Source of the DNA: Candidatus Limiplasma sp.
GTDB lineage: Bacteria > Bacillota > Clostridia > Christensenellales > Aristaeellaceae
Direction: 5' to 3'
Length of the DNA: 64,000 nt
Assembly (NCBI GenBank): GCA_035353615.1
Contig: DAOPZY010000007.1
Location: forward strand, 20,373-84,372
Shown here: in pieces, positions 1 to 64,000 of the stretch
Position numbering within the stretch: the first letter of the stretch is position 1
Layout: the number at the start of each line of letters is the position of its first letter
Program-made: the position numbers and the translations under genes
Notes under the pieces: generated by a model
Told to the model about the DNA's origin: nothing
What the model saw: the letters and a program-made list of their open reading frames with translations, nothing else
Databases searched by the model: none

Positions 1-444
1 GCCGTGCGCATCAAGCTGAACGCCGTGCGCTCCACGGTTGCGGGCAAGCGCGTGGTATTGATTGATGATTCCATTGTGCGGGGCACTACCAGCGCGCGCA
101 TTGTGAGCCTGCTGCGGGAGGCGGGGGCGACCGAGGTGCATATGCGGCTGAGTTCGCCGCCTTTTCGGCATCCCTGCTATTTTGGCACGGATATCGACTC
201 CACCGATCACCTGATCGCCGCCAACCATACCGTGGAGGAAATCCGGACGCTGATTGGCGCGGACAGCCTTGGCTACCTGCCGGTGGAGTGCCTGGATAAA
301 CTGGCGGATCACAGCAGCTGCGGCTTTTGCAAGGGCTGCTTCACCGGCAGTTACCCCGTGGAACCGCCCCGGGACGCAAGCAAAAACAAGTTTGAAACCC
401 ATATTGGCCAAAACAGACGGGATGCGGAGGGCGAAGGCGAATGA
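1..444 (+). CDS. purF: Amidophosphoribosyltransferase, C-terminal fragment (gene enters from left edge)
   Basis: Open frame from base 1. It has the PRPP-binding loop VVLIDDSIVRGTTS and a PurF-type C-terminal tail. The stop overlaps the purM start (ATGA at 441-444). Confidence 0.9.
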   Translation, partial: AVRIKLNAVRSTVAGKRVVLIDDSIVRGTTSARIVSLLREAGATEVHMRLSSPPFRHPCYFGTDIDSTDHLIAANHTVEEIRTLIGADSLGYLPVECLDKLADHSSCGFCKGCFTGSYPVEPPRDASKNKFETHIGQNRRDAEGEGE

Positions 445-1478
445 AAAGCGAAAGCGAAAGCTACAAGGCCGCCGGGGTGGACATCACCGCCGGTTACCGT
501 GCTGTGGAACTGATGAAAACCCATATCGCGCGCACCCTGACCGCGGGCGTGCTGGGCGATGTGGGCGGGTTTGGGGGCCTTTTTGAGCTGGACGTAACCG
601 GCATGTCGCGCCCCGTGCTGGTCAGCGGCACCGACGGCGTGGGCACCAAGCTCCGGCTCGCCTTCCTGATGGATCGCCACGATACCGTGGGCATCGACTG
701 CGTGGCAATGTGCGTGAACGACGTGATCTGCTGCGGAGCCAAGCCGCTGTTCTTTTTGGATTACATTGCCTGCGGTAAAAATGTGCCGGAAAAAATCGCG
801 GCGATTGTTCAGGGCGTGGCGGAAGGCTGCGTGCAGGCTGGGTGCGCGCTGGTCGGCGGCGAAACCGCTGAAATGCCAGGCTTTTACCCTGTGGACGAGT
901 ATGATTTGGCCGGCTTTGCGGTCGGCGCGGTGGATAAGGCGAAAATTCTGGATAAAACCGCCATGCGCGCGGGCGACGCAGTGATCGCGCTGCCGTCCAG
1001 CGGGTTGCATTCCAACGGCTTTTCGTTGGTGCGCAAGGTGTTTGATGTGGAAAACGGCGGGCTTGCCGCAACCTATGCGGAGCTTGGCGGGGAAACGCTG
1101 GGGCAGACGCTGCTTACCCCCACGCGGATTTATGTGAAGCCCGTGCTGGCTTTGATTGAAAAAGTGGACGTGCGCTCGCTGGCGCACATTACCGGCGGCG
1201 GGTTTTACGAAAACATTCCGCGCTCGCTGGCGGCGGGCTTTACGGCCAAGCTGGAACGCGGAGCCGTGCGGATTCCTCCTGTGTTTGACATCCTCGCGCG
1301 AGAGGGCAACCTGCCCGAGCGCGATATGTTCAACACCTTCAACATGGGCGTGGGCATGGTGGCGGTGGTGCCCGCCGGGCAGGCGGACGCGGCCCTTCAG
1401 GTGCTCAGCCAAAACGGAGTGGCTGCCTATACGCTGGGCGAGATTGTCGCCGGCGAGGGAGGCGTGCGCCTGTGCTGA
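441..1478 (+). CDS. purM: Phosphoribosylformylglycinamidine cyclo-ligase (AIR synthase)
   Basis: 345 aa with a YKAAGVDI N-terminus, GTDGVGTK and the PurM N/C domain pattern. Translationally coupled to purF and purN. Confidence 0.95.
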   Translation: MKSESESYKAAGVDITAGYRAVELMKTHIARTLTAGVLGDVGGFGGLFELDVTGMSRPVLVSGTDGVGTKLRLAFLMDRHDTVGIDCVAMCVNDVICCGAKPLFFLDYIACGKNVPEKIAAIVQGVAEGCVQAGCALVGGETAEMPGFYPVDEYDLAGFAVGAVDKAKILDKTAMRAGDAVIALPSSGLHSNGFSLVRKVFDVENGGLAATYAELGGETLGQTLLTPTRIYVKPVLALIEKVDVRSLAHITGGGFYENIPRSLAAGFTAKLERGAVRIPPVFDILAREGNLPERDMFNTFNMGVGMVAVVPAGQADAALQVLSQNGVAAYTLGEIVAGEGGVRLC

Positions 1479-2080
1479 ACATTGCCGTGCTGGTCAGCGG
1501 CGGCGGCACCAACCTGCAAGCCTTGCTGAACGCGGAGGCGAGCGGCGCGCTGCACAGCGGGCATATTTCGCTGGTGGCGAGCAACCGGGCGGACGCCTAC
1601 GCCCTCACCCGCGCAAGCCAGGCGGGCGTTGCGACGGCCACGCTTGAAAAGCAGCGGGGTGAAACGGCAGAGGCGTACGGCGCGCGGCTGGTGGCCCTGC
1701 TCAGGCAGCACGGCGTCGGGCTGGTGGTGCTGGCGGGGTTTTTGCTGATTTTAGCGCCCAACGTGATCGCGGCGTATCCGGACCGGATTGTGAACATCCA
1801 CCCAAGCCTGATCCCCAGCTTTTGCGGGGAGGGCTACTATGGCCTCAAAGTGCATGAGGCGGCGCTAAAACGGGGCGTCAAAATAACCGGCGCCACGGTG
1901 CATCTGGTGAACGAGGTGCCGGACGGCGGGCGCATCCTTGCGCAAAAGGCGGTCGCAGTGGAACCGGGCGATACCCCGGAAACCCTGCAACGCCGTGTAA
2001 TGGTTGAGGCGGAATGGGTGTTGCTGCCGCAGACCGTGGAGTGGCTGTCGCAGCGGATTGCCAGCGGGCAGGAGGCGTGA
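1472..2080 (+). CDS. purN: Phosphoribosylglycinamide formyltransferase
   Basis: 202 aa with a GTG start overlapping the purM stop. Motifs IAVLVSGGGTNLQAL and NIHPSLIPSF are typical of GAR transformylase. Confidence 0.92.
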   Translation: MLNIAVLVSGGGTNLQALLNAEASGALHSGHISLVASNRADAYALTRASQAGVATATLEKQRGETAEAYGARLVALLRQHGVGLVVLAGFLLILAPNVIAAYPDRIVNIHPSLIPSFCGEGYYGLKVHEAALKRGVKITGATVHLVNEVPDGGRILAQKAVAVEPGDTPETLQRRVMVEAEWVLLPQTVEWLSQRIASGQEA

Positions 2081-2177
2081 GCGGAAACCCGCGATGCTAA
2101 CCGCTCCCGGCTTGGGTTTGGCTGCCCTTCCCGCCGGGCGGTTTTGGCATACAGGGCGGCATTCCCCGGCGAAAACC

Positions 2178-2207
2178 TTGTGAAGCCTTGGGCAAAAGTG
2201 CTATGAT
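2178..2207 (+). promoter_or_regulatory. Candidate sigma-A promoter inside the pur cluster (upstream of purO)
   Basis: TTGTGA (2178-2183), an 18-nt spacer, then TGcTATGAT extended -10 (2199-2207). It lies in the 208-nt gap between purN and purO. Confidence 0.45.
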
Positions 2208-2288
2208 ATCAGGGGGCATACGGGGGTTTTCCCTGCCGGGCGGCGTTTGGCCGCACCGACCCCGATACCGAAGGAGGCGCACCTGCAT

Positions 2289-3008
2289 ATGAAACGGACA
2301 GACCCTTGCGAATATTTGGCAAAGATCGACTATCCCGGCCGGGGTATCCTGCTGGGCCGCAGCGCGGACGGTGAACGCGCGGTGATGGCTTATTTTATCA
2401 TGGGGCGGAGCGAAAACAGCCGTAACCGGGTGTTTACCCCCAAGGATGGCGGCATTGTGACCGAGGCGGCCGATCCCTCCAAAATGACGGACCCCAGCCT
2501 GATTATCTACGCGCCCGTCCGATTGGCCGGCAACCATATGACGGTTGTCACCAACGGCAACCAGACGGATGCGGTAGCGCGCGGGCTTGCCGAGGGCGAA
2601 ACCTTTGAAGCGGCCCTGCGCACCCAAACCTTCGAGCCGGATGCGCCCAACTACACCCCGCGCATTTCCGGGCTGATGGAGGCGGGCGACTGCGCCATGA
2701 GCTATCAGCTTTCCATTGTTAAAAGCGATGACGGCAACCCGGACAGCGTGCAGCGGTTCTTCTTTGACTATCCGCAGCCCCGCGCCGGGGAGGGGCACCT
2801 GATCCATACCTACCGCGAAAACGGCGACCCGATCCCCAGCTTTGAAGGGGAGCCGGTGGGCGTCAGCCTTTGCGGCGCGGACATCGACCAGCTTGCGCTG
2901 GCGCTGTGGAACGCGCTGGACATGCAAAACCGCGTAAGCCTGTTTGTGCGCACCGTTGACCTTGCGGATGGGCACACCGATACCCGCATCATTAACCAAC
3001 GAAGCTGA
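2289..3008 (+). CDS. purO: Stand-alone IMP cyclohydrolase (PurO-like, archaeal type)
   Basis: 239 aa from ATG 2289, with GAAGGAGG about 10 nt upstream. The track start at 2247 has no RBS. The sequence (YPGRGILLGRS..., YFIMGRSENSRNR, VVTNGNQTD) resembles the IMP cyclohydrolase family that sits next to AICARFT-only PurH in Clostridia. The position in the pur operon fits. Confidence 0.75.
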   Translation: MKRTDPCEYLAKIDYPGRGILLGRSADGERAVMAYFIMGRSENSRNRVFTPKDGGIVTEAADPSKMTDPSLIIYAPVRLAGNHMTVVTNGNQTDAVARGLAEGETFEAALRTQTFEPDAPNYTPRISGLMEAGDCAMSYQLSIVKSDDGNPDSVQRFFFDYPQPRAGEGHLIHTYRENGDPIPSFEGEPVGVSLCGADIDQLALALWNALDMQNRVSLFVRTVDLADGHTDTRIINQRS

Positions 3009-3023
3009 GGAGGCCATACCGCC

Positions 3024-4202
3024 ATGACGGAGCTGGAACTCAAGTACGGCTGCAACCCCAACCAGAAGCCCGCGCGCATTTTTTCGCAAACGGGCGCGCT
3101 GCCTTTGGCGGTGCTCAACGGCAAACCGGGCTACATCAATTTTTTGGACGCGCTCAACGGCTGGCAGCTGGTGCGGGAGCTGAAACGCGCAACCGGCCTG
3201 CCGGCGGCCGCGTCCTTCAAGCATGTAAGCCCGGCCGGCGCGGCGCTTGGCCTGCCGCTGACAGCCACGCTACGCAGCATCTACTTTGTGGCGGAAAACG
3301 CGGAGCTAAGCCCCCTCGCGTGCGCCTATGCCCGCGCGCGGGGCGCGGACCGCATGAGCAGCTTTGGGGATTGGATTTGCCTTTCGGACCTCTGCGACGT
3401 TTCGACAGCCCTGCTGATCAAGCCGGAGGTGAGCGACGGCGTGATCGCCCCGGGTTACGCGCCTGAAGCGCTGGAGATTCTTAAAGGCAAACGGCAGGGC
3501 AACTACAACATTGTGCAGATCGACGAAGGGTACGAGCCGCCCGCGCTGGAACGCAAGGATGTGTTCGGCGTTACGTTTGAGCAAAACCGCAACGAGCTGC
3601 GAATTGACGACGCCTTTTTTGCCAATGTGGTTACGCAAAACCGCGAACTGCCCGCCTCCGCCAAGCGCGATCTGGCGGTGGCGATGGTCACGCTCAAGTA
3701 TACGCAATCCAACTCCGTGTGCTATGTGAAGGACGGGCAGTGCATCGGCATCGGCGCGGGCCAGCAGAGCCGCATTCACTGCACGCGGTTAGCGGGCGAC
3801 AAGGCGAACAACTGGTGGTTGCGACAGCATCCTCTTACGCTGAGCCTGCCGTTTTTGCCCGGGATCAAAAACCCGGACCGGGACAACGCCATCGACCGCT
3901 ACATCAGCGACGAGAGCGAGGAAACCGTGCTTTCCGAGGGGCGCTGGCAAACGCTGTTCAGCCGCAAACCGGAGCCGCTAACGCAGGCGCAGAAACGCCT
4001 CTGGCTCAAGGAGCTGACCGGCGTCAGCCTTGGCAGCGACGCGTTTTTCCCCTTCAGCGACAATGTTGACCGCGCGGTGCAAAGCGGCGTGCGGTATATC
4101 GCGCAGCCCGGCGGCAGCAAGCGCGATCAGGAAGTGATTGACGCCTGCGACGCTTACGGCGTAACGATGGCGTTCACAGGGTTGAGGCTTTTCCACCATT
4201 GA
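3024..4202 (+). CDS. purH: AICAR formyltransferase (PurH C-terminal domain only)
   Basis: 392 aa. KYGCNPNQ and SFKHVSPAG match the AICARFT domain. The N-terminal MGS-like IMP cyclohydrolase domain of bifunctional PurH is absent. RBS GAGGAGG upstream. Confidence 0.88.
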   Translation: MTELELKYGCNPNQKPARIFSQTGALPLAVLNGKPGYINFLDALNGWQLVRELKRATGLPAAASFKHVSPAGAALGLPLTATLRSIYFVAENAELSPLACAYARARGADRMSSFGDWICLSDLCDVSTALLIKPEVSDGVIAPGYAPEALEILKGKRQGNYNIVQIDEGYEPPALERKDVFGVTFEQNRNELRIDDAFFANVVTQNRELPASAKRDLAVAMVTLKYTQSNSVCYVKDGQCIGIGAGQQSRIHCTRLAGDKANNWWLRQHPLTLSLPFLPGIKNPDRDNAIDRYISDESEETVLSEGRWQTLFSRKPEPLTQAQKRLWLKELTGVSLGSDAFFPFSDNVDRAVQSGVRYIAQPGGSKRDQEVIDACDAYGVTMAFTGLRLFHH

Positions 4203-4269
4203 GCCGGGCCGCTCAGGTTCGGCGGAGGCATCGCCCATTCTCCCGAAAAGCAGGTAAGGAGAGGATCCC

Positions 4270-5580
4270 ATGAAGGTGCTCGTTGTGGGCGGCGGCGGCC
4301 GCGAACACGCCATCCTCCAAAAGCTGAGCGAAAGCCCGCTCGTTAACCGACTGTACTGTGCGCCCGGCAACGGCGGCATTGCCGCGCTGGCGGAGTGCGT
4401 GCCGATCCGCGCCACGGAAGTGGAAGCCATTGCCGACTGGGCGCAGGTTAACGGCATGGAGTTTGTGGTCGTCGCGCCGGACGATCCTCTGTGCCTTGGG
4501 CTTACGGATCTGCTGGCCGCGCGGGGCATCCCCGCGTTTGGCCCCAGCAAGCTGGCCGCGCGCATTGAGGGCAGCAAGGTGTTTGCCAAAAAACTGATGC
4601 GCAAGTACCATATTCCCACCGCGGAATGCGAAATTTTTTCAGATATGGAGCTGGCGCTCCGCTACATCCGCATCGCGCCCTGCCCCATGGTGGTGAAGGC
4701 CGACGGACTGGCGCTGGGCAAGGGCGTTGTGATTTGCCAAAACCGGGACGAGGCCGAGCAGGCGGTGCGCGATATGATGGAGCGCCGCAAGTTTGGCGAT
4801 TCCGGCAGCCGCGTGGTGGTGGAGGAGTTTTTGCAGGGGCCGGAGGTGAGCGTGCTCGCCTTTACCGACGGGGTTACGCTGCGGCCGATGGTTTCCAGCA
4901 TGGATCACAAACGGGCGAAGGATTTCGATCAGGGGCTGAACACGGGCGGCATGGGCGTGATCGCCCCCAACCCCTGCTACACGCCCGCCATTGCCGAGGA
5001 ATGTATGCGCACGATCTTTTTGCCGACGCTGGAGGCCATGCGCTTGGAGGGTTGCCCCTTTCAGGGTTGCCTGTATTTTGGGCTGATGCTGACCGAGAAC
5101 GGCCCGAAGGTGATTGAGTACAACTGCCGTTTTGGCGACCCGGAGGCGCAGGCGGTGCTGCCGCTGCTCAGCAGCGATCTGTTTGCGATCATGCGCCATG
5201 TGGCGGCGGGCACGCTCAGCGAGGCGGAGGTTACTTTTTCAAGCGGGGCGAGCTGTTGCGTGGTGCTGGCCTCAGGCGGGTATCCGGAAGCCTACCGCAC
5301 GGGCCTGCCGATTACAGGCATTTCGCAGGCCGAGGCCATGCCGGGCGTGAGCGTGTTCCATGCCGGCACCCGCCTGACCCAAACCGGGGAGCTGGTCACC
5401 GCCGGGGGGCGCGTATTGGGGGTAACAGCCGTGGGCGATACGCTTTCGCAGGCGATCCGTAGCGCGTACCTCGCGGCGGAGGCGATATCGTTTGAAGGCG
5501 CGCATATGCGCGGGGATATCGGCGCGCGGGCGTTGGAAGCGGTGGCTTTGGCGCAGCCGGAAAACGTGGAGCGCGTTTAG
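4270..5580 (+). CDS. purD: Phosphoribosylamine-glycine ligase (GAR synthetase)
   Basis: 436 aa with N-terminus MKVLVVGGGGREHA and the ATP-grasp GARS pattern. RBS AAGGAGAGG. Confidence 0.95.
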   Translation: MKVLVVGGGGREHAILQKLSESPLVNRLYCAPGNGGIAALAECVPIRATEVEAIADWAQVNGMEFVVVAPDDPLCLGLTDLLAARGIPAFGPSKLAARIEGSKVFAKKLMRKYHIPTAECEIFSDMELALRYIRIAPCPMVVKADGLALGKGVVICQNRDEAEQAVRDMMERRKFGDSGSRVVVEEFLQGPEVSVLAFTDGVTLRPMVSSMDHKRAKDFDQGLNTGGMGVIAPNPCYTPAIAEECMRTIFLPTLEAMRLEGCPFQGCLYFGLMLTENGPKVIEYNCRFGDPEAQAVLPLLSSDLFAIMRHVAAGTLSEAEVTFSSGASCCVVLASGGYPEAYRTGLPITGISQAEAMPGVSVFHAGTRLTQTGELVTAGGRVLGVTAVGDTLSQAIRSAYLAAEAISFEGAHMRGDIGARALEAVALAQPENVERV

Positions 5581-5589
5581 CGGCCATTG

Positions 5590-5760
5590 GCCGGCCCGTC
5601 CCCTGACGAAACGGAACGGGGTCAATGGCAAAGCCCCGCGGGGCGCAGAGGCAAGGCCCTTTGCCCTGCCGGAGGCCCACAGCGCGGCGAGGTTGAAACA
5701 GAAACGCCGCGAGCGCCGAAGGCGCAAGGGTCAGGGGCCGCGCGCAGGGTTTTCTAAACG
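5590..5760. repeat. Degenerate copy of the dispersed intergenic repeat family, between purD and purL
   Basis: The segments ggggtcaatggcaaagccccgcgggg and ggcaaggccctttgccctgccggaggccc resemble modules of the repeats at 36477-36846 and 39976-40545. Confidence 0.5.
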
Positions 5761-5832
5761 CCATGGACGGCGGCAATGCCCCAGCCGGCGAAGGTTTTGC
5801 GCATTCGACTGATAATGTTTCAGGAGGTAGTT

Positions 5833-8800
5833 ATGGCCGTTTTTCGCGTTTATACCGAAAAAAAACCCGACTATGCCGTGGAAGCGAAGGCCCTGCTGCA
5901 CGAGGTGCGGCACATTCTGCAAATCCGCAGCGTAACCGGAATCCGGTTGCTGAACCGTTATGATATTGAAGGCGTGGGCCGGGCGCTGTTTGAACAGTGC
6001 CTGCCCATCGTTTTTTTTGAGCCGCAGCTGGATTTGCCTACCTTCGACCTGCCCCGGACGGATGCCGCCGTGTTTGCGGTGGAACCGCTGCCCGGGCAGT
6101 TTGACGCGCGGGCAGCGTCCTGTGAGGAATGCGTGCAGCTGGTCAGTCAGGGGGAGCGCCCCACGGTGCGCGCGGCGCGCGTGTACCTGATCGAGGGCGC
6201 GCCCAGCGCGGAGGAACTCAACCGTATCAAGAAATACGTTGTGAACCCCGTGGAAAGCCGTGAAGCCGATCTGGCGGAAAAAGCGACGCTACAGCAGAGC
6301 TACCCAAGCCCCGGCGCGGTGGAAACGCTTACGGGCTTTTGCGCCATGGACGCCGCCGCCGCCGAGGCGTTTGTGGCCCGCTACGGCCTCGCCATGGACG
6401 CGGACGACGTCGCCTTCTGCCGTGACTACTTTGCCACCGAGCGCCGCGACCCCACGCTAACGGAAATTCGCATGATCGATACCTACTGGAGCGATCACTG
6501 CCGGCACACCACGTTTTTAACCACGCTGGACCGGGTGGAAGCGAAAAAACCGGCGGTTGAAAAGGCATTCGCGCGCTATCTGGCTCTGCGGGCGGAGCTG
6601 GGGCGCGAAGAAAAACCCATGAACCTGATGGATATCGCCACCATCGGCGCAAAGGCCCTGCGCGCGCGGGGCGGCCTTGCCAACCTGGACCTGAGCGAGG
6701 AGATCAACGCCTGCTCCATCGTGATTGACGTGGAGGTGGACGGCGTTGCCGAGCCGTGGCTTTTAATGTTCAAAAACGAAACGCACAACCACCCCACGGA
6801 AATCGAACCCTTTGGCGGTGCGGCAACCTGCATCGGCGGCGCGATCCGCGACCCGCTGTCCGGGCGCACGTATGTGTATCAGGCCATGCGCGTAACCGGC
6901 GCGGCCGATCCGCTTGTGCCTGTGGCGGAAACCATGCGCGGCAAACTGCCCCAGCGCAAGCTGGTAACCACGGCGGCAGCCGGCTACAGCGCCTACGGCA
7001 ACCAGATTGGCCTTGCGACCGGCTTGGTGGACGAGCTGTACCATCCCGGCTATGCGGCCAAGCGCATGGAAATCGGCGCGGTCATCGGCGCCGCGCCGGT
7101 TCAGAACGTGCTGCGGGAGCAGCCTGTGCCCGGGGATATCATCATCCTGCTGGGCGGGCGCACGGGGCGCGACGGTTGCGGCGGCGCGACCGGCTCCAGC
7201 AAGAGCCACAAGCTCGAAAGTCTGGAAACCTGCGGCGCGGAGGTACAAAAGGGCAACCCCGTGGTGGAACGGAAGCTGCAACGGCTATTCCGCGACCCAA
7301 ACGTAACGCGCCTGATTAAGCGTTGCAACGATTTTGGCGCGGGTGGCGTAAGCGTGGCGATCGGGGAACTGGCGGATGGCCTGATGATTGATTTGGACCT
7401 TGTGCCCAAGAAATATGAAGGGTTGGACGGCACGGAGCTGGCCATTTCGGAAAGTCAGGAGCGGATGGCCGTTGTGGTGGCCCCCGGGGACGCGGAAGCA
7501 CTGATTGCCTTTGCCAACGCCGAAAACCTCGAGGCAACCGCCGTGGCAACCGTTACGGAGGAGCCGCGGCTGCGCATGCGCTGGCAGGGCCAGACCCTTG
7601 TGGATATCAGCAGGGATTTTCTCAACTCCAACGGCGCGGAAAAGCACGCGAGCGCTTTGGTGCCGGACGACGGCGTGCGCACGGTGCCGTTTACGGGGGA
7701 AACCTTCGGGGAGCGGCTGTTTTCAATGGTTACCGATCTCAACATCTGCTCCAAACAGGGGCTTTCGGAACGGTTTGATTCCACGGTGGGCGCGGCAACG
7801 GTGCTGATGCCCTTTGGCGGGCGGCGGCAGCTGACCCCCGCGCAGGCGATGGCGGCCAAGCTGCCCGTGCGCCGCGGTGAAACGGATACCGCCAGCGGGA
7901 TGGCCTACGGCTTTCATCCGCAGATCATGGAACAAAGCCCTTACGAGGGCGCGTACCTGAGCGTAGCTGAAAGCCTTGCTCGCCTGACCGCCACCGGGTT
8001 TGATTTCCGCAAGGCCTACCTGACGTTTCAGGAATATTTTGAGCGTATGACGGCTGACCCCCTGCGGTGGGGCAAACCCCTCGCGGCGCTGCTGGGCGCG
8101 CTGGATGCGCAGTTGAACTTCGGCGTTGCGGCCATTGGCGGCAAGGATAGCATGAGCGGCAGCTTCGAAACCCTGAACGTGCCCCCGACGCTGGTGAGCT
8201 TCGCGGTGGCCCCGGGGTTGGCTTCGCAGGTGATTTCTCCGGAGTTGAAGGCCGCTGGGCACACCCTGCGCTACCTCTATGCCGATCCGTTTGACGCGCC
8301 CGTTTTTTGCGCCAACCTTGACCTGCTGTACCGCCTGATCCGCGAGGGCAAGGTGGTTTCCGCGTGGGCGGTGGGTTTTGGCGGCGTGGCGGAGGGCCTG
8401 TTTAAGATGGCGCTGGGCAACGGAATCGGCGTGCGGGTTTCCGACGCGTTCACGCGCGATATGCTGGCGCAGCAGATTGGCGGCGTGATTGTGGAGCTTT
8501 CGGACGGCGCGGCGGACGCGGCGCTTACGGCGGCCAGCGAACCGCTTGGCGAAACCGTGAGCGACTACGGGCTGACCATGCGGGGCGCGCGGTATGCGCT
8601 GGCCCCGTTACAGGACGCGTACGAGGGAAAGCTGGAAAAGGTGTTCCCCTACCGCAGCGCCGGCGGGGAAGCAAACCCGGAAAAAGTGCCCGCTATCGCC
8701 GCCGGGTTCTCCGGCTGGGCAAAGCCCGCGCTTCGCACGGCAAGGCCGGTCGCGGTGATCCCGACATTCCCGGGCACCAACTGCGAGGTGGACACTGCCC

Positions 8801-9540
8801 GCGCGCTGGAACGCGCCGGCGCGGAGCCGCGCATTGTGCTTGTAAACAACCTGACCCCCGCGCATGTGGCGCAGAGCGTGGCGCGGATGCGGCAGGAAAT
8901 TCTGAACGCGCAGATGATCGTTTTCCCCGGCGGTTTTTCCGGCGGGGACGAGCCGGACGGGAGCGGAAAATTCATTACCGCGTTTTTCCGCAACCCCGCC
9001 ATGACGGAGGCCGTGCATGCGCTGCTCAGGCAGCGCGACGGGCTGATCTTGGGCATTTGCAACGGCTTTCAGGCGCTTATCAAGCTGGGGCTGGCGCCGT
9101 TTGGCCAAATTGTGGATACGGACGAAACCTGCCCCACGCTCACCTACAACACCATCGGCCGTCACCAGAGCATGCTCGTGCGCACGCGGATTGCCAGCAA
9201 CAAAAGCCCGTGGCTGCAAAAATGCCGCGTGGGGGATGTGCACACCGTGGCCGTCAGCCACGGCGAAGGGCGGTTTGTGTGCGGACGGGAGATGCTTGAA
9301 CAGCTGGCCCGGAACGGGCAGATTGCCACGCAGTATGTAAACGAGGCCGGCGAACCGGGCATGGACCTGCGGCTGAACCCCAACGGAAGCGTGTGGGCAG
9401 TCGAAGGCATCACGTCGCCGGACGGGCGCGTGCTGGGCAAAATGGGGCACACCGAACGCGGCGGCAGCAACCTGTTCAAGAATGTTCAGGGCAATCAGCT
9501 GCAAAGGCTTTTTGAAGGCGGCGTGGAATATTTCCGGTAA
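5833..9540 (+). CDS. purL: Phosphoribosylformylglycinamidine synthase, single-chain large form
   Basis: 1235 aa from ATG 5833, with AGGAGG 5 nt upstream. It has a PurS-like N-terminus, duplicated AIRS-like domains, and a C-terminal class-I glutamine amidotransferase (GICNGFQAL, SHGEGRF). Confidence 0.95.
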   Translation: MAVFRVYTEKKPDYAVEAKALLHEVRHILQIRSVTGIRLLNRYDIEGVGRALFEQCLPIVFFEPQLDLPTFDLPRTDAAVFAVEPLPGQFDARAASCEECVQLVSQGERPTVRAARVYLIEGAPSAEELNRIKKYVVNPVESREADLAEKATLQQSYPSPGAVETLTGFCAMDAAAAEAFVARYGLAMDADDVAFCRDYFATERRDPTLTEIRMIDTYWSDHCRHTTFLTTLDRVEAKKPAVEKAFARYLALRAELGREEKPMNLMDIATIGAKALRARGGLANLDLSEEINACSIVIDVEVDGVAEPWLLMFKNETHNHPTEIEPFGGAATCIGGAIRDPLSGRTYVYQAMRVTGAADPLVPVAETMRGKLPQRKLVTTAAAGYSAYGNQIGLATGLVDELYHPGYAAKRMEIGAVIGAAPVQNVLREQPVPGDIIILLGGRTGRDGCGGATGSSKSHKLESLETCGAEVQKGNPVVERKLQRLFRDPNVTRLIKRCNDFGAGGVSVAIGELADGLMIDLDLVPKKYEGLDGTELAISESQERMAVVVAPGDAEALIAFANAENLEATAVATVTEEPRLRMRWQGQTLVDISRDFLNSNGAEKHASALVPDDGVRTVPFTGETFGERLFSMVTDLNICSKQGLSERFDSTVGAATVLMPFGGRRQLTPAQAMAAKLPVRRGETDTASGMAYGFHPQIMEQSPYEGAYLSVAESLARLTATGFDFRKAYLTFQEYFERMTADPLRWGKPLAALLGALDAQLNFGVAAIGGKDSMSGSFETLNVPPTLVSFAVAPGLASQVISPELKAAGHTLRYLYADPFDAPVFCANLDLLYRLIREGKVVSAWAVGFGGVAEGLFKMALGNGIGVRVSDAFTRDMLAQQIGGVIVELSDGAADAALTAASEPLGETVSDYGLTMRGARYALAPLQDAYEGKLEKVFPYRSAGGEANPEKVPAIAAGFSGWAKPALRTARPVAVIPTFPGTNCEVDTARALERAGAEPRIVLVNNLTPAHVAQSVARMRQEILNAQMIVFPGGFSGGDEPDGSGKFITAFFRNPAMTEAVHALLRQRDGLILGICNGFQALIKLGLAPFGQIVDTDETCPTLTYNTIGRHQSMLVRTRIASNKSPWLQKCRVGDVHTVAVSHGEGRFVCGREMLEQLARNGQIATQYVNEAGEPGMDLRLNPNGSVWAVEGITSPDGRVLGKMGHTERGGSNLFKNVQGNQLQRLFEGGVEYFR

Positions 9541-9669
9541 AGGTCGCCCTCCGGTTTGCCGCGCTTTTCCGGCAACCGCGTTTGCGCGCGCGGCGCGGAA
9601 GCTTGCCGCATAACGAACAACGCGTTGCTACCGGCGCGCGGCAGATTGCGGCCCGCATAAACGCGGCGG

Positions 9670-9698
9670 TTGCATTCCGGCCCTGTTTTTGCTAGTAT
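9670..9698 (+). promoter_or_regulatory. Candidate sigma-A promoter for purB
   Basis: TTGCAT (9670-9675), a 17-nt spacer, then TAGTAT (9693-9698), about 100 nt upstream of the purB ATG. Confidence 0.5.
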
Positions 9699-9797
9699 GG
9701 GTTCGGCGGGCCGCGCCGATTCCCTTGCCTTTGGCCCGCGCCGGCTCGCCCGCGCGTTCGCCCCAAACCCAACGCTGTTTCCACACAGGAGGTCACT

Positions 9798-11234
9798 ATG
9801 GACGATCATTCTTCGTATATCAGCCCCTTTTCCACCCGCTATGCCAGCGCGGAAATGCAGGCGGTATTTTCTGAGGATCACAAATTCCGCACCTGGCGGC
9901 GGCTGTGGATCAGCCTTGCCAAGGCGGAGAAAAAGCAGGGTCTGCCGATTACCGATGAGCAGATTGCCGAAATGGAAGCTCACCGGGACGATATCAACTA
10001 CGACGTGGCAACCCAACGCGAGCGCGAGGTGCGCCACGATGTGATGAGCCATGTGTACGCCTACGGCGTGCAGTGCCCAAGCGCGAAAGGGATCATTCAC
10101 CTTGGCGCAACCAGTTGCTACGTAGGCGACAATACCGATGTGCTGATTATGAAGGAAGGCTTGGAAATCGTAGGCCGCAAGCTTCTGAACGTGCTCGCGG
10201 AGCTGCGCGGCTTTGCCGTTCGTTATCGCGACCTGCCCGCGCTGGCCTACACGCACCTTCAGCCGGCGCAGCTGACCACCGTGGGCAAACGCGCCACGCT
10301 GTGGATGAACGAGCTGCTGATGGATTATGAAGAGGTGGAGCATCGCCTTGCGAGCCTCGCGCTGCTGGGCAGCAAGGGAACCACCGGCACGCAGGCCAGC
10401 TTTATGGAACTGCTGAACGGGGACAGCCAAAAAATCAAGCAGATTGAACGGGACATCGCCGCCGATGTGGGCGTGAACCGCGTGGTGCCGGTAAGCGGGC
10501 AAACCTATAGCCGCAAAATGGATTATCAGGTGGTCAGCGTGCTGTCCGGCATTGCGCAGAGCGCCAGCAAATTCAGCTATGATCTGCGGCTGCTGCAAAG
10601 CTTCAAGGAAATGGAGGAACCGTTTGAAAAAAGCCAGATTGGATCCTCCGCCATGCCCTACAAGCGCAACCCCATGCGCAGCGAGCGCATCAGCGGCCTG
10701 AGCCGCTACGTGATGGTGGATACCTTGAACGCCGCCATCACCGCGGGCGCCCAGTGGTTTGAGCGCACGCTGGACGACAGCGCCAACCGCCGGATCGCCG
10801 TGAGCGAGGCATTCCTTGCGACAGACGCGATTTTAAACCTGATGCTGAACGTGTGCGACGGTCTGGTGGTGTACCCCAAGGTGGTGCGCGCCCGCGTGAT
10901 GGCGGAGCTGCCCTTTATGGCAACGGAAAACATCATGATGGACGCCGTGAAAAAAGGCGGCGACCGGCAGGCCCTGCACGAGCGCCTGCGCGTGCACAGC
11001 CAGGAAGCGGCCCGCGTGGTCAAGGAGGAAGGCGGCCTGAACGATCTGGTGGACCGGATCGCGGGCGACCCGGCCTTTATGGTTACCCGGGCGGAAATTG
11101 AAGCGATTCTGGAGCCAAGCCATTTTATTGGCAGAAGCGCGGAGCAGGTTTCGGAATTTGTGGAGGATTGCATTGATCCCCTGTTAGCGGCGCATGCGGC
11201 GCAACTGGGCGAGAAAGCCGTTTTGCAGGTGTAA
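9798..11234 (+). CDS. purB: Adenylosuccinate lyase
   Basis: 478 aa with the fumarate-lyase superfamily signature GSSAMPYKRNP and PurB-like overall sequence. RBS AGGAGG. Confidence 0.95.
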   Translation: MDDHSSYISPFSTRYASAEMQAVFSEDHKFRTWRRLWISLAKAEKKQGLPITDEQIAEMEAHRDDINYDVATQREREVRHDVMSHVYAYGVQCPSAKGIIHLGATSCYVGDNTDVLIMKEGLEIVGRKLLNVLAELRGFAVRYRDLPALAYTHLQPAQLTTVGKRATLWMNELLMDYEEVEHRLASLALLGSKGTTGTQASFMELLNGDSQKIKQIERDIAADVGVNRVVPVSGQTYSRKMDYQVVSVLSGIAQSASKFSYDLRLLQSFKEMEEPFEKSQIGSSAMPYKRNPMRSERISGLSRYVMVDTLNAAITAGAQWFERTLDDSANRRIAVSEAFLATDAILNLMLNVCDGLVVYPKVVRARVMAELPFMATENIMMDAVKKGGDRQALHERLRVHSQEAARVVKEEGGLNDLVDRIAGDPAFMVTRAEIEAILEPSHFIGRSAEQVSEFVEDCIDPLLAAHAAQLGEKAVLQV

Positions 11235-11282
11235 GACGCGGGCGCGCAACCTGTCTCGCCTTTATCCAAACAGAACCCCGGC

Positions 11283-11440
11283 CGCAGCGGAACCGGGTCA
11301 GGGGTATAGCTCTTGAAAGTTAAGAACGCGCGGAGGCGAACCCCCTGCCGTGGCTTGGGGTGTACCCCAAGCGCAAACGCCGCTCTGAAAAAACAAGCCG
11401 CACAAACCGTCCGCAGGGCCAGGAGGCGCGCGGCTTAACG
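11283..11440 (+). repeat. Diverged single unit of the ~190-bp intergenic repeat family
   Basis: Starts with cgcagcggaaccgggtca. It contains the hairpin cttggggtgtaccccaag and the tail ccgcagggcc..gaggcg, colinear with the units at 39976-40545. Confidence 0.6.
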
Positions 11441-11540
11441 CTTAGCCGACTTGTTGACGCCCTCGCGCGCCCCTTCCTTGAACATGCGCCCGCCCCCTGA
11501 AAAAACCGATAATGCCTTTTTCAACGCTCCGCTGTGCCTT

Positions 11541-11566
11541 CAAGCGCCCGGGGCGCTTGTGTTTTA
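11541..11566 (+). terminator. Rho-independent terminator candidate downstream of purB
   Basis: Perfect palindrome caagcgccc-g-gggcgcttg followed by tgtttta. Confidence 0.55.
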
Positions 11567-11721
11567 ATGCGACGGCGCACAGCTTCCGGCAGGCGACGGG
11601 TAACGCCGCCCAACCGGCAAGCGCGCACCCCCGCCCCGCCCCTTCAGCGCCACGTGGAGTTTGGCCGCTAACCCTCGCGTTTTCAGCGCTTTGGGCATGG
11701 CTTTTCAAACCGGCGGTTTTT

Positions 11722-11730
11722 TGCTATACT
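11722..11730 (+). promoter_or_regulatory. Extended -10 element upstream of dapF
   Basis: TGcTATACT preceded by a T-run, located 26 nt upstream of the preferred dapF start. Confidence 0.4.
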
Positions 11731-11755
11731 ATCGCGTATGAAAGCAGGTGATGAA

Positions 11756-12601
11756 ATGCTTCGCTTTACGAAAATGCACGGAATTGGGAATGACTATATC
11801 TACATCAACGCCTTTACGGAACAGCTTCCGGAGGATTTGCCCGCGTTGGCGGTGCGCATGAGCGACCGCCGCTTCGGTTGCGGCGGCGACGGCATCATCC
11901 TGATCGCGCCCAGCCGGCAGGCGGATTTCCGCATGCGCATGTTTAACTGCGACGGTTCCGAAAGCGAAATGTGCGGTAACGGCATCCGCTGCGTCGCCGC
12001 GTACTGCCATGACCGGGGGCTGACCGAGCGCACGGAGTTTGACATTGAATCCGGCGGCGCGATCAAGCATATGCGCCTGACGCTGGACGCGCATGGCGCG
12101 ACCGCGACCGTGCGCGTGGATATGGGCAAGCCTGTAACCGACGGCCTTTCCATTCCGAGCGTTTTCAGCGGCGATCCGGTTCGGCTGCAGCCGCTGACGG
12201 CGCTTGGGCAAACCTGGCCCGTAACGCTGGTGAATATGGGCAACCCGCACGCCGTAACCTTTGTGGAGGATCCGGACACCGCGCCGGTGACCACCGTGGG
12301 GCCGGTTTTGGAGCTGGACCCCGCGTTTCCCCGCAAGTGCAACATCGAGTTTGTGCGCGTTACGGATCGCGGGCACATCCGGATGCGCGTATGGGAGCGC
12401 GGCGCGGGCGAAACGCTGGCCTGCGGTACCGGGGCGTGCGCGTCCGCCGTGGCCAGCATGCTCAACGGCTTTACGGACCGCGCGGTGGAGGTGGCGCTTC
12501 GCGGCGGCAACCTGACCGTGGAATGGAGCGAGCAGGACGGGCATGTTTATATGACCGGCCCGGCAACCTTTGTGTACGACGGTTTGTGGCTGTCTGACTA
12601 A
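11756..12601 (+). CDS. dapF: Diaminopimelate epimerase
   Basis: 281 aa from ATG 11756. The N-terminus MLRFTKMHGIGNDYIYI matches the canonical DapF start. Two catalytic Cys contexts are present (CGNGIRC and ACGTGACAS). The track start at 11738 is also possible. Confidence 0.9.
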   Translation: MLRFTKMHGIGNDYIYINAFTEQLPEDLPALAVRMSDRRFGCGGDGIILIAPSRQADFRMRMFNCDGSESEMCGNGIRCVAAYCHDRGLTERTEFDIESGGAIKHMRLTLDAHGATATVRVDMGKPVTDGLSIPSVFSGDPVRLQPLTALGQTWPVTLVNMGNPHAVTFVEDPDTAPVTTVGPVLELDPAFPRKCNIEFVRVTDRGHIRMRVWERGAGETLACGTGACASAVASMLNGFTDRAVEVALRGGNLTVEWSEQDGHVYMTGPATFVYDGLWLSD

Positions 12602-12728
12602 CCGTTGGGCCGGGCCTCGCGCCCCGGCCGCGTTTTCGCGGCGCGCTTTGCCGCCGCGGGCGGGTTATCCCCCTGCCAAAGGGCCTCACATTTCCCGCCG
12701 GAGGGCGGCATCAAAGGAGGTTGTTCCC

Positions 12729-13940
12729 TTGCACGTGAACCCGAACTATGAAAAACTGCCAGGCTCCTACCTGTTTGCCGAGATTGCGCGCCGCGTAAAG
12801 GAATATTCCGCGGCAAACCCGGCGGCGGACCTGATTAAGCTGGGGATCGGGGACGTGACCCTGCCGCTGGCCCCCGTCGTGGTGGCCGCCATGAAGGCCG
12901 CCGCTGATGAAATGCTGCTGCCGGAAACCTTCCGGGGCTATGGGCCGGATTTTGGCTATGATTTTTTGGTAAACGCCATCCGCGAGCAGGATTATGCCCC
13001 GCGCGGCGTTTCGCTGGCGTTTGACGAGGTGTTCATCTCCGACGGCGCTAAAACCGACACCTCCGCCATTCAGGAGCTGTTTGCCGCCGATACCCGCATC
13101 GCCGTGACCGACCCCGTGTACCCGGTATATGTGGACAGCAACGCCATCGCGGGCCGGTTGGGCGATTTTGTGGGCGGCCGGTGGAGCCGGCTGGTTTACC
13201 TGCCCTGCAACGCCGAAAACGGCTTTATCCCTTCCGTGCCCAGCGAGCCGGTGGACGTGATTTACCTTTGCTACCCCAACAACCCCACGGGCACAACGTT
13301 AACCGCCGCGCAGCTGAAGCCCTTTGTGGATTACGCGAAAAAGAACCGCGCCATTATTGTGTACGACGCCGCGTATAAGGCGTTCATCACCTCCGACGTG
13401 CCCCACAGCATCTACGAGGTGGAAGGCGCGCGGGAAGTGGCGATCGAGTGCTGCAGCTTTTCCAAAACCGCGGGCTTCACCGGCACCCGCTGCGCCTACA
13501 CCATCATCCCGCACGAGGTGACGGGGTTGGGCGGGCAGGGCCAGACCGTGGAGCTGAACGCGCTGTGGAAACGCCGCATGGGCACCAAGTTCAACGGCGT
13601 CAGCTACCCTATTCAGCGGGCGGCGGCGGCGGTGTTCAGCCCCGAAGGTAAGGCGCAGTGCGATACGGCGGTGCGGTACTACCTGCGCAACGCCCAGCTG
13701 ATCCGCGACGGGTTACAGGCGGCGGGCTATACGGTGTTTGGCGGCGTGGACGCGCCGTATGTGTGGCTTAAAACCCCCATGGACAGCTGGAAATTTTTCG
13801 ACACTCTGCTAAACCGGGCGCATGTGGTGGGCACGCCCGGCACGGGCTTTGGCCCCAGCGGCGAGGGGTATTTCCGCCTGACGGCATTCAACACCTACGA
13901 AAAAACCGCCGAGGCGCTGAGCCGGATTCAAAAGCTGTAA
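12729..13940 (+). CDS. dapL: LL-diaminopimelate aminotransferase
   Basis: About 403 aa from TTG 12729, with AAAGGAGG 8 nt upstream. The track ATG at 12570 would overlap dapF and encodes Arg/Pro-rich junk. It is a class-I PLP aminotransferase (YPNNPTG, SFSKTAGFTGTRCAY) with DapL-like N-terminus NPNYEKLPGSYLF. Confidence 0.85.
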   Translation: MHVNPNYEKLPGSYLFAEIARRVKEYSAANPAADLIKLGIGDVTLPLAPVVVAAMKAAADEMLLPETFRGYGPDFGYDFLVNAIREQDYAPRGVSLAFDEVFISDGAKTDTSAIQELFAADTRIAVTDPVYPVYVDSNAIAGRLGDFVGGRWSRLVYLPCNAENGFIPSVPSEPVDVIYLCYPNNPTGTTLTAAQLKPFVDYAKKNRAIIVYDAAYKAFITSDVPHSIYEVEGAREVAIECCSFSKTAGFTGTRCAYTIIPHEVTGLGGQGQTVELNALWKRRMGTKFNGVSYPIQRAAAAVFSPEGKAQCDTAVRYYLRNAQLIRDGLQAAGYTVFGGVDAPYVWLKTPMDSWKFFDTLLNRAHVVGTPGTGFGPSGEGYFRLTAFNTYEKTAEALSRIQKL

Positions 13941-13963
13941 CAAGCGTAAAACCGCATCAATCA

Positions 13964-13996
13964 GGGCGCGGAGCCGCATAAGCTCCCGCCCTTTTT
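13964..13996 (+). terminator. Rho-independent terminator after dapL
   Basis: Stem gggcgcggag / ctcccgccc with a 9-nt loop, followed by TTTTT. Confidence 0.7.
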
Positions 13997-14011
13997 AGTA
14001 AGCTTGCCGGG

Positions 14012-14039
14012 TTGCCCAAAACGCCTTTCATGGTATAAT
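14012..14039 (+). promoter_or_regulatory. Candidate promoter for the ABC exporter pair
   Basis: TTGCCC, a 16-nt spacer, then TGgTATAAT extended -10 (14031-14039). Confidence 0.5.
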
Positions 14040-14072
14040 CAAGTCGCAATCCATTTTTTCGGAGGCACGGTT

Positions 14073-15812
14073 TTGAAAAAACTACTGGTATATTTGCGGG
14101 ACTACCGCAAGGAAAGCATTTTAGGCCCGCTGTTCAAGATGCTGGAAGCGGCGTTTGAGCTGCTGGTGCCGCTGGTGATGGCGGCGATGATCGATCACGG
14201 CATCGCGCAGCGCGACACGGGCTATCTGGTGCGGATGGGGCTTTTGCTGGTGGGGCTGGGGGCGCTGGGGCTCACTTCGTCGGCAACGGCGCAGTATTTT
14301 GCCGCCAAGGCGGCCACCGGCTTTGGCCTTCAGGTGCGCCACGCGCTGTTTGAGCATATCCAGAGCCTTTCGTATGCGGAGTTGGATACGCTGGGCGCTT
14401 CGACCCTGACCACAAGGATGACCAGCGATATGAATCAGGCGCAAAACGGCGTGAACATGACGCTGCGCCTGCTGTTGCGCTCCCCCTTCATTGTATTTGG
14501 CGCCATGGCGATGGCTTTCACCATCAACACGCCGGCGGCATTAACCTTTGCCGTGGCGATCCCCGTGCTTTCGGTGGTTGTGTTTGGCATTATCCTGTGG
14601 TGCATTCCGCTGTACCAAAAGGTGCAGGCCCGTCTGGACCGCGTGCTGGTGAGCACCCGCGAAAGCCTGACCGGCGCGCGCGTGCTGCGCGCCTTTTGCA
14701 AGGAAGAGGAGCAGATGGGCGAGTTCAGCGCGCGCAACGCCGAGCTGACCCGGCTGCAAAAGTATGTGGGCCGCATATCCGCGCTGATGAACCCCTTAAC
14801 CTACGTCATCATCAATTTGGCGATTCTTTGGCTGATCTGGACGGGCGCGTGGCAGGTGGAGGCGGGCATCCTGACGCAGGGGGCGCTGGTGGCGCTGTAT
14901 AACTACATGTCGCAAATTCTGGTGGAGCTGATTAAGCTGGCCAACCTGATTGTGACCATTACGCGCGCGGTGGCGTGCGGCAACCGCATACAGGCGGTGC
15001 TGGACATTCAGCCTTCCCAGCGGTGGGCGGCGGAAGCGCCGCAGGCCGTGCCCGGGGCGGCGGCCATCGAGCTGAACGGCGTCGGCCTGCGCTACCCCGG
15101 CGCGGCGGAAACCGCGCTTACGGGCGTAACGCTGAGCATTCCGCGCGGGCAAACGGTGGGGATCATCGGCGGCACCGGCTCGGGCAAAACCTCGCTGGTG
15201 AACCTGATCCCCCGGTTTTACGACGCGACCGACGGCGCCGTGAAGGTGAACGGCGCAGATGTGAAGGACTACCCCAAAGACGATCTGCGGCAGAGGATTG
15301 GCGTTGTGCCTCAGCAGGCGGCGCTGTTTCAGGGCACCCTGCGCGAAAACCTGCGCTGGGGCCGGGCGGACGCGACGGACGCCGACCTGTGGGAAGCGCT
15401 CGCCGTGGCGCAGGCCGCGGACGTGGCGCAGGATAAGGGCGGGCTGGATTTTGCGGTGGAGCCAAACGGGCGCAACCTCTCCGGCGGCCAGCGCCAACGG
15501 CTGACCCTTGCCCGGGCGCTGGTGCGAAAGCCGGAAATCCTGATTTTGGACGACAGCGCCTCGGCGCTGGATTACGCGACGGACGCGGCGCTTCGCCGGG
15601 CCATCCGGGAACTGCCGGACAAACCGACGGTGCTGATCGTTTCGCAGCGGGCGGCCTCCATTCAGCATGCCGACTGCATTGTGGTGCTGGATGACGGCAA
15701 CGTGGTTGGCGTGGGCAACAGCGAAACGCTTTTGCAAACCTGCGATGTGTACCGTGAAATTTACGAATCCCAGTTTCCCAGGGAGGAGGCGGTAACGGAT
15801 GCGCGCGCATGA
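14073..15812 (+). CDS. ABC exporter, fused permease/ATPase subunit (multidrug/lipid type)
   Basis: Six N-terminal TM helices. Walker A GGTGSGKTS, signature LSGGQRQR, Walker B ILILDD. The start is probably TTG 14073 after GGAGG; the track ATG at 14004 is possible. Confidence 0.9.
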   Translation: MKKLLVYLRDYRKESILGPLFKMLEAAFELLVPLVMAAMIDHGIAQRDTGYLVRMGLLLVGLGALGLTSSATAQYFAAKAATGFGLQVRHALFEHIQSLSYAELDTLGASTLTTRMTSDMNQAQNGVNMTLRLLLRSPFIVFGAMAMAFTINTPAALTFAVAIPVLSVVVFGIILWCIPLYQKVQARLDRVLVSTRESLTGARVLRAFCKEEEQMGEFSARNAELTRLQKYVGRISALMNPLTYVIINLAILWLIWTGAWQVEAGILTQGALVALYNYMSQILVELIKLANLIVTITRAVACGNRIQAVLDIQPSQRWAAEAPQAVPGAAAIELNGVGLRYPGAAETALTGVTLSIPRGQTVGIIGGTGSGKTSLVNLIPRFYDATDGAVKVNGADVKDYPKDDLRQRIGVVPQQAALFQGTLRENLRWGRADATDADLWEALAVAQAADVAQDKGGLDFAVEPNGRNLSGGQRQRLTLARALVRKPEILILDDSASALDYATDAALRRAIRELPDKPTVLIVSQRAASIQHADCIVVLDDGNVVGVGNSETLLQTCDVYREIYESQFPREEAVTDARA

Positions 15813-17565
15813 CCAACCCCGAAAGCCCCGTACGGCCACCCTCCGGCGGGTGCTGCTCGCGGTGCGGCGGTATTGGCCGCTACTGATCGCCTCCGGCGCG
15901 CTGGCCGCGGCGACCGTCGCCCTCACGTTGTATGTGCCCATACTGATTGGCGCGGCAATCGACGGCATTGTCGGGCCGGCTCAGGTGGATTTTCAGGCCG
16001 TGCTGCAAAAGCTGTGGACCATCGGCATCATCGTAGGCGTTACGGCGGCGCTGCAATGGATCATGAACACCGTTAATAACCGCGTCACCTATCAGGTGGT
16101 GCGCGACATCCGCCGGCAGGCGTTTGAAAAAATTCAGATTCTCCCGCTCCAATATATCGACGGGCACCCGACCGGGGAAACCGTGAGCCGCGTGATCGCG
16201 GATGTCGATCAGTTTGCCGACGGGCTGCTCATGGGCTTTTCGCAGCTGTTTACCGGCGTTATCACCATCCTTTCCACGCTGGCGTTCATGGTGTCGCTTC
16301 AGTGGCAAATCGCGCTGGTTGTGTTCCTGATTACGCCGCTTTCGCTGTTTGTGGCGCGGCTGATCGCGCGCAAAACCTACGCGATGTTCCGCCTGCAATC
16401 CGAAACCCGGGGCGAGCAGACCGCGCTGATCGACGAAATGGTGGTTCACCAAAAGGTGGTGCAGGCGTTTGGCCACGAGCAGGCCGCGCTGAACCGCTTT
16501 GACGAAATCAACGGCAGGCTGGCGCACTGTTCGCTCCGCGCCACGTTTTTTTCTTCGCTGACGTTCCCAACCATGCGCTTTATCAACGCCGTTGTGTACG
16601 CGGGCGTGGGGTTGGTGGGCGCGCTTACGGTGGTGGCGACGGGCGGCGCGTTTTCCGTGGGGCGGCTTTCTGTGTTTTTAAGCTACGCCAACCAGTACAA
16701 CAAGCCTTTCAACGAAATATCGGGCGTTATTACGGAACTGCAAAACGCGCTGGCCTGCGCCGGGCGCGTGTTTGAGCTGATCGACCAGCCCGCGCAACCC
16801 GCCGACGCAAGCGACGCGGAAACCCTGACCGATGTGCGCGGCCAGGTGGATGCGGAGGATGTTCGCTTTTCCTACACGCCGGATCGGCGGCTGATCGACG
16901 GCTTTACCCTGCACGTGGAGCCGGGGCGGCGGGTGGCGATCGTCGGCCCCACGGGCTGCGGAAAAACCACCCTGATTAACCTGCTGATGCGTTTTTACGA
17001 TGTGGACGGGGGCAGCATCCGCGTGGACGGGCACGACATCGGCCGCGTAACCCGGAAAAGCCTGCGCGAAAGCTACGGGATGGTGTTACAGGATACATGG
17101 CTGAAAACCGGCACGATCCGCGAAAACCTGCTGATGGGAAAGCCTTCCGCAACCGAGGCAGAAATGATTGCCGCAGCAAAAGCCAGCCATGCGCACAGCT
17201 TTATCAAACGCCTGCCCAAGGGGTATGATACCCAAATCGGCGAGGATGGCGGGAGCCTTTCGGAAGGGCAAAAGCAGCTGCTCTGCATCGCGCGCGTGAT
17301 GCTTTGCTTGCCGCCGATGCTGATTTTGGACGAGGCGACCTCCTCCATCGACACCCGAACGGAACGGAAAATTCAGGACGCGTTCGCCCGCCTGATGCAG
17401 GGCCGTACCAGCTTCATTGTGGCGCACCGGCTTTCGACCATCCGGGAAGCGGATGTGATTTTGGTGATGCGCAACGGCAACATTGTGGAGCAGGGCACCC
17501 ATGAGGCGCTGTTGCAGCAGAACGGTTTTTACGCGCAGCTGTACCGCAGCCAGTTTGCGGCGTAG
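15799..17565 (+). CDS. ABC exporter, fused permease/ATPase subunit (partner of the preceding gene)
   Basis: 588 aa, overlapping the upstream gene by 14 nt. Walker A GPTGCGKTT, signature LSEGQKQL, Walker B LILDEATSSID. Typical heterodimeric exporter arrangement. Confidence 0.9.
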   Translation: MRAHDQPRKPRTATLRRVLLAVRRYWPLLIASGALAAATVALTLYVPILIGAAIDGIVGPAQVDFQAVLQKLWTIGIIVGVTAALQWIMNTVNNRVTYQVVRDIRRQAFEKIQILPLQYIDGHPTGETVSRVIADVDQFADGLLMGFSQLFTGVITILSTLAFMVSLQWQIALVVFLITPLSLFVARLIARKTYAMFRLQSETRGEQTALIDEMVVHQKVVQAFGHEQAALNRFDEINGRLAHCSLRATFFSSLTFPTMRFINAVVYAGVGLVGALTVVATGGAFSVGRLSVFLSYANQYNKPFNEISGVITELQNALACAGRVFELIDQPAQPADASDAETLTDVRGQVDAEDVRFSYTPDRRLIDGFTLHVEPGRRVAIVGPTGCGKTTLINLLMRFYDVDGGSIRVDGHDIGRVTRKSLRESYGMVLQDTWLKTGTIRENLLMGKPSATEAEMIAAAKASHAHSFIKRLPKGYDTQIGEDGGSLSEGQKQLLCIARVMLCLPPMLILDEATSSIDTRTERKIQDAFARLMQGRTSFIVAHRLSTIREADVILVMRNGNIVEQGTHEALLQQNGFYAQLYRSQFAA

Positions 17566-17701
17566 GCGGCTCAGCCGGGCGGCGGCGTAAAACCCTGCCA
17601 TCGGGCAGCCGCCTTCTTTCCCAAGCGTGAAAGGAAAAACACACGTCTGGCGCGAATAGGGTACCGTAATGGGAACAGACCGTTGGAAAGGAGCGACCGG
17701 C

Positions 17702-19849
17702 ATGCAAAAAAAAGCGTCAGCTTCACGGATGATTCGCGCCGCCCTTGAAAAAGCGCGCGCGGCATTCCGCGCCCCGGCGCTCAAACGGATTGCGCTTGGC
17801 GCGGTGTGCGTGTGCGCATGCGCCGTGCTCACCGGCTGCGCCGCGCTGCAAAGCCTGACGGCCGCTTTGCCGGCGCAAACGCAGGCGAGCTCAGGCCCCA
17901 ACCTTGATTTGCTCGCCCTGCCCGCCTATGAGGATCAGGAGGGCGGCGAAAGCGCGGCCAGCGACGGCGGCACAGCCTACGGCGCGGTGGATTTGTGGCT
18001 GGACGCGACCCAAAACGCCGGGGGCATCAGCGCGCTGACCACAAGCATGTATCCCCATGCGGGTAAAAAGTACCGCGAAGGCGGTTTCCATTACCGGTAC
18101 GGCACGCAAACCGGATGGTATGAAAGCCTGCTGCGCGATTTTCTCACCGCGGCCGGCGATACGCGCGTGCGAACCCTGCGCAACGGAAACGAAACCTTCC
18201 CGGAGGGCGTTCTGGAAGGGTTCGGCCTCGCGGCGGCGGACGCGGAAGCCGGCGCTTCGCTGTGGCGCGATCTGCACACCTGCGCCGTGGATACGCAGGC
18301 GGGGCTTTTCAGCCAGTTTTCCGCGGAGGAAATGGCCAACAGCTTTTACAGCCTTGGCTCCGCGGTATGGAACAACCGTTTGAACGGGCTGGACACCCAG
18401 TTGCTTGAGAACTCGACGCTTTCCGGCGCGATGAGCGCCGCCCTGACCGCGCAGACGGAGGCGATTGCGGCCGGCGACGCGGGCTATGTGCTGGCTGCCG
18501 GGAGCGATGGTCAACAGTGCGCGTTTTATAACGCTTTGGAAAATCTGGACCCCGAAAGGCTCAGCATCATCACGGTGGACCCTGCCTCGGTGCGCAAGGT
18601 GAGCGGCTCGGACGCGGACGGTCAGCCCGTCGCGTGGTACGAGCAGGCGCTGCGGGAACGCGGCGTGTTTGACCGGGGGCTATGCGTGGGCGTGCTGGAT
18701 TTTACGCTGGACTATCTGGGCCAGATGTCCAGCGTGGGCATAGCGGACCTCAGCGAGCCGCTCGTTTGGGGACGCGTGATTTTGGATGAAAAAAAGCAGA
18801 CCTTTGAAAACCTGGGCGTGATGCCCCGGCAGATGCTCACGTTTGTGATTGGTTCCAAAACCATGGTGAACGGCTTTATCCAGCGCCTGAAGGATACCAT
18901 TGACGCGGACCGCTCTCTGCGCGGCCTGCGCGGCCCGCAAAACGGCGAGCTTACCTATACGGCCAACGGCCAAACGGTTACGCAGCAGCCGTTTTCGTTC
19001 AGCTGGCAGGCGACGGTGATCGCCCGCCCCGGCATGGGGTATTATACGCAGCACACCGAAGGGACGGCCTTCGCCGAGGTTTCATCGGCGGCGCAGGCGG
19101 AGGAAACCGCTGCCGCCACAGGAGCCGACGGTTTGCCGCTTTTTACCCTCGTCAGTAGCGCGGACGGGAGCCTGCCGGATTACACGCTCAAGATCCGCTT
19201 TCCCATCGCAACCAGCGATGACGGGGCCAAACTGGATGTGAGCAAGCTCAGCGGCGCGAGCGTAGACACGCTCAGCACACTTTTGCTGACCCAAACGCTT
19301 GCCAACACCGCCGCAAACCGCGAAACTGCGCCGGCGGGCGCGCAGGTGATACCGTACCGGGACAAGCTGTATGTGTTTGAATCGGGAAAGGCGGACGGCG
19401 CTTTTACGCTGGCCGGCGTCGAGCAGGTGGGGGACGAGCTGGTCTGCTCCGTGCAGGCGAACGGCAAAGCGTTGCAGACCGGGTATTACCGCCTGCGCCT
19501 GTCCGCGGATGTAACAGCCGATCAGGTGACGTGGGAACAGGTGCCGTGGATTGACGGCGAGGACAGCCTGAGCGTCTCCATAACCGACGCCGACGCGTAT
19601 GCGTGGGAAACCTTCACCGCCGCGATGACCGAATACGACCGGGACGCCAAGGGGATCCCCAAGATGTTCCAGCACGCGTGGGGAAGCTACACGGATAAGC
19701 TGTACCACGGTTTGCGGGTGCCGGATTTTCCGCCGGTGTACAAGGCGTTTGCGCTGCGGGAGCTGACCGGGCAGGTCCGCGCGGCCGCTGCTTCGGACAC
19801 CAGCCCGCTGATCCGCTGCGCGTTTGAAGTGTTTGTGCCCGGCCGGTAA
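17702..19849 (+). CDS. Large predicted lipoprotein, function unknown
   Basis: 715 aa from ATG 17702, with AAAGGAG 8 nt upstream. It has a positively charged N-region, a hydrophobic core IALGAVCVCACAVL and the lipobox LTG-C. I recognise no catalytic motif. Confidence 0.7.
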   Translation: MQKKASASRMIRAALEKARAAFRAPALKRIALGAVCVCACAVLTGCAALQSLTAALPAQTQASSGPNLDLLALPAYEDQEGGESAASDGGTAYGAVDLWLDATQNAGGISALTTSMYPHAGKKYREGGFHYRYGTQTGWYESLLRDFLTAAGDTRVRTLRNGNETFPEGVLEGFGLAAADAEAGASLWRDLHTCAVDTQAGLFSQFSAEEMANSFYSLGSAVWNNRLNGLDTQLLENSTLSGAMSAALTAQTEAIAAGDAGYVLAAGSDGQQCAFYNALENLDPERLSIITVDPASVRKVSGSDADGQPVAWYEQALRERGVFDRGLCVGVLDFTLDYLGQMSSVGIADLSEPLVWGRVILDEKKQTFENLGVMPRQMLTFVIGSKTMVNGFIQRLKDTIDADRSLRGLRGPQNGELTYTANGQTVTQQPFSFSWQATVIARPGMGYYTQHTEGTAFAEVSSAAQAEETAAATGADGLPLFTLVSSADGSLPDYTLKIRFPIATSDDGAKLDVSKLSGASVDTLSTLLLTQTLANTAANRETAPAGAQVIPYRDKLYVFESGKADGAFTLAGVEQVGDELVCSVQANGKALQTGYYRLRLSADVTADQVTWEQVPWIDGEDSLSVSITDADAYAWETFTAAMTEYDRDAKGIPKMFQHAWGSYTDKLYHGLRVPDFPPVYKAFALRELTGQVRAAAASDTSPLIRCAFEVFVPGR

Positions 19850-19915
19850 CGCGCCCTCCTTGCGCCGCGCCGGATGCCCCTTACCCTCGCCATCCTGTGA
19901 GAAAGGATCGCCGCC

Positions 19916-20542
19916 ATGCCGAACAAACTGTTCTTCCGCATCCCAACCCACAACCGCACCAAGGTATTGCTGTGCTACCTGCTGGCATGGGGGGTAGCGT
20001 TGCTGTTGCCCTATCTGGGGCTGACGCGGCTGTACCCGTATAAACTGGCAGGCTCCGCGCCGGAAGTGTCCCAGAGCGTGCTCAGCCTGCCGTTGGCGTT
20101 GCCCGGCACGGTCAAAGAATTGCTTACCGCCGCGCAGTTCTCCTCGGACATGAGCCCTGCAGCGCTCAGCGTGGCAATCGCGGCCCGCGACCGGCTGTGG
20201 CGTTACGCGGTGGCCGGGGTGATGGCGCTGGCGGCGCTTTTAAGCCTGCTGTGGCAACTGCTGTGGCGCGTTCGATACCGCAGACCCAAACAGGCGGCCC
20301 GGGCAGCCATGAGGGCCGTTATGGACTATCATCTGTCCATGGCGGGGATTATCGCGCTGAACGCGCTTATGGCGTTGGCGCTGTACCTGCTGGGCGTGCG
20401 GTGGATCGGCGGGCGCACCGTGTGGGATTATCTGGTGTATTTCAGCGGCTTTGTGCTCAACCCCCTCGCGGCGATGGTCTGTTTTCGGCTGGCCGCGCCC
20501 CCGGCCATATCGGGCAAACACGGGTTTTTCAGGCGGCTGTAA
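19916..20542 (+). CDS. Small integral membrane protein (about 4 TM helices), function unknown
   Basis: 208 aa with hydrophobic segments VLLCYLLAWGVALLLPYLGL, YAVAGVMALAALLSLLWQLLW, MAGIIALNALMALALYLLGV and YLVYFSGFVLNPLAAMVCF. Same strand, 66 nt after the lipoprotein gene. Confidence 0.6.
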   Translation: MPNKLFFRIPTHNRTKVLLCYLLAWGVALLLPYLGLTRLYPYKLAGSAPEVSQSVLSLPLALPGTVKELLTAAQFSSDMSPAALSVAIAARDRLWRYAVAGVMALAALLSLLWQLLWRVRYRRPKQAARAAMRAVMDYHLSMAGIIALNALMALALYLLGVRWIGGRTVWDYLVYFSGFVLNPLAAMVCFRLAAPPAISGKHGFFRRL

Positions 20543-20649
20543 CGTTGTGCGGAAGCGCGCGCCGAAACGGGGGTTTCCGCTGTGCCTTGCGCACGGAAAC
20601 GCCGGCGGCAGGCGGCTCGCTTTCTGATCCTTGACCGACAGGAGGCCCT

Positions 20650-22755
20650 ATGTCCAACTATCTGCTTGCCATTGGCGGCACCGGCAACAAAATTCTGGAG
20701 GCGCTTGTCTATGCCTGCGCGGCGGACGCCCTCTATACCCTGGATGAAGATCGCCGCCCGGTTCCGCTTGCGGAGGTGCGGGCGCTGATTGTGGATGTGG
20801 ACGCAGCCTGCGGCAACACCACCCGCGCCAAGCAGGCAGCCGAACATTACGAGGCTGTGCGCGGGGCTTTCGCCGCGTCGCGCGTGCCTCATCGGGGCTT
20901 TCATACGGCGCTGAGCGTGGAGCGCTGGAACATGAACCTTGCCAAGCGCGCAAGCTCGGTCGCGGGCATTACGCAAAACCACCGGCGGGATCGCCTGCTT
21001 GCGGACAGCCTTTTTTCCCGCACAGAGGCCGAGCTGGAATACAGCGAAGGGTTTCGGGGGCATCCGGACCTTGGCGTGCTTTTTTTTGCGGATTTGCTCA
21101 ACAATCTGGACGCGTTGGCCGCCGAGGGCCAGCCAGACGAGATGGTCACGCTGCTTAAAACGATTCGCGCGGAGCTGGACGCGGGCGAAACCGTGTCGGT
21201 GATGCTGGCGGGGTCCATATTCGGCGGCACGGGCGCGAGCGGCATCCCCAGCATTTCCCGCTTTCTGCGGGAACGCTTTCGGGACCGCGCGGACCGGTTT
21301 GTGCTTTCGGCGGTGCTGATGCTGCCTTACTATGAGGTGCCGCCCGCCACCGCCGACGAAACGATGGAAATCGTCGTCAAATCCTCAGCGTTTTTGGACA
21401 AGGCCCGCACAGCCCTGCAATATTACGGCATGGAAGGAATGATCCGCGCCGGGGAGGACGACGCGCGCGGCGTGTACGACGCGCTCTACCTGCTGGGCCT
21501 GCCCCGGGAGGCGTTTGTGACCCAGCGCATCTACTCCACAGGCTCGCAAAGCCAGGAAAACGACGCGCACCTGCTGGAATGGCTGGCCGTGCGCTGCGCC
21601 GCGCAGTTTTACCGCACGGGTTTCCGCGGGGCGGACGCGCACAACATCGACTGCTATTATTACCAGTGGCACAGCCGCGATGTGTCCTGGGATTGTTTTG
21701 ACGCGGAAAGCGCCCTGTACAAAAACGCCTACGGCGGGCTGATGAAAAGCGCCGCGCTGTTTTTTGCCGAGTGTTACCCCACGCTGCGCGCCTGCATCCG
21801 GGAGGAAGCCAAACGCGAAGCCCGCACCGTGAATTACTGGACCGCCTATTTTTATGACGCGCGCCGGTTAAACGGCGCTCAGCGCGCCCAGCTGGAAAAA
21901 CTGATCGACTCGCTGTACCGGCTTTTCGCGTTTTACGCCAATTGGATGTGGCAGGTATTGCGCACGCTTCCGCCAACCCTTCGCCCGGAAAAACCGGGCG
22001 AGGCGGACGCGCGGGCGCTGGCGGAGCTGTACACCCGCCTGATTGACGCGCGCGGCGTGTTAGCCCAGTACGAAACCGCGCCCGCCGCCCACACCGCCGC
22101 GGAAGCGGAAACCTTGCAGGGCGAGGCGGCTGCTTTGGGCGAACAGCTCAACCGGCAGATCGTAACCGCCGGGGGGCACGCGTACCTCACGGCGGTCAAG
22201 GCGGAAAAAACGCGGCGCGCCGGGCAGCTGGAAAGCCAGCGGCAGGCGCTGCGCGAGCAGGAGGAGCGCATAGCTCTTTGGGAAGGGGAGGACGCGCGCT
22301 ATATGGACCCGCAAACCCTCCAGCAGGAAAAAGCCCGTTATGAAGCCATGCAGCGGGCTTACGCCGGCATGGCGGACCGGCTTTCGCTGGTGCAGGAGGA
22401 CGAAATGCGCGCCGTGGAGCGCCGCGTGGCCGATACGCCCGCGCTGGCGACCGATCTGGAATTGCCGGATAACGGGCTGTTTGAGCCGGAAGCGCTTAAT
22501 GCCCTGCACGAGTTGCTCACCCTGTACGGCGCGGGGGAAGAAGCGCGCGATATGCGGGCCGTGGAGGCCCTGCGAAAAACCCTGTGGGAGCGCCTGCACC
22601 GCCTGATTGCCCAACGCGTGCCCGATCGCCTGACGGCGGTGCAGGCCGTCGCGGGCATGGGCGGCGGCAACCGGATGGGCGAAGGCCCGCAGGCCGCGTT
22701 TGCAAGCTTTACGGCGGCTTTGCTGGCAGCCGTTGTGGAGGAGGAAAACCCATGA
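20650..22755 (+). CDS. Divergent tubulin/FtsZ-superfamily GTPase-like protein with C-terminal coiled coil
   Basis: 701 aa with RBS AGGAGG. It has an N-terminal glycine loop LLAIGGTGNKILEAL (T1-like), then GFRGHPDLG, then SIFGGTGASGIPS at residues ~188-200 (T4 tubulin-signature-like; nt 21211-21246). Residues ~470-600 are E/R/Q/A/L-rich heptad-like helix. Confidence 0.65.
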   Translation: MSNYLLAIGGTGNKILEALVYACAADALYTLDEDRRPVPLAEVRALIVDVDAACGNTTRAKQAAEHYEAVRGAFAASRVPHRGFHTALSVERWNMNLAKRASSVAGITQNHRRDRLLADSLFSRTEAELEYSEGFRGHPDLGVLFFADLLNNLDALAAEGQPDEMVTLLKTIRAELDAGETVSVMLAGSIFGGTGASGIPSISRFLRERFRDRADRFVLSAVLMLPYYEVPPATADETMEIVVKSSAFLDKARTALQYYGMEGMIRAGEDDARGVYDALYLLGLPREAFVTQRIYSTGSQSQENDAHLLEWLAVRCAAQFYRTGFRGADAHNIDCYYYQWHSRDVSWDCFDAESALYKNAYGGLMKSAALFFAECYPTLRACIREEAKREARTVNYWTAYFYDARRLNGAQRAQLEKLIDSLYRLFAFYANWMWQVLRTLPPTLRPEKPGEADARALAELYTRLIDARGVLAQYETAPAAHTAAEAETLQGEAAALGEQLNRQIVTAGGHAYLTAVKAEKTRRAGQLESQRQALREQEERIALWEGEDARYMDPQTLQQEKARYEAMQRAYAGMADRLSLVQEDEMRAVERRVADTPALATDLELPDNGLFEPEALNALHELLTLYGAGEEARDMRAVEALRKTLWERLHRLIAQRVPDRLTAVQAVAGMGGGNRMGEGPQAAFASFTAALLAAVVEEENP

Positions 22756-25700
22756 AGCGTAACCGCAAAGATGAGCGCAAAGCGGAGCTGGACCGCAATA
22801 CCTCCTACCTCACGCTGCTGCCGACGATGGACGAAGGCTTTCATACCGGGTACCAGACCCGCGCGGGCGTGGTGAGCGATGGAAACCAGAAGCCCCACGA
22901 GTGGCTGGAAAGCGTCGCCCGCAACCTGCTGACCCCGGGGGAGGACGTCGGTTACGCCATCCCGGATGTGCTGGCGGGGGAAGCCCAGCTTCGCCGCCTG
23001 ATGCGCCTACCCTTTGAGGACGCGATGCGCCATCAGGAGATGCTGGATTGGCGCGGCGCGCTAGCAACCTTGCTGCTGTGGGACGGTTGGGCGCAGGACG
23101 ACACCTGGCCCCAGCTGGCTTGCGAAAACATGCTGGACGGCGAAAGCGGCGATTTTATCAAAAGCGTGCGGGCCGCTCTGCCGGCCGGCCGCGAAAAGTT
23201 TGGGCTGTGGCTGTTTACCCTGTCGGTGGAGCGGGACGGCGTGCCGGAACGCAAGGCGATCGGCATGCTCTCGCCCACGGTCGCGCTGGCGCCCGCGGCG
23301 AACCCCGGCGACCTTTCCTCGCTGCTGCCGGAGTGCGTGCGGTGGTACAACCGCAAGCGCAAACGATTTGAGGACCCCTGTTCCTGGCTTGGCGAGGCGG
23401 ACCGCGCCCGGCTGGTGCAGCGGTTGCGCTATTTACAGGCCCTCAACGAGCGCGCGGAACTGAAAAGCGTGCTGTATGCGGCCGACGCTTCGCTATGCGG
23501 GTTGCTCGACCATTTTGTGAGCGATTTGATGGCGCGGCGCGGGTCGTGGCGGGAAAGGCTGGAAGCCGGGGACCCCCGTGCCGAGCGCGAGCTGTACATC
23601 CGCACGCTGGCGGTGTACGGGCTGGGTGAAATCAGCGTTTTACCGGGGCTGACCCGGCGCGATGATCCGCTTTCACTTTCAGAGCTTGCGCAAAACCCGC
23701 TGCTGGCGCGCCTCGCGCCCACAAACACCGTAGCGCCCGCCGAGCTGGGCGGCGCGAGCGCGGTCACCTACAGCTATCAGGGCAAAGCGTTTGCCATGGA
23801 AAGCCCGCTGTACCTTCTGGAGCCGGCCAACGCGCCCGAGGAAATGGACACGCTGCGCCAACTGTGGCAGGAGCTGAGCCTGCCCGCCCAGTTTGACGGG
23901 GAGTGGAACCGCCAGATTGCCCGCCGTTTTCTGGCGTTGGCCAACCGGCTGACCGGTCGGCTGGGAGCCAGCCGCAAGGTGATCGCCATGCTCCGGGAAT
24001 GGAGCCAGCGCCACGCGGCCTACCGGGAATCGGGCGACCGCTCCGTGGCGTTTCAGCTGCCCCTGAAGGACGCGCCCGCCACGCTGGCCGGCCTGAGCGC
24101 GGAAATGATCGGCCTGACCGACCCCAGCGTGCTGACCGGCGCGTTTTCAGACTGTCTTTTGCTGTGCGAGGGCGTGATGCCTTTCCATTTGCCGGTGCTG
24201 AACGATCGCTGCGCCGTGCGCGGCGCTGAAAACCTCTACGCCGTGCCGCCCATCAGCTCCGCGCTGGCGCTGTGGCTTTCCGAAACCGCCGGCGACGCGC
24301 AGGAGGATTACTTCCGCCCGACGCTGCCTGAGGACGCGTTTGCCTTTGAGGCGTTTGAAGATGAAGAAGGCCGCAAGGTGCGGGCGCATATGCGCCTGAC
24401 CCGCCGCCGCCGGGCGGAGGGCGCGGCGTTCCAGAACCGTATTGAGCTGACGCGCGTGTACCGGATGGGCGCGGAATTTGCGGAGGGGATGGCGGTGCCC
24501 GTCGCCGCGCGTGAATTGCCCACCGTGCGCTTTTGGCCGGCCGCTCGCCTCGCCGCGGGGCAGTGGAGCGCGTACTACGTGCTGTCCCAAAAACCGGACG
24601 CAGTGGATGTGGCGGTGCCCACCGGGAATGGGTGGGCGCAGGGCGAACCGCGCCGCGCCGTGGACGACAGTGAGCGCAGCACGCCGACGGAACGCCGCTG
24701 GCAAATAGCCCGCACCGAGCGCTGGCCGTTGTATGTGGGGCTGATGCGCGGCAAGCTGTGCCTGGGCGCGCTGCCCAACGACGAGCCGCTTTCTCAGTTG
24801 AAACGCGAAGGCCCCGCCGCCGTGGCCATCGACTTTGGCTCCAATGCCACCACGGTGATGATGCGTCAGGGCGAACATATCCGGCCTGCGGCGCTATCCC
24901 CCAGGTTGCTGAAAACGCTTTTGCAGGGGCGCTCCGGGGATGATCTGCTCCTGCCGGACGAGCTGTTGCCGGCCGTAACCTATCAGGACGAGGCGCGCCC
25001 CTCCACGTTTGGCAGCGTGATGGACCTGTTTGGCGATGATGAAGAAAAATGGAACGCGCCGCTGATTGACGGGCATATTTACTACCCGCGCGATCTGGCT
25101 TCGCTTTTGCGCAAAAACCCCAATACGCTGTACTATGACCTGAAATGGGGCGACGAGTCTTATCAGGTGCGCTGTTTACGCCTGTTTATCAAGCAAACCA
25201 TGCTGCAAGCCTCGCTGGCGGCGCGGCTGAGCGGTTCCCCTTCGGTGAGCTGGCGGGTGTCCATGCCCAACGCCATGCCCCTGCCCCGGCAGGAAGCCTA
25301 TCTGGAAACGGTGCGCGGCCTCGCGCGGGAGGTGGCTGCCGAAACCGGAATGCCGCTGACCCAGGGTGTGCCCGCGGCGCTTTTTGCCAGTGAGAACCAG
25401 GCGGATGGCCTCTATTTCCGCCGCCGTAACGAGGTGAACGCCCGCAGCGGCTACCTGAACATGGATGTGGGCGGCGGCACCACCGACCTGAGCGTGTGGC
25501 TGGGCGGCGCTCCATTTGCGACGCTGGAAACCTCGCTGCTGCTGGGTTGCCGGCAAATCCTGTTCGAATCGCTGAGCGCGCGCCACCGCGACGAGTTCGA
25601 AGCGGATTTTGCCCGCGCGGAGGATGGGTTGAAAAACCTTGTGCGGGATTTGACGCGCGCGTTTGCGCGCGGCGACGCCTCCCTTCGGGCGCGCCAGAAG

Positions 25701-26393
25701 AATGTGTTTTTGCTGGACGCTTTTTTTGCCGGATATGGCGAGAGCGTCGCGGCCATGATGGCGCAGGCGCGCGCGCAGGGTCGCGTGAGCCTGCTGGAAA
25801 GCCTGCTTTTGCTCAATTTTGGGTTTCTGTTCCGGCTGTGCGGAGAAATGCTGGACCGTTGCGACCGGGCGGAGGAAAGCCGGGCGCAGTTGCGCCCGCG
25901 CATGGAAATCTGCGTTGCGGGCAACGGCGGGCAATTCCTGAAGTATTTTGACGAGGACGCGCGCAATAAGCTGTTCCGGCTGGCGCTTTCGGGGCTGAAC
26001 CCGCGCCACCCGGTGCAGGAACTGTTGCTGGTGCAAAGCCGCCACCCGAAACAGGAGGTGGCGATTGGTCTTTTAGCGGACGACAGCCGCCTGCGAAGCT
26101 CCGTGCAGGGCACAGAAGCGATCAGCCCCGCGCAGGCGGCGGCCGCCGATCCGGACAAACGCCGCCACTTGCTCAGGGAATACCTGCTGGCGTTTTACGC
26201 CGCGTTTCCGCAGGCGGGGGAAAAGCTGATGGGCAACGCCTTTGACCCGGAGGGCGGCGCGCGCCTTGTGCGCCTGAAGCCCGCCGCGGAAATTGAGCTG
26301 GAAGCGATTTTGGATAACGAGTTGAGCGAGGGCGACGAGTTTTCCGGCTACGTGCGCGCCTTTGCCGGCATGAAGCGTTTGTGGGGCATCTGA
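22752..26393 (+). CDS. Giant protein with a C-terminal actin/Hsp70-like (ASKHA) ATPase core; N-terminal ~690 aa unassigned
   Basis: 1213 aa from ATG 22752, preceded by GGAGGAGGA. An ATGA overlap with the upstream stop implies translational coupling. The track start at 22584 would overlap the upstream gene by 170 nt. Phosphate-1 is AVAIDFGSNATTV (nt ~24822-24857), phosphate-2 is NMDVGGGTTDLSVW (~25458-25500) and the adenosine motif is ICVAGNGGQFL (~25906-25945). Confidence 0.7.
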   Translation: MKRNRKDERKAELDRNTSYLTLLPTMDEGFHTGYQTRAGVVSDGNQKPHEWLESVARNLLTPGEDVGYAIPDVLAGEAQLRRLMRLPFEDAMRHQEMLDWRGALATLLLWDGWAQDDTWPQLACENMLDGESGDFIKSVRAALPAGREKFGLWLFTLSVERDGVPERKAIGMLSPTVALAPAANPGDLSSLLPECVRWYNRKRKRFEDPCSWLGEADRARLVQRLRYLQALNERAELKSVLYAADASLCGLLDHFVSDLMARRGSWRERLEAGDPRAERELYIRTLAVYGLGEISVLPGLTRRDDPLSLSELAQNPLLARLAPTNTVAPAELGGASAVTYSYQGKAFAMESPLYLLEPANAPEEMDTLRQLWQELSLPAQFDGEWNRQIARRFLALANRLTGRLGASRKVIAMLREWSQRHAAYRESGDRSVAFQLPLKDAPATLAGLSAEMIGLTDPSVLTGAFSDCLLLCEGVMPFHLPVLNDRCAVRGAENLYAVPPISSALALWLSETAGDAQEDYFRPTLPEDAFAFEAFEDEEGRKVRAHMRLTRRRRAEGAAFQNRIELTRVYRMGAEFAEGMAVPVAARELPTVRFWPAARLAAGQWSAYYVLSQKPDAVDVAVPTGNGWAQGEPRRAVDDSERSTPTERRWQIARTERWPLYVGLMRGKLCLGALPNDEPLSQLKREGPAAVAIDFGSNATTVMMRQGEHIRPAALSPRLLKTLLQGRSGDDLLLPDELLPAVTYQDEARPSTFGSVMDLFGDDEEKWNAPLIDGHIYYPRDLASLLRKNPNTLYYDLKWGDESYQVRCLRLFIKQTMLQASLAARLSGSPSVSWRVSMPNAMPLPRQEAYLETVRGLAREVAAETGMPLTQGVPAALFASENQADGLYFRRRNEVNARSGYLNMDVGGGTTDLSVWLGGAPFATLETSLLLGCRQILFESLSARHRDEFEADFARAEDGLKNLVRDLTRAFARGDASLRARQKNVFLLDAFFAGYGESVAAMMAQARAQGRVSLLESLLLLNFGFLFRLCGEMLDRCDRAEESRAQLRPRMEICVAGNGGQFLKYFDEDARNKLFRLALSGLNPRHPVQELLLVQSRHPKQEVAIGLLADDSRLRSSVQGTEAISPAQAAAADPDKRRHLLREYLLAFYAAFPQAGEKLMGNAFDPEGGARLVRLKPAAEIELEAILDNELSEGDEFSGYVRAFAGMKRLWGI

Positions 26394-26849
26394 GCGGACC
26401 TTGGAAGGTTCGGGTCACCCGCCGGCGGATCGGAACAACGCAGCCATACTGTAAGTCAGACTGCTGAAAAACCCTCGCCGCAACGAAAAGGGGTCAGGGG
26501 CAATGCTCCTGTGGGGCACGGCGGCGAGGCCCCCTGCCCGTCGGAGCCCTTATGCGGCAACCTGTAAACACCACGGGTGCCGAAGGCACAATGGGGTGCG
26601 GCTTATGGACTCTATCCGGTCTGCCAACGGGCTGGCTGTATGAAGTTCCCTTGGCTAAAGGATAACCCTCCGCGCCGCCGATTGGCGGGCAGAAAACCGC
26701 AAGGGCTACAACGAAACAACCTGGGCGCAACGCCGGCCGGCAATGCCTCAATACCGCGGGCTATACCGTTTGCACCCCGAAGCATTTGCGAGAGCCTGCA
26801 ACACGCAACGCCTTGGTTTGCGCCGGAGGCGCGCCCTGTGCGCCCCCGG

Positions 26850-27551
26850 TTACGCCTTTTCCAACCCAAGCGCCAGCCGGGCGGCTTTTTCGGCGTGCAC
26901 AACCGTGGTGTCTAAAAGCGGCACCGGCGTATCCGTTTGGCTTACCAGCATGCCGATTTCGGTGCAGCCGAGGATCGCGGCCTGCGCGCCCGCGTCCGCC
27001 ATGCGCCGGATCACCCGGAGGTAGGCTTCCCTGCTCTGCGGCAGCACACGGCCAAAGCAAAGCTCGTCAAAGATCACGCGGTGCAGCATCTCGCGCTCCT
27101 CCGGCGTGGGGATATCCACCTGAAGGCCGCGCGCGCGGAGGCGTTCCCGGTAAAAATCCTGCTCCATGGTGTAGCGCGTGCCCAGCAGCGCCACGCGGGC
27201 GTAGCCGGCGGCGAGCGCTGCGTCGGCGGTCGCGTCCGCAATGTGGATGAAAGGCACGCGGATCGCTTCTTCAATTTGCGCGCAGCTTTTGTGCATGGTG
27301 TTGGTGCCCAGCAGCACAAAATCCGCCCCGCCGCATTCCAGCCGCCGGGCCGCGTCCGCGAGCAGCTCGCCCACGGCTGTCCAATCCTCCTTGCGCTGCT
27401 CGGCCTCCACCTCGGCAAAGTCTACGCTGTACAGCAATATCTTTGCGCTGTGGTACCCCCCCAGCGCCCCGTTTACGCGCTCGTTGACAATCCGGTAATA
27501 CGTTTGGGTGCTTTCCCAGCTCATGCCGCCGATGAGTCCAATGGTTTTCAT
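26850..27551 (-). CDS. Aspartate/glutamate racemase family protein (aspartate racemase-like)
   Basis: 233 aa from ATG 27551 (RBS GGAGGG). N-terminus MKTIGLIGGMSWEST and the second catalytic Cys motif ILGCTEIGML. The track N-terminal extension is not supported. Confidence 0.85.
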   Translation of the reverse strand: MKTIGLIGGMSWESTQTYYRIVNERVNGALGGYHSAKILLYSVDFAEVEAEQRKEDWTAVGELLADAARRLECGGADFVLLGTNTMHKSCAQIEEAIRVPFIHIADATADAALAAGYARVALLGTRYTMEQDFYRERLRARGLQVDIPTPEEREMLHRVIFDELCFGRVLPQSREAYLRVIRRMADAGAQAAILGCTEIGMLVSQTDTPVPLLDTTVVHAEKAARLALGLEKA

Positions 27552-27619
27552 GCGCAACCCTCCCTGTTGGTAAATTGCAGGGATTGTACAGCGAAACCCG
27601 CGCCGCGTCAAGAGGGATG

Positions 27620-27648
27620 TTTGACAAACCGCCCCCCGCATGGTATCC
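27620..27648 (+). promoter_or_regulatory. Candidate promoter for the GT2/membrane-protein pair
   Basis: Perfect -35 TTGACA (27620-27625), a 17-nt spacer, then TGgTATCCT (27640-27648). Confidence 0.5.
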
Positions 27649-27699
27649 TTTGGCTGATTGTTCCGCCTGTTCAAAAAACGCGCTTCGGAGGCGTTACCG

Positions 27700-28638
27700 A
27701 TGAAAATTGCCGTTCTGGTGCCCTGCTATAACGAGGCGAAAACCGTTGCCCGCGTGGTAACGGACTACCGCGCCGCGCTGCCCGAGGCCGATATCTACGT
27801 GTATGACAACAACTCCACCGACGGCACCGACGAAATCGCGCGCGCCGCCGGGGCGATTGTGCGCTACGAACGGCGGCAGGGCAAAGGCAACGTGATCCGC
27901 ACCATGTTTCGGGAAATTGACGCCGACGCCTACCTGATGATCGACGGCGACGATACCTACGCCGCCGACAACGCGCGCGAAATGGTGGAGCTGGTGCTGA
28001 ACCGCAAAGTGGATATGGTGGTGGGCGACCGGCTCAGCTCCACCTACTTTACGGAAAACAAGCGGCCTTTCCACAATTTTGGCAACACGCTGGTGCGCTC
28101 GCTGGTCAACCGGATTTTTAAGGGCAACATTGCCGACCTGATGACCGGATACCGCGCGTTCAGCTACCAGTTTGTCAAATCGTTCCCCGTGCTTTCCAAG
28201 GGGTTTGAAATCGAAACGGAAATGAGCATCCACGCGCTGGACAAAAACCTTTCCATCCAGAGCGTGCCCGTGGGTTATAAAGACCGCCCCGCCGACAGCC
28301 CCAGCAAGCTGAACACCTACACCGACGGCTTTAAGGTGCTGCGCACCGTGGCGCGCCTGTACAAGGAATACCGGCCGATGTCATTTTTCGGGATTTTTAC
28401 GCTGGTTTTCGCGCTGGCGGGGGGGGTTTTGTTCCTGCCCGTTCTGGCGGAATACCTGCGCACGGGGCTTGTGCCGCGTTTTCCGACGCTGATTGTTTCC
28501 GGCGTGCTGATGACGCTGGCCATCCTGATGCTCGTCTGCGGCCTGATTTTGGATACGGTGGCCAAAAAGCACCGGCAGCTGTTTGAAGTCAACCTGAACA
28601 TTCTCCGGCTGCTGCACGGGCGTTCCGACCCGCGCTGA
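27700..28638 (+). CDS. Family 2 glycosyltransferase, polyprenol-phosphate sugar synthase type (GtrB/CsbB-like)
   Basis: 312 aa from ATG 27700 (RBS GGAGG). Motifs VLVPCYNEAKTV and a DxD (IDGDDTY), plus two C-terminal TM helices. Confidence 0.85.
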   Translation: MKIAVLVPCYNEAKTVARVVTDYRAALPEADIYVYDNNSTDGTDEIARAAGAIVRYERRQGKGNVIRTMFREIDADAYLMIDGDDTYAADNAREMVELVLNRKVDMVVGDRLSSTYFTENKRPFHNFGNTLVRSLVNRIFKGNIADLMTGYRAFSYQFVKSFPVLSKGFEIETEMSIHALDKNLSIQSVPVGYKDRPADSPSKLNTYTDGFKVLRTVARLYKEYRPMSFFGIFTLVFALAGGVLFLPVLAEYLRTGLVPRFPTLIVSGVLMTLAILMLVCGLILDTVAKKHRQLFEVNLNILRLLHGRSDPR

Positions 28639-28668
28639 GGCGCGTGGCACGCCCGGAAAGGAAGGGTT

Positions 28669-30831
28669 ATGCCAGCAAAACAAACCCTGACCCTCCATCG
28701 GTTTTTGCGCCTGGCGGGCTGTGTGCTCGCGGGCGCGTTGTGTATGCTTGCCTTTACGGTGCCGCCCGAAGGGTATGTGGGCATCAGCGACCCGCCCCTG
28801 AGGGCCGGCAGCACGGTTTGGTGCCTGTACGCCGCCGCGCTGGCCGGGCTTTTTTGGCTGTATACCGGCAAACGCCGGGCGCGGCTTTCCGCCGGCATGA
28901 TGCTGACCGGGCTTTTATTTGGCGCGGTCAACTTTCTGGCGACCACGCTTTTTGCCTATGATACCTGGGACACGCTCGCTTCCGCGCCCGCCTTGATCCG
29001 CGCGGCGCTGTGCGTATTGGGGCAGGCCGCCGTGATGGCGGCGGGCCTTGCGCTGGTGTGCGAGTGGCTGGAGGGCGTTTGGGACAGCCGGGACAAGCGC
29101 CCGTCGGTAGCCTTTGCGCACGCCCGGCCGGACGCTCCGGCAGGCCATGCGCAAAGCAGTGCGGATTGCCTTCCTGCGGACGCAAGCGATGATTGGAACG
29201 CTGAGCCGGACGCGGCGCATATGGCAACCCCGGCGATGGATTTGCCGCTTCCTGTTATGGAACCGACGGGTGATTCAAGCCCAGCGGGGCGTGTTGCGGA
29301 TTGCCTTCCTGCGGACGCAAGCGATGCCTTGAACGCTGAGCCGGATGCGGCGCGCGCTGTGACCCCGGATCGGTTTGGGCTGCGGCGGCGGTATAGGCGG
29401 CTTGCCGATCGCTTCCCGAGGCTGGACGCGTGGCGCAGACGCCATCCAGTGGCCAGCGTGGCGTTGCTGCTGCTGGTTTGCTGGTCGCCATACCTGATCG
29501 TTTTTTACCCCGGCACCATCATTTGGGATATGGGCGAAATGCTTGGCATGCTCTACGGCCTGCGGCCCATGACCACGTGGCACCCGGTGTTTGCCACATG
29601 GCTGTTCGGGGGCGCGGTGGCGCTGGGCCGGCTGTTTGGCAGCGACAACCTGGGCGCGTTTCTGTTTACGGCGCTCCAAAGCGTCGCCATGGCCTACGCG
29701 CTGGCGAGGGTTATTCGACTGCTTCGAAAATTTGGGCTGGGGCCGGGCTGGCGACTGGCGGCGCTTGCGCTTTTCGGGCTGACGCCGATTTTTGGCTCGT
29801 TCGCTCAGGCGGTGGGCAAGGACACGCTTTATACGGCGGCCATTTTGATGGTCACGGTGTACACGGTGGAAACGCTACGCTTCGGCGCGCCGCGCGGCAG
29901 GGCGCTGATGGGTTATGCAGCGTGGACCCTGCTGGCCTGCCTTGTGCGCAATAACGGGCTGTACGTGGCGGCCGGCGCGGCGGCGCTGGTGGTCGCGTTT
30001 GGTCTGCGGGGCCGCGCAAGGCTGCGGGTAGGCGGCGCGCTGGCGGCGGCGCTCGGGCTGGCCATCGGCTTTTCCGGCGTGCTGGTGCCCGCGCTTGGCA
30101 TCCGGGACGCCACGGCCTCGGGCCTGTACTCGGTTTGTTTTCAGCAAAGCGCGCGGGTGTTGCGCGACCACGCTGATACCGTGACCCCGGAAGAATATGC
30201 CGAAATTGACCTTGTTTTGGACGCGAAAAACCTGCCGACGCTCTACGAACCGGTGATTTCCGACCCGGTCAAGTATACCTTCCGGCAATACGGCGAAGGC
30301 CGCGAAGCCGAAACGGCGGCCCTGACCCGGTACCGCCAAACCTGGCTTTCGATGCTGCGCAAATATCCGCTCACCTATTTGGAAGCGTTTGTGGCGGGCA
30401 ACAGCGGCTATTATGCCTTTACCCCGAAAATTGACGCGGCCCGCACCTACAACCAGCAGGGCGGGATCCGTTTTGTGTTTGAAACCTACGAGCTGGGCGC
30501 GGACGCGCGCTACCTGCATACCACGCAAATTGAGGCGCTGAAAACCGCGCGCACGCTGCTGGCGGCCTATTCCCGCGGGTGGCGGCGCGTGCCGGCCTTG
30601 GAGCTTTTCCTGTTTTGCCCGGTGTACACGTGGCTTTTGGTGGCGGCGGGGCTGTCGCTGGCGCGGCGCGGCTATTGGCGGGCGCTGATCGCCTTTGCCC
30701 CGGCCTTGCTGAGCCTTGGCGTGTGCCTGCTGTCGCCGGTGGATGATTATTTCCGCTATTTTTTGCCGATTGTCGCCATGACGCCGCTGCTGTTGGGCCT
30801 TGCGCGCACGGAGAAAAATACGGCCGCGTAA
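28669..30831 (+). CDS. Large polytopic membrane protein, GT-C-like candidate glycosyltransferase
   Basis: 720 aa with more than 10 hydrophobic helices. It has a WSPYLIVFYPGTIIWDMGEMLG...WHPVF region like uncharacterised GT-C/DUF-type membrane glycosyltransferases. It starts 30 nt after the GT2 gene and contains an acidic insert with an internal duplication. Confidence 0.55.
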   Translation: MPAKQTLTLHRFLRLAGCVLAGALCMLAFTVPPEGYVGISDPPLRAGSTVWCLYAAALAGLFWLYTGKRRARLSAGMMLTGLLFGAVNFLATTLFAYDTWDTLASAPALIRAALCVLGQAAVMAAGLALVCEWLEGVWDSRDKRPSVAFAHARPDAPAGHAQSSADCLPADASDDWNAEPDAAHMATPAMDLPLPVMEPTGDSSPAGRVADCLPADASDALNAEPDAARAVTPDRFGLRRRYRRLADRFPRLDAWRRRHPVASVALLLLVCWSPYLIVFYPGTIIWDMGEMLGMLYGLRPMTTWHPVFATWLFGGAVALGRLFGSDNLGAFLFTALQSVAMAYALARVIRLLRKFGLGPGWRLAALALFGLTPIFGSFAQAVGKDTLYTAAILMVTVYTVETLRFGAPRGRALMGYAAWTLLACLVRNNGLYVAAGAAALVVAFGLRGRARLRVGGALAAALGLAIGFSGVLVPALGIRDATASGLYSVCFQQSARVLRDHADTVTPEEYAEIDLVLDAKNLPTLYEPVISDPVKYTFRQYGEGREAETAALTRYRQTWLSMLRKYPLTYLEAFVAGNSGYYAFTPKIDAARTYNQQGGIRFVFETYELGADARYLHTTQIEALKTARTLLAAYSRGWRRVPALELFLFCPVYTWLLVAAGLSLARRGYWRALIAFAPALLSLGVCLLSPVDDYFRYFLPIVAMTPLLLGLARTEKNTAA
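29161..29353 (+). repeat. In-frame intragenic direct duplication (two ~58-nt copies 135 nt apart)
   Basis: gcggattgccttcctgcggacgcaagcgatg...aacgctgagccgga occurs at 29161 and 29296. It encodes ADCLPADASD(D/A)(W/L)NAEPDAA twice, 45 codons apart. Confidence 0.85.
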
Positions 30832-30989
30832 ACGCGCGCCCGGCGCACTTAAAAACACGCTTGGAATGCCGGAAGGGCCGTCGAGCGGCCACTAAGCTTC
30901 GACTCAGCGCGGCATCCGCCATAGCGCGGCGTTTTTTGGCTTGTGCGTTCAAAAATCAGGATCGGTCGATCCGGACAAAGCTTAGCAGC

Positions 30990-32318
30990 CTAACAGTAAT
31001 GGGGCAGGCCGTCGTCCTCTGTGGGCAGAGGGATCTGCAAACCCAGCACGGCGGGCCATTCGCCGCGCTCGGCGATGATGAAGCCCATCAGCATCCCCAG
31101 ATGGGTGTGCAGGTGGCGCATCTGCCCCACCATCAGCGTAAGCCGTGAGTAGGGGCTGCCTTCGGGGCAGGCGGTCAGCGCGCGGTCGCTGAGCGCGTTC
31201 AGGTAGGCGCGAAGCCGAACCGTAATTTCCGCCAGATAGGTTTCCAGCGACAATGGGGAAAGCGCGGGGCCGTCCACGGTCAAATCCAGATTGTTCAGGC
31301 CCGGCCGGTGAATGGCAGGCTCATGGATTTCCTGCGGGTTGATAAACCAGTGATCCAGCGAATGCAGCATATGATAGGCGTGCCGCCACAGGGGCGCGCC
31401 GCAGTATTCCCGCTCCCACAGGCCGCTGTCCGCGGCGCAGCGGAGCACGTTTCTCACCTCCCACAGGGCGCGTTCCGTCAGTTCCGCGAGGGTGTTTACC
31501 TCGCTTCGGGCGGCGGAATCCGCCGGGGACGCGACAGGGAGAGCCTCCGCCTGCGCGGGCCGTGGCTCCGCCTGAGCGATGCGGGCGGCCTCAAAGCGAA
31601 GCCCTGCCGCGCGGAGGCCCGGCATCGCCGCCTGTCGCTTGTCTGAGCCATCGGCTTCCGCCTGCGTAGCTTGCGTGCCCGCGGGGGCAATGCTTGCCTC
31701 GCCGGGGCAGTCCGCAGCGGCGACGGCCCCCGCGACTGCCTCGGGAGCGTCGCTGTTTACAGCGGAATGCACACGGTGTTTTTTCCGGAATCGCTTGCTG
31801 TAGCGCTCCTCCTCGCTGAACACGCAACCGCAGTATTTTTGGATGTACAGGTTCAGCGCCCGCGCCTCCTCCTGCCCCTGCCGAAACAGCGGGCGAAAAT
31901 CGCGGTATAAAAACGCCACCCCAAACTCCTGCGCGGCCTGCTCGGCGGCCGCGCGGAGCAGCTCGTGGTTTTGGTAAGGGCTGATGAACAGGGTGCTTGA
32001 AAAATGCGTGAAGCCGTGCTCCGCCGCATAGCGGGCGGTTTGCCGCATCCGCGCCGCGTAACACACGAGGCAGCGCCCCGTGATGTTTTCCGCCACGGCC
32101 TGGGTAAAAGGCCGCAGCCCGTATTCATCTTCCAACAGTAATGAAAGGCCGATGGTTTTGGCGTATTCCACAAGCGTATCCCGGCGCGCTCGGTACTCCG
32201 TATAGGGGTGAATGTTTGGGTTGAACCAGTAGCCGGTCGGCTCCAGCCCCTCGCCGCGAAGGCTTTGAATGCAGGCAACGGAACAGGGCGCGCAGCAAAT
32301 GTGCAGGAGTAGCTTCAT
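30990..32318 (-). CDS. queH: Epoxyqueuosine reductase QueH fused to a DinB/YfiT-like C-terminal domain
   Basis: 442 aa. The N-terminal ~185 aa (MKLLLHICCAPCS..., WFNPNIHPYTEY, CLVCY, YCGCVFSEEE) is QueH/DUF208. An Ala/Gln/Pro-rich linker of ~95 aa follows. The C-terminal ~160 aa has a His triad (HMLHSLDHW ... HLHTHLG) typical of DinB-fold proteins. Confidence 0.75.
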   Translation of the reverse strand: MKLLLHICCAPCSVACIQSLRGEGLEPTGYWFNPNIHPYTEYRARRDTLVEYAKTIGLSLLLEDEYGLRPFTQAVAENITGRCLVCYAARMRQTARYAAEHGFTHFSSTLFISPYQNHELLRAAAEQAAQEFGVAFLYRDFRPLFRQGQEEARALNLYIQKYCGCVFSEEERYSKRFRKKHRVHSAVNSDAPEAVAGAVAAADCPGEASIAPAGTQATQAEADGSDKRQAAMPGLRAAGLRFEAARIAQAEPRPAQAEALPVASPADSAARSEVNTLAELTERALWEVRNVLRCAADSGLWEREYCGAPLWRHAYHMLHSLDHWFINPQEIHEPAIHRPGLNNLDLTVDGPALSPLSLETYLAEITVRLRAYLNALSDRALTACPEGSPYSRLTLMVGQMRHLHTHLGMLMGFIIAERGEWPAVLGLQIPLPTEDDGLPHYC

Positions 32319-32577
32319 AACGGTTCGCCTCCACGCCTATTGTAGCACAAACCCCGCGCTGGGCAAAGCGCGGGGTCGGCATGCGATTGCTCCGAAAAAA
32401 CCAACGCCCCGCCAAGCCGGAAGGGCGCGGGTTCGACTCAGTCGTTTTTCCGTGAATATCGAAAGCGTCTGACCGGCCCGTGAATGTAAAAAACCTTACC
32501 AAATGCGCGGGAGTGGGCGCAAAACTGTTCCGATTCAGGCGGCGTTATGCTATACTAGGGATACCCAAAGGAGATGG

Positions 32578-33597
32578 ATGGACATGCGAAAACCGCGCAA
32601 CGCGCTTTGCCTTCTGCTGTCGGCTGTTCTTTTATGCACGGCGGGCACGGCGCTGGCGGGAAATCAGGACGCTCTGTTTGAGCAGGCTGCCGCCGCGTTG
32701 CTTTCCCCCCGGGAGGCCGCGCTGCAAAGCGGCGCGTACACGCTACGCGCAGGCGCGAGCGCTTATGTGCCCGACGTTGCGCCGGAGATTACCCCTTATG
32801 ATCAGTTGGACGCGCTGACCATGCCGGCGGTAAACGGCACATTTGACTCCTCCGACCCGGCTGTGGTGACCGTGGACGCAAACGGCCTGATGACGGGCGT
32901 CGCCGAGGGCGAGGCGACCGTTACCTACCGCGCGGCAACGGGGGACGTAAGCTATGCCGTAACCGTGCGGAAGGACGCGATGCCGGAGCTTGCCAAGGCG
33001 ATGGTGTACGTGGCCAAGCATGAGTTTTACACCGTAAAACGCGCCCGTTTGCCGAAATATAACCAATATGCCAAATGGTATTACGGTAAAAAGAAAGAGG
33101 TCGGCTGGTGTTCGGTGTTTACCATCTGGTGCGCGAACGCCAGCGGCAACAACCCCTTGCAGGAAGAAAGCCTGACAACCCTGCCGGATACGGACGTGGT
33201 GTATTTCCGCGAAGGGCAGGTTGGCAACCAGTATGACGGCTTTATGAAGCTGAACCGTTTCGTGAGCGTGCCGCGCCCCGGGTATCTGGTGATTTATGCG
33301 GACATGAGCAACGGCTACCGCACCACGCATATCGGCGTCGTGGTGGACGCGGTGGACCGCGGCGACGGCATCTATCAGGTAACCACGGTGGAAGGCAACA
33401 TGAGCAACACCGTGAAAAGCTATTGCTACCTGTATGACAGCAACGCCGCCAACAACACCGTGGGCGTGGAAAAGGGCCAAAAGCTCAAGCGCAACATGAG
33501 CGAGCTTCCGGCGGCGGAACAGACCGACCCGCTGGAGCAATACACGCTGCATACCGATCACTGGAGCGTGTTCGGCTTTGGCGCAAGCTGGCTGTAA
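32578..33597 (+). CDS. Secreted Big_2 + CHAP-domain cell-wall hydrolase candidate
   Basis: Signal peptide LCLLLSAVLLCTAGTALA. Ig-like Big_2 segment SSDPAVVTVDANGLMTGVAEGEATVTY. CHAP-like Cys (GWCSVFTIW) and His (THIGVVV). The start is 32578 or 32584. Confidence 0.75.
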   Translation: MDMRKPRNALCLLLSAVLLCTAGTALAGNQDALFEQAAAALLSPREAALQSGAYTLRAGASAYVPDVAPEITPYDQLDALTMPAVNGTFDSSDPAVVTVDANGLMTGVAEGEATVTYRAATGDVSYAVTVRKDAMPELAKAMVYVAKHEFYTVKRARLPKYNQYAKWYYGKKKEVGWCSVFTIWCANASGNNPLQEESLTTLPDTDVVYFREGQVGNQYDGFMKLNRFVSVPRPGYLVIYADMSNGYRTTHIGVVVDAVDRGDGIYQVTTVEGNMSNTVKSYCYLYDSNAANNTVGVEKGQKLKRNMSELPAAEQTDPLEQYTLHTDHWSVFGFGASWL

Positions 33598-33778
33598 AGC
33601 GCCCGAGCGCAAGGATAACCCGGAAGGGCCGCACAAGGGCGCGGGTACGGCATGCCGCCCGCGCGAAGCAAGCTTTCCCCCAACCGGGCCGATCAGGCGC
33701 GCGCGGAAAGCCCACCAGCGCAAACCCCTCTGTGAACCCATTCCTGAAAACCGTGAATCAATATAAGGAGGAACCATC

Positions 33779-34321
33779 ATGAAGGAACTGAAAGGAACCA
33801 AAACCGAAGCCAACCTGCAGGCCGCGTTCGCAGGGGAAAGCATGGCGCGCAACAAGTACACCTACTACGCCTCCAAGGCCCGGAAGGATGGGTATGTGCA
33901 GATCGCAGACCTGTTTGAGGAAACGGCCAACAACGAGAAGGAGCACGCGAAAATCTGGTTTAAACTGCTCCACGGCGGCGATGTGGCCGCCACCGAGGAT
34001 AACCTGCTGGACGCGGCGCAGGGCGAAAACTATGAGTGGACGGATATGTACGTGCGCATGTCCGACGAAGCGCGCGCCGAAGGGTTTGACGTGATTGCCG
34101 AGCTTTTCAGCCGCGTGGCCAAAATTGAAAAAACCCATGAGGAACGTTACCGCAAGCTGCTGAGCAACATCAAGGACGGCCTTGTGTTCAGCCGCGACGG
34201 GGATCAAATCTGGGAGTGCTCCAACTGTGGGCATATCATCGTTGGGAAAAACGCGCCCGAGCTTTGCCCGGTTTGCAAACACCCCAAGTCGTTTTACCAG
34301 ATCAAGGCGGAAAATTACTGA
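33779..34321 (+). CDS. rbr: Rubrerythrin
   Basis: 180 aa with diiron ExxH motifs ([18 protein letters not shown]) and a C-terminal rubredoxin CSNCGH...CPVCKH. RBS AAGGAGGA. Confidence 0.93.
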
Positions 34322-34745
34322 CGCTCCCCGGCTTTCCCCTGCCGAAACGATGGGTCGGCTGGGGAAATCGGCTGGGCGAAACCGGCCTGAAACCGGCCCG
34401 AACCTCTCGCGTTCGCGGGGATGCGGGCGGCAACCCGCCAACGGAGCAGTAGCGGCGCTTGGCGCGCGCGCCTGCGACTGCCGCTCAAACCTCCACAGCC
34501 ATCCCCCTGCCGACGTTTTCGAAACGCGAAAACCGCATGCGGGGTCGCCGCGCCTCCCACGGTGAGCGGGCGGCGATTTTACGATCAGGTTCAGGCAACC
34601 GTCGGGGCTGGCAACGGACAGCTTTTGAAACCATACAAACGCTCGCCCTGCCAAAAGGCGGGGGTTTTCAGCGACCTGCGGCGATTCTTCGCCGCCTGCC
34701 GGGAAATGCGTTTCGCCCGGCCCCCTTTGAAAGGAGGGTACCTCC

Positions 34746-35168
34746 ATGGTGGAAATATACCCCTACCGGCCCGAATTTGAGGAACCCGTGATGCAGCTGA
34801 TTTCCAACGAGGGCGATGAGTGGTCCATCTATTGGCAGGAGCCTAACAACTGGCACTATCAACGGCTGCTGACCGATTCCATCACCTATGTCGCGCTGGC
34901 GGAGGGGCAGGTGTGCGCTTTTCTGCGCGCGCTGGACGATGTGCTCAACCTCTATGTGTGCGATTTGCTGGTGGTGGAGCCACAGCGCGGGAAGGGGCTT
35001 GGCAAGGCGCTGATCGACCGCGTGAAGGAAGATTATCCGGAAGCGGGCATCTACATCCTGTCCGGTAACGACGAATATTATGACCATATCGGCTGCACGC
35101 GCGACGGCGCGGTGTACCGCTACTGCGCGGCCGATGCGCAGCCCGCGGCGGAAACGCCCAAAGCCTGA
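34746..35168 (+). CDS. GNAT family N-acetyltransferase
   Basis: 140 aa with the acetyl-CoA binding motif VEPQRGKGLGKALI. RBS AAAGGAGGG. Confidence 0.75.
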   Translation: MVEIYPYRPEFEEPVMQLISNEGDEWSIYWQEPNNWHYQRLLTDSITYVALAEGQVCAFLRALDDVLNLYVCDLLVVEPQRGKGLGKALIDRVKEDYPEAGIYILSGNDEYYDHIGCTRDGAVYRYCAADAQPAAETPKA

Positions 35169-35210
35169 GAAAGCCGCGGCTTGCGTAAATACCAAAGGGA
35201 GGCGCCGCCC

Positions 35211-36434
35211 ATGCGCGTGGCTCACATCAACGTAACATCGGGGCTGAGCACCGGCCGTATTGCGACGGACATCTGCGAGGTGCTGGGAGAGCTGGGCCAC
35301 AAAGGGCTGCTGTGTTACTCGCGCGGGTATCCGCCGCAAACGACGCCCGGTTACCGGATTGGCAACCGGGCGGATTTGCTTTTGCACGCGCTGGCCGCGC
35401 GCCTGACGGATCGCGCCGGCTTTTTCAGCCGCGGGGCAACCCGCAAGCTTGTGCGTCAGTTAACCCTCTATAAACCGGATGTGGTTCACCTGCATAACCT
35501 GCACGGCTACTATCTGGACATTCGCACGCTGTTTGCCTATCTGGCCAAGGCGGGCGTGCCGGTGGTATGGACGCTGCATGACTGTTGGGCCTATACGGGG
35601 CATTGCGCCTATTATACCATGGCGCGCTGCGACCGGTGGCGCAAGGGGTGCGGCCATTGCCCCAACCTGCGCGCCTACCCGGCCAGCTTTGTGATGGACC
35701 AGAGCGAGCGGAACTGGAAGGAAAAGCGCCGCGCGTACGAAGCATTGCCAGACCTGACGCTTGTGACCCCTTCCGTGTGGCTGGGCAACGAAGCGCGACA
35801 GTCGTTTTTAGGTAAGCGCCCCATCCGCGTCATCCCCAACGGAATCGATTTGAACGCTTTTCGGCCCTGCGACGAACCGGACCTGATTCGCGATATTGTG
35901 AAACGGTATGCGCTGGAAGAACTGGGCGACAGGCGGATGCTGCTGAGCGTGGCCAGCCAATGGGACGAACGGAAGGGTTTGCGGGATTTGATCGCGCTTT
36001 CCGAAACCCTCCGCGAGGATATGATGATCGTCGTGCTGGGGCTTACGCCGTATGAATGCCGGGAACTGCCCCAAACGATGCTGGGCATCCCGCGCACGCA
36101 AAATTTGCGGGAGCTGCGGGCGCTCTATACTGCCGCTGACATTTGCCTGAGCCTGAGCCATGAGGAAACGCAGGGGATGACGCTGCTGGAGGCGCTGGCC
36201 TGCGGCACGCAGGTGCTGTGCTACGATGCGACGGCTTTGCCGGAAACGGTTACGCCGGATGTGGGCGCCGTGGTGCCGGAGGGCGATATCAAGGCCGTCG
36301 CGGCGGCGTGCGCCCGGCTGTGTGACCAGCCCAAAGAGCCGCAGGCATGCCGCGAGCGGGCCGAGCGGTACGAAAAACGGCGGCAGTATGCGCAATATGT
36401 AGGTTTGTATGAAGAATTGCATACTTTGCGCTGA
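35211..36434 (+). CDS. Glycosyltransferase, GT-B fold (family 4-like)
   Basis: 407 aa from ATG 35211 (RBS AGGGAGG). It has the N-terminus MRVAHINVTSG typical of GT4 and the E-x7-E region SHEETQGMTLLEALACG. Confidence 0.8.
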   Translation: MRVAHINVTSGLSTGRIATDICEVLGELGHKGLLCYSRGYPPQTTPGYRIGNRADLLLHALAARLTDRAGFFSRGATRKLVRQLTLYKPDVVHLHNLHGYYLDIRTLFAYLAKAGVPVVWTLHDCWAYTGHCAYYTMARCDRWRKGCGHCPNLRAYPASFVMDQSERNWKEKRRAYEALPDLTLVTPSVWLGNEARQSFLGKRPIRVIPNGIDLNAFRPCDEPDLIRDIVKRYALEELGDRRMLLSVASQWDERKGLRDLIALSETLREDMMIVVLGLTPYECRELPQTMLGIPRTQNLRELRALYTAADICLSLSHEETQGMTLLEALACGTQVLCYDATALPETVTPDVGAVVPEGDIKAVAAACARLCDQPKEPQACRERAERYEKRRQYAQYVGLYEELHTLR

Positions 36435-36476
36435 TGCGCATTGCCAAAGTTAACGCACATTCAACCCTCCCCCCGT

Positions 36477-36524
36477 CGCAGCGGAACCGGGTCAAGGACA
36501 AAGCCCTTGTCAGGGTGCAGGGGC
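36477..36524 (+). repeat. Repeat-family module A (left arm of an inverted pair)
   Basis: cgcagcggaaccgggtcaaggacaaagcccttgtcagggtgcagggg. Its reverse complement is at 36795-36846. Confidence 0.8.
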
Positions 36525-36573
36525 GAGGGCCCTGCCCGCCGGAGGCCCAGCGTTGCAACCGCTAAAAGAAGGA

Positions 36574-36610
36574 GCGCCCCGAGTGCCGTAGGCACAATGG
36601 GGCGCGTTTT
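36574..36610 (+). terminator. Rho-independent terminator (reused hairpin module D) after the GT4 gene
   Basis: gcgcccc-gagtgccgtaggcacaat-ggggcgc followed by TTTT. Near-identical hairpins occur at 40597-40632, ~26575-26605 and, inverted, at ~60672-60705. Confidence 0.65.
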
Positions 36611-36679
36611 ATCATTCATACAGTATATAAGCTTGCCTGCCCCAATTTTCAGGCTGGGGGCGGGGCGACGTCCGTATTT

Positions 36680-36846
36680 CCGCAATGCGCCATTGCCGCT
36701 CGCCTCATAGCCCTGCGAGCTGTTCGCTTGCATGATGGTTTTTCGCTGCGGCGTGGGGCATGGGACTCCACGCCAAACCCCGGCAGGGATTTCATCCCTG
36801 CACCCTGACAAGGGCAACCGCCCTTGTCCCGGGTCCGCTGCGGCGG
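36680..36846 (-). repeat. Full inverted copy of the ~190-bp intergenic repeat unit
   Basis: The reverse complement aligns along its length with the tandem units at 39976-40545 (gctcgcctcatagccctgcg..., ccaaaccccggcagggatttcatccctgcaccctgacaaggg...ccgctgcgg). Confidence 0.8.
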
Positions 36847-36862
36847 GGGCTTTCATCATGAA

Positions 36863-37756
36863 CTACTGTTTGTTGCCGGACCAGTGCGCTTGCTCGATGG
36901 CTAAATCCCGATGCGTCACGCTCGCATGCTTTCCCTGCGCCTTCAATTGCTCGCAAAGGTATTCCGCGATGGCTACGCTGCGGTGCGCGCCGCCCGTGCA
37001 GCCAATGGCAATCACCAGCCGATGCTTTCCCTCGTTTACATAGTTCGGCAGCAGAAAATTGAGCATATCCATCGCCTTGGTCAAAAACTCCTGCGTAACC
37101 GGGTGGCTCAGCACATAATCGCGCACATCCGAATCCAAACCCGTATGATGCCCCAGCTCCGGAATATAAAACGGATTCGGCAAAAACCGCACGTCAAACA
37201 CCAGATCGGCGTCCCTCGGGATCCCGCGCTTGAAACCGAAACTCAACAGCTCGATGCGAAGGGTTGGCTCGTTGCCGGCCTGGGCGACAATCTCGCGCAG
37301 TTTGGCCTGTAAAGCGCTGGTTTTCAGCTCGCTGGTGTCAATCAGGTGGTTCGCGGTTTCACGCAGGGGCTGCAAGCGGTTGCGCTCGGCAGCGATAGCG
37401 CTTTCCAGACTCATGCCCTCGCCGGACAGCGGATGGTCGCGCCGCGTTTCCTTGTACCGGTTCACCAGCATCGAATCCCGGGCTTCAATAAACAGAGTGT
37501 CGATCTGGAAACCCACGCTGCGGGCCTCGTCGATCATCTTCACAACCGCTTTCGCGTCAAAAAATTCACCGGAACGAATGTCCACCGCGATGGCGACCAG
37601 CGGCCTGCTGATGTTGGAGGCTTTGCACGCCTCCATAAAACGCACCAGCATCATCGGGGGCAGGTTGTCCACACACAGCGCGCCCAAATCTTCCAGTGTG
37701 CGGATGGCGACGGTTTTTCCAGCGCCGCTTAACCCAGTGACAATTAAAAATTGCAT
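36863..37756 (-). CDS. rapZ: RNase adapter / nucleotide-binding protein RapZ (YvcJ)
   Basis: 297 aa with MQFLIVTGLSGAGKT (P-loop) and a C-terminal IAIGCTGGAHRSV motif. Confidence 0.92.
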   Translation of the reverse strand: MQFLIVTGLSGAGKTVAIRTLEDLGALCVDNLPPMMLVRFMEACKASNISRPLVAIAVDIRSGEFFDAKAVVKMIDEARSVGFQIDTLFIEARDSMLVNRYKETRRDHPLSGEGMSLESAIAAERNRLQPLRETANHLIDTSELKTSALQAKLREIVAQAGNEPTLRIELLSFGFKRGIPRDADLVFDVRFLPNPFYIPELGHHTGLDSDVRDYVLSHPVTQEFLTKAMDMLNFLLPNYVNEGKHRLVIAIGCTGGAHRSVAIAEYLCEQLKAQGKHASVTHRDLAIEQAHWSGNKQ

Positions 37757-37846
37757 CCGGCAACCTCCCTTTTCTCCCGGGGCCGAGGCGATGCGTAAGC
37801 GGCCCCTCCTGCAAATCCGCGCGGTCGCGTTGCCTGCCGCGCGGGG

Positions 37847-38815
37847 TTATTCGTTGCTCACAGGGGGATCCTCCCCAACGATGTGAACCTCCGGCTCCAA
37901 CCGCACGCCGGTTTTTTCCAGCACAATGCGCTGCACCTCGTCAATCAGGGCTAAATAGTCGGACGCAGTGCCCTCCTGATCGTTCACCAGAAAACCCGCA
38001 TGGCGCGTGCTCACGCTTGCGCCGCCGACCCGCAGGCCCTTCAGCCCGCACTCGTCAATCAGTGTGCCCGCAAAACGCCCCGGCGGGCGCTTGAAGGTGC
38101 TCCCGCAGCACGGCAGGGTCAGCGGCTGCTTTTCCCGCCGACGGGCGTTAAACTCCCGCATGGTAACCCGGATGGTTTCCGGATCGCCGGGCGGGAGGGC
38201 AAAGGTAGCGGAAACGACCAGTTCAGGCGCGGCGTCCGTGCCGCGCAACCGGCTGTGACGGTAGCCAAAAGCCATCTGCTCGTTGGTATAGTGTTGAAGC
38301 GTGCCTGTAAGGTCCACGCAGGTAACGCTTTTGACTACGTCCTTCATTTCGCCGCCGTAGGCTCCGGCATTCATGGCGACGCCTCCGCCCACCGTGCCGG
38401 GGATGCCCGCCGCAAATTCCAGCCCGCTCAGCCCCGCGTCGGCGGCAAGGTTGGCAAGCTTAATCAGCGGCGCGCCTGCCTGCGCGGTCAAGGCAAAACG
38501 GCCGTCGGCAAGCGCGTCCGGGCCGGTGACCTCCGCAAAGTGCTCGCTGATGCGCAGGGTCAGCCCCTGCCAGCCGCCATCGCGCACCAAAAGATTGGAG
38601 CCATTGCCCAGCACATTGACCGGCACGCGCAGCCGGCTGGCGATCCGTAACACGGCAATCAGCTGATCCAGTGAGGAAATTTCACACAGCAGTTCCGCCG
38701 GGCCGCCAAACCCGAGGGTTGTGTAGCGGCTCATGGGCGCTTTTTCCTGGAGGTCCTTCTTTTTTACAAAAGGATGCAGGGCATCCAACAGCTCCGTACG
38801 GACAGCCTCCTCCAT
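37847..38815 (-). CDS. murB: UDP-N-acetylenolpyruvoylglucosamine reductase
   Basis: 322 aa from ATG 38815. FAD-binding domain (LGNGSNLLV) and MurB C-terminal domain (CCGSTFKRP, GGASVSTRHAGFLVN). Confidence 0.92.
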   Translation of the reverse strand: MEEAVRTELLDALHPFVKKKDLQEKAPMSRYTTLGFGGPAELLCEISSLDQLIAVLRIASRLRVPVNVLGNGSNLLVRDGGWQGLTLRISEHFAEVTGPDALADGRFALTAQAGAPLIKLANLAADAGLSGLEFAAGIPGTVGGGVAMNAGAYGGEMKDVVKSVTCVDLTGTLQHYTNEQMAFGYRHSRLRGTDAAPELVVSATFALPPGDPETIRVTMREFNARRREKQPLTLPCCGSTFKRPPGRFAGTLIDECGLKGLRVGGASVSTRHAGFLVNDQEGTASDYLALIDEVQRIVLEKTGVRLEPEVHIVGEDPPVSNE

Positions 38816-38949
38816 GGCAAAGCCCCCTTTTAGCAGTATAGGTTCATTGTATCGCACTTCGGTATGGCTGTCAAAGCCTGAGGGTTCCACAGCTAGGTTT
38901 TTACAGTTCGCCCCGCGCCTTGCGCGGCCGCGCGGCATGCCCGCAAGCC

Positions 38950-38979
38950 TTGACGGCGGCGCTTTGCCTGCGATACAAT
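38950..38979 (+). promoter_or_regulatory. Candidate promoter for corA
   Basis: TTGACG (38950-38955), an 18-nt spacer, then TACAAT (38974-38979). Confidence 0.5.
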
Positions 38980-39019
38980 GACCCTGTGCTCAATTGAAAG
39001 CAGGAAAGGCCGTGCGGTT

Positions 39020-39955
39020 ATGTTTCATCAGCTAACGCCGGAATACCATGAAATTTGCCTGGAAGCGTGTAACCCTGATAACCTGACCGTTGGAGTTATC
39101 GGTGTGGATGAGTTGGAAGAAACCCGCCAGCATTTTGGTTTTAGCCAGCGGGTGATTCAGGAATGCCTGTCCGAGCGCGGCCGCTACCGGAACAGCGTGG
39201 ATGTGTTTGACGATTACACTTTTTGCGTGGTCACCGTGGTGGACGCCGCCAACCCGCTGACCCACTCCGATAAGGTCGCCTTCTTTTTTAAGCGGAACCT
39301 GTTTTTAATGGTCAAGCTTGACGATACGGACGGCAGCACGGAAATGCTGTTTATGGGCGCCGCCAAGCGCTACCGCGCCGAGGCCGCCACCATGGAAAAG
39401 GTGGTTTCCGCGGTTTTTGAAAGCTTTATTGACCGCGACGGAGACATACTCGCCTCTATGGAGTTTGACATTACCGCCATGGAGGAGGAGATTGCCACCG
39501 GCAAAATTGACCGCGCGTTTTACACGGAAGTGTTTGAACGCCGCAAGAAACTGTTGATCCTGCGCAACTATTATGAGCAGCTGATTGACATTGGCGAGGA
39601 ATTGCAGGAAAACGAGAACGATATTTTTGAGGAAGGCTCGCTGCGTTATATCGCCATGTTCACCGGCCGGGTGCAGCGTTTCAACGCGAGCGTGCAGCTG
39701 TTGCGCGATTCGCTGACCCAATTGCGGGAAGCGTATCAGGCGGCGATGGATTATCAGCTGAACCGCGTGATTAAGATGCTGACGGTTCTGGCCACGGTCT
39801 ACCTGCCCCCGACGCTGATTGCGGGCTGGTACGGCATGAATTTCAAGCACATGCCGGAATTGAACTGGTGGTTCGGGTATCCTTTGGTGATTGTGTTAAG
39901 CGTATTGTTTGTGATGGTCAGCATGATCTATTTCAAGCGCAAAAAGATGCTGTAA
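39020..39955 (+). CDS. corA: CorA-family magnesium/cobalt transporter
   Basis: 311 aa from ATG 39020. The GMN motif (WYGMNF) lies between two C-terminal TM helices. Confidence 0.88.
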   Translation: MFHQLTPEYHEICLEACNPDNLTVGVIGVDELEETRQHFGFSQRVIQECLSERGRYRNSVDVFDDYTFCVVTVVDAANPLTHSDKVAFFFKRNLFLMVKLDDTDGSTEMLFMGAAKRYRAEAATMEKVVSAVFESFIDRDGDILASMEFDITAMEEEIATGKIDRAFYTEVFERRKKLLILRNYYEQLIDIGEELQENENDIFEEGSLRYIAMFTGRVQRFNASVQLLRDSLTQLREAYQAAMDYQLNRVIKMLTVLATVYLPPTLIAGWYGMNFKHMPELNWWFGYPLVIVLSVLFVMVSMIYFKRKKML

Positions 39956-39975
39956 AAATCAACCCAGCGCAACCT

Positions 39976-40545
39976 CCGCCGCAGCGGAACCGGGTCAAGG
40001 GCGAAGCCCTTGTCAGGGTGCAGGGATGAAATCCCTGCCGGGGTTTGGGGCGGAACCCCAAAGCTCAACGCCGCAGCGTAAAGACAACAAGCGAGCGAAC
40101 AGCCCGCAGGGCTATGAGGCGAGCGGTTAAAACGCATTGCCGAGGTTTGCGTATCATCTTTCTCCCCGCCGCAGCGGAACCGGGTCAAGGGCGATGCCCT
40201 TGTCGGGGTGCAGGGGCAAAGCTCCAGCCGGGGTTTGGGGCGGAACCCCAAAGCTCAACGTCGCAGCGTAAAGCCAACAAGCGAGCGAACAGCCCGCAGG
40301 GCTATGAGGCGAGCGGTTAAAACGCATTGCCGAGGTTTGCGTATCATCTTTCTCCCCGCCGCAGCGGAACCGGGTCAAGGGCGATGCCCTTGTCAGAGTG
40401 CAGGGGCAAAGCTCCTGCCGGGGTTTGGGGCGGAACCCCAAAGCTCAATGCAGCAGCGTAAAGCCAACAAGCGAGCGAACAGCCCGCAGGGCTATGAGGC
40501 GAGCGGCAACAGCACATTGCGGAAATCCCAGAAACCGCCCCATCC
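39976..40545 (+). repeat. Tandem array, three copies of a ~190-bp structured repeat unit
   Basis: gcagcggaaccgggtcaaggg recurs at 39981, 40171 and 40361, an exact 190-nt period. Each unit holds the hairpins caagggc-gaw-gcccttg and tttgggg-cggaa-ccccaaa plus a conserved tail cagcccgcagggctatgaggcgagcgg. There are no unique spacers. Confidence 0.9.
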
Positions 40546-40592
40546 CCCGCCTGCAAATCAAAACGCGCAATCTATTCATTCCAAATAAACCC

Positions 40593-40640
40593 AAAAGCGC
40601 GCCCCGAGTGCCGTAGGCACAATAGGGCGCGCTTTCTTTG
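40593..40640. terminator. Bidirectional terminator candidate (hairpin module D) between corA and the DUF998-like gene
   Basis: AAAA-gcgcgccc...gggcgcgc-TTTCTTT, with inner hairpin gtgcc-gtag-ggcac. Confidence 0.6.
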
Positions 40641-40748
40641 CTTAATGTTTGCGACGCTGATCCACCTGCGGGCATGGGGCAACGCCGATACACCCCATCA
40701 GGCCTTCGATCTTGACCCATCGCCGCCGACGCGGGGGTATCGCTATGA

Positions 40749-41426
40749 TTATCCCTGATCCCGTGCCTTATCCAAAGCGGGATTCGCGCGGAAACCCCGA
40801 AACCCTTGCAGCAGATAAACCCCTAACACAGCCGTAAACCCGGTAGCCGCAAAGACGCTGCACCGTTCCGTTACGCCAAACAGGTCTTTGGGCACAAGGT
40901 TCATGCCCACCGCGCCCAGGCACATCAACCCAAGCGCAACCGTGGCCCACACCGCCAGCGAAACATACGCGCGTCTGCGGTATCCGCCTGCCATCAGCGT
41001 TACCAGCGAAGCAATGGACAGCATAACCACCGCGGCGGTCACCGCCAGGTGCATCCCATCCTGAAAGGTGCCCGCATAACCGCTGTCGGTCAGGGGGAAC
41101 ATCGCGTAGCCGACCGCGCTGATCCACTGCATCAGCGTGAAGGCGTAAAGCCCGGTGCGCAATGTTCGCGTCAATTTGCCCTGTACATACACGCAAATCA
41201 TCAAAAGCGCCGCCGACCCGCACAGGTTGTACAGGCTCGCCAGCTGGTTCCACAGCGTGCGGGAGGGCGCGTTGTTTGCGCTCAGGTCGCTGACCGCCTG
41301 ACGCATCCACTGATAGCCGGGGTAGGCCAGCGGCGCGAACAGCACTGCCGCCGTATACGAAATCAGGCTCACAATCCCCAGAATGCCCATGGCCCGTAAC
41401 GCCTTTTCCCGCTTGATGTCCGTCAT
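40749..41426 (-). CDS. DUF998-like integral membrane protein
   Basis: About 225 aa from ATG 41426 (GGAGG 6 nt upstream), with six hydrophobic helices. The AVSDLSANNAP segment resembles the DUF998 family. Confidence 0.55.
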   Translation of the reverse strand: MTDIKREKALRAMGILGIVSLISYTAAVLFAPLAYPGYQWMRQAVSDLSANNAPSRTLWNQLASLYNLCGSAALLMICVYVQGKLTRTLRTGLYAFTLMQWISAVGYAMFPLTDSGYAGTFQDGMHLAVTAAVVMLSIASLVTLMAGGYRRRAYVSLAVWATVALGLMCLGAVGMNLVPKDLFGVTERCSVFAATGFTAVLGVYLLQGFRGFRANPALDKARDQG

Positions 41427-41552
41427 TTTCATCCTCCGCTTTCGACAGCGCGCCGCCGCGTGATCCGGGTTGCCACCCTCCGCGAGCGCGCCTCGACCCT
41501 GCCGGACGCGTTTAAAAGGAGTGGCCACTGCTACGCGCCAGAAATAACCGCC

Positions 41553-43559
41553 TTACGGTTTGTAGAAATGATCGATCTTAACGCAGCGCCCGCCGCTCAG
41601 CTGGTACTGAAGCACCCACAGCTTGTTTTCAAGGTTGGTGCAGGTATATTGCACGGTGCGGGTCCCGTCCGCATTGTTCAGCACAACGCCAACGTTCTGC
41701 CCTTCGTAATACAGGTTACGGCTTCCGTCCTGATTCACCGGCATGCCAAAATCCTTAAACGCGGCGGTGATTTCACCTTCGGAACTGCCAATGCCAACGC
41801 CGCGCGGGCCGGTTGCGATGTCCCGGTTCATTTCAATGCGCACCAGCTGCCACTGGTTGCCATCCAGTAAAAACACGGCGTAACCCCAGTCGTATTCCAG
41901 ATGCTGCGCCTGCATATCCAGCGTAAGGTAAGTGGTATCGGTCGTGGATTTCGGCTCGCCAAACTGCGTTTTAAAATCCTCGATAACCGTATCGTTCAGC
42001 GCAAAGCCGGAGAACGTATCCTCGCCGCCGTACATTTCCAGCGGATACGGTTTCACCTCAAACTTGTAACCAACCTCCATGGTGCTGGACTGTTTGCCGT
42101 ACCCGTTGACGGCAATCGCGCGCAGGGTAACCCTGCCGGAAGGCAGCGTGATGGGCGTTCCGTCAAACTTGGGGCTGATGGCCGGGTCCGGCTGGGAGCC
42201 GTCGATGGTGTAATAGAAGGTCTGATTATCCTCCATGGCCAGCTGTTCCTTGGTTTTTTTGCGCCGTTGCTCCTTGGTGTCGGTGCTGTCGCCAGCGCGG
42301 ATGGAGACGGTTTTCAGCTTGGTGTAGGTGTTGGGGGCAAGGTTGCTCTTAGGCGCGGAAGGGGTTGGGTAATAAACGGTGTAGGAGACTTTCATTTCAT
42401 CGCTGACCAGATCCTCCACCACACACACAGCGCGCAGGTTATACGTGCCCTCGGGGATGGTGACGGTGTTGTTGGTCACCAGCTTGCCATCCTTGGGCAA
42501 AACAGCGCTGTCATCCAGGGTGTAATAAATATCATACCCCTGCGGCGAGGTGACCGTGATTTGCTGCTCCAGCTCATAGCGGCCGGAGGTATGCGCCGTA
42601 TCCACCTGAGGCGAGTTGGGGATAAAATCCTTGCGCTGCTGCCGGAAGCTGTCCTTATCGGTATTGTTGTAGGCTTCCAGCATCACCGCGGCGGCTTCGG
42701 GATCGCGGTTATTGTCCAGATAGATGTTGATGAGCGCCGTATAGGCCTCGGAACGCGCGGGGCTGACGGTATCAATCAAAGTTTTGTAAAGCGCCTCAGC
42801 CTGATCGTCCATATTGTTCAGCTCGTACGCGGACCCCAGCAGCATCAGCCCATCATAGTTTTCCGGATCGATCACGTTGGCCACGCGAAAGGCCATGATC
42901 GCGTCCTCCATGTCGCCCATATCCATGTATTCTTGCCCCACAAGCCAGTAGGCCTGCGCCGGAGCGTCGTTCCAATCCTTCAGCAGGGCGTTACGTTCGG
43001 TTTCCCGAACGGCGTCGGTGCTTGCGGCCAGCTCCAGCATCTGCTCACTGGCAGCCATGACGCGCTTGCGCGCGGTCATGCGCTGGCCGGAATCCGACGA
43101 GTTCAGGTACAGCAGGTATCCGCCGGCGGCCGCGATCAGCAGCCCCACGCAGATCACGCCAATCAGCATCCAGTTAATCGGGTGCTGCGATACCACCTTC
43201 GCCTTGCCGTGGTGGGAAACCACCTGCCGCGTGCGCACATTACCGCGCACCGGCACGCCCCGGTGGGTGTTGGGGCGGCTGGCAAACGTGTCCAGCGTAG
43301 GTTTGGCGGGCTTGGGCGGTTTGCGGCGCACGCCGCGCTCCTGCTCCACCGGAAGCGGCGACATATCATAATCCCCATATTCGGGAATATCCGCGCGGGA
43401 TTCGTCCGGCAGGGGCGCGGGCGAAGCGTTGCGGCGGCCCTGCCGGATGGCCCGCACCCCGGTTTCGCCGGTGTTGCTGCGGCGGTGCGGCATCGCGCCG
43501 CACACATCGCAGAGGATCGCGTCGTCGGGAAGATAACTTCCGCAGCGTTCACAGATCAT
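41553..43559 (-). CDS. Zinc-ribbon / single-TM / TPR / Ig-like-repeat surface protein
   Basis: 668 aa with an N-terminal CxxC...CxxC (MICERCGSYLPDDAILCDVCG) and one TM helix (WMLIGVICVGLLIAAAGGYLLYL). TPR-like helical repeats follow. Two repeats carry the IYYTLD / FYYTIDGSQP signature of chitobiase/hexosaminidase C-terminal-like domains. Confidence 0.65.
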   Translation of the reverse strand: MICERCGSYLPDDAILCDVCGAMPHRRSNTGETGVRAIRQGRRNASPAPLPDESRADIPEYGDYDMSPLPVEQERGVRRKPPKPAKPTLDTFASRPNTHRGVPVRGNVRTRQVVSHHGKAKVVSQHPINWMLIGVICVGLLIAAAGGYLLYLNSSDSGQRMTARKRVMAASEQMLELAASTDAVRETERNALLKDWNDAPAQAYWLVGQEYMDMGDMEDAIMAFRVANVIDPENYDGLMLLGSAYELNNMDDQAEALYKTLIDTVSPARSEAYTALINIYLDNNRDPEAAAVMLEAYNNTDKDSFRQQRKDFIPNSPQVDTAHTSGRYELEQQITVTSPQGYDIYYTLDDSAVLPKDGKLVTNNTVTIPEGTYNLRAVCVVEDLVSDEMKVSYTVYYPTPSAPKSNLAPNTYTKLKTVSIRAGDSTDTKEQRRKKTKEQLAMEDNQTFYYTIDGSQPDPAISPKFDGTPITLPSGRVTLRAIAVNGYGKQSSTMEVGYKFEVKPYPLEMYGGEDTFSGFALNDTVIEDFKTQFGEPKSTTDTTYLTLDMQAQHLEYDWGYAVFLLDGNQWQLVRIEMNRDIATGPRGVGIGSSEGEITAAFKDFGMPVNQDGSRNLYYEGQNVGVVLNNADGTRTVQYTCTNLENKLWVLQYQLSGGRCVKIDHFYKP

Positions 43560-43708
43560 GGCTGTACGTTCCTCGCTTTCCAGAAAAGGCTTCGGGGGCC
43601 GATGCGCGGCTCAACCAGCCGCGACCCGCGAAATCGGGAGGCCTCCTTGTATAAACCGATCGCGCGCGGATGGAAGCGGCCGGAGGCCCCACCGGCATGC
43701 GGCTATGC

Positions 43709-43904
43709 CCGCGCTGTACGTTGCGCGCTGCCCGTTGCGGAGCGTAAAGTACGCGCCGTCCGATACGCGCCGCCCGTTGCGCGCTTTTGGTTGCATGCCA
43801 TCCGTTGTGCGGAGTAGGTTACGCGCCGTCTGTTGCAAGCTGCCGGTTGCGCGCCATTGGGTAATTGCCGTAGTTTGCACACCGTCAACTGCGCGCCTCC
43901 GCTT
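43709..43904. repeat. Degenerate tandem repeat with strict 14-bp period (~14 units)
   Basis: Cutting from 43751 into 14-mers gives acgcgccgtccgat, acgcgccgcccgtt, gcgcgcttttggtt, gcatgccatccgtt, gtgcggagtaggtt, acgcgccgtctgtt, gcaagctgccggtt, gcgcgccattgggt and so on. The consensus is about RCGCGCCGYCCGTT. Confidence 0.75.
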
Positions 43905-43909
43905 GTCCC

Positions 43910-44602
43910 CTACGGCGCGACGGTCACCTGCGGTTCGGGCGATTGGTTATTCACCGCGTGGCCGTTGATGACCAGCTGAAACTCCTGCCCCAAAAAGGCG
44001 GCCGCTTTTTCGCACATAATAATGCGCGGCATATAAATACTCAGGTATTCCAGCACGCTGCTGGAACGGTCCATTGTCAGCGATTGCCGGATCAGCTTGG
44101 CCTTGCGGTCAACCGTTACCTCGTTTTGCTGTATGGAAAAATTGACGCGGTCGTGCACATCGGTCGGGTCCGGCCGGCCGTTGCGAACGCGGCTCTTGTG
44201 CGCGTCGCTCTTGTCGGCAATCACCAGCGCGGCGCTCACAGCGCTGGAAATGCTGCCGCTTTCCTCCTCATGGTTGCCTACGGCGGTGATGATTTCCACC
44301 GTATCCGTAATGCTCAGCCCCACATCCTTCAGGATGGGAAACAGCAGGATGGCTCCGTTAGGGCCGTGATCGTGCCGGTTGATGCTGTTGCCCACATCGT
44401 GCACCCAGCCGGCGATGGCGGCCAGCTCAATTTCACGCTCGCTGTACCCCAGCGCTTTCAAGATGTAGCTGGAAATCCGGCTCACATAGCTTAAATGCCT
44501 CGGGCCGTGATCGGTATACCCCAGCGCCTCCAGATACCGGTTGCCGGCCTTCACCAGCGCGCGGATGCTCTCGTTCTTCTTTACTTCTTCTAATGTAATC
44601 AT
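43910..44602 (-). CDS. HD-domain phosphohydrolase
   Basis: 230 aa from ATG 44602 (GGAGG upstream). It has the HD motif in AGWVHDVGN and additional His (GPRH, NRHDHGPNG). Confidence 0.75.
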   Translation of the reverse strand: MITLEEVKKNESIRALVKAGNRYLEALGYTDHGPRHLSYVSRISSYILKALGYSEREIELAAIAGWVHDVGNSINRHDHGPNGAILLFPILKDVGLSITDTVEIITAVGNHEEESGSISSAVSAALVIADKSDAHKSRVRNGRPDPTDVHDRVNFSIQQNEVTVDRKAKLIRQSLTMDRSSSVLEYLSIYMPRIIMCEKAAAFLGQEFQLVINGHAVNNQSPEPQVTVAP

Positions 44603-44860
44603 AGTACCTCCCAGTACAGGTTGCGTTGCCGGCCGCGCAAACGCGCGCGGTCGCGGCATCCTTGCCCTTTTCAGGGCGATCGTTGCAGTTCTGCGGCAAT
44701 GGTTCCGGCCGCGCGAGCAGGGCTTCTCTGAAAGCCCTATTTCACGCCGGTTCGCCGCGTAAAAGGTTCGACCCGCGCAGGGCAAAACCCTGCCGCCGCC
44801 ATTGTCATGCCATTCCCGAAAGCCGTATTTACACGCTTTTTACCGGATACGGCTTGCCTG

Positions 44861-45685
44861 TTACAGCTTTTGCAGCCGTTTCACGGCGTGATAGGTCGGA
44901 TCGTCGAAATCCCGGACAGGGGCTTCGCCGCCCAGCCGCTCGATCGCGTTGCGAATTTCGATAAAATCAATGTAGGATAGCCCTTCGGCCTCCGCCATGT
45001 CCATCAGCGGCGCAAGGGCGCGGTCGTCCTCCATTTTGCCCAGATAGCCGGCGTACAGCGCCCGCTTTTCCGGCACAGCCTGAAACTGGCGCAGGGCAAA
45101 CGCGAGCGCGTCCTCGTCGCAGGGTAAAAAATCGGCCAGCACGTCCAAAAGCGCCTCCTTGCCGGCGTCATCGGCGGCGACAAAGGCGATCTTTGCCGGG
45201 CGGCGCACCTCCTCGCCCATGCTGCGCAGGCTTTCCAGCGCGTTATCCAGCAAATCTTCATCCTGTGCGCGCTCCACCTGCCAGCGGATGTAATCCACCA
45301 TTGGCGCGCGGCTGTCCAGCTGCCTAAGCATGTCCACGGCGTGCATGCGCGCCTCGCAGGGCGCGGCTTCGTCACGCAGGAGCGCCAGAATGGGCGCTTC
45401 GTTGTTCAACTCCTCCAGCCGGTCCAGCAGCAGGTCGGGAATGGGCGTATCGCTGTTGGCATAGGCAAGCAGCCAGTCCGTCAGCATCTTCGCATCGTCA
45501 AACCGGGCGAAATAATCGATCGGCGCAACGCCGCCAAGCCAATCGGCCGGCGTTTCCAGCCATGTCTGGTACGCCTCCGGCGCGGCGTCCTCCATAGCTT
45601 CGGCATTTTTAAACCTGGCGCGGTTTGCTTCGATCCACTCGCTCAGGGTCTGGCTGAAATGGGCGTCGAAATCGATCAGTTCCAT
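44861..45685 (-). CDS. Hypothetical all-helical protein
   Basis: 274 aa, acidic, with a helical-repeat-like composition and no motif I recognise. It lies 45 nt downstream of the TPR gene on the same strand. Confidence 0.5.
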   Translation of the reverse strand: MELIDFDAHFSQTLSEWIEANRARFKNAEAMEDAAPEAYQTWLETPADWLGGVAPIDYFARFDDAKMLTDWLLAYANSDTPIPDLLLDRLEELNNEAPILALLRDEAAPCEARMHAVDMLRQLDSRAPMVDYIRWQVERAQDEDLLDNALESLRSMGEEVRRPAKIAFVAADDAGKEALLDVLADFLPCDEDALAFALRQFQAVPEKRALYAGYLGKMEDDRALAPLMDMAEAEGLSYIDFIEIRNAIERLGGEAPVRDFDDPTYHAVKRLQKL

Positions 45686-45730
45686 ATAAGGGGGTCCCTC
45701 CTTCTCAGATGCGCCCGCCGTGACGGGCAG

Positions 45731-47440
45731 TCAGTTACCGCGGTTCGGGGGCAGAGGCACCAGTTTGCACATCATGTGAAACGCCGCGCGCACCCGCCGG
45801 CGCGTGTCCGCCGCGTACCGCAGCAGGCCCTTGAGGCGTTGATTGTCCGGCAGTTGATAGGTGATGAGGTAATGTTGCTCCAGCGCGGCCCGGAAAACGC
45901 CGTCGGCATCGCGCACCACGCCAAGCCGCCTGCGCGCGCCCATGCGGCACAGGATGTGCAGCGCGTGCGTCATCAGGCGAAAATCACCGGTTTTCCGTTG
46001 AATATCCGCCATGCGGCGGATCAGCATCAAGCGGGAAAAGCTCACGCCATGCCGGTTGTGCACCGAAGGATCAATCTCGGCAATCCGCCCAGCGTGCCAC
46101 ACCACAAACGGCGGGTTTGCCCCAATGCGGATCAGGGACATCGCGGCAAACCGCTTCACGCTGTCACCCTGCGTGGGCTGCACAAGCACCTCCCGCAGCA
46201 GGCGCTCGGCAAATTCGCGCGGCAGGTTGGCCGCCAGCATGGGAATCAGCCGTTCCACCTGATGCTCCGGATTGCCCAGCTCGTACAAAAGCACCCCGTA
46301 CAGGCTATCGTCCGCCTGCAAACGCTCGCAGAAGGCTTCCACGCCTTCGTTCAGGGCCTGCGCAAGCTGAGCGAGGCAATCATTGCTGGCCGCCGGGGAA
46401 AGCAGCGGATAAAACGGGACTGCCTTGGCGACGGTGGCCGCCTGTTTTCCGTCCAGCCCCAGGGCGCGCCATTGCTCCATCATACGCGCCGTGAGGCGGG
46501 CGGGCACATCCGTCGGGTCCAGATCGCGGCACTGGTGGATCAGCGGCTCCGCGGCGTCCATCCGCCCCAGCTTCAGCATGGCCACGCAGGCGTTATACAC
46601 CGCCGGCAGCCGGTCCGGGCTTACCTTGAGCGAACGCCGAAGCACGCAAAGCGCAAGCTCGGGAAACCCAAGGCTTACGGCGGAATAGCAAAACAGCTGT
46701 TCATCCTGCGCGGTTTCGCAACGTAGCGCGGCCGCCAGCAAAGCGGACGCGCCTCTGGCGCGCCTGCCGGCCATGCAGTACGCCCCGGCCAGCGTGCAGC
46801 GGGCGCGGGCGCTCATGGGGTTACGGCGGCAGGCGCGGGTCGCGCTTTTCATGGCCGCCGCTTCCTCGCCCCTGGCCTGGTACAGCAGCGCCCAGAGCGA
46901 ATCGTACCGGTCATCCGCGTTACGGGTTGGCCCCGCGCGCCTGAGCGCGCGCTCCACCCCGGCAAATTCGCCGCTCGCAAGGCGACGGCTCGCAATTTCC
47001 AATTGGGTTTCATGCCTGGCCCGCAAATGGAGCGGATCGGCTTCAAACGCTTCCAGCTGGTCCAGTTCTTCGTCAAATTCCGAAACCCCGCCGGATTTCT
47101 TCACTGCCCACAGGTAGCGGGAAAACGCGTCCATCGCCTCCTGCTCATACCCCAAGGCCAGCATGTTGCGCCCAATCAGGCCGTAGCAGGCATAGCGGCG
47201 GGGGTCCAGCGTAAGCGCGCCAAACGCCGCGCGGTTGCTGGCTTCGTAGCATTCCATCTCCTGAAGGGTGCGGGCGTATTCCAGCCGCAGATCGCTGTCC
47301 GTGGGGGCAAGGGCAACCGCGTGCCGAAGCAGCGCCGCCGCGCGGCGGCGGTTGCCTTCCCGGTGATGGCGAGCCGCGCGCCCCACCCAATAAGCGCTGG
47401 GGCGCTGCAATTTAAACACTTCTCCGATTTTTTCACTCAT
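45731..47440 (-). CDS. TPR-repeat protein
   Basis: 569 aa from ATG 47440 (RBS AAGGAGAAAG). It has repeated A/L/Y-rich 34-residue-like helical pairs in the N-terminal half. Confidence 0.6.
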   Translation of the reverse strand: MSEKIGEVFKLQRPSAYWVGRAARHHREGNRRRAAALLRHAVALAPTDSDLRLEYARTLQEMECYEASNRAAFGALTLDPRRYACYGLIGRNMLALGYEQEAMDAFSRYLWAVKKSGGVSEFDEELDQLEAFEADPLHLRARHETQLEIASRRLASGEFAGVERALRRAGPTRNADDRYDSLWALLYQARGEEAAAMKSATRACRRNPMSARARCTLAGAYCMAGRRARGASALLAAALRCETAQDEQLFCYSAVSLGFPELALCVLRRSLKVSPDRLPAVYNACVAMLKLGRMDAAEPLIHQCRDLDPTDVPARLTARMMEQWRALGLDGKQAATVAKAVPFYPLLSPAASNDCLAQLAQALNEGVEAFCERLQADDSLYGVLLYELGNPEHQVERLIPMLAANLPREFAERLLREVLVQPTQGDSVKRFAAMSLIRIGANPPFVVWHAGRIAEIDPSVHNRHGVSFSRLMLIRRMADIQRKTGDFRLMTHALHILCRMGARRRLGVVRDADGVFRAALEQHYLITYQLPDNQRLKGLLRYAADTRRRVRAAFHMMCKLVPLPPNRGN

Positions 47441-47711
47441 TGCTTTCTCCTTGGCAGAACGGGTTTCGCGCGGCAACGCAATTTCGGCTCAGCGCGCGCG
47501 GCATCGACGTTTCAGTCCAGCGCGCCGTTTCAGCCTCGCCCCTGAAAAACAGTGATCTTACGCTGAATATGGAAAGGGTTATCGCCTTGTCCGCCCCAAC
47601 CGCAAACGGCAAGGCGTAAAACGGCGCCGGCATTTTACGCCAAGCGGATGCGATGGCCAGGCCGTGATCTGGCAAGGACTTGCCTGTCGCGGGTTTCGGG
47701 GCCGCCTGCTT

Positions 47712-48590
47712 TCAGTGAATCCGGTTGAGCAAGCGCAACAGATCCTGCGTGGAAAACGAATACTTCGTGTTGCAAAAATGGCACACCAGCTCCGCGCCGT
47801 TCACATCGTCGGCGATCATCGTTTTCAGTTCCTCTTCGCCCAGCGAAATCAGCGCTTGTTCCATACGGGAACGGGAACAGTGGCAACGGTAGGCCAGCGG
47901 CCGGGTTTCCAGCGCAACAGGGGTAAGGCCGTTAAACCATAGCCCCAGCAGCGATTCCAACGGCTCGTGCTGCAATTCCGCAGCGATATCGCCAAAGATG
48001 GGGGAACGAAGCTCCAGCTCGTCCACCACGGCGTCCGGGCAACCCGGCATGGGTTGCAGCAGCAGGCCGCCCGCGGAGCCCACGTCCGTATCGGACGCGA
48101 TTACGCCGAGGCTCACCAGCGAGGGGCTTTGCTCGCTTTGCACATAATACCATGCCAGATCGGCCGCGATTTCTCCGGTTTGCAATTCAATCTGCCCAAT
48201 GTAGGGGTTTTTCAGGCGCAAATCCTTCACGACCCCAAGACGGCCTTTCCGGCCCACAGCGCGGCCCACGTCCAGCTTGCCGTTGCGCAGCGGCAGGCTG
48301 ACCGCCCCGTTCATCACCATACCGCGGACGCTTTCGCCATCCCCGACGCATAAAATTTTGCCCAGCGGGCCGTCCCCATCCACGGTGAGCGTCACGGAGG
48401 AACCCGGCTCCTTCAGCGTGGCCGCGAGCATCGCGGTCGCGGTAAGCGAGCGGCCGAGCGCGGCTGTGGCCACGGCGCTCAGGCTGTGCAGGCGTTGCGC
48501 CTCGCGTGTTGTTTGCGTGCTTTGGATCAAAAGCCCGCGCACCGCGCCGTCCGACAGGGTAAAATGAATCGTTCGGTCTTGGTTTTCCAT
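47712..48590 (-). CDS. hslO: Redox-regulated chaperone Hsp33
   Basis: 292 aa with an Hsp33-like N-terminal domain and the C-terminal zinc centre CHCS...CHFC. Confidence 0.92.
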   Translation of the reverse strand: MENQDRTIHFTLSDGAVRGLLIQSTQTTREAQRLHSLSAVATAALGRSLTATAMLAATLKEPGSSVTLTVDGDGPLGKILCVGDGESVRGMVMNGAVSLPLRNGKLDVGRAVGRKGRLGVVKDLRLKNPYIGQIELQTGEIAADLAWYYVQSEQSPSLVSLGVIASDTDVGSAGGLLLQPMPGCPDAVVDELELRSPIFGDIAAELQHEPLESLLGLWFNGLTPVALETRPLAYRCHCSRSRMEQALISLGEEELKTMIADDVNGAELVCHFCNTKYSFSTQDLLRLLNRIH

Positions 48591-48662
48591 GATTTCTCCT
48601 TTAACACTGGGCTTAGGTTCGGGTAACAGGGCGCGCGCGGGTCGGCCGCCCTCTCCGCCGCG

Positions 48663-49430
48663 TCATTCTGCCGGGTCGGCATCCTGCGGCACGGGTTTCC
48701 GGGCGGCGATATGCCAGCGCTGCTCGCTGGGCGCGGGCGGGGCGAACGTGCCGTCCCCAAAGATGCGGATATCCGCAAAGCCCGCCCGGGTTAAAAGCGT
48801 CTCAAAGGTTTCGATGCTGTAACCGTACTGCGTTTGCTGTTCGCTGATGCGCTGGTAGGTTTCCCCTTCCTGCCGGGTAAAAATGGAAAGGGCCATTTCC
48901 ACGCTGGTGTTTTCAGGGTTGAACGCGTTCTTCCACAGATAGGCGATATCGGCGGTTTCATCGCCCACAAAATTGTCGCCAAGCACGCACTCCATCTTGT
49001 ACGGGGTGCTCACGTCGAAAATCAGCGCCCCGCCGGGCCGGATGGCCGCAAACGCCGCGCAGAAGAACGCCAGCACATCCTCGGGGGAAGGCAGATAATT
49101 GATCCCGTCGCAGGTGCAAAGCACCCCGTCCATCTGGCGGTGCAGCCGAAGGCTGCGCATATCCTGCCGCACAAAGGGGATCATCGCGCCTTCGCGGCGC
49201 GCTTTCTGGCTGGCTTCAAAAAGCATCTCCTCTGAAATATCCACGCCGGTCATCTGATACCCCATCGCCGCCAGCGGAAGGGTCAGCCCGCCGGTGCCGC
49301 AGGCGCATTCACACAGTTTTCCGGAGCGCAGGCCATACAACGAAAGCAGGGTCTGATAAAAACCCGCCCACGCCTGATAGTCCACATCGGCCATCAGCCG
49401 ATCATAGACGGATGCGAAGGCTGTATACAA
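48663..49430 (-). CDS. Class I SAM-dependent methyltransferase
   Basis: SAM motif I CECACGTGGLT. The likely TTG start at 49430 (GAGGTG 6 nt upstream) gives the N-terminus (M)YTAFASVYDRLM typical of this family. The track ATG at 49544 adds an unsupported extension. Confidence 0.8.
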   Translation of the reverse strand: MYTAFASVYDRLMADVDYQAWAGFYQTLLSLYGLRSGKLCECACGTGGLTLPLAAMGYQMTGVDISEEMLFEASQKARREGAMIPFVRQDMRSLRLHRQMDGVLCTCDGINYLPSPEDVLAFFCAAFAAIRPGGALIFDVSTPYKMECVLGDNFVGDETADIAYLWKNAFNPENTSVEMALSIFTRQEGETYQRISEQQTQYGYSIETFETLLTRAGFADIRIFGDGTFAPPAPSEQRWHIAARKPVPQDADPAE

Positions 49431-49636
49431 AAGCGTCACCTCAAAATCAACATACTGTGCCCACGCACGCAAGAACCCACCCGCCGCAGGGCTTTTCAGC
49501 GCGCCGACGTAAGCCGCAAAGGGCCGGCAGGCGCGCGGAAACACCCTGGAAGGCGTGTGGGAAAGCCGGGGGTTCGCGCCGCCGCTCAGGGCGCGCGGGT
49601 GGCCGGGCCAGCCTCCGCAACAGAGGTTGCCGCGCC

Positions 49637-49744
49637 GTTACGGTTCGGTCGGGTTAATCTTCGCGGCTGGGATTCCCGCAAAGTTACGGTTCGGTCGGGT
49701 AAAGCGCTTTAGCGGGGTTGCCGCGCCGTTACGGTTCGGTCGGG
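49637..49744. repeat. Three direct copies of a 17-nt motif, the last forming the 3' end of the DUF624-like gene
   Basis: gttacggttcggtcggg occurs at 49637, 49683 and 49728. Copies 1 and 3 extend to gttgccgcgccgttacggttcggtcggg. Copy 3 encodes ...PTEP-stop on the - strand. Confidence 0.8.
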
Positions 49745-50730
49745 GGGTTGGAGCCGTCGGCGTCCTCCCCGTCCTCGTCGTCGTCCTCCTCCACGTACAG
49801 GCCGCGGTTCACCTGCGCGCCTTCGATCTTCACGTTAATGTACTTGTCAAACACGGCGTTGGTAAAGCTTGCGCCCACAAAACGGCTGAGCGCGAAACCG
49901 AGCGCGGCGTAGTAGAGCAGGCAAATCAGCACCGCCCATTGCAGGTACGGCGTAAGCACGCTGACCACGGCGGCGATCACCACCGGCAACACCGACAGCA
50001 GCTTGAACCCAAGCGTGCCCGGCAGGCGGCCAATGGTCAACAGGATGCTGTTGCGCAACACATCGCGGTATTTCAGCTGGTAGGTAACGATCAACGGATA
50101 GGTATACAGCAGGCTCATCATCCACAGCGCGCCCAGCGTCAACGTCAGCACCTGCGGAATCAGGAACAGCGCATTGGTGGAGGCGAACTCGCCGTAAAAC
50201 ATCCAGCACACATACACCACCATCGGGATCAGACCCGTGATGGCGCTGGTGGCCAACGCCTGTTTCCAGTTGTCCCGCACAGCGTCCTTAAAATCACTCC
50301 AGATAAAGGCATGCTCGTCGCGCGCCCAGTTGCGGGTAATCAGGCTCAGCCCGGCGGTAAACGGCCCGGTAATCGCAAGGCAGGGGATCAGGTACAGAAG
50401 GCAGCGCAGGATAATCGCCTTCACCGCGTCCGAAAAGAGCGCCTGCTGGGTGGCAAACGCCGCGGCGGTCAACGTGCCCGCATCCACTTGGGCCTGCAAA
50501 TCCACCAGCCCGGACATCACGGAATAAAACACCATCACATGGTACGCGATCACCGCCATGGTGGGTATCCAAACCAGCATGTAAATCAGGTTCAGCCGCA
50601 CCAGACCGCTGAAACGCGCGCGCAGCATTTCCCGGAACAGCTGCATTCGGGTGCTTGGCAAATCCTCCTTGGTGTAATCGCCTTTGCCGCTTTTACCGTA
50701 GAAATAATTATTCATGAACTTTCCAAACAT
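49729..50730 (-). CDS. DUF624/YesL-like membrane protein with acidic C-terminal tail
   Basis: 333 aa from ATG 50730 (RBS GAGGAGG), with about 6 TM helices and a C-terminal VEEDDDEDGEDADG tail. Confidence 0.55.
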   Translation of the reverse strand: MFGKFMNNYFYGKSGKGDYTKEDLPSTRMQLFREMLRARFSGLVRLNLIYMLVWIPTMAVIAYHVMVFYSVMSGLVDLQAQVDAGTLTAAAFATQQALFSDAVKAIILRCLLYLIPCLAITGPFTAGLSLITRNWARDEHAFIWSDFKDAVRDNWKQALATSAITGLIPMVVYVCWMFYGEFASTNALFLIPQVLTLTLGALWMMSLLYTYPLIVTYQLKYRDVLRNSILLTIGRLPGTLGFKLLSVLPVVIAAVVSVLTPYLQWAVLICLLYYAALGFALSRFVGASFTNAVFDKYINVKIEGAQVNRGLYVEEDDDEDGEDADGSNPPTEP

Positions 50731-50907
50731 CGGGTTTCCTCCTCTGCGCAGCCTGTCCGGCAGCGCGGGGCCGCGGCACAAGGCGCGATACGGCCCTGCA
50801 AAATACGCGCGCAACCGTCGGCTTATTATACCACAACTATGCTGCTTTGCCACCACCCACGGCGGGGCGGGGCTTTCCACACCTGTAAAATTACGCGCGC
50901 CGGGCGG

Positions 50908-51795
50908 TCAGCGCCGCCGCTGGCTAATCATCAGCCCGATCAGCGTCAGCGCCGCGCCCACGATCGCCAGCGGGTGGATGGGATCGTTCAGGATGAGCTT
51001 AGCAAAAAAGATGGTCACCGCAGGCGTCAGATAGATGTACGCGCTGGTCCGAATCGGCCCGATCAGCCGCACCGCCGTGTTCCATGTCACAAAGCAAAGC
51101 GCGCTGGCGATCAGCGCCAGAAACAGCACGCTTATCAGCGTATTGGGGTTGAGCACATCGGCAAGCTCGATATGGTAACCCATCAGCGGCGCGAGCGGCA
51201 CAATAAACAAAAGCCCGTAAAGAAAAATGCGCCGCGTCACCAGCAGGGTATTGTACCCGTACCCTTCCAGTTTGCGAATAAACACCGAGTAGAATGCCCA
51301 CGAAACCGCCGCCAAAATGCAAAGCCCATCGCCCAGCGGGTTCAGCTTCAGGCTTTGCCCGGCGAAGGATACCAGACACACGCCCGCCATGGCTACCGCA
51401 AACCCCCAGAAAAACGAGCGGCTCAGCTTGGCTTCATTTAAAAACAGCCGGCTGGCGATCGCCACAAAAAAAGGCGCGGTGGAAATAATGACGCTGCAGT
51501 TGGAGGAATAGGTGTACGTGAGCGCCAGATTTTCGAACAGAAAATACAGCGTAACCCCGGACAGCCCCGCGCCCAGCAGATACCATTCGTGCCTGCGATC
51601 CACCAGTTTCAGCGGGCGCGGGTTTACCGCCAGCAGCACCAAAATGGCAATCGCCATGCGCAGGCTGAGCAGCTCGAGCGGGGAAAGCGTGCGAAGCGCC
51701 ACTGTGGACGCGATAAACGTGGCGCCCCACACCAGAATGGTGCCAAACGCCAGCGCGTGCCCGCGCCCCGCGTCCGATAAGCTTTGCCTTTCCAT
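50908..51795 (-). CDS. EamA/DMT-family transporter
   Basis: About 295 aa with ten hydrophobic helices in two EamA-like halves. The start is uncertain (51795, 51825 or 51843). Confidence 0.8.
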   Translation of the reverse strand: MERQSLSDAGRGHALAFGTILVWGATFIASTVALRTLSPLELLSLRMAIAILVLLAVNPRPLKLVDRRHEWYLLGAGLSGVTLYFLFENLALTYTYSSNCSVIISTAPFFVAIASRLFLNEAKLSRSFFWGFAVAMAGVCLVSFAGQSLKLNPLGDGLCILAAVSWAFYSVFIRKLEGYGYNTLLVTRRIFLYGLLFIVPLAPLMGYHIELADVLNPNTLISVLFLALIASALCFVTWNTAVRLIGPIRTSAYIYLTPAVTIFFAKLILNDPIHPLAIVGAALTLIGLMISQRRR

Positions 51796-51927
51796 GCCGG
51801 CCAACACCCCTTTCCCGCTGCGCATATGCAAGGATGATACCACGCCCCGGGAGGTTGCGCAAGCGAAACGTCACGCGGGCAAAGCCCCACGCCGTCGGTT
51901 CAGGCCGCCCTGAGGCCCGGCGTGCCC

Positions 51928-52827
51928 CTAATCCAGCTCAACCGAATCGGAAACGTAGCAGTCAAACCCCTTCTGCCGGCAGTACGCCTGGATTTCAGCA
52001 ATCAGCTTCGCATTTTTGGTGTATTCCAGCAGGTATACCTTCCCGCCCAACGCGGCGACCCGCTCCACATAGGCGGTAAAATACGCGTGATCCTCCTTGC
52101 CGGCGCGGGAAAACGTGCCTTTGTCAAAGTGGATCGCGCTGAAAACCGTTTCCTGATTCACCCCCGTCATGATATCCGCAATGCCGCCGTACCGGCGGGC
52201 ATATTCATCCACATACACGTCGCCGCCGTTGATAATCACGGCTTTTCCGGTGTCCACAAGAGCGCGGAGCACCGCCGACAGGCCGTTAAAAACAGCCTCC
52301 GTGGGGTACAGGGCATACACGTCGCAATTGTCAATGAAAAAGCCGTCCACTCCGAGTTCCAGATCCGTTTTGGCCAGCGTGTCCGTCAGGAAGGTCTGCC
52401 ATGCCACGCTGGACACATCCATCCACCGCTCCTCCTCCCAGTGCTCGTAGGGGGCGAGCGTGTCGTTCACAAACCGGTCGTAATACGGGCGAAAGCTTTC
52501 CAGCGAGCCTACATTCAGGTAGGTGAACACCGTATGCCCCGCGCGGTGCAGGGCAGCAATATCCTTCGCGGTAAAATAGGCCGCGTCGATCACCACAGTT
52601 TGGTAGGGGGCGAAGCGTTCCGCCTGCGACGCGTCGCAGCTTAAAAACACGCCGTAGGCATGGGCAAACGAGGCAGGCGCGGGGGTACCGGCCGGCATAA
52701 CCGTCGCGGCGGGCGCAGCCGCAGCGGCGGGCAATGCGCTCGCGGCCCGCGCCCCCGGCGCGCACCCCGCAAACCATAACAGGCAGAGAAGCGCCGCCAA
52801 CCAACGCGTCAACCGGTATGGATTCAT
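51928..52827 (-). CDS. Lipoprotein, GH114-like (endo-alpha-1,4-polygalactosaminidase family) glycoside hydrolase
   Basis: 299 aa from ATG 52827 (RBS GGAGGG). It has the lipobox LWFAG-C. HWEEERWMDVSS and GVDGFFIDNCDVY resemble GH114 core motifs. The track extension to 53283 runs through noncoding repeats. Confidence 0.6.
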   Translation of the reverse strand: MNPYRLTRWLAALLCLLWFAGCAPGARAASALPAAAAAPAATVMPAGTPAPASFAHAYGVFLSCDASQAERFAPYQTVVIDAAYFTAKDIAALHRAGHTVFTYLNVGSLESFRPYYDRFVNDTLAPYEHWEEERWMDVSSVAWQTFLTDTLAKTDLELGVDGFFIDNCDVYALYPTEAVFNGLSAVLRALVDTGKAVIINGGDVYVDEYARRYGGIADIMTGVNQETVFSAIHFDKGTFSRAGKEDHAYFTAYVERVAALGGKVYLLEYTKNAKLIAEIQAYCRQKGFDCYVSDSVELD

Positions 52828-52902
52828 ACGCCTTTCCCTCCTGCCAATTAGGCTTTCTCGCAAGTGAACCGCCAAGCGGGTTTGCGGCCATGAAATAAAC
52901 AG

Positions 52903-53155
52903 TTTGCGCTTCCCGCACCCAAGCGCGGCTATGCGCGCTACCCCGCGCCTGATAACCCCCGGGCCGGTTACAGCTGTGGACTGCGCGGTTTGCGCTTCCC
53001 GCGCCCAAACGCGGTTATGCGCGCTACCCCGCGCCTGATAACCCCCGGGCCGGTTTACGGCTTTGGGCTGCGCAAGTTGAGCCTCCCGCACCCAAGCGCG
53101 GCCACTTTGCGGCGTGCCCCCCGCTCCACGGGCTTTCATACCGCCACGCGGTTTA
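52903..53155. repeat. Tandem repeat, ~86-bp unit, two good copies plus one diverged
   Basis: gtttgcgcttcccgcRcccaaRcgcggYtatgcgcgctaccccgcgcctgataacccccgggccggtt occurs at 52903 and 52988. A diverged third unit starts at about 53076. Confidence 0.8.
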
Positions 53156-53188
53156 ACCCATCCCCTTGGATCAACGCCGAGCGCCCAA

Positions 53189-53224
53189 GGCGCAACCGGC
53201 GCAACCGGCGCAACCGGCGCAAGC
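53189..53224. repeat. 9-bp microsatellite (cgcaaccgg x3 plus partial)
   Basis: ggcgcaaccggcgcaaccggcgcaaccggcgcaagc read directly. Confidence 0.85.
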
Positions 53225-53265
53225 TGAGCAAGCCACGCCGAAAAACCCGACGGCGAGCCATAGCA

Positions 53266-53299
53266 AACGCCCGCCTGAACCAACCGGCAGGCGGGCGTT
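53266..53299 (-). terminator. Terminator after pgsA
   Basis: 12-bp stem aacgcccgcctg / caggcgggcgtt with a 10-nt loop. On the - strand it is followed by TTTGCT. Confidence 0.6.
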
Positions 53300-53349
53300 A
53301 AACGGAAACGGTTGAGGCATGCCGGAGCCCCGGCCGGCCCGGCGCCGGT

Positions 53350-53955
53350 TCAGGGGTTCGCCCCCGAACGGTTGAGCTTGCGGATGGAATCCGCCACATA
53401 AAACCCCAATGCGCACAGCGTGCACACGACCGCCGTCCACAGCAGGATCAGGTCGGGCGTCATGGGCCAGCCGCTAAACCGAGCCGCCAGCCAATCATGG
53501 AAGAACGTGGCCGTAAGCCCGGCGATAAACAGGCAGTGCGCCGCTTTTCCAATAAAGTAGGAATACACCACAATGTTGCGCCTGAGCATCAGCAGCCCGC
53601 CCAGCATCAACAAAAACTCCTTGCCCAGCAAAATGCACACCGCCGCCCACGGAACCACCGGCGGGATGGCGGCGTTGCCAATCGCCATGGAAAACATCAC
53701 GGTCAGGATCATCAGCTTATCGGCCAGAGGATCCAGCAGCTTGCCAAGATTGGTGATCTGGTGGTACATCCGGGCAATCAGCCCATCCAGCAAATCGGTA
53801 AGCGAAGCGGCTAAGAAGATGATCAGCGCCGGATATTTCATCCCGTTGGAAAACAGGATCAGGTACAAAGGGATCATCAGCATGCGTATGAGCGTTAACG
53901 TGTTTGGCACGTTGAAGTTCTGCTTGAAGTATTCTTTCAGGGTGACCCTCATCAA
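53350..53955 (-). CDS. pgsA: CDP-diacylglycerol-glycerol-3-phosphate 3-phosphatidyltransferase
   Basis: 201 aa with the CDP-alcohol phosphatidyltransferase motif DLLDGLIAR...GKLLDPLADK, NTLTLIRM at the N-terminus and 4-5 TM helices. Confidence 0.85.
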   Translation of the reverse strand: MMRVTLKEYFKQNFNVPNTLTLIRMLMIPLYLILFSNGMKYPALIIFLAASLTDLLDGLIARMYHQITNLGKLLDPLADKLMILTVMFSMAIGNAAIPPVVPWAAVCILLGKEFLLMLGGLLMLRRNIVVYSYFIGKAAHCLFIAGLTATFFHDWLAARFSGWPMTPDLILLWTAVVCTLCALGFYVADSIRKLNRSGANP

Positions 53956-54213
53956 CCCTTTCCTCCTCGCGTAAACGCCACCGTCAATAACGGTTCATTC
54001 AGTTTCGTAGCATGATTATACCATGCGCCGGCCACGGCCCGCAACTGCCATCCTGACCGTTTTGTGCAACATGCGCCCGTCGGCGCGCCGTTGCCCGGCG
54101 GGCCGGGCGCAACACAGCGGCGCGGGCTGGCCGTTCAGCTCGGGGCGGGCTGGCCCCAGCCTTCCGCTCTCCGTCCGCCGCGCGCGCGGTTCAACGCGAT
54201 TTGATACCACGCG

Positions 54214-55266
54214 TTAACCGGTGATGATGCGCCCCACGTCCCGGAAGGTGAAAAAGATCATCAACCCCAGCAGCAAGGCATACCCAACCAGATGAACCGT
54301 GTTTTCAATTTTGCGGTTGATCGGCTTGCGGCGGATCGCTTCCAGCAGCATAAACACCAGCCGACTGCCGTCCAGCCCGGGGATGGGCAGCAGGTTCACT
54401 AAGCCAAGGTTGATGCTGATAATCACCGCGAGGTTCAGGAATATCTCAAACCCGCCCTGTTGCGTTTGCTGCGCCACCATCTGCACCACGCCCACGGGGC
54501 CGGCGGCGTCGTTCGCGCCCTCGCCGGTGGTCACAAGCTTACCGAGCGAATCCAGAATCACGGTGGACGCATACACACAGCTGTTCCACGCGGCCGGGAT
54601 CACCTCGCCCGCCTGCAAGCGCGCGTATGCCTGAATGCCAATGCCGATCCGGTTGCGCTGGGCGGATTCATCATACACCGGGGTAACAGTCAGGTTCAGG
54701 CTTTGACCGTCGCGCGTTACCGTAAGCGTCACGCTTTGCCCGGCGGGCGCGGCCGAGATGGCCTCGGTCAGCCCGTTCGCGTCGCCAATGCCGATCGATT
54801 GACCGTTCACGGCGGTCAGCACGTCGCCGGGCTGCAAACCCGCCTCCGCCGCCGGCATGTTTACCTCCACGTTATCCACAAAGGGTTGCGCCACGGTGTA
54901 GCCGTATCCGGCCATCAGGCACAGCGCGACCGCGAAGGCAAGCACAAAGTTCATCAGCGGGCCGCAAAACACCGTGAGCATCCGCTTCCAAACAGCCGCC
55001 TTGTCAAACGCGCGGGGATCGTCCGCGTTGCCCTGATCGGTTTCATCGCCGTAAAACATGCAGTAGCCGCCCAGCGGAAAGGGGCGCACGGTAAACAGCG
55101 TTTCATGCTTTTTGCTTTTCCACTGCACAAGCTTGGGGCCAAAGCCGATGGAATACTCCTTCACGGCGATGCCGGTCAGGCGCGCGGCCACAAAATGGCC
55201 AAACTCATGCACCGTAATCAGCACGCCCAAGAGCACAATCGCCAGCAAAACATACAGGATGGTCAT
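54214..55266 (-). CDS. rseP: RIP metalloprotease RseP (site-2 protease)
   Basis: 350 aa from ATG 55266, with the HEFGHF zinc motif, a central PDZ domain and the C-terminal NLLPIPGLDG motif. Confidence 0.92.
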   Translation of the reverse strand: MTILYVLLAIVLLGVLITVHEFGHFVAARLTGIAVKEYSIGFGPKLVQWKSKKHETLFTVRPFPLGGYCMFYGDETDQGNADDPRAFDKAAVWKRMLTVFCGPLMNFVLAFAVALCLMAGYGYTVAQPFVDNVEVNMPAAEAGLQPGDVLTAVNGQSIGIGDANGLTEAISAAPAGQSVTLTVTRDGQSLNLTVTPVYDESAQRNRIGIGIQAYARLQAGEVIPAAWNSCVYASTVILDSLGKLVTTGEGANDAAGPVGVVQMVAQQTQQGGFEIFLNLAVIISINLGLVNLLPIPGLDGSRLVFMLLEAIRRKPINRKIENTVHLVGYALLLGLMIFFTFRDVGRIITG

Positions 55267-55376
55267 CCGCAATCCCTCCATGCGGCAAAATACGCCGCGT
55301 CGGTTTTGAAAACTCGGCTTCCGGGGCGCGCGCACGGGCCGTCCCACCGCCATGCGCCCGTTGTCACTTCAAAAAC

Positions 55377-56546
55377 TCAGGTCAGCAGCGCGCGGGCAAC
55401 TTCCCTTGCGCGGCGGTCTGCCTCCAGCACCTGCCCAAGCGTGCCGGCGGGGAGGTTGCCCACCCGTTGCAGCGTTTCCTCCACCACGGCGTAGATCCGG
55501 CCCACCGTCACGGGCGACGGGCCGTGATCCCGTAAGAACGCGCCAACCGCTTCCTCATTGGCCGCGTTGAGCATGCAGCAGGCCGCGCCGCCCGCCGCGA
55601 GGCATTCATACGCCAGCCGCAGCGAGGGAAAACGCACCGGATCGGGGCGTTCAAACGTAAGCTCCTTCAGGGTAAAAAAGTCCAGCTTCGGGCCGCCCGT
55701 CGGCAAGCGGTCCGGGTAGGCCATCGCGTACAGGATGGGCAGGCGCATGTCCGGCGTGCCGAGCTGCGCCAGCACGGCCCCGTCCGCAAAACCGACCGCG
55801 CTGTGCACCACGCTTTGCGGGTGAATCAGCACCTGAATCTGCGATGGTTCCACGTGAAACAGATAACGCGCCTCGATCACTTCCAGCGCTTTGTTAAACA
55901 GCGTTGCGCAGTCCACGGTGATCTTTTGCCCCATGGTCCACGTTGGGTGCCGGAGCGCCTGCTCCCGGGTGGCGCGGTCAATTTCCGCCTTGCCCAAAGT
56001 GCGGAAAGGCCCGCCCGAGCAGGTGAGGTAGAGGGTTTCCATGGGGTTTGAGCCTGCGCCCTGCAAGCACTGAAAAACGGCGCTGTGCTCGCTGTCCACC
56101 GGCAGCAGGGTGTGTTCGCCCGCCCGCGCCGCCGCGTCCGTCACCAACTGGCCGCCCGCGACCAGCGCTTCTTTGTTGGCAAGCAGCACCCGCTTTTTTT
56201 GCGCCAGCGCGGCCAGCACGCTTTCCAGCCCCGCCATACCCACCACGGCCACAAGCACATCCTGCGCCTCGGAAAGCGCGGCCGCCTCCAAAAGCGCGGC
56301 CCGGCCGAACGACCAGCGGCAAAAGCGCAAATCCTCCGGCACATCCGCCATGGTAAACCGCCCGTCCGTGAGCGCCGCAAACGCGGGCCGAAACGCCCGC
56401 ACCTGCTCAAAAAGCTTTTCCCGGTTTCCGTGCGCGGTTAACGCGACCACCTCAAAGCGCTCCGCATGGCGCGCGGCCACGTCCAGCGCCTGTGTGCCGA
56501 TGCTGCCAGTACTGCCAAGCACGGCTAAACGGCGTTTGATCTCCAT
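55377..56546 (-). CDS. dxr: 1-deoxy-D-xylulose 5-phosphate reductoisomerase
   Basis: 389 aa from ATG 56546. NADPH motif LAVLGSTGSIGTQ, and DXR motifs LLPVDSEHSA and HPQSVVHS. Confidence 0.93.
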   Translation of the reverse strand: MEIKRRLAVLGSTGSIGTQALDVAARHAERFEVVALTAHGNREKLFEQVRAFRPAFAALTDGRFTMADVPEDLRFCRWSFGRAALLEAAALSEAQDVLVAVVGMAGLESVLAALAQKKRVLLANKEALVAGGQLVTDAAARAGEHTLLPVDSEHSAVFQCLQGAGSNPMETLYLTCSGGPFRTLGKAEIDRATREQALRHPTWTMGQKITVDCATLFNKALEVIEARYLFHVEPSQIQVLIHPQSVVHSAVGFADGAVLAQLGTPDMRLPILYAMAYPDRLPTGGPKLDFFTLKELTFERPDPVRFPSLRLAYECLAAGGAACCMLNAANEEAVGAFLRDHGPSPVTVGRIYAVVEETLQRVGNLPAGTLGQVLEADRRAREVARALLT

Positions 56547-57044
56547 ATCCAAATCCTGTTCTCTCTGCCGCGCGCTTTGGCGGCGGCAAAGGCATTTGCT
56601 GATTCCTTGGGCCAGCGTCTGACCGGCCTGCGCGGGCCGCGCCGTCAATGCGGTGAAACGCCTTGCGCAACGCTGCCAAACCCTATTGTAGCGGTCGCGC
56701 GGCAGGTTGTCAAATGATCCGGAAACACATGCGTTAACAGCTTCCCATCCAGATGATCATGAGACGCGCGCGGTAAGCGTCTTCCCGGCAGGCGCGGGCC
56801 ACAGGGGGCAAGCCTGCGGCATACGGAGCCGATACCCAGCGCCCAAAACCCGCCCGCGCCTTCGCCGCCCGCTCCGGTATGCGCCTCTGCCCCCATTGAC
56901 CATCAGGAGCAACAGGCCGCAAGGCGATTCCCGCCCGCGCCATCAAACGCTCCTATATCATCCAACACTGAGTAGGCGGCGACGCATCCCCTCCGCCGGG
57001 GAAAAGACCGAATTGTACTTTTACGCGGCAAGCGCCCGGTTCCG

Positions 57045-57073
57045 TTGCGCGCGCGCGGGTTGGCGAGTATAAT
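57045..57073 (+). promoter_or_regulatory. Candidate promoter for the M42 peptidase operon
   Basis: TTGCGC (57045-57050), a 17-nt spacer, then TATAAT (57068-57073). Confidence 0.5.
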
Positions 57074-57207
57074 AAAACTGTTGTCGCCCGCGCGGCCTAC
57101 GCGCCACAGTGAAATCCGCATGCCCCGCAAAGCGCGCCCATCGCAACCGCGCTGCCTCGGCGCGCCGCCCCCGGCAACCCCTACCGTTAAAGAAAGGCGG
57201 TACCTGC

Positions 57208-58287
57208 ATGGATATCCTTACCTATCTGCAAGGGGCAAGCACGCAGTTCGGCCCCAGCGGGCACGAGTACGAAACAGCCCAATGGCTGAAAACCCGCTTT
57301 GAACCCCTGTGCGACAGCGTGGTGATCGATCCGCTGTTTAACGTGCTGGCAACCCTGAACCCAACCGTCAAACCCGCGCGGGGCGGTCGCGCCCCCAAAA
57401 TTCTGATGTGCGCCCATATGGACGAAATTGCCCTCATGGTCACCGACATCCTCAAGGACGGTTCGCTTCGCATGGGCAATGTTGGCGGGGTGGATCCGCG
57501 CATCCTCCCAGCCGCGACCGTCACCGTGCATTGTCGCCCGGACAGCGGCAAGCCCCAGAACCTGACGGGCGTGATCGGCGCCAAGGCCCCTCATCTGCTG
57601 ACCGATGAAGAACGCAAGCAAAACTACAGGCGGGACGATCTGTACATCGACCTTGGCTTGCCGGTTGAACGGGTGCGTAAGCTGGTGCACATCGGCGATC
57701 TGGTTACCCTGAACGGCCCGGCCATCGGGCTGCTGAACGGCCTCGCCGCCGGAAAAACCATGGACGACCGCGCCTGCGTCGGCGTGATGCTGGAAGCCGC
57801 CGAACGGCTGCAACACCTGAGCCACGCTGCGGAGATTGTCTTTGCCTGCACCACGCAGGAGGAGGTTGGCTCCCGGGGCGCGAAGGTCGCGGCCCACACC
57901 GTAAACCCGGATTTGGCCATTGTGATGGATGTTAGCCACGCGCCCATTCCAGCCAGCCGCCCGGACACCACCGTGCCGCTGGACGCGCCCGCCGCCACCT
58001 ACGGCCCCTTCATTCAATACCGCCTGCTGGAACGTTTGCAGGAAACCGCAAGCCTCAACGGCATCAAGCTGAATACCGAGCCGGCCGAACGCTCCACCGG
58101 CACCGATACCGACAATGTGCAGATCGCGCGCGAAGGCATCCCCTGCGTGCTGATTGATTTGCCGCTCAAGTATATGCACACCACCGTTGAGCTTTTGGAC
58201 ACCAACGTAATCCGCGAGTGCGGGCGGCTTTGCGCCCAGTTCGCCGCCGGAATTGATGAAGGGTGGGACGATTCGCTATGGATTTGA
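57208..58287 (+). CDS. M42 family metallopeptidase (TET/FrvX-like aminopeptidase), paralogue 1
   Basis: 359 aa from ATG 57208. Motifs PSGHE, CAHMDEIALMV, DDRACV, TTQEEVGSRGA and KYMHT. Confidence 0.85.
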   Translation: MDILTYLQGASTQFGPSGHEYETAQWLKTRFEPLCDSVVIDPLFNVLATLNPTVKPARGGRAPKILMCAHMDEIALMVTDILKDGSLRMGNVGGVDPRILPAATVTVHCRPDSGKPQNLTGVIGAKAPHLLTDEERKQNYRRDDLYIDLGLPVERVRKLVHIGDLVTLNGPAIGLLNGLAAGKTMDDRACVGVMLEAAERLQHLSHAAEIVFACTTQEEVGSRGAKVAAHTVNPDLAIVMDVSHAPIPASRPDTTVPLDAPAATYGPFIQYRLLERLQETASLNGIKLNTEPAERSTGTDTDNVQIAREGIPCVLIDLPLKYMHTTVELLDTNVIRECGRLCAQFAAGIDEGWDDSLWI

Positions 58288-59306
58288 AAACCCTTTGTGA
58301 GGCGCAGGGCTTGAGCGGACGGGAAGAAAAAATCCGCCGCATGGCGCTGGACGCCTGCGTAAAAGCCTTTGGGCAAAGCGCCGTAACGCTGGACGGCCTT
58401 GGCAGCGTGATCGCGCGGCGCAAGGGCGCGAACAGCGCCAAGCCCACCGTGATGCTCGCCGCCCATATGGACGAAGTGGGCCTGATGGTGATTTCCGCTA
58501 CCGAGGAAGGGTTGCTCCGCTTCCGCGCCATTGGCGGGGTTGACGCGCGGGTGCTGGTTTCCAAGCGGGTGCGCGTGGGTTACGAGGCAGAGGGCAAGCC
58601 CTCGCTCCCCGGGGTTATCGGCGCGCTCGCCATCCATCTGCAAACCGCGGAGGACCGTAAAACCGTGCTGCCCATTGAACAGCTTTACATTGACATCGGC
58701 GCCAAGGACAAGGCCGAGGCCGAACGTTTAGCGCCGGCCGGCACGCTGGTCACGTTTGATACGCCCTATACCCCCTTTGGCGACGGCTGCGTGCTTGCCA
58801 AGGCGTTTGACGACCGCGTGGGCGTGTATAATCTGTTACGCCTGCTGGACGCGCCCTATGACGGCGATCTGGTTTTCGCCTTCACCAGCCAGGAGGAAGC
58901 CGGCTGCCGGGGCGCGGTGAGCGCCGGTTACAGCGTGCAGCCTGATATTGCGCTGATTTTGGAATGTACCTCCGCCAACGACCTTGGGGAAACCCCGGAG
59001 GCGTTGCAGGTGTGCCGCGTGGGCCAAGGCGTATGCGTTTCCTTTATGGACAACGCCTCCATCGGCGACGCGGAACTGTACCGCGCCCTGCTCGCCACCG
59101 GCGAGGCTCAGGGCATTCCCCACCAGATCAAGCAGTTTGTTTCCGGCGGCAACGACGCGGGTTCCATTCAGCGTTCCGGCGCGGGAAGCCGCACGCTGGC
59201 TCTCTCAGTGCCCTGCCGCAACATACACAGCCCCGCGTGCGTCTGCTCTGTGCGCGATATCGATTCTCAGGAAGCGCTGACCCGCGCCTACCTGCAAAGC
59301 CTGTAA
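58278..59306 (+). CDS. M42 family metallopeptidase, paralogue 2
   Basis: 342 aa overlapping paralogue 1 by 10 nt. Motifs LSGREE, AAHMDEVGLMV, DDRVGV, TSQEEAGCRGA and CRNIHS. Confidence 0.85.
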   Translation: MDLKTLCEAQGLSGREEKIRRMALDACVKAFGQSAVTLDGLGSVIARRKGANSAKPTVMLAAHMDEVGLMVISATEEGLLRFRAIGGVDARVLVSKRVRVGYEAEGKPSLPGVIGALAIHLQTAEDRKTVLPIEQLYIDIGAKDKAEAERLAPAGTLVTFDTPYTPFGDGCVLAKAFDDRVGVYNLLRLLDAPYDGDLVFAFTSQEEAGCRGAVSAGYSVQPDIALILECTSANDLGETPEALQVCRVGQGVCVSFMDNASIGDAELYRALLATGEAQGIPHQIKQFVSGGNDAGSIQRSGAGSRTLALSVPCRNIHSPACVCSVRDIDSQEALTRAYLQSL

Positions 59307-59346
59307 CATTCATTCGGAAACACAGCCATAGAAAGGATGATTCTTC

Positions 59347-60336
59347 GTGGAGGAACTCATCAGAAAGTTAACCGCCGCCTACGGCCCCTCCGGCCGCGAA
59401 GGCGAAGTCGCCGACCTGATTGAAAGCTTACTGAAAGGAAAGGTGGACAGCATCCGCCGCGATGCGCTGGGCAACCTTATCTGCGAAAAAAAGGGCACCG
59501 CCAAGGATGGCCGGCGCATCATGTTTTCCGCGCACATGGATCAGATTGGCCTGATTGTAACCCATGCGGAAAAGGAAGGGTACCTGCGCGTGAGTAATGT
59601 CGGCGGCATTTTCATCGCCAACAGCCGCATGCGCCACGTGCGTTTCCAAAACGGCGTGCACGGCGTTTTGGTGGAGCAGCCCCTCAAGCCGGGGGAAACC
59701 AGCTCCATGCGCACCTATTACATCGATATTGGCGCAAACAGCGCGGACGAAGCCCTGCGCAAGGTGCAGCTGGGGGACGTCGCCATTTACGCCGAGGAGT
59801 GCTTCACCCTTGGCGAGCGGCGGCTGGCCGCGCCCGCGATGGACGACCGTTGCGCCTGCGCGCTGCTGGTGAGCCTGATGCAGGCCCTGCCGCCCTGCAA
59901 GGATACCGTGATCGCCGTTTTCAGCACGCAGGAGGAAGTGGGCTGCCGGGGCGGCAAAACCGCCGCGTACAGCGTGGAGCCGGACGTCGGCATCGCGCTG
60001 GACGTGACGCTCTGCGGCGATCAGCCGGAGGACCGAAAGCTCGCCATCAACCTGGGCGAAGGCCCCGCCGTCAAAATCATGGATATGCTCAGCATCAGCA
60101 ACCCGGAGCTGGTGCAGGCTTTGCTGGCCGCCGCCAAGCGCGCGAAGATCCCCTGCCAGCGGGAAGTGCTGCCCTTTGGCGGCACGGACGCGGGCGCCAT
60201 GCAGCTCACGCGCGGCGGCATGCCGGTGTGCACCCTCAGCATCCCCAGCCGCAACGTGCATTCCAGCTGCGAAATCGTGGATCTGAATGACCTGGAAAAC
60301 GCGCAAAAGCTGTTGCTGGCGTACCTGAAAGGGTAA
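59347..60336 (+). CDS. M42 family metallopeptidase, paralogue 3
   Basis: 329 aa with a GTG start. Motifs PSGREGE, SAHMDQIGLIV, DDRCAC, STQEEVGCRGG and SRNVHS. Confidence 0.85.
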   Translation: MEELIRKLTAAYGPSGREGEVADLIESLLKGKVDSIRRDALGNLICEKKGTAKDGRRIMFSAHMDQIGLIVTHAEKEGYLRVSNVGGIFIANSRMRHVRFQNGVHGVLVEQPLKPGETSSMRTYYIDIGANSADEALRKVQLGDVAIYAEECFTLGERRLAAPAMDDRCACALLVSLMQALPPCKDTVIAVFSTQEEVGCRGGKTAAYSVEPDVGIALDVTLCGDQPEDRKLAINLGEGPAVKIMDMLSISNPELVQALLAAAKRAKIPCQREVLPFGGTDAGAMQLTRGGMPVCTLSIPSRNVHSSCEIVDLNDLENAQKLLLAYLKG

Positions 60337-60406
60337 CTGGCACGCGGGGGATTTTACGGGATCAGGCGAGGCGCCAAAGCATCCCTGCCCAAAAAACAAT
60401 CATCGC

Positions 60407-60850
60407 GGAGGCGGCCCGTTTGCGGGTCGCCTCCGTCAGCTTATTAAAAAAGGTGGGATTCTAAAGGGCCGAAGGTCCTTTAGCGGGGTTTGGGGCGGTG
60501 CCCCAACGTTCCAATCGGCGTAGCCGTAAGCATCTCAGCGATGCCGCCGCAGGCGGCGAGCTACGTTGCAGCTGTACAGAACAGTTTCTTTGACAGTCTG
60601 GCGGAGGCGGCTCGTTTGCGGGCCGCCTCCGTTTCAAACCTCTGATAAACCGAATTGAGTTCATAAGCCGCGCCACATTGTGCCTTCGGCACTCGTGGCG
60701 CTTACGTTGAATGCGTTACCCCATCAGGCCTCCGGCGGGCAGGGAGCAACGCCGATGCGCCCACAGGGGCTTTGCCCTTGACCCATTTTCGCTGCGGCGA
60801 GGGTTTTTCAGCAGCCTAAAACGGAGGCGGCCCGTTCCCGGGCCGCCTCC
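60407..60850. repeat. Three copies of one GC-rich hairpin (ggaggcggcYc-loop-gggYcgcctcc) plus repeat-family fragments in a convergent intergenic region
   Basis: The hairpins are at 60407-60434, 60603-60630 and 60823-60850. Between them lie a tttggggcggtgccccaa hairpin (about 60488-60510), an inverted module D (about 60672-60705) and an inverted module A (about 60772-60812). Confidence 0.8.
60816..60850 (-). terminator. Terminator after the phosphoglucomutase gene
   Basis: 11-bp stem ggaggcggccc / gggccgcctcc. On the - strand it is followed by GTTTTAGG, 20 nt after the stop codon. Confidence 0.6.
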
Positions 60851-60870
60851 GCACCTATTTCGCCATGCTC

Positions 60871-62592
60871 TCAGGCATTCAAAAGCTTCGTCGCCTCCTG
60901 CGTCAGGTGGGTCAGCAGCTTTTCGGCCTCCGCGCGTTCCCTGTGGTTCACATTCACATACAGCTTAATTTTCGGCTCGGTTCCGCTGGGGCGCACGCAC
61001 ACAAAGTGCCCGCCCTCCATGGCAAAATAGAGCACGTCGCTTTCGGGGTAACTCAGCTTTTCCACCTTGCCGGTGGCAACCTCGGTGCGCGTGCCGGCAA
61101 GAATGTCCAACACCTGCGCAACCTTTACGCCGCCAATGGCACGGGGCGGATTCTTCCGGATGCGAGCCATGGCTTCGGCCATCAGCTTCAGGCCGTCCAC
61201 GCCGGGCATGGTGGTGCTTTCCACATGCTCCAGATAGTAGCCGTAGGTTTGGTAAATCTCGTTCATCACATCGGCCAAAGTTTTGCCCTGCGCCTTGTAG
61301 TAGGCGGCGGCTTCGGCAATCAGCAGGCTGGCGTTCACGCCGTCCTTGTCGCGCACAAAGGTGCTGGAAAGGAAGCCATAGCTTTCCTCAAAACCAAACA
61401 GGAACGTATGGCTGCCGGTATCCTCAAACTGCTGAATCATTTCGCCGATAAACTTAAAACCGGTCAGCGTGTCAAACAGCGCTACGCCGTGCGCATCGCA
61501 GATGGGCTTGGCCAGCTGGGTGGACACGATGGATTTGACCACCGCGCCGTTGGCCGGAAGGGAGCCGTTCGCTTTTTTGGTGGAAAGGATGTAATACATC
61601 ATCAGGCAGCCGATCTGGTTACCGGTCAGCAGGCGGAACTGCCCGCTGTGTTCGCGCACGGCCACACCCAACCGATCGCAATCCGGGTCGGTGGCAAAGC
61701 ATACCTCCGCGCCCACCTCGTTAGCCAGCTGAATGGCCAGGGTAAACGCGTTGGGGTCCTCCGGGTTGGGCACCTTGATGGTGCTGAAGTTGGGGTCCGG
61801 CATTTCCTGCGCCTTCACAACGCTTACGTTGGTGATGCCGATCTCCTTTAAAATCCTCCGCACGGGCACATTGCCGCTGCCGTGGAGGGGCGTGTAGACA
61901 ATTTTCAGGGTTTTGCCCTCGTCGCGCACAATTTCCGGGTTGATGGAAAGGGTTTTAACCCGGCGAATGTATTCGTCGTCCACGTCGGCGTTGCCAATCA
62001 GGGTCAGCAGACCCTGCGCACGGGCGGTATCCGCGTCGATCTTTTTGGCGGCGGTGTAATCCAGCGCCTCAATGGCGGCGGTAACCTCGTCGGCTGTTTC
62101 CGGGCCAATCTGCGCGCCGTCCGGCCCATACACCTTGTAACCGTTGTACTGCGGCGGGTTGTGGCTGGCGGTAATCACCACGCCCGCGTCGGCTTTCAGG
62201 TGGCGCACCGCGAAGGACAGGATGGGCACCGGGCGCAGGGCGTCAAACAGCTTGGCATGCACGCCGTTGGCAGCCAGCACCAGAGCGGTTTCCATGGCAA
62301 ACTCCGCGCTTTTGCGGCGGCTGTCATACGCGATGACCACAGTAGGTTGGTTTCCATGCGCGTTCAAATAGTTGGCAAGCCCCTGCGTTGCGCGGCCGAC
62401 GGTGTAACCGTTCATCCGGTTGGTCCCTGCGCCCAGCACGCCGCGCATTCCGGCGGTGCCAAAGCTTAGGCTGCGGTAGAAGCGATCTTCCTTTTCCTTT
62501 TCGTCCCCGGCAATCGCCCTGAGTTCCGTGACCGTTTCCGTATCCGAGGCAAATTGATTAAGCCAGGCCTCGTATTGATCCCGATAGCTCAT
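60871..62592 (-). CDS. Phosphoglucomutase / phosphomannomutase (alpha-D-phosphohexomutase)
   Basis: 573 aa from ATG 62592 (RBS AAGGAG). Active-site loop TASHNPPQYNGYK and metal loop FATDPDCDR. Confidence 0.92.
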   Translation of the reverse strand: MSYRDQYEAWLNQFASDTETVTELRAIAGDEKEKEDRFYRSLSFGTAGMRGVLGAGTNRMNGYTVGRATQGLANYLNAHGNQPTVVIAYDSRRKSAEFAMETALVLAANGVHAKLFDALRPVPILSFAVRHLKADAGVVITASHNPPQYNGYKVYGPDGAQIGPETADEVTAAIEALDYTAAKKIDADTARAQGLLTLIGNADVDDEYIRRVKTLSINPEIVRDEGKTLKIVYTPLHGSGNVPVRRILKEIGITNVSVVKAQEMPDPNFSTIKVPNPEDPNAFTLAIQLANEVGAEVCFATDPDCDRLGVAVREHSGQFRLLTGNQIGCLMMYYILSTKKANGSLPANGAVVKSIVSTQLAKPICDAHGVALFDTLTGFKFIGEMIQQFEDTGSHTFLFGFEESYGFLSSTFVRDKDGVNASLLIAEAAAYYKAQGKTLADVMNEIYQTYGYYLEHVESTTMPGVDGLKLMAEAMARIRKNPPRAIGGVKVAQVLDILAGTRTEVATGKVEKLSYPESDVLYFAMEGGHFVCVRPSGTEPKIKLYVNVNHRERAEAEKLLTHLTQEATKLLNA

Positions 62593-62953
62593 CAGCAGGC
62601 TCCTTTCCATGACAGGCATGGTGTTTTTTACGGTGCGGCACAGCCTTCCCAACACGCGCGGCTGATGCGGAACGCTTTCGCGGTGCGTTTCGGCCTCGCG
62701 GCTCCCCGCGTGCCGGTGGAGGCGGGTCATTCAGTTTTTCCCGCAGTCGGCTGTCGCTAAGGTTATTATAGCCGTTTCGGCACAGCTTTGTAAACACTTT
62801 TCAACCCGGGTAATCAGCCGCCCGCGCCGTAAGTCAAGCGGCCGGGAAGGCGGCGGTTAAAACCGCAACCGCCTTGCGCGCGCCCCCGTTATGGCGTACA
62901 ATATTCATCAGCCGATATCCGTCGGCAATCGCTGCTCAAAGGAAGGTTTCTCT

Positions 62954-64000
62954 ATGGATGTAATCGTCATCGGGGCCGGGCACGCAGGGTGCGAGGCCGC
63001 GCTTGCCTGCGCGCGCATGGGGCTGGAAACGCTCCTGCTCACGCTGGATATTAACAGTGTCGCCCTTATGCCCTGCAACCCTGCTGTCGGGGGCACCGGA
63101 AAAGGGCATCTGGTGCGCGAGCTGGACGCGCTGGGTGGGCAAATGGGTTTAGCCATCGACCGCACTTTTTTACAAAGCCGCATGCTCAACATCGGGAAAG
63201 GGCCAGCCGTGCACAGTCTGCGCGCGCAGGCCGACAAGCGCCGCTACCACGAGGAAATGCTCAACACCCTGTTTTCTGCCGAACACCTGACGGTGCGGCA
63301 GGGCGAAGCCATGGACATCCTGACCGCAAACGGCCGGGTTACCGGCGTAAAGATCATGACGGGGGATGTGCTGCCCTGCAGCGCCTGCGTGGTGTGCGGC
63401 GGCGTGTACTTAAAAAGCCGGATTATCATTGGGGAATATACCAAGGAAAGCGGCCCACAGGGCCTTCTGCGCGCCGAGGGCCTCAGCCAGTCGCTCACAA
63501 ACCTGGGTTTTGTGCTGCGCCGCTTTAAAACAGGCACGCCGGCGCGCATCGACGTGCGCTCCATCGATTTTGACCAGATGGAGCCGCAGGACGGCGACGA
63601 CCCCATTACCCCGTTTTCTTTTCTGACGGCGGCGGAAGTTCCGGAAAGCGGGGTCGCCTTTCCGCTGGTCAACCGCCGCCGGTGCTACCTGACCTACACC
63701 AATGAGGAAACGCACCGCATCATCCGCGAAAACCTGCACCTGTCCCCCATGGTGCGCGGGGAAATCAAGGGCACCGGCGCGCGGTACTGCCCCAGCATTG
63801 AGGATAAAATACGCCGGTTTCCGGATAAGGATCGCCACCAGATTTTTCTGGAGCCGGAAGGGCTTGCCTCGCCGGAGTGGTATGTGCAGGGCATGAGCAC
63901 AAGCCTACCCGAACGGGTGCAATGGCCGATGTACCGCACCCTCCCGGGGCTGAAGCGCGCGGTGCTCACCCGCCTTGCCTACGCGATCGAATATGATTGC
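62954..64000 (+). CDS. mnmG: tRNA uridine 5-carboxymethylaminomethyl modification enzyme MnmG (GidA), N-terminal part; runs off right edge
   Basis: Not in the ORF track because no stop is reached. ATG 62954 gives [23 protein letters not shown]..., then [23 protein letters not shown] and [11 protein letters not shown]. Confidence 0.92.

Follow-up and report, generated by a model that had tools for sequence, protein, structure and literature searches.

Four adjacent genes in a 64,000-nucleotide stretch of Candidatus Limiplasma DNA (the window) couple a tubulin-like GTPase, g3, to a giant Hsp70/actin-fold ATPase, g4, in the company of a predicted lipoprotein, g1, and a small membrane protein, g2. 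We suggest that the four products form a membrane-anchored, cytoskeleton-like complex of two NTPases with an envelope-related role, a reading to which we give a probability of about one half. The tubulin-ATPase module is not confined to the Limiplasma/Christensenellales clade: the g3-g4 pair is also found elsewhere in the Clostridia and on plasmids of cyanobacteria, and the g4 family comprises 1115 clusters at 50% identity. Features are listed below by position in the window.

17688-17693, + strand: AAGGAG Shine-Dalgarno sequence, 8 nt 5' of the g1 ATG at 17702
17702-19849, + strand: g1, open reading frame of 715 aa
17828-17839, + strand: g1 lipobox LTGC, after a hydrophobic stretch
19916-20542, + strand: g2, open reading frame of 208 aa
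20650-22755, + strand: g3, open reading frame of 701 aa
20671-20691, + strand: g3 T1-type glycine loop IGGTGNK, residues 8-14
21220-21243, + strand: g3 tubulin signature (T4) FGGTGASG, residues 191-198
21517-21570, + strand: g3 loop VTQRIYSTGSQSQENDAH, residues 290-307, nearly invariant
22752-22755, + strand: ATGA, in which the g3 stop codon and the g4 start codon overlap
22752-26393, + strand: g4, open reading frame of 1213 aa
22890-24017, + strand: g4 N-terminal domain, residues 47-422, the part fused to a g3-type tubulin domain in proteins P0178-P0181
24816-26390, + strand: g4 predicted ASKHA ATPase domain, residues ~689-1213 (~520 residues)
24828-24854, + strand: g4 phosphate-1 motif IDFGSNATT, residues 693-701
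25464-25487, + strand: g4 phosphate-2 motif DVGGGTTD, residues 905-912
25914-25931, + strand: g4 adenosine motif VAGNGG, residues 1055-1060
35181-36434, + strand: GT4 glycosyltransferase, orthologue (47% identity) of the GT4 found directly upstream of g1 elsewhere

The first-pass annotation had placed four plus-strand genes between ABC exporters and a convergent racemase gene, and all of its coordinates are confirmed: two ABC_membrane+ABC_tran exporters lie upstream (14004-17565) and an Asp/Glu racemase lies downstream of g4 on the minus strand (26850-27674). The sequence likewise bears out the intergenic gaps that it gave (66 nt between g1 and g2, 107 nt between g2 and g3), the ATGA overlap, the lipobox, the four transmembrane (TM) segments and every motif of g3 and g4.

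The g3 protein is a divergent member of the tubulin/FtsZ superfamily, of the Tubulin_2/FtsZl1-like kind, in agreement with the fold originally proposed from its glycine loops. The window protein itself scores below the Pfam Tubulin_2 threshold (21 bits versus a cut-off of 27); all 33 g3 homologues scanned match this family (best E 2.6e-8), and 17 of the 33 additionally match Tubulin PF00091. The top 50 PDB matches of its AF2 model (pLDDT 87.6) are exclusively tubulin or CetZ, though the structural match to tubulin is weak (E ~2e-3, TM 0.2-0.35). Residues 1-345 are modelled as a GTPase-type alpha/beta domain and residues 347-700 as long helices, in a coiled coil or helical bundle. Within the T1-type loop, G9, G10, T11, G12 and K14 are invariant in alignment A1, while G192, G193, T194 and G195 of the tubulin signature are invariant across 121 sequences. 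The loop at residues 290-307, of which residues 290-303 are modelled at pLDDT <50 despite its near-invariance, may be a subunit-interface or T7-like loop. Polymerisation of g3 is nevertheless uncertain, since FtsZl1-type proteins have no recognisable T6-H7-T7 and FtsZ C-terminal domain (PMC2875224) and no H7 is visible in the g3 model.

The C-terminal part of g4 is, on the evidence of its AF2 model (pLDDT 85.3), an ASKHA fold resembling Hsp70 nucleotide-binding domains (NBDs) and MreB. The model has 396 PDB matches at E<=1e-3, as expected from the ASKHA assignment made earlier on motifs, and the best of these are the NBDs of Hsp70/Hsc70/DnaK together with MreB (Foldseek E 3e-7). Orthologues conserve both the phosphate and the adenosine motifs, and of 109 distant full-length relatives 104 retain D694, 108 G696, 107 D905, 108 G907 and 107 G1057; the glycine loops of g3 and the phosphate motifs of g4, on which the annotation had relied, vary little or not at all among homologues. 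Ahead of the ATPase, residues ~47-670 form novel alpha/beta and beta-rich domains, and the N-terminal ~670 residues gave no match to anything known. That the ATPase is matched best by Hsp70 NBDs, not by filament formers, is an observation that speaks against a cytoskeletal role.

Several lines of evidence tie g4 to g3. The 4-nt overlap of the two genes, a signal of translational coupling, is present in 39 of 53 related loci, and the genes have become fused in two independent ways. In proteins P0178-P0181 the GTPase domain of g3 is joined to the N-domain of g4; with 65-77% identity among themselves and intact GGTG motifs, these fusions are under selection. In proteins of ~1700 aa, an entire g3-like part is joined to a g4-like part, the GTP motifs are gone from the tubulin-like part and the ATPase motifs persist; GTPase activity is therefore dispensable in some relatives. 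Together, the overlap and the fusions of both kinds point to a physical link, and the proteins of the module probably interact. In such a complex g3 would be a Tubulin_2/FtsZl1-type GTPase whose GTP-binding loops are intact and whose long C-terminal half is helical. Its partner would be made in stoichiometric coupling with it and would bind it through the novel N-terminal domain, the Hsp70/actin-fold ATPase at the C-terminus of g4 then driving a second nucleotide-dependent step, either assembly and disassembly or conformational switching.

The loss of GTP motifs alongside retained ATPase motifs would also suit a secretion or assembly device that is not a cytoskeleton. In it g4 would serve as a dedicated Hsp70-like chaperone or assembly factor and g3 as a GTPase switch that does not polymerise, the two folding, inserting or exporting g1 or some other envelope client via g2. 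Hsp70 NBDs as the top structural matches of g4, the absence of known FtsZ filament-building elements from FtsZl1-type proteins (PMC2875224) and the presence of membrane and extracytoplasmic partners all fit this proposal, which we nonetheless think unlikely. Against it, g4 has no Hsp70 substrate-binding domain, no DnaJ or GrpE gene lies nearby, and many g3-g4 clusters are without the g1 client. With Hsp70/DnaK NBDs and MreB, g4 shares the fold of residues ~689-1213 and the phosphate-1, phosphate-2 and adenosine motifs; it differs from them in lacking the substrate-binding domain, in carrying ~670 unmatched residues ahead of the ATPase and in having no significant sequence match in Pfam, NCBIfam or PDB (best E ~0.4-2).

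The membrane connection of the preferred two-NTPase complex comes from the two upstream genes. The product of g1 is a predicted extracytoplasmic lipoprotein whose orthologues retain the signal peptide and Cys (L43 and C46 are conserved at >=90%); it has no match in Pfam, NCBIfam or PDB sequences. Four hydrophobic 19-mers in g2 (residues 15-33, 94-112, 138-156 and 172-190) are predicted TM segments. In a Gloeothece plasmid cluster a small 4-TM protein is encoded 5' of the tubulin-like gene, at the position equivalent to g2, and small genes occupy that position in a Picosynechococcus cluster and in L065, these likely equivalents outside Gloeothece being judged by gene size and position only. The conserved lipobox, the four TM segments of g2 and the Gloeothece 4-TM protein argue for a link to the envelope; g2 would anchor the g3-g4 pair at the cytoplasmic membrane and g1 would provide an extracytoplasmic arm. 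The earlier proposal of a self-contained, envelope-linked module of four genes is supported, as the checks of both folds, of motif conservation and of synteny brought nothing against it; the conserved core is narrower, though, namely the g3-g4 pair plus the small 4-TM protein, and not necessarily all four genes.

Wherever enough upstream DNA was available, genomes of the Limiplasma/Christensenellales clade keep g1-g2-g3-g4 in this order (46 of 46 at species level), and the adjacency noted in the window is thus more than chance. The identities of the four proteins to their window versions co-vary (r = 0.68-0.92), and divergence of the cluster parallels that of flanking enzymes. The locus also keeps to one chromosomal region, with DapF-aminotransferase genes upstream in close relatives and QueH...GT4 in distant ones; the window contains both neighbourhoods. 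In this lineage the locus thus looks vertically inherited and not mobile, which favours an envelope or cell-biological reading over defence, a choice that sequence alone cannot settle. Here the module would serve a vertically inherited core cell-biological function.

The main rival to the envelope reading casts the cluster as an NTP-dependent system for conflict or defence, with a logic akin to that of the tubulin/HSP70 GTPase-centric systems of Kaur, Burroughs, Iyer and Aravind (2020). In such a system g1 and g2 would detect a disturbance of the envelope or serve as membrane effectors, while g3-g4 would build a nucleotide-gated higher-order structure leading to growth arrest or containment of the invader. 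Tubulin and HSP70 proteins have been predicted to be multimerising parts of near-membrane conflict systems (PMC7159879), and accessory genes around the g3-g4 core differ widely among lineages. A second, divergent copy occurs in some genomes (one MAG contains both L051 and L057), a recombinase gene stands beside L066 and an integrase gene near L065. L004, a divergent copy, has a vWA-Tubulin_2 cluster and a Peptidase_S8 gene next to it, a context resembling the conflict systems predicted in PMC7159879. The cyanobacterial clusters lie on plasmids of 47-253 kb, two of them mobilizable, which is at odds with a core function. We regard the conflict system as a serious but doubtful possibility: the DO-GTPase and GAP1 that define such systems are missing, neither a Walker A motif nor a vWA domain occurs in any of the four proteins, nothing in the window cluster is recognisable as an effector domain (nuclease, TIR, pore-former or peptidase), PADLOC gave no match, and no copies were found in phage genomes or IMG/VR. 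The uniform colinearity within the clade, in a conserved housekeeping neighbourhood whose enzymes diverge in step with the cluster, also weighs against it.

Plasmid-partition motors include both tubulin-like (TubZ) and actin-like (ParM/AlfA) proteins. Both folds and a plasmid location in cyanobacteria would be in keeping with g3-g4 as a machine for segregating or positioning DNA. This is highly improbable: no gene for a TubR- or ParR-like DNA-binding adaptor and no centromere-like repeat came to notice, and the clostridial cluster is chromosomal and accompanied by a lipoprotein and a TM protein; besides, g3 is of the Tubulin_2 and not the TubZ type, and g4 is 3-4 times the size of ParM and closest in fold to Hsp70 NBDs.

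The statement that the cluster matches no named system stands, its proteins having no match in PADLOC, NCBIfam or PHROGs and no description having been found in the literature searched. With these searches negative and neither a vWA domain nor DO-GTPase or GAP1 in the cluster, it is therefore neither an FtsZl1-vWA neighbourhood nor a DO-GTPase conflict system; both identities were rejected. FtsZl1 (Pfam Tubulin_2 PF13809) neighbourhoods were described by Makarova and Koonin (2010; PMC2875224), the canonical protein being ~1100 aa long and found with vWA proteins, a divergent GTPase, Ser/Thr kinases or OmpA-like proteins. The g3 family resembles FtsZl1 in its Tubulin_2 matches (sub-threshold for the window protein), a tubulin-like part reduced to the N-terminal GTPase, with no recognisable H7/T7 or FtsZ C-terminal domain, a C-terminal half that is helical or coiled-coil and membrane-associated neighbours, and neither family has been characterised experimentally. 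However, the window cluster has no vWA domain, P-loop GTPase or kinase, and its invariant partner is a giant ASKHA ATPase, not named as a component in PMC2875224. A pair from B. caccae (913 aa and 1152 aa), unremarked in the supplementary table of that paper, may represent the same theme as g3-g4.

The DO-GTPase/GAP1-N2 'GTPase-centric' conflict systems of Kaur et al. (2020; PMC7159879) share with our cluster tubulin-plus-coiled-coil proteins in Firmicutes, HSP70-fold ATPases and predicted near-membrane, nucleotide-dependent multimeric assemblies. Their tubulin and HSP70 themes are described there as separate, the latter being DnaK-type with GrpE and DnaJ, whereas the tubulin-like gene here is always paired, and sometimes fused, with an ASKHA protein of 1100-1300 aa that has no substrate-binding domain; FNIII components, like the DO-GTPase, GAP1 and vWA ones, are absent from the window cluster. 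FtsA-FtsZ offers another membrane-linked pair of adjacent tubulin-fold GTPase and actin-fold ATPase genes, but here the tubulin-like gene comes first, reversing the order, g3 is without the FtsZ C-terminal domain, g4 is three times as large as FtsA and has Hsp70 NBDs as nearest folds, attachment would use separate TM and lipoprotein partners in place of an amphipathic helix, and the window cluster has no dcw context.

By analogy with FtsZ-FtsA or MreB, the module would most likely organise or regulate an envelope or glycopolymer process. Among more distant species, 27 have a GT4 gene immediately 5' of g1; in the window it is 9 kb from the cluster, from which a local rearrangement has parted it, and it is possibly an ancestral partner. 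Against a glycan link, the glycosyltransferase association is lineage-specific, being absent from L060, L061, L065, L066 and the cyanobacterial clusters. In favour of such a link, genes for Bac_transf, NTP_transferase and an epimerase immediately precede the fused form in another lineage.

The cluster is a variant new within the FtsZl1/Tubulin_2 family (PF13809) of tubulin-like proteins: it represents a sub-branch in which the constant partner, an actin/Hsp70-fold ATPase of giant size, falls outside every Pfam and NCBIfam model and belongs to a family that no database model describes. The first-pass annotation had read the four genes, from sequence alone, as a membrane module with two NTPases. 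Both its observation and its interpretation are upheld overall, while the function stays a proposal. The four open reading frames lie exactly where it had placed them:

17702-19849, + strand: g1, predicted lipoprotein, 715 aa (ORF call)
19916-20542, + strand: g2, 4-TM protein, 208 aa (ORF call)
20650-22755, + strand: g3, tubulin/FtsZ-like protein, 701 aa (ORF call)
22752-26393, + strand: g4, giant ASKHA-domain protein, 1213 aa (ORF call)

The remaining details of the layout were likewise recovered as first described: intergenic gaps of 66 and 107 nt, an ATGA at 22752-22755 combining the g3 stop with the g4 start, an ABC_membrane/ABC_tran exporter pair upstream and a convergent Asp/Glu racemase downstream (both by Pfam), and the motifs LTGC in g1, IGGTGNK and FGGTGASG in g3, and IDFGSNATT, DVGGGTTD and VAGNGG in g4. 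A Shine-Dalgarno sequence, AAGGAG, lies 8 nt 5' of the g1 ATG, the G+C content of the region is even, and a scan found predicted promoters and terminators to be no commoner than in shuffled sequence. Beyond the convergent racemase the flank continues with genes for a glycosyltransferase of family GT2 (27658-28638) and for a membrane protein of the DUF6020 type (28669-30831); the same racemase-GT2-DUF6020 trio is found downstream of the cluster in the close relatives L013, L014 and L018. The organism itself is an uncultured Clostridium of gut or digester.

g3 and g4 each encode a nucleotide-binding fold whose active-site motifs are conserved. The tubulin fold proposed for g3 is supported at the family level: every one of 33 homologues scanned hits Tubulin_2 (E<=0.01, best 2.6e-8), 17 of the 33 match Tubulin (PF00091; best E 9.8e-7), and a precomputed PF13809 hit is on record for most homologues in the databases. 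The window protein itself is sub-threshold, scoring 21.2 bits (E 1.9e-4) on Tubulin_2, for which the gathering cut-off is 27, and 19.9 bits on Pfam Tubulin, under the cut-off of 33. An AF2 model built from 121 sequences (pLDDT 87.6, pTM 0.86) consists of an alpha/beta domain (residues 1-345) and long helices (347-700). Its top 50 Foldseek matches in the PDB are all tubulin/CetZ chains at probability 0.97-1.00, although their absolute support is weak (E about 2e-3, TM 0.2-0.35). The T1 glycine loop IGGTGNK occupies residues 8-14 and the T4 tubulin signature FGGTGASG residues 191-198; both loops are invariant among homologues, with G192, G193, T194 and G195 of the signature unchanged in 121 sequences. 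Searching PDB sequences with the g3 family profile gave no significant match, and NCBIfam returned a single row for g3, FtsL, weak and non-significant at E 0.068.

After S6, the g3 model contains no H7-like helix. This agrees with the description of FtsZl1, which likewise has no recognisable T6-H7 and ends in a coiled-coil C-terminus (PMC2875224). The loop YSTGSQSQENDAH (residues 290-307; window 21517-21570) is nearly invariant among the 121 homologues and is modelled with low confidence; this acidic loop (...SQENDAH) could act as a substitute for the missing H7/T7 elements. Within this loop (VTQRIYSTGSQSQENDAH over residues 290-307), residues 290-303 have a pLDDT <50, as no other internal part of the g3 model does.

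For g4 there is no Pfam or NCBIfam match, and its family profile found among PDB sequences only FtsA (E 2.2) and MreB (E 2.4), both non-significant and both over the phosphate-2 motif. Structure bears out the fold that had been proposed: the AF2 model (first 13 residues left out; 57 sequences; pLDDT 85.3) yields 396 PDB matches at E<=1e-3 with Foldseek, the best of them being the NBDs of Hsc70/Hsp70/DnaK (E 2.8e-7, TM on target 0.43-0.47), with MreB also among the top matches (TM on target 0.51) and Hsp70 homologues heading the list against viral structures. On account of these matches to Hsp70 NBDs and MreB, the C-terminal ~520 residues are assigned to an ASKHA domain. Within the clade D694-F-G-S, D905-V-G-G-G-T-T-D and A1056-G-N-G-G do not vary and stand in the correct ASKHA order, and 99-108 of 109 distant full-length relatives keep these phosphate-1, phosphate-2 and adenosine motifs. 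The model is also confident for residues ~47-670, which fold into alpha/beta and beta-rich domains for which no relative could be detected, and this unmatched N-terminal part of ~670 residues would be a new protein family.

The structural match of g4 to the filament formers FtsA, MreB and ParM is no better than that to Hsp70. That the module is a chaperone or assembly device is nevertheless unlikely in our estimation: chaperones of the Hsp70/DnaK type possess a C-terminal substrate-binding domain with a lid and work with DnaJ/GrpE partners, whereas the ASKHA domain is the very C-terminal end of g4, with neither substrate-binding domain nor lid after it, and Pfam finds no HSP70, DnaJ or GrpE in the cluster or in the genes that flank it.

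For the two remaining proteins, a hydropathy scan found a single hydrophobic stretch near the N-terminus of g1 and four stretches of TM length in g2, which has no family match. In g1 the stretch covers residues 24-42 and is followed by the lipobox L-T-G-C (43-46); the signal peptide and the lipobox cysteine are kept in orthologues, with L43 and C46 at least 90% conserved (n=29). Having a signal peptide and the sequence [LVI][ASTVI][GAS]C, the criterion for bacterial lipoproteins, g1 is a predicted lipoprotein, with no Pfam match and, for its family profile, no significant match among PDB sequences. A motif at residues ~96-109 (window 17987-18028), VDLWLDA[ST]Q.(M/A)GGI, in which D97, W99, L100, G107 and G108 are invariant, resembles in its VDLWLDA[ST]Q portion the opening strand of a vWA domain and the beginning of its MIDAS. 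The idea of g1 as a divergent vWA protein is not supported: hhalign against one single vWA protein, a weak test, gave a probability of 0.6%; a Pfam scan of the 29 orthologues detected no Pfam domain; and a profile search of a 5.8-billion-protein set returned close orthologues only, none with a Pfam domain.

When the g4 alignment was scanned against one genome per species (GTDB), 50 loci were recovered, all from uncultured Clostridia labelled Candidatus Limiplasma, Christensenellaceae, Eubacteriales and similar. The order g1-g2-g3-g4 is present in every locus with sufficient upstream DNA (46/46); the other four end at contig ends and were left out of this count. Such synteny, together with the gene fusions discussed below, rules out chance adjacency. 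Identities of the four proteins to those of the window co-vary (r = 0.68-0.92), and the 4-nt overlap of g3 and g4 is kept in 39 of 53 loci. A small 4-TM protein accompanies the module repeatedly, and within this clade a lipoprotein does so too.

The flanks of the cluster indicate vertical inheritance. Close relatives carry it after a DapF-aminotransferase, with the ABC pair present or absent, and distant relatives after QueH...GT4. As the window holds both QueH (30990-32318) and a GT4 orthologue (35181-36434), the cluster was evidently relocated only inside one chromosomal region, and the conserved housekeeping flanks rule out that the window locus derives from a prophage or mobile element. 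The window GT4 lies ~9 kb from the cluster, with QueH between, and is 47% identical to the GT4 directly 5' of g1 in 27 more distant species. One Limiplasma MAG (JAZKYW01) contains two divergent copies of the module, L051 and L057, with g4 proteins 49% and 40% identical to that of the window.

Not only are g3 and g4 translationally coupled, they also occur as natural fusions. In P0178-P0181, four proteins some 900 aa long, a g3-type GTPase domain (39% identity over residues 1-460) is followed by the N-domain of g4 (45% identity over residues 47-422); because they are 65-77% identical to one another and their GGTG motifs are intact, they are considered maintained genes. One of these fusions of tubulin domain and g4 N-domain, 902 aa long, is found at L003 (10001-12709) by itself, immediately 3' of the DapF-aminotransferase; its presence at the usual site of the full cluster points to a lineage with a reduced version that dispenses with the lipoprotein, the TM protein, the coiled coil and the ATPase. 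An exhaustive g4 profile search of 1.84 billion representatives gave 1115 relatives at E<=1e-3, of which 195 pass E<=1e-30, a family of ~1100 clusters at 50% identity. Among the matches listed, at least 22 are about 1640-1770 aa long, their g4-like part beginning near residue 650. In 10 of these 22 the g3 profile recognises the N-terminal part (E 5e-11 to 6e-4), mainly over the helical half, and most of the ten open like g3 (MKSYLL...G), with degenerate GTP motifs. These natural fusions argue that the g3 and g4 proteins probably touch.

We propose that the module is a cytoskeleton-like complex with a core function, a reading to which we assign a probability of about one half. The concrete hypothesis gained is a two-NTPase complex on a 4-TM anchor: g4 would bind g3 via g4 residues 47-422, g2 would hold the g3-g4 pair at the membrane, g1 would serve as an outer arm, and cycles of GTP and ATP would power assembly or switching. 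A role in envelope or glycopolymer biology is suggested by the GT4 gene 5' of g1 in 27 species and by the glycan genes (Bac_transf, NTP_transferase and epimerase) upstream of the fused form in another lineage. This link is lineage-specific and is the weakest step of the mechanism; a connection with glycan synthesis as a general feature was discarded, being present in two lineages only and absent from five other contexts.

For FtsZl1/Tubulin_2 at large, two predictions compete, membrane remodelling and a conflict system; in the literature searched, the family has since 2010 been known only from comparative genomics, and no experimental work on FtsZl1 was found. Its neighbourhoods centre on vWA proteins, a divergent GTPase, kinases and OmpA-like proteins (PMC2875224), whereas g1-g4 include no vWA, kinase or OmpA domain by Pfam and no Walker A motif. 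The conflict systems of Kaur et al. 2020 are built on a constant core of one or two TRAFAC-class DO-GTPases and a GAP1 protein, with tubulin-plus-coiled-coil and DnaK-type HSP70 (accompanied by GrpE and DnaJ) as separate, non-overlapping themes (PMC7159879). From these, too, the cluster differs, as g1-g4 carry no P-loop motif and no vWA; the absence of GAP1 from the window cluster is deduced from the missing GTPase partner. PADLOC, NCBIfam and PHROGs gave no significant match for g1-g4. The first-pass annotation could match the architecture to no named system, and the literature searched is in accord with this, containing no description of a module of a tubulin-like protein and a giant ASKHA protein.

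The most divergent four-gene copy is that of L004 (1-23229; also L005), with g4 31% identical and a Peptidase_S8 gene upstream. It is followed downstream by genes for a protein of 692 aa, for a vWA protein and for a canonical Tubulin_2 protein of 1195 aa (E 5e-51), an order that places the g3-g4 module beside an FtsZl1-vWA module. Because L004 adjoins this canonical vWA and Tubulin_2 pair and an S8 peptidase, the module may itself be a conflict system, an alternative that we regard as doubtful; an adjacent vWA gene occurs only in that divergent copy.

More tentatively than for the cytoskeleton-like complex itself, g3 and g4 may constitute a third, unrecognised bacterial tubulin-fold/actin-fold class, co-assembling on the 4-TM anchor into a nucleotide-driven membrane structure. 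Such a class would be set apart from FtsZ-FtsA and from plasmid partition systems, would be an ancient family common to Clostridia, Cyanobacteria and possibly Bacteroidota, and, if real, would offer the first functional handle on the whole FtsZl1/Tubulin_2 family.

The wider distribution comprises several gene organizations: two-gene versions with g3-like and g4-like genes sharing a 4-nt overlap (L060 and L066), a four-gene version including a g1-like lipoprotein (L061) and a version with small genes upstream (L065). Two genes 3' of the g4-like gene of L061, a 204-aa protein (12580-13194) begins with FFFIADVSSSM and gives weak Pfam matches to vWA and VWA_CoxE (E 0.006-0.008). Phage genomes and IMG/VR yielded no relative of g4. 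By tblastn, g3 and g4 relatives are adjacent on plasmids of Gloeothece PCC 7822, Picosynechococcus PCC 7003, 73109 and 8807, and Synechococcus NIES-970; a role of the module in DNA partition is, in our judgement, very improbable. The Gloeothece cluster encodes a 4-TM protein of 156 aa, a Tubulin_2 protein (E 2e-10), a g4-like 1118-aa protein (E 2e-32 against the g4 profile) and two TM-plus-coiled-coil proteins. The Gloeothece strain and the three Picosynechococcus strains are cultured and are assumed to be genetically tractable. A pairing of both filament-forming folds that is conserved and naturally fused is thereby open to study in cultured cyanobacteria.

In Prevotella sp. oral taxon 299 (NC_022111.1), locus L063 (7923-13043) consists of a tubulin-like gene of 537 aa (GGTGSR, GGTGAAG) and then a 1158-aa ORF, which gives no g4 profile match yet contains DFGTTNT (599) and DIGGGSSD (813), spaced as phosphate-1 and phosphate-2 are in g4. 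A pair resembling that of Prevotella, with proteins of 913 and 1152 aa and a 4-nt overlap, is BACCAC_02057/02058 of B. caccae, which is listed in the 2010 supplement (PMC2875224).

Follow-up and report, generated by a model that had tools for sequence, protein, structure and literature searches.

In alignment complexes of the PilM/PilN/PilO/PilP type, cytoplasm and envelope are linked by an ASKHA protein on the cytoplasmic side, whose gene is grouped with those for a lipoprotein and small membrane proteins. In the FtsA-FtsZ pair of the bacterial divisome, an ASKHA-fold ATPase and a GTPase of the tubulin superfamily have adjacent genes and ties to membrane proteins. FtsZ-like GTPases also occur in the FtsZl1 'membrane remodelling' operons, predicted to be membrane-associated and to have OmpA/MotB-type neighbours (Makarova and Koonin 2010, PMC2875224), and the FtsZ-like proteins of these authors have been equated with the Tubulin_2 family (PMC9871819). 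In CoCoNuT systems, Hsp70-like NBD/SBD units are joined to McrB-type GTPases of the AAA+ class; these systems also contain nucleases and cold-shock domains, and their ATPase motifs are reported to be degenerate (PMC11090510).

The locus described here lies in a window of 64,000 nt, the whole stretch of DNA that was analysed; coordinates are window positions, and all cassette features are on the + strand. Gene 1 (17669..19849) encodes a 726-aa protein whose signal peptide and lipobox (...VLTGC) mark it as a predicted lipoprotein, its single N-terminal hydrophobic segment in a hydrophobicity scan (residues 41-59) being followed by Cys, and has no match in Pfam, NCBIfam or PADLOC. Gene 2 (19916..20542) encodes a 208-aa membrane protein with four hydrophobic segments in the same scan, gene 3 (20650..22755) a 701-aa tubulin-like GTPase assigned to the Tubulin_2/FtsZl1 type by Pfam and motifs, and gene 4 (22752..26393) a 1213-aa protein in which the ORF, homologues, a structural model and Foldseek delineate an N-terminal module (N-module) and an ASKHA ATPase. 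This order is nearly constant, recurring in Clostridia (L001, L004, L005), in the distant loci L007 and L008, in Bacteroidaceae (L072), Acidobacteriota (L078) and Nostocaceae (L081), and on plasmids of the cyanobacteria Picosynechococcus PCC 7003 and Gloeothece PCC 7822. Homologues of gene 1 fill the same slot in 55 of 79 related loci and those of gene 2 are found in 49; at L004, L005, L007 and L008 the protein in the first slot likewise has a signal peptide followed by Cys, and the second slot of the distant L007, L008, L010, L011 and L072 holds small 4-TM proteins of 149-170 aa. In combining an ASKHA protein with a membrane protein and a lipoprotein, the cassette may resemble the PilM/PilN/PilO/PilP complexes; PilM itself gave no sequence or structural match among the matches listed.

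The ATPase gene is one intact ORF. Its longest version begins at GTG 22584 and stops in the same frame at 26393, but the ATG at 22752 is favoured as the start because homologues are 1159-1278 aa long and share an N-terminal consensus beginning MK.... The first-pass annotation had read this ORF as a single gene whose first codon overlaps the tubulin-like gene's stop. Both points hold: more than 55 related species carry one gene rather than two, and the junction sequence ...CCATGAAG... shows the upstream stop and the ATPase start overlapping by 4 nt (ATGA). The same overlap is present at 41 of 61 junctions, nearly all others having gaps of 3-29 nt, and the ATPase gene lies immediately 3' of the tubulin-like gene in all Clostridia loci with enough DNA, an adjacency kept across phyla. 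Together with two types of gene fusion (below), these data make the link between the two genes stronger than first claimed, and the ATPase gene is predicted to be co-transcribed and translationally coupled with its upstream neighbour.

Modelling supports the assignment of the C-terminal ~420 residues as an ASKHA nucleotide-binding core (residues 689-1107; 24816..26072). AlphaFold2 models were computed for the two protein halves separately. The core model (residues ~689-1107; pLDDT 83.5, pTM 0.84) contains two lobes, each with a beta-beta-beta-alpha-beta-alpha-beta-alpha topology, the duplicated fold of the Hsp70/DnaK NBD. Its best 50 Foldseek matches in the PDB are all nucleotide-binding domains of Hsp70, Hsc70, DnaK, Ssb or mortalin (top match E 5.5e-9, probability 1.0), with target-normalised TM-scores mostly of 0.45-0.49 against isolated NBD chains and of 0.32-0.49 overall. 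The actin/Hsp70-like fold first proposed for residues ~690-1100 is thus borne out by model topology, Foldseek and family-wide motif conservation. Membership by sequence in Hsp70, FtsA, MreB or ParM was rejected, the profile matches being sub-threshold or absent throughout: searches of PDB sequences and profiles with the ATPase returned no significant match, Pfam HSP70 matches neither the window protein nor any of the seven distant family members scanned with it, and the sub-threshold matches to ParM, MreB, FtsA, exopolyphosphatase, actin and EutJ are confined to the phosphate-2 motif.

Conservation was assessed over 117 representatives with <50% mutual identity, 95 from separate genes and 22 fused. 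As the first reading of the sequence had it, three ASKHA motifs follow one another in canonical order, at spacings of 211 and 152 residues, and D694, D905 and the adenosine-motif GG prove near-invariant. Phosphate-1 (AVAIDFGSNATTVMM, residues 690-704; 24819..24863) has D694 in 99 of 101 non-gap cells and aligns by profile, below threshold (E 0.035), to mortalin/DnaK residues 6-33. Phosphate-2 (YLNMDVGGGTTDLSVW, residues 901-916; 25452..25499) includes T910 and D912 as well as D905 (116/117) and G907 (117/117). The adenosine motif (ICVAGNGGQFLKYF, residues 1053-1066; 25908..25949) is placed by the model on strand 1050-1056, the fourth of lobe II, and the next helix, with G1057 in 116/116 cells and position 1059 occupied by G in 110 and A in 6. 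Among 55 family members reaching down to 30% identity, the patterns D694-F-G-S..T, D905-x-G-G-x-T-x-D and A-G-x-G-G do not vary. The distance between the two phosphate motifs had been taken as a sign of inserted subdomains, a suggestion now dropped: D10 and D199 of Hsc70 are ~190 residues apart and Hsp70 is also the closest structural class, so that 211 residues imply no special insertion.

Further active-site elements can be placed around these motifs. The connect-1 helix SENQADGLYF (25389..25418) was located by model and conservation; E881 (94/117) opens helix 881-891 immediately after strand 876-880, and A884 is kept in 98/117. In Hsp70 the catalytic Glu sits in E-P-T-A-A-A, and by analogy E881, at the corresponding position, may be catalytic. 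The conserved YYDLKWGDE (25131..25157), in a lobe-I insert at the position of subdomain IB, has Lys at 798 in 81/95 separate-gene and 17/22 fused representatives and W799 in 108/117; K798 is probably equivalent to Hsc70 K71. A conserved connect-2-like motif, SRHPKQEVAIGLL (26037..26075), contributes K1100 (106/117), E1102 (107/117) and G1106 (113/117). Phosphate-1 (DxG), connect-1 (Glu), phosphate-2 (DxGGGTxD) and adenosine (GxGG) motifs share the order and approximate spacing of Hsp70, and the residues by which Hsp70 and actin bind and hydrolyse ATP appear, from the alignments, to be present (D694, K798, E881, D905, T910, G1057/G1059). Unlike Hsp70, the protein has no C-terminal substrate-binding domain and lid, and ends in a helical extension (residues 1126-1213; 26127..26390) defined by model and conservation, whose helices (1126-1211) have pLDDT 86-95 and whose last residues, ...KRLWxI, are invariant (K1208, R1209 and W1211 in the family alignment). 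This tail was checked for amphipathicity, which is not notable. At the distant locus L007, the equivalent ~135 tail residues are 45% identical to parts of two downstream proteins.

A second departure from Hsp70 is the new 680-residue N-module. No motif had been assignable in the first ~690 residues, and these indeed match nothing in Pfam, PADLOC, NCBIfam, PHROGs or PDB sequences; the model is confident over residues ~72-680, for which Pfam, NCBIfam, the PDB and BFVD likewise yielded nothing. Part A (residues 47-422; 22890..24017) is alpha/beta, and a search for structural neighbours found none. Part B (residues 430-680; 24039..24791) is modelled as a small alpha/beta region and, after it, an all-beta stretch (530-675); it gives only weak Ig/Fab-like beta-sandwich matches (E at least 0.03) and is kept in nearly all distant relatives. 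To judge from the model, the N-terminal ~600 residues form a family-specific module with no structural relative found, and the combination of N-module and ASKHA core recurs in most of 146 distant representatives. Near the N-terminus lies a conserved, predicted disordered peptide, TSYLTLLPxMDEGFHxGYQ (residues 17-35; 22800..22856). Despite the low pLDDT of this region (<50 for residues 1-71), T21, L23, P24, M26, G29 and G33 are conserved to at least 90%, as are L23, P24 and G39 among 60 diverse members, and the 'hydrophobic-hydrophobic-L-P' core recurs family-wide. The peptide, which may serve docking, was not detected in the fused proteins, whose N-module matches begin at profile position ~71-190. 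The evidence supports a genuine ATPase of the actin/Hsp70 fold that had escaped annotation and carries a large, new module at its N-terminus. Its family is itself large and unannotated, comprising 1012 clusters at 50% identity (E <= 1e-3); members occur in Clostridia, Bacteroidaceae, Acidobacteriota and Cyanobacteria, some of them on plasmids of cultured strains, and one member is labelled 'cell division ATPase FtsA' in IMG.

The predicted partner of this ATPase is a tubulin-like GTPase, not DnaJ or GrpE. The Pfam Tubulin_2 match of gene 3 is weak and under the curated cut-off (E 1.9e-4), but PF13809 is recorded for most of its homologues, and a Selenomonadaceae relative (L080) clears the cut-off with 37.3 bits. 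From Clostridia to Cyanobacteria, IGGTGxK, GFRGHPxLG, GSIFGGTGASGxP and LPYY are invariant. The C-terminal half is coiled-coil-rich and ends in a conserved tail, VPDR...GLGGG...FxxxLLxxVxEE; this tail and the conserved terminal peptide of the ATPase suggest, by analogy, peptide docking as in FtsA-FtsZ. Two independent fusion types join the tubulin-like protein to the N-module. In the partial fusion (P0058-P0061), the tubulin GTPase domain is followed by the equivalent of ATPase residues 47-422 (45% identity by BLASTP to P0058 residues 522-894), the first ~460 residues of P0058 being 39% identical to the window's tubulin-like protein. The full fusion (tubulin-like, N-module and ASKHA; 22 representatives, 1635-1771 aa) has lost every tubulin GTP-binding motif to decay and keeps its ASKHA motifs intact.

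Found beside a tubulin-like GTPase in a membrane cassette, and sometimes fused to it, the giant ATPase suggests a machine, so far unstudied, that pairs a tubulin with an actin fold. The leading reading, a tentative one, is that the ATPase, driven by nucleotide, acts at the membrane as partner and regulator of the tubulin-like protein, an analogue of FtsA with FtsZ. Within a conserved module of four genes, associated with the membrane, it would supply the ATPase subunit and bind the tubulin-like protein one-to-one through the N-module, perhaps aided by the disordered 'LLP' peptide, and ATP-driven opening and closing of the ASKHA lobes would alter either the assembly of the GTPase or its membrane attachment through the 4-TM protein and lipoprotein. 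Because the full fusions retain ASKHA motifs and not GTP-binding motifs, the ATPase, rather than the GTPase, may be the indispensable engine. The relationship would be of the FtsA-for-FtsZ type in function, made from different families: the two genes stand in the opposite order, the GTPase belongs to the Tubulin_2/FtsZl1 type rather than to FtsZ, and the ATPase is ~3 times larger than FtsA. Against an FtsA-type role, the nearest structures are Hsp70 chaperone domains rather than FtsA or actin, and the tail check found no FtsA-like amphipathic membrane helix; any contact with the membrane would need to be made through the 4-TM protein. Against partnership as such, the same tubulin-like subfamily occurs at ~13 Selenomonadaceae/Quinella loci that lack the ATPase, which implies that the GTPase can work without it, and in the partial-fusion genomes (L003) there is no ASKHA part and neither membrane gene adjoins the fused gene.

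The structural matches and motif spacing would suit an Hsp70-type remodeller, acting catalytically rather than as a stoichiometric anchor, with the N-module as substrate clamp; it would disassemble or recycle tubulin-like polymers, or fold or insert the membrane partners. The all-beta region 530-675 adjoins the ATPase core, and a 1626-aa COG0443 'DnaK' is encoded beside vWA and FtsZl1 genes in Magnetospirillum magneticum (PMC2875224, supplementary file 5). This role is nevertheless unlikely: besides the failure of Pfam HSP70, a ~90-residue helical tail stands where a substrate-binding domain would lie C-terminal to the core, the beta region has no significant similarity to anything, DnaJ- and GrpE-like genes are absent from the cassette, and covalent 1:1 fusions are easier to reconcile with a fixed partner than with a turnover enzyme.

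Plasmid location and the MotA/ZorA-like neighbours of distant versions also fit a conflict system. The cassette would then be an envelope-associated anti-phage or anti-plasmid module, its two NTPases sensor and switch and its 4-TM protein effector or signal source, joined in diderm bacteria by MotA/ZorA-like stators. Distribution is patchy across phyla, an integrase lies close to L007, and L008 neighbours include AAA_12 helicase, DUF5677, SNase and FtsK genes as well as MotA_ExbB and OmpA genes that match ZorA/ZorB weakly; at L072 and L078 the cassette is followed by a MotA_ExbB protein whose tail is a long coiled coil (ZorA E 5e-7). CoCoNuT provides the precedent of an uncharacterised prokaryotic system with an Hsp70-like domain and a GTPase, fused or in neighbouring genes (PMC11090510), although the cassette differs in having a tubulin-like GTPase and intact ATPase motifs and in showing no nucleic-acid domain. 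A defence role is doubtful all the same: ZorA/ZorB matches are weak and generic to MotA/MotB, no cassette protein matches a PADLOC model, a search for phage homologues found none, and domain scans reveal neither nuclease, protease or TIR domains nor any other recognised toxin domain. Moreover, pur genes, QueH, Big_2 and GT4 adjoin the cassette both in the window and in L004/L005, with ATPases 45-50% identical and gene order differing; such stable housekeeping neighbours are unusual for defence islands, and the Limiplasma-clade setting is probably chromosomal and vertically inherited.

A filament former, its ASKHA core polymerising like MreB, ParM, FtsA or MamK into a dual tubulin-like and actin-like cytoskeleton decorated by the N-module, is quite improbable. 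The fold, the intact nucleotide site, the sub-threshold profile matches (MamK among them) and the IMG name speak for it, but the structural matches are to non-polymerising Hsp70 domains, sequence membership in actin-like families was sought and not found, and any filament must accommodate the 680-residue N-module and 90-residue tail. Least credible by far is a metabolic ASKHA enzyme, a kinase for sugars or other small molecules or a polyphosphatase in envelope polysaccharide synthesis with incidental tubulin-like adjacency, as sugar genes nearby (GT2 and DUF6020 flanking the window cassette, GT4 at L004/L005, Bac_transf, NTP_transferase and epimerase around the fused gene in L009) and weak Ppx-GppA (E 0.003, one member) and PDB exopolyphosphatase (E 0.2-0.3) matches are set against homologues of the window GT2/DUF6020 in 0 of 79 loci, flanking sugar genes not conserved with the cassette, a conserved tubulin-like link including fusions, and structural matches listed to Hsp70 domains, not kinases.

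Among described operons, those of FtsZl1 share with the cassette a Tubulin_2 partner and, in distant versions, MotA/OmpA genes that follow. They differ in that the window cassette has no vWA protein, extra P-loop GTPase or kinase. Conversely, PMC2875224 describes no giant ASKHA partner, lipoprotein or 4-TM protein, the M. magneticum 'DnaK' supplementary-table entry being the only trace. At L001, a vWA gene and a second Tubulin_2 gene (1195 aa) lie just downstream of the cassette, as in FtsZl1 operons.

The ATPase gene extends over 22752-26393 on the plus strand, as the first-pass annotation had it. In the window, the reading frame closed by the stop at 26393 is open from 22584 onward, and the ATG at 22752 yields a protein of 1213 residues; this is the right start because 57 homologues of 1159-1278 residues align with the protein from end to end and their consensus N-terminus reads MK.... 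The start codon does overlap the stop of the upstream tubulin-like gene, within the junction ...CCATGAAG..., and the three motifs recognized earlier lie where they had been placed: phosphate-1 at residues 690-704 (with D694), phosphate-2 at 901-916 (with D905), and adenosine at 1053-1066. They occur in the order of the acetate and sugar kinase/Hsc70/actin (ASKHA) superfamily, with a DxG in the first hairpin, DxG(G/A/S)G(T/S)xD at phosphate-2, and GxG at the adenosine motif. Phosphate-1 and phosphate-2 are separated by 211 residues, and phosphate-2 and the adenosine motif by 152. The first of these gaps had been taken as a sign of inserted subdomains, a reading that does not hold: in Hsc70 ∼190 residues separate D10 and D199, and the spacing therefore points to an Hsp70-sized insert in lobe I, not to an unusual insertion.

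Residues 641-1213 were aligned with 54 full-length homologues and their structure was then predicted (model numbering offset by +640), giving a model with a pLDDT of 83.5 and a pTM of 0.84. From residue 689 the predicted chain forms three strands, an insert, and a helix-strand-helix-strand-helix succession, and the pattern begins again at 901, this time with a helical insert. Lobe I comprises strands 689-695, 699-706, 709-712, 832-838, and 876-880 and helices 803-826, 844-865, and 881-891; lobe II comprises strands 901-906, 911-916, 925-929, 1050-1056, and 1090-1095, with helices before 1044 and at 1058-1080 and 1102-1107. Each modeled lobe is a beta-beta-beta-alpha-beta-alpha-beta-alpha core, and the predicted structure is that of a duplicated ASKHA core. 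When the PDB was searched with this model by Foldseek, 677 matches were obtained at E ≤ 0.001, of which the best 50 are all nucleotide-binding domains (NBDs) of the Hsp70, Hsc70, DnaK, Ssb, mortalin, or BiP type, the top one at E 5.5e-9 and probability 1.0. The suggestion of an actin/Hsp70-type fold, made earlier from motifs, is borne out by this duplicated core and these matches. TM-scores normalized to the target are mostly 0.45-0.49 against isolated NBD chains, at 12-16% identity, values that mark a distant relative of Hsp70 and not a member of that family. At the level of sequence, the family profiles found no significant match among PDB sequences, and a search with the single ATPase sequence gave only noise (small terminase, tudor). 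The sub-threshold profile matches are almost purely ASKHA proteins (ParM, mortalin, MreB, exopolyphosphatase, FtsA, actin, DnaK, EutJ, and MamK), and without exception they cover the phosphate-1 or phosphate-2 motif, aligned to the corresponding position of the target. By fold and by motifs, the ATPase is a member of the ASKHA superfamily.

A profile of residues 680-1213 searched against 1.84 billion cluster representatives retrieved 1012 proteins at E ≤ 1e-3, each standing for a cluster at 50% identity, and 634 at E ≤ 1e-10. The family is widespread and unannotated, and larger than could be seen from the window alone. Free variation of the motif residues among relatives, which would have spoken against the assignment, was not observed: D694, D905, and the adenosine-motif glycines are near-invariant. 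The 55 closest members, down to 30% identity, share D694-F-G-S..T, D905-x-G-G-x-T-x-D, and A-G-x-G-G without exception. Among 117 full-length representatives, mutually <50% identical and 20-34% identical to the window ATPase, D694 is kept in 99 of 101 aligned cells and G696 in all aligned cells; D905 (116/117), G907 (117/117), T/S910 (100/117), and G1057 (116/116) are similarly constant, and G1059 is kept in 110, with Ala in 6 more. Conservation extends beyond the motifs to K798 (98/117), W799 (108/117), E881 (94/117), K1100 (106/117), E1102 (107/117), and G1106 (113/117). The core contains the complete set of catalytic-site residues. In Hsp70, the catalytic Glu sits in an E-P-T-A-A-A motif; judged from known Hsp70 and actin active sites, E881, which begins the helix after the fifth strand of lobe I in the model, probably takes its position. 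Conservation of D694, K798, E881, and D905 suggests that the protein would bind and hydrolyze ATP (or another phosphoryl donor).

The ATPase has no match in Pfam, PADLOC, NCBIfam, PHROGs, or PDB sequences, and the earlier statement that nothing can be assigned in the first ∼690 residues therefore stands. No Pfam family was found in any of eight members scanned, the four cassette proteins of the window have no NCBIfam match and no solved relative, and no homologue was found in a phage collection. A model of residues 1-690 (overall pLDDT 84.6, confident from ∼72) divides this N-module into three parts: residues 72-422 are alpha/beta and include three-helix stretches, 430-525 make up a small alpha/beta region, and 530-675 are all beta. 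Taken whole, it matched nothing in the PDB or BFVD at E < 0.001 by Foldseek, the weak Ig-like matches to the beta region included, and hhalign among four sub-regions (probabilities ≤ 2.3%) gave no indication of an internal duplication. The N-module is a fold of ∼600 residues, predicted with confidence and without known relatives. It is not a lineage-specific addition, because its profile matches most of 146 distant representatives, upstream of their ASKHA domain. Residues 1-71 are predicted to be disordered and yet carry a conserved peptide, TSYLTLLPxMDEGFHxGYQ, the hydrophobic-L-P core of which recurs near the N-terminus of distant members.

The ATPase was compared with Hsp70, FtsA, and the polymerizing actin-like proteins. 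The Pfam HSP70 model (PF00012) matches neither the window ATPase nor seven distant members, and the family profiles reach Hsp70 proteins among PDB sequences only at E 0.035-2 and on single motifs. In Hsp70, the NBD is followed by a beta-sandwich substrate-binding domain and a lid, whereas only ∼90 helical residues follow position 1107 in the ATPase model; Hsp70 also works with J-domain and nucleotide-exchange co-chaperones, none of which is encoded in the cassette or among its conserved neighbors. On these grounds, membership in the Hsp70 family was rejected. FtsA was rejected as well. The best FtsA sequence match has E 0.25-3 and covers the phosphate-2 motif only; in FtsA subdomain 1C replaces 1B, whereas the lobe-I insert of the ATPase model, located between strand 3 and helix 1, occupies the place of IB; the last 16-18 residues give no support for an FtsA-type C-terminal amphipathic helix (hydrophobic moment 0.31-0.36, z ∼0.5 against shuffled sequences); and the best 50 structural matches are all Hsp70. 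A scan for transmembrane segments found none in the ATPase other than a buried core helix. Sequence matches to MreB, ParM, MamK, and actin (E 0.026-2.3) do not support membership in those families either. The ATPase defines a new family of ASKHA proteins, one whose N-module and partner are new as well.

That partner is the product of the tubulin-like gene at the center of the cassette, a Tubulin_2/FtsZl1 GTPase of 701 residues (20650-22755). It is preceded by genes for a lipoprotein of 726 residues with a predicted signal peptide and lipobox (17669-19849) and for a 208-residue protein with four predicted transmembrane (TM) segments (19916-20542); the ATPase gene (22752-26393) is the last of the four. 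The tubulin-like protein has an invariant GSIFGGTGA motif, and a scan for it in one genome per species showed relatives encoded in at least 561 genomes; 79 loci were kept. In this set, the ATPase lies directly downstream of the tubulin-like gene in every Clostridia locus with enough DNA and also in one Bacteroidaceae, one Christensenella, one Acidobacteriota, and one Nostocaceae genome. At 41 of 61 junctions the two genes overlap by 4 nt, and at nearly all of the rest they are 3-29 nt apart. In most lineages, the analysis shows obligate gene linkage and translational coupling to a Tubulin_2/FtsZl1 GTPase. The lipoprotein gene is present in 55 and the 4-TM gene in 49 of the 79 loci. The order of all four genes is kept in the related loci L001, L004, and L005 and in relatives with only ∼20-25% identity, namely L007 and L008 as well as plasmids from Picosynechococcus sp. 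PCC 7003 and Gloeothece verrucosa PCC 7822, on which RefSeq names the ATPase neighbor "tubulin-like domain-containing protein." The Picosynechococcus sp. PCC 7003 plasmid is NZ_CP016476.1, with the cassette at AWQ21_RS15655 to RS15640. Plasmid-borne cassettes occur in the cultured cyanobacteria Picosynechococcus sp. PCC 7003, PCC 8807, and PCC 73109 and G. verrucosa PCC 7822, genetically tractable organisms that make the system testable. The ABC exporters, GT2, and DUF6020 genes of the window are not part of the system, because they accompany the cassette in only 3, 0, and 0 of the 79 loci.

The tubulin-like gene occurs without the ATPase in some 13 loci of Selenomonadaceae/Quinella, among them L071, L073, L074, L077, L080 (6424-8386), L083-L085, and L087-L090. 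In these, the same tubulin-like subfamily follows a small ORF, and no giant ASKHA protein is encoded within 6.5 kb downstream; in L080, a LytR_cpsA_psr protein, a restriction-type endonuclease, and a protein of the YrbL family are among those encoded nearby.

The tubulin-like protein and the ATPase have been fused twice independently, and in both fusions the GTPase is covalently joined to the N-module. The partial form (P0058-P0061, four clusters of ∼900-915 residues) consists of the tubulin GTPase region and N-module residues 47-422, with 39% identity to the window proteins over 460 residues in the tubulin part and 45% in the N-module part. One of these proteins, P0059, is encoded alone (L003:10001-12709), immediately behind the counterpart of the aminotransferase gene found upstream in the window, and its surroundings contain no gene for a lipoprotein, a 4-TM protein, or an ASKHA protein; the partial fusion resembles a reduced but conserved version of the system. 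The full fusion, with 22 representatives of 1635-1771 residues, combines tubulin-like region, N-module, and ASKHA core in one chain; one of its clusters holds nine full-length copies from different contigs, and one full fusion (P0203, L009:4210-9438) is encoded among polysaccharide-synthesis genes without the two membrane genes. The T1-type IGGTGxK, GFRGHP, signature GSIFGGTGASG, and LPYY motifs, which do not vary between Clostridia and Cyanobacteria when the tubulin-like protein is separately encoded, are all degenerate in the full fusions, whereas the ASKHA motifs persist. Such forms, their GTPase decayed, provide a natural experiment on which nucleotide cycle matters. The C-terminal ∼60 residues of the tubulin-like protein (window 22575-22752) form a conserved tail, VPDR...(A/I)AGLGGG...P..AFxSFxxxLLxxVxEE, kept in both the ∼700-aa and the ∼530-aa length classes. 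By its hydrophobic moment the tail is not amphipathic; it could be a partner-binding peptide comparable to the C-terminal peptide of FtsZ.

To our knowledge, FtsZ and FtsA are the only well-studied case of a bacterial tubulin-family GTPase and an actin-fold ATPase working together at the membrane. The cassette is a second such pairing, unrelated and widespread, and no description of a Tubulin_2 and ASKHA pairing was found in the literature. The favored explanation, plausible if somewhat short of probable, is that the ATPase would serve the tubulin-like protein as FtsA serves FtsZ, with the two parts drawn from unrelated families. The N-module would then be the docking surface for the tubulin-like protein, and the ATP cycle of the ASKHA lobes would control its assembly state or its membrane attachment. 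An Hsp70-type remodeler of a tubulin-like polymer would agree with the Hsp70 structural neighbors of the core, but the substrate-binding domain and co-chaperones of such a remodeler are missing, and the 1:1 fusions sit badly with that role. Carriage on plasmids and a scattered distribution among phyla suggest a role in defense or conflict, as do the MotA_ExbB proteins with coiled-coil tails and weak ZorA matches, encoded after the cassette in L072 and L078 and next to it in L008, and the helicase, nuclease, and FtsK genes of L008. However, the cassette contains no toxin domain, and PADLOC-DB v2 matches neither the four cassette proteins of the window or of L008 nor the tubulin-like and ASKHA proteins of L072; only the neighboring MotA/MotB-like genes match its ZorA/ZorB models, and weakly. 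Least supported are self-polymerization of the ATPase as an actin-like filament and a role as a metabolic kinase.

The chromosomal setting of the cassette in the window is one of ordinary genes (441-11234 and 30990-36434), with a purine cluster (AIR synthase, AICARFT/IMPCHase, GARS, FGAM synthase, and adenylosuccinate lyase), QueH, a Big_2 protein, and a GT4 glycosyltransferase. These same genes border the cassette in L004 and L005 as well, but they are arranged differently there, implying a local rearrangement. The genomes that share these flanking genes have ATPases only 45-50% identical, and recurrence of the neighborhood despite such divergence argues for a cell-biological role in this clade. 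Between the ATPase and GT2 genes (26394-27731), two overlapping ORFs are present, 26937-27731 (+, 264 aa), which has no family match, and 26850-27674 (−, 274 aa); neither has a homologue in the 79 related loci.

It is conceivable, though on the doubtful side, that at least four phyla possess a second tubulin and actin-fold machine independent of FtsZ/FtsA, in which an FtsZl1-type tubulin has the giant Hsp70-like ASKHA ATPase as its obligate, stoichiometric partner, the lipoprotein and 4-TM protein hold the pair at the membrane, MotA-like stators join in diderms, and the ATPase cycle, not GTP hydrolysis, drives the work; this last element is proposed because the tubulin domain of the fused forms would have become a dead scaffold. 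If such a machine exists, the new fold formed by the N-terminal ∼600 residues would serve to bind tubulin. Distant cassettes are accompanied by a MotA_ExbB protein with a long coiled-coil tail and, adjacent to it, by a protein of ∼300-330 aa of no known type, located after the cassette in a Bacteroidaceae (L072:11909-14543) and an Acidobacteriota (L078:11780-15008) locus and, together with an OmpA/MotB-like gene, flanking it on the minus strand of a metagenome contig (L008:12674-16102). This arrangement may represent a proton-driven stator add-on.

The Tubulin_2 group of the partner consists of FtsZ-like proteins (PMC9871819), which Makarova and Koonin connected in 2010 with membrane remodeling and with vWA, GTPase, kinase, and OmpA genes, a vWA-domain protein being present in the majority of their operons (PMC2875224). 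The ATPase is not described there; the supplementary table lists only a 1626-residue "DnaK" gene near FtsZl1, a COG0443 (DnaK/Hsp70) protein beside vWA proteins in the FtsZl1 neighborhood of Magnetospirillum magneticum AMB-1 (amb2960-amb2961; supplementary file 5, PMC2875224). FtsZl1 systems, predicted at that time to remodel membranes, gain in the ATPase a concrete, conserved missing part. In contrast to the FtsZl1 system, the cassette lacks the vWA gene in the window, L004, L005, L007, L008, L010, and L011; among the loci compared, only L001 has one, beside the cassette. There, a vWA protein (726 aa) and a second Tubulin_2 protein (1195 aa), encoded at L001:15393-21300, adjoin the most divergent Clostridia-type cassette, a classical FtsZl1-vWA pair next to an ASKHA-containing cassette that links the two contexts. 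Further domain sharing was seen at two loci. In L007 (14139-16237), two genes downstream of the ATPase share with its C-terminus a domain of ∼135 residues at 45% identity, which suggests a common docking or oligomerization domain, and on a Picosynechococcus plasmid (L010) three downstream genes, annotated as prefoldin-domain, hypothetical, and TM2-domain proteins, share domains with one another.
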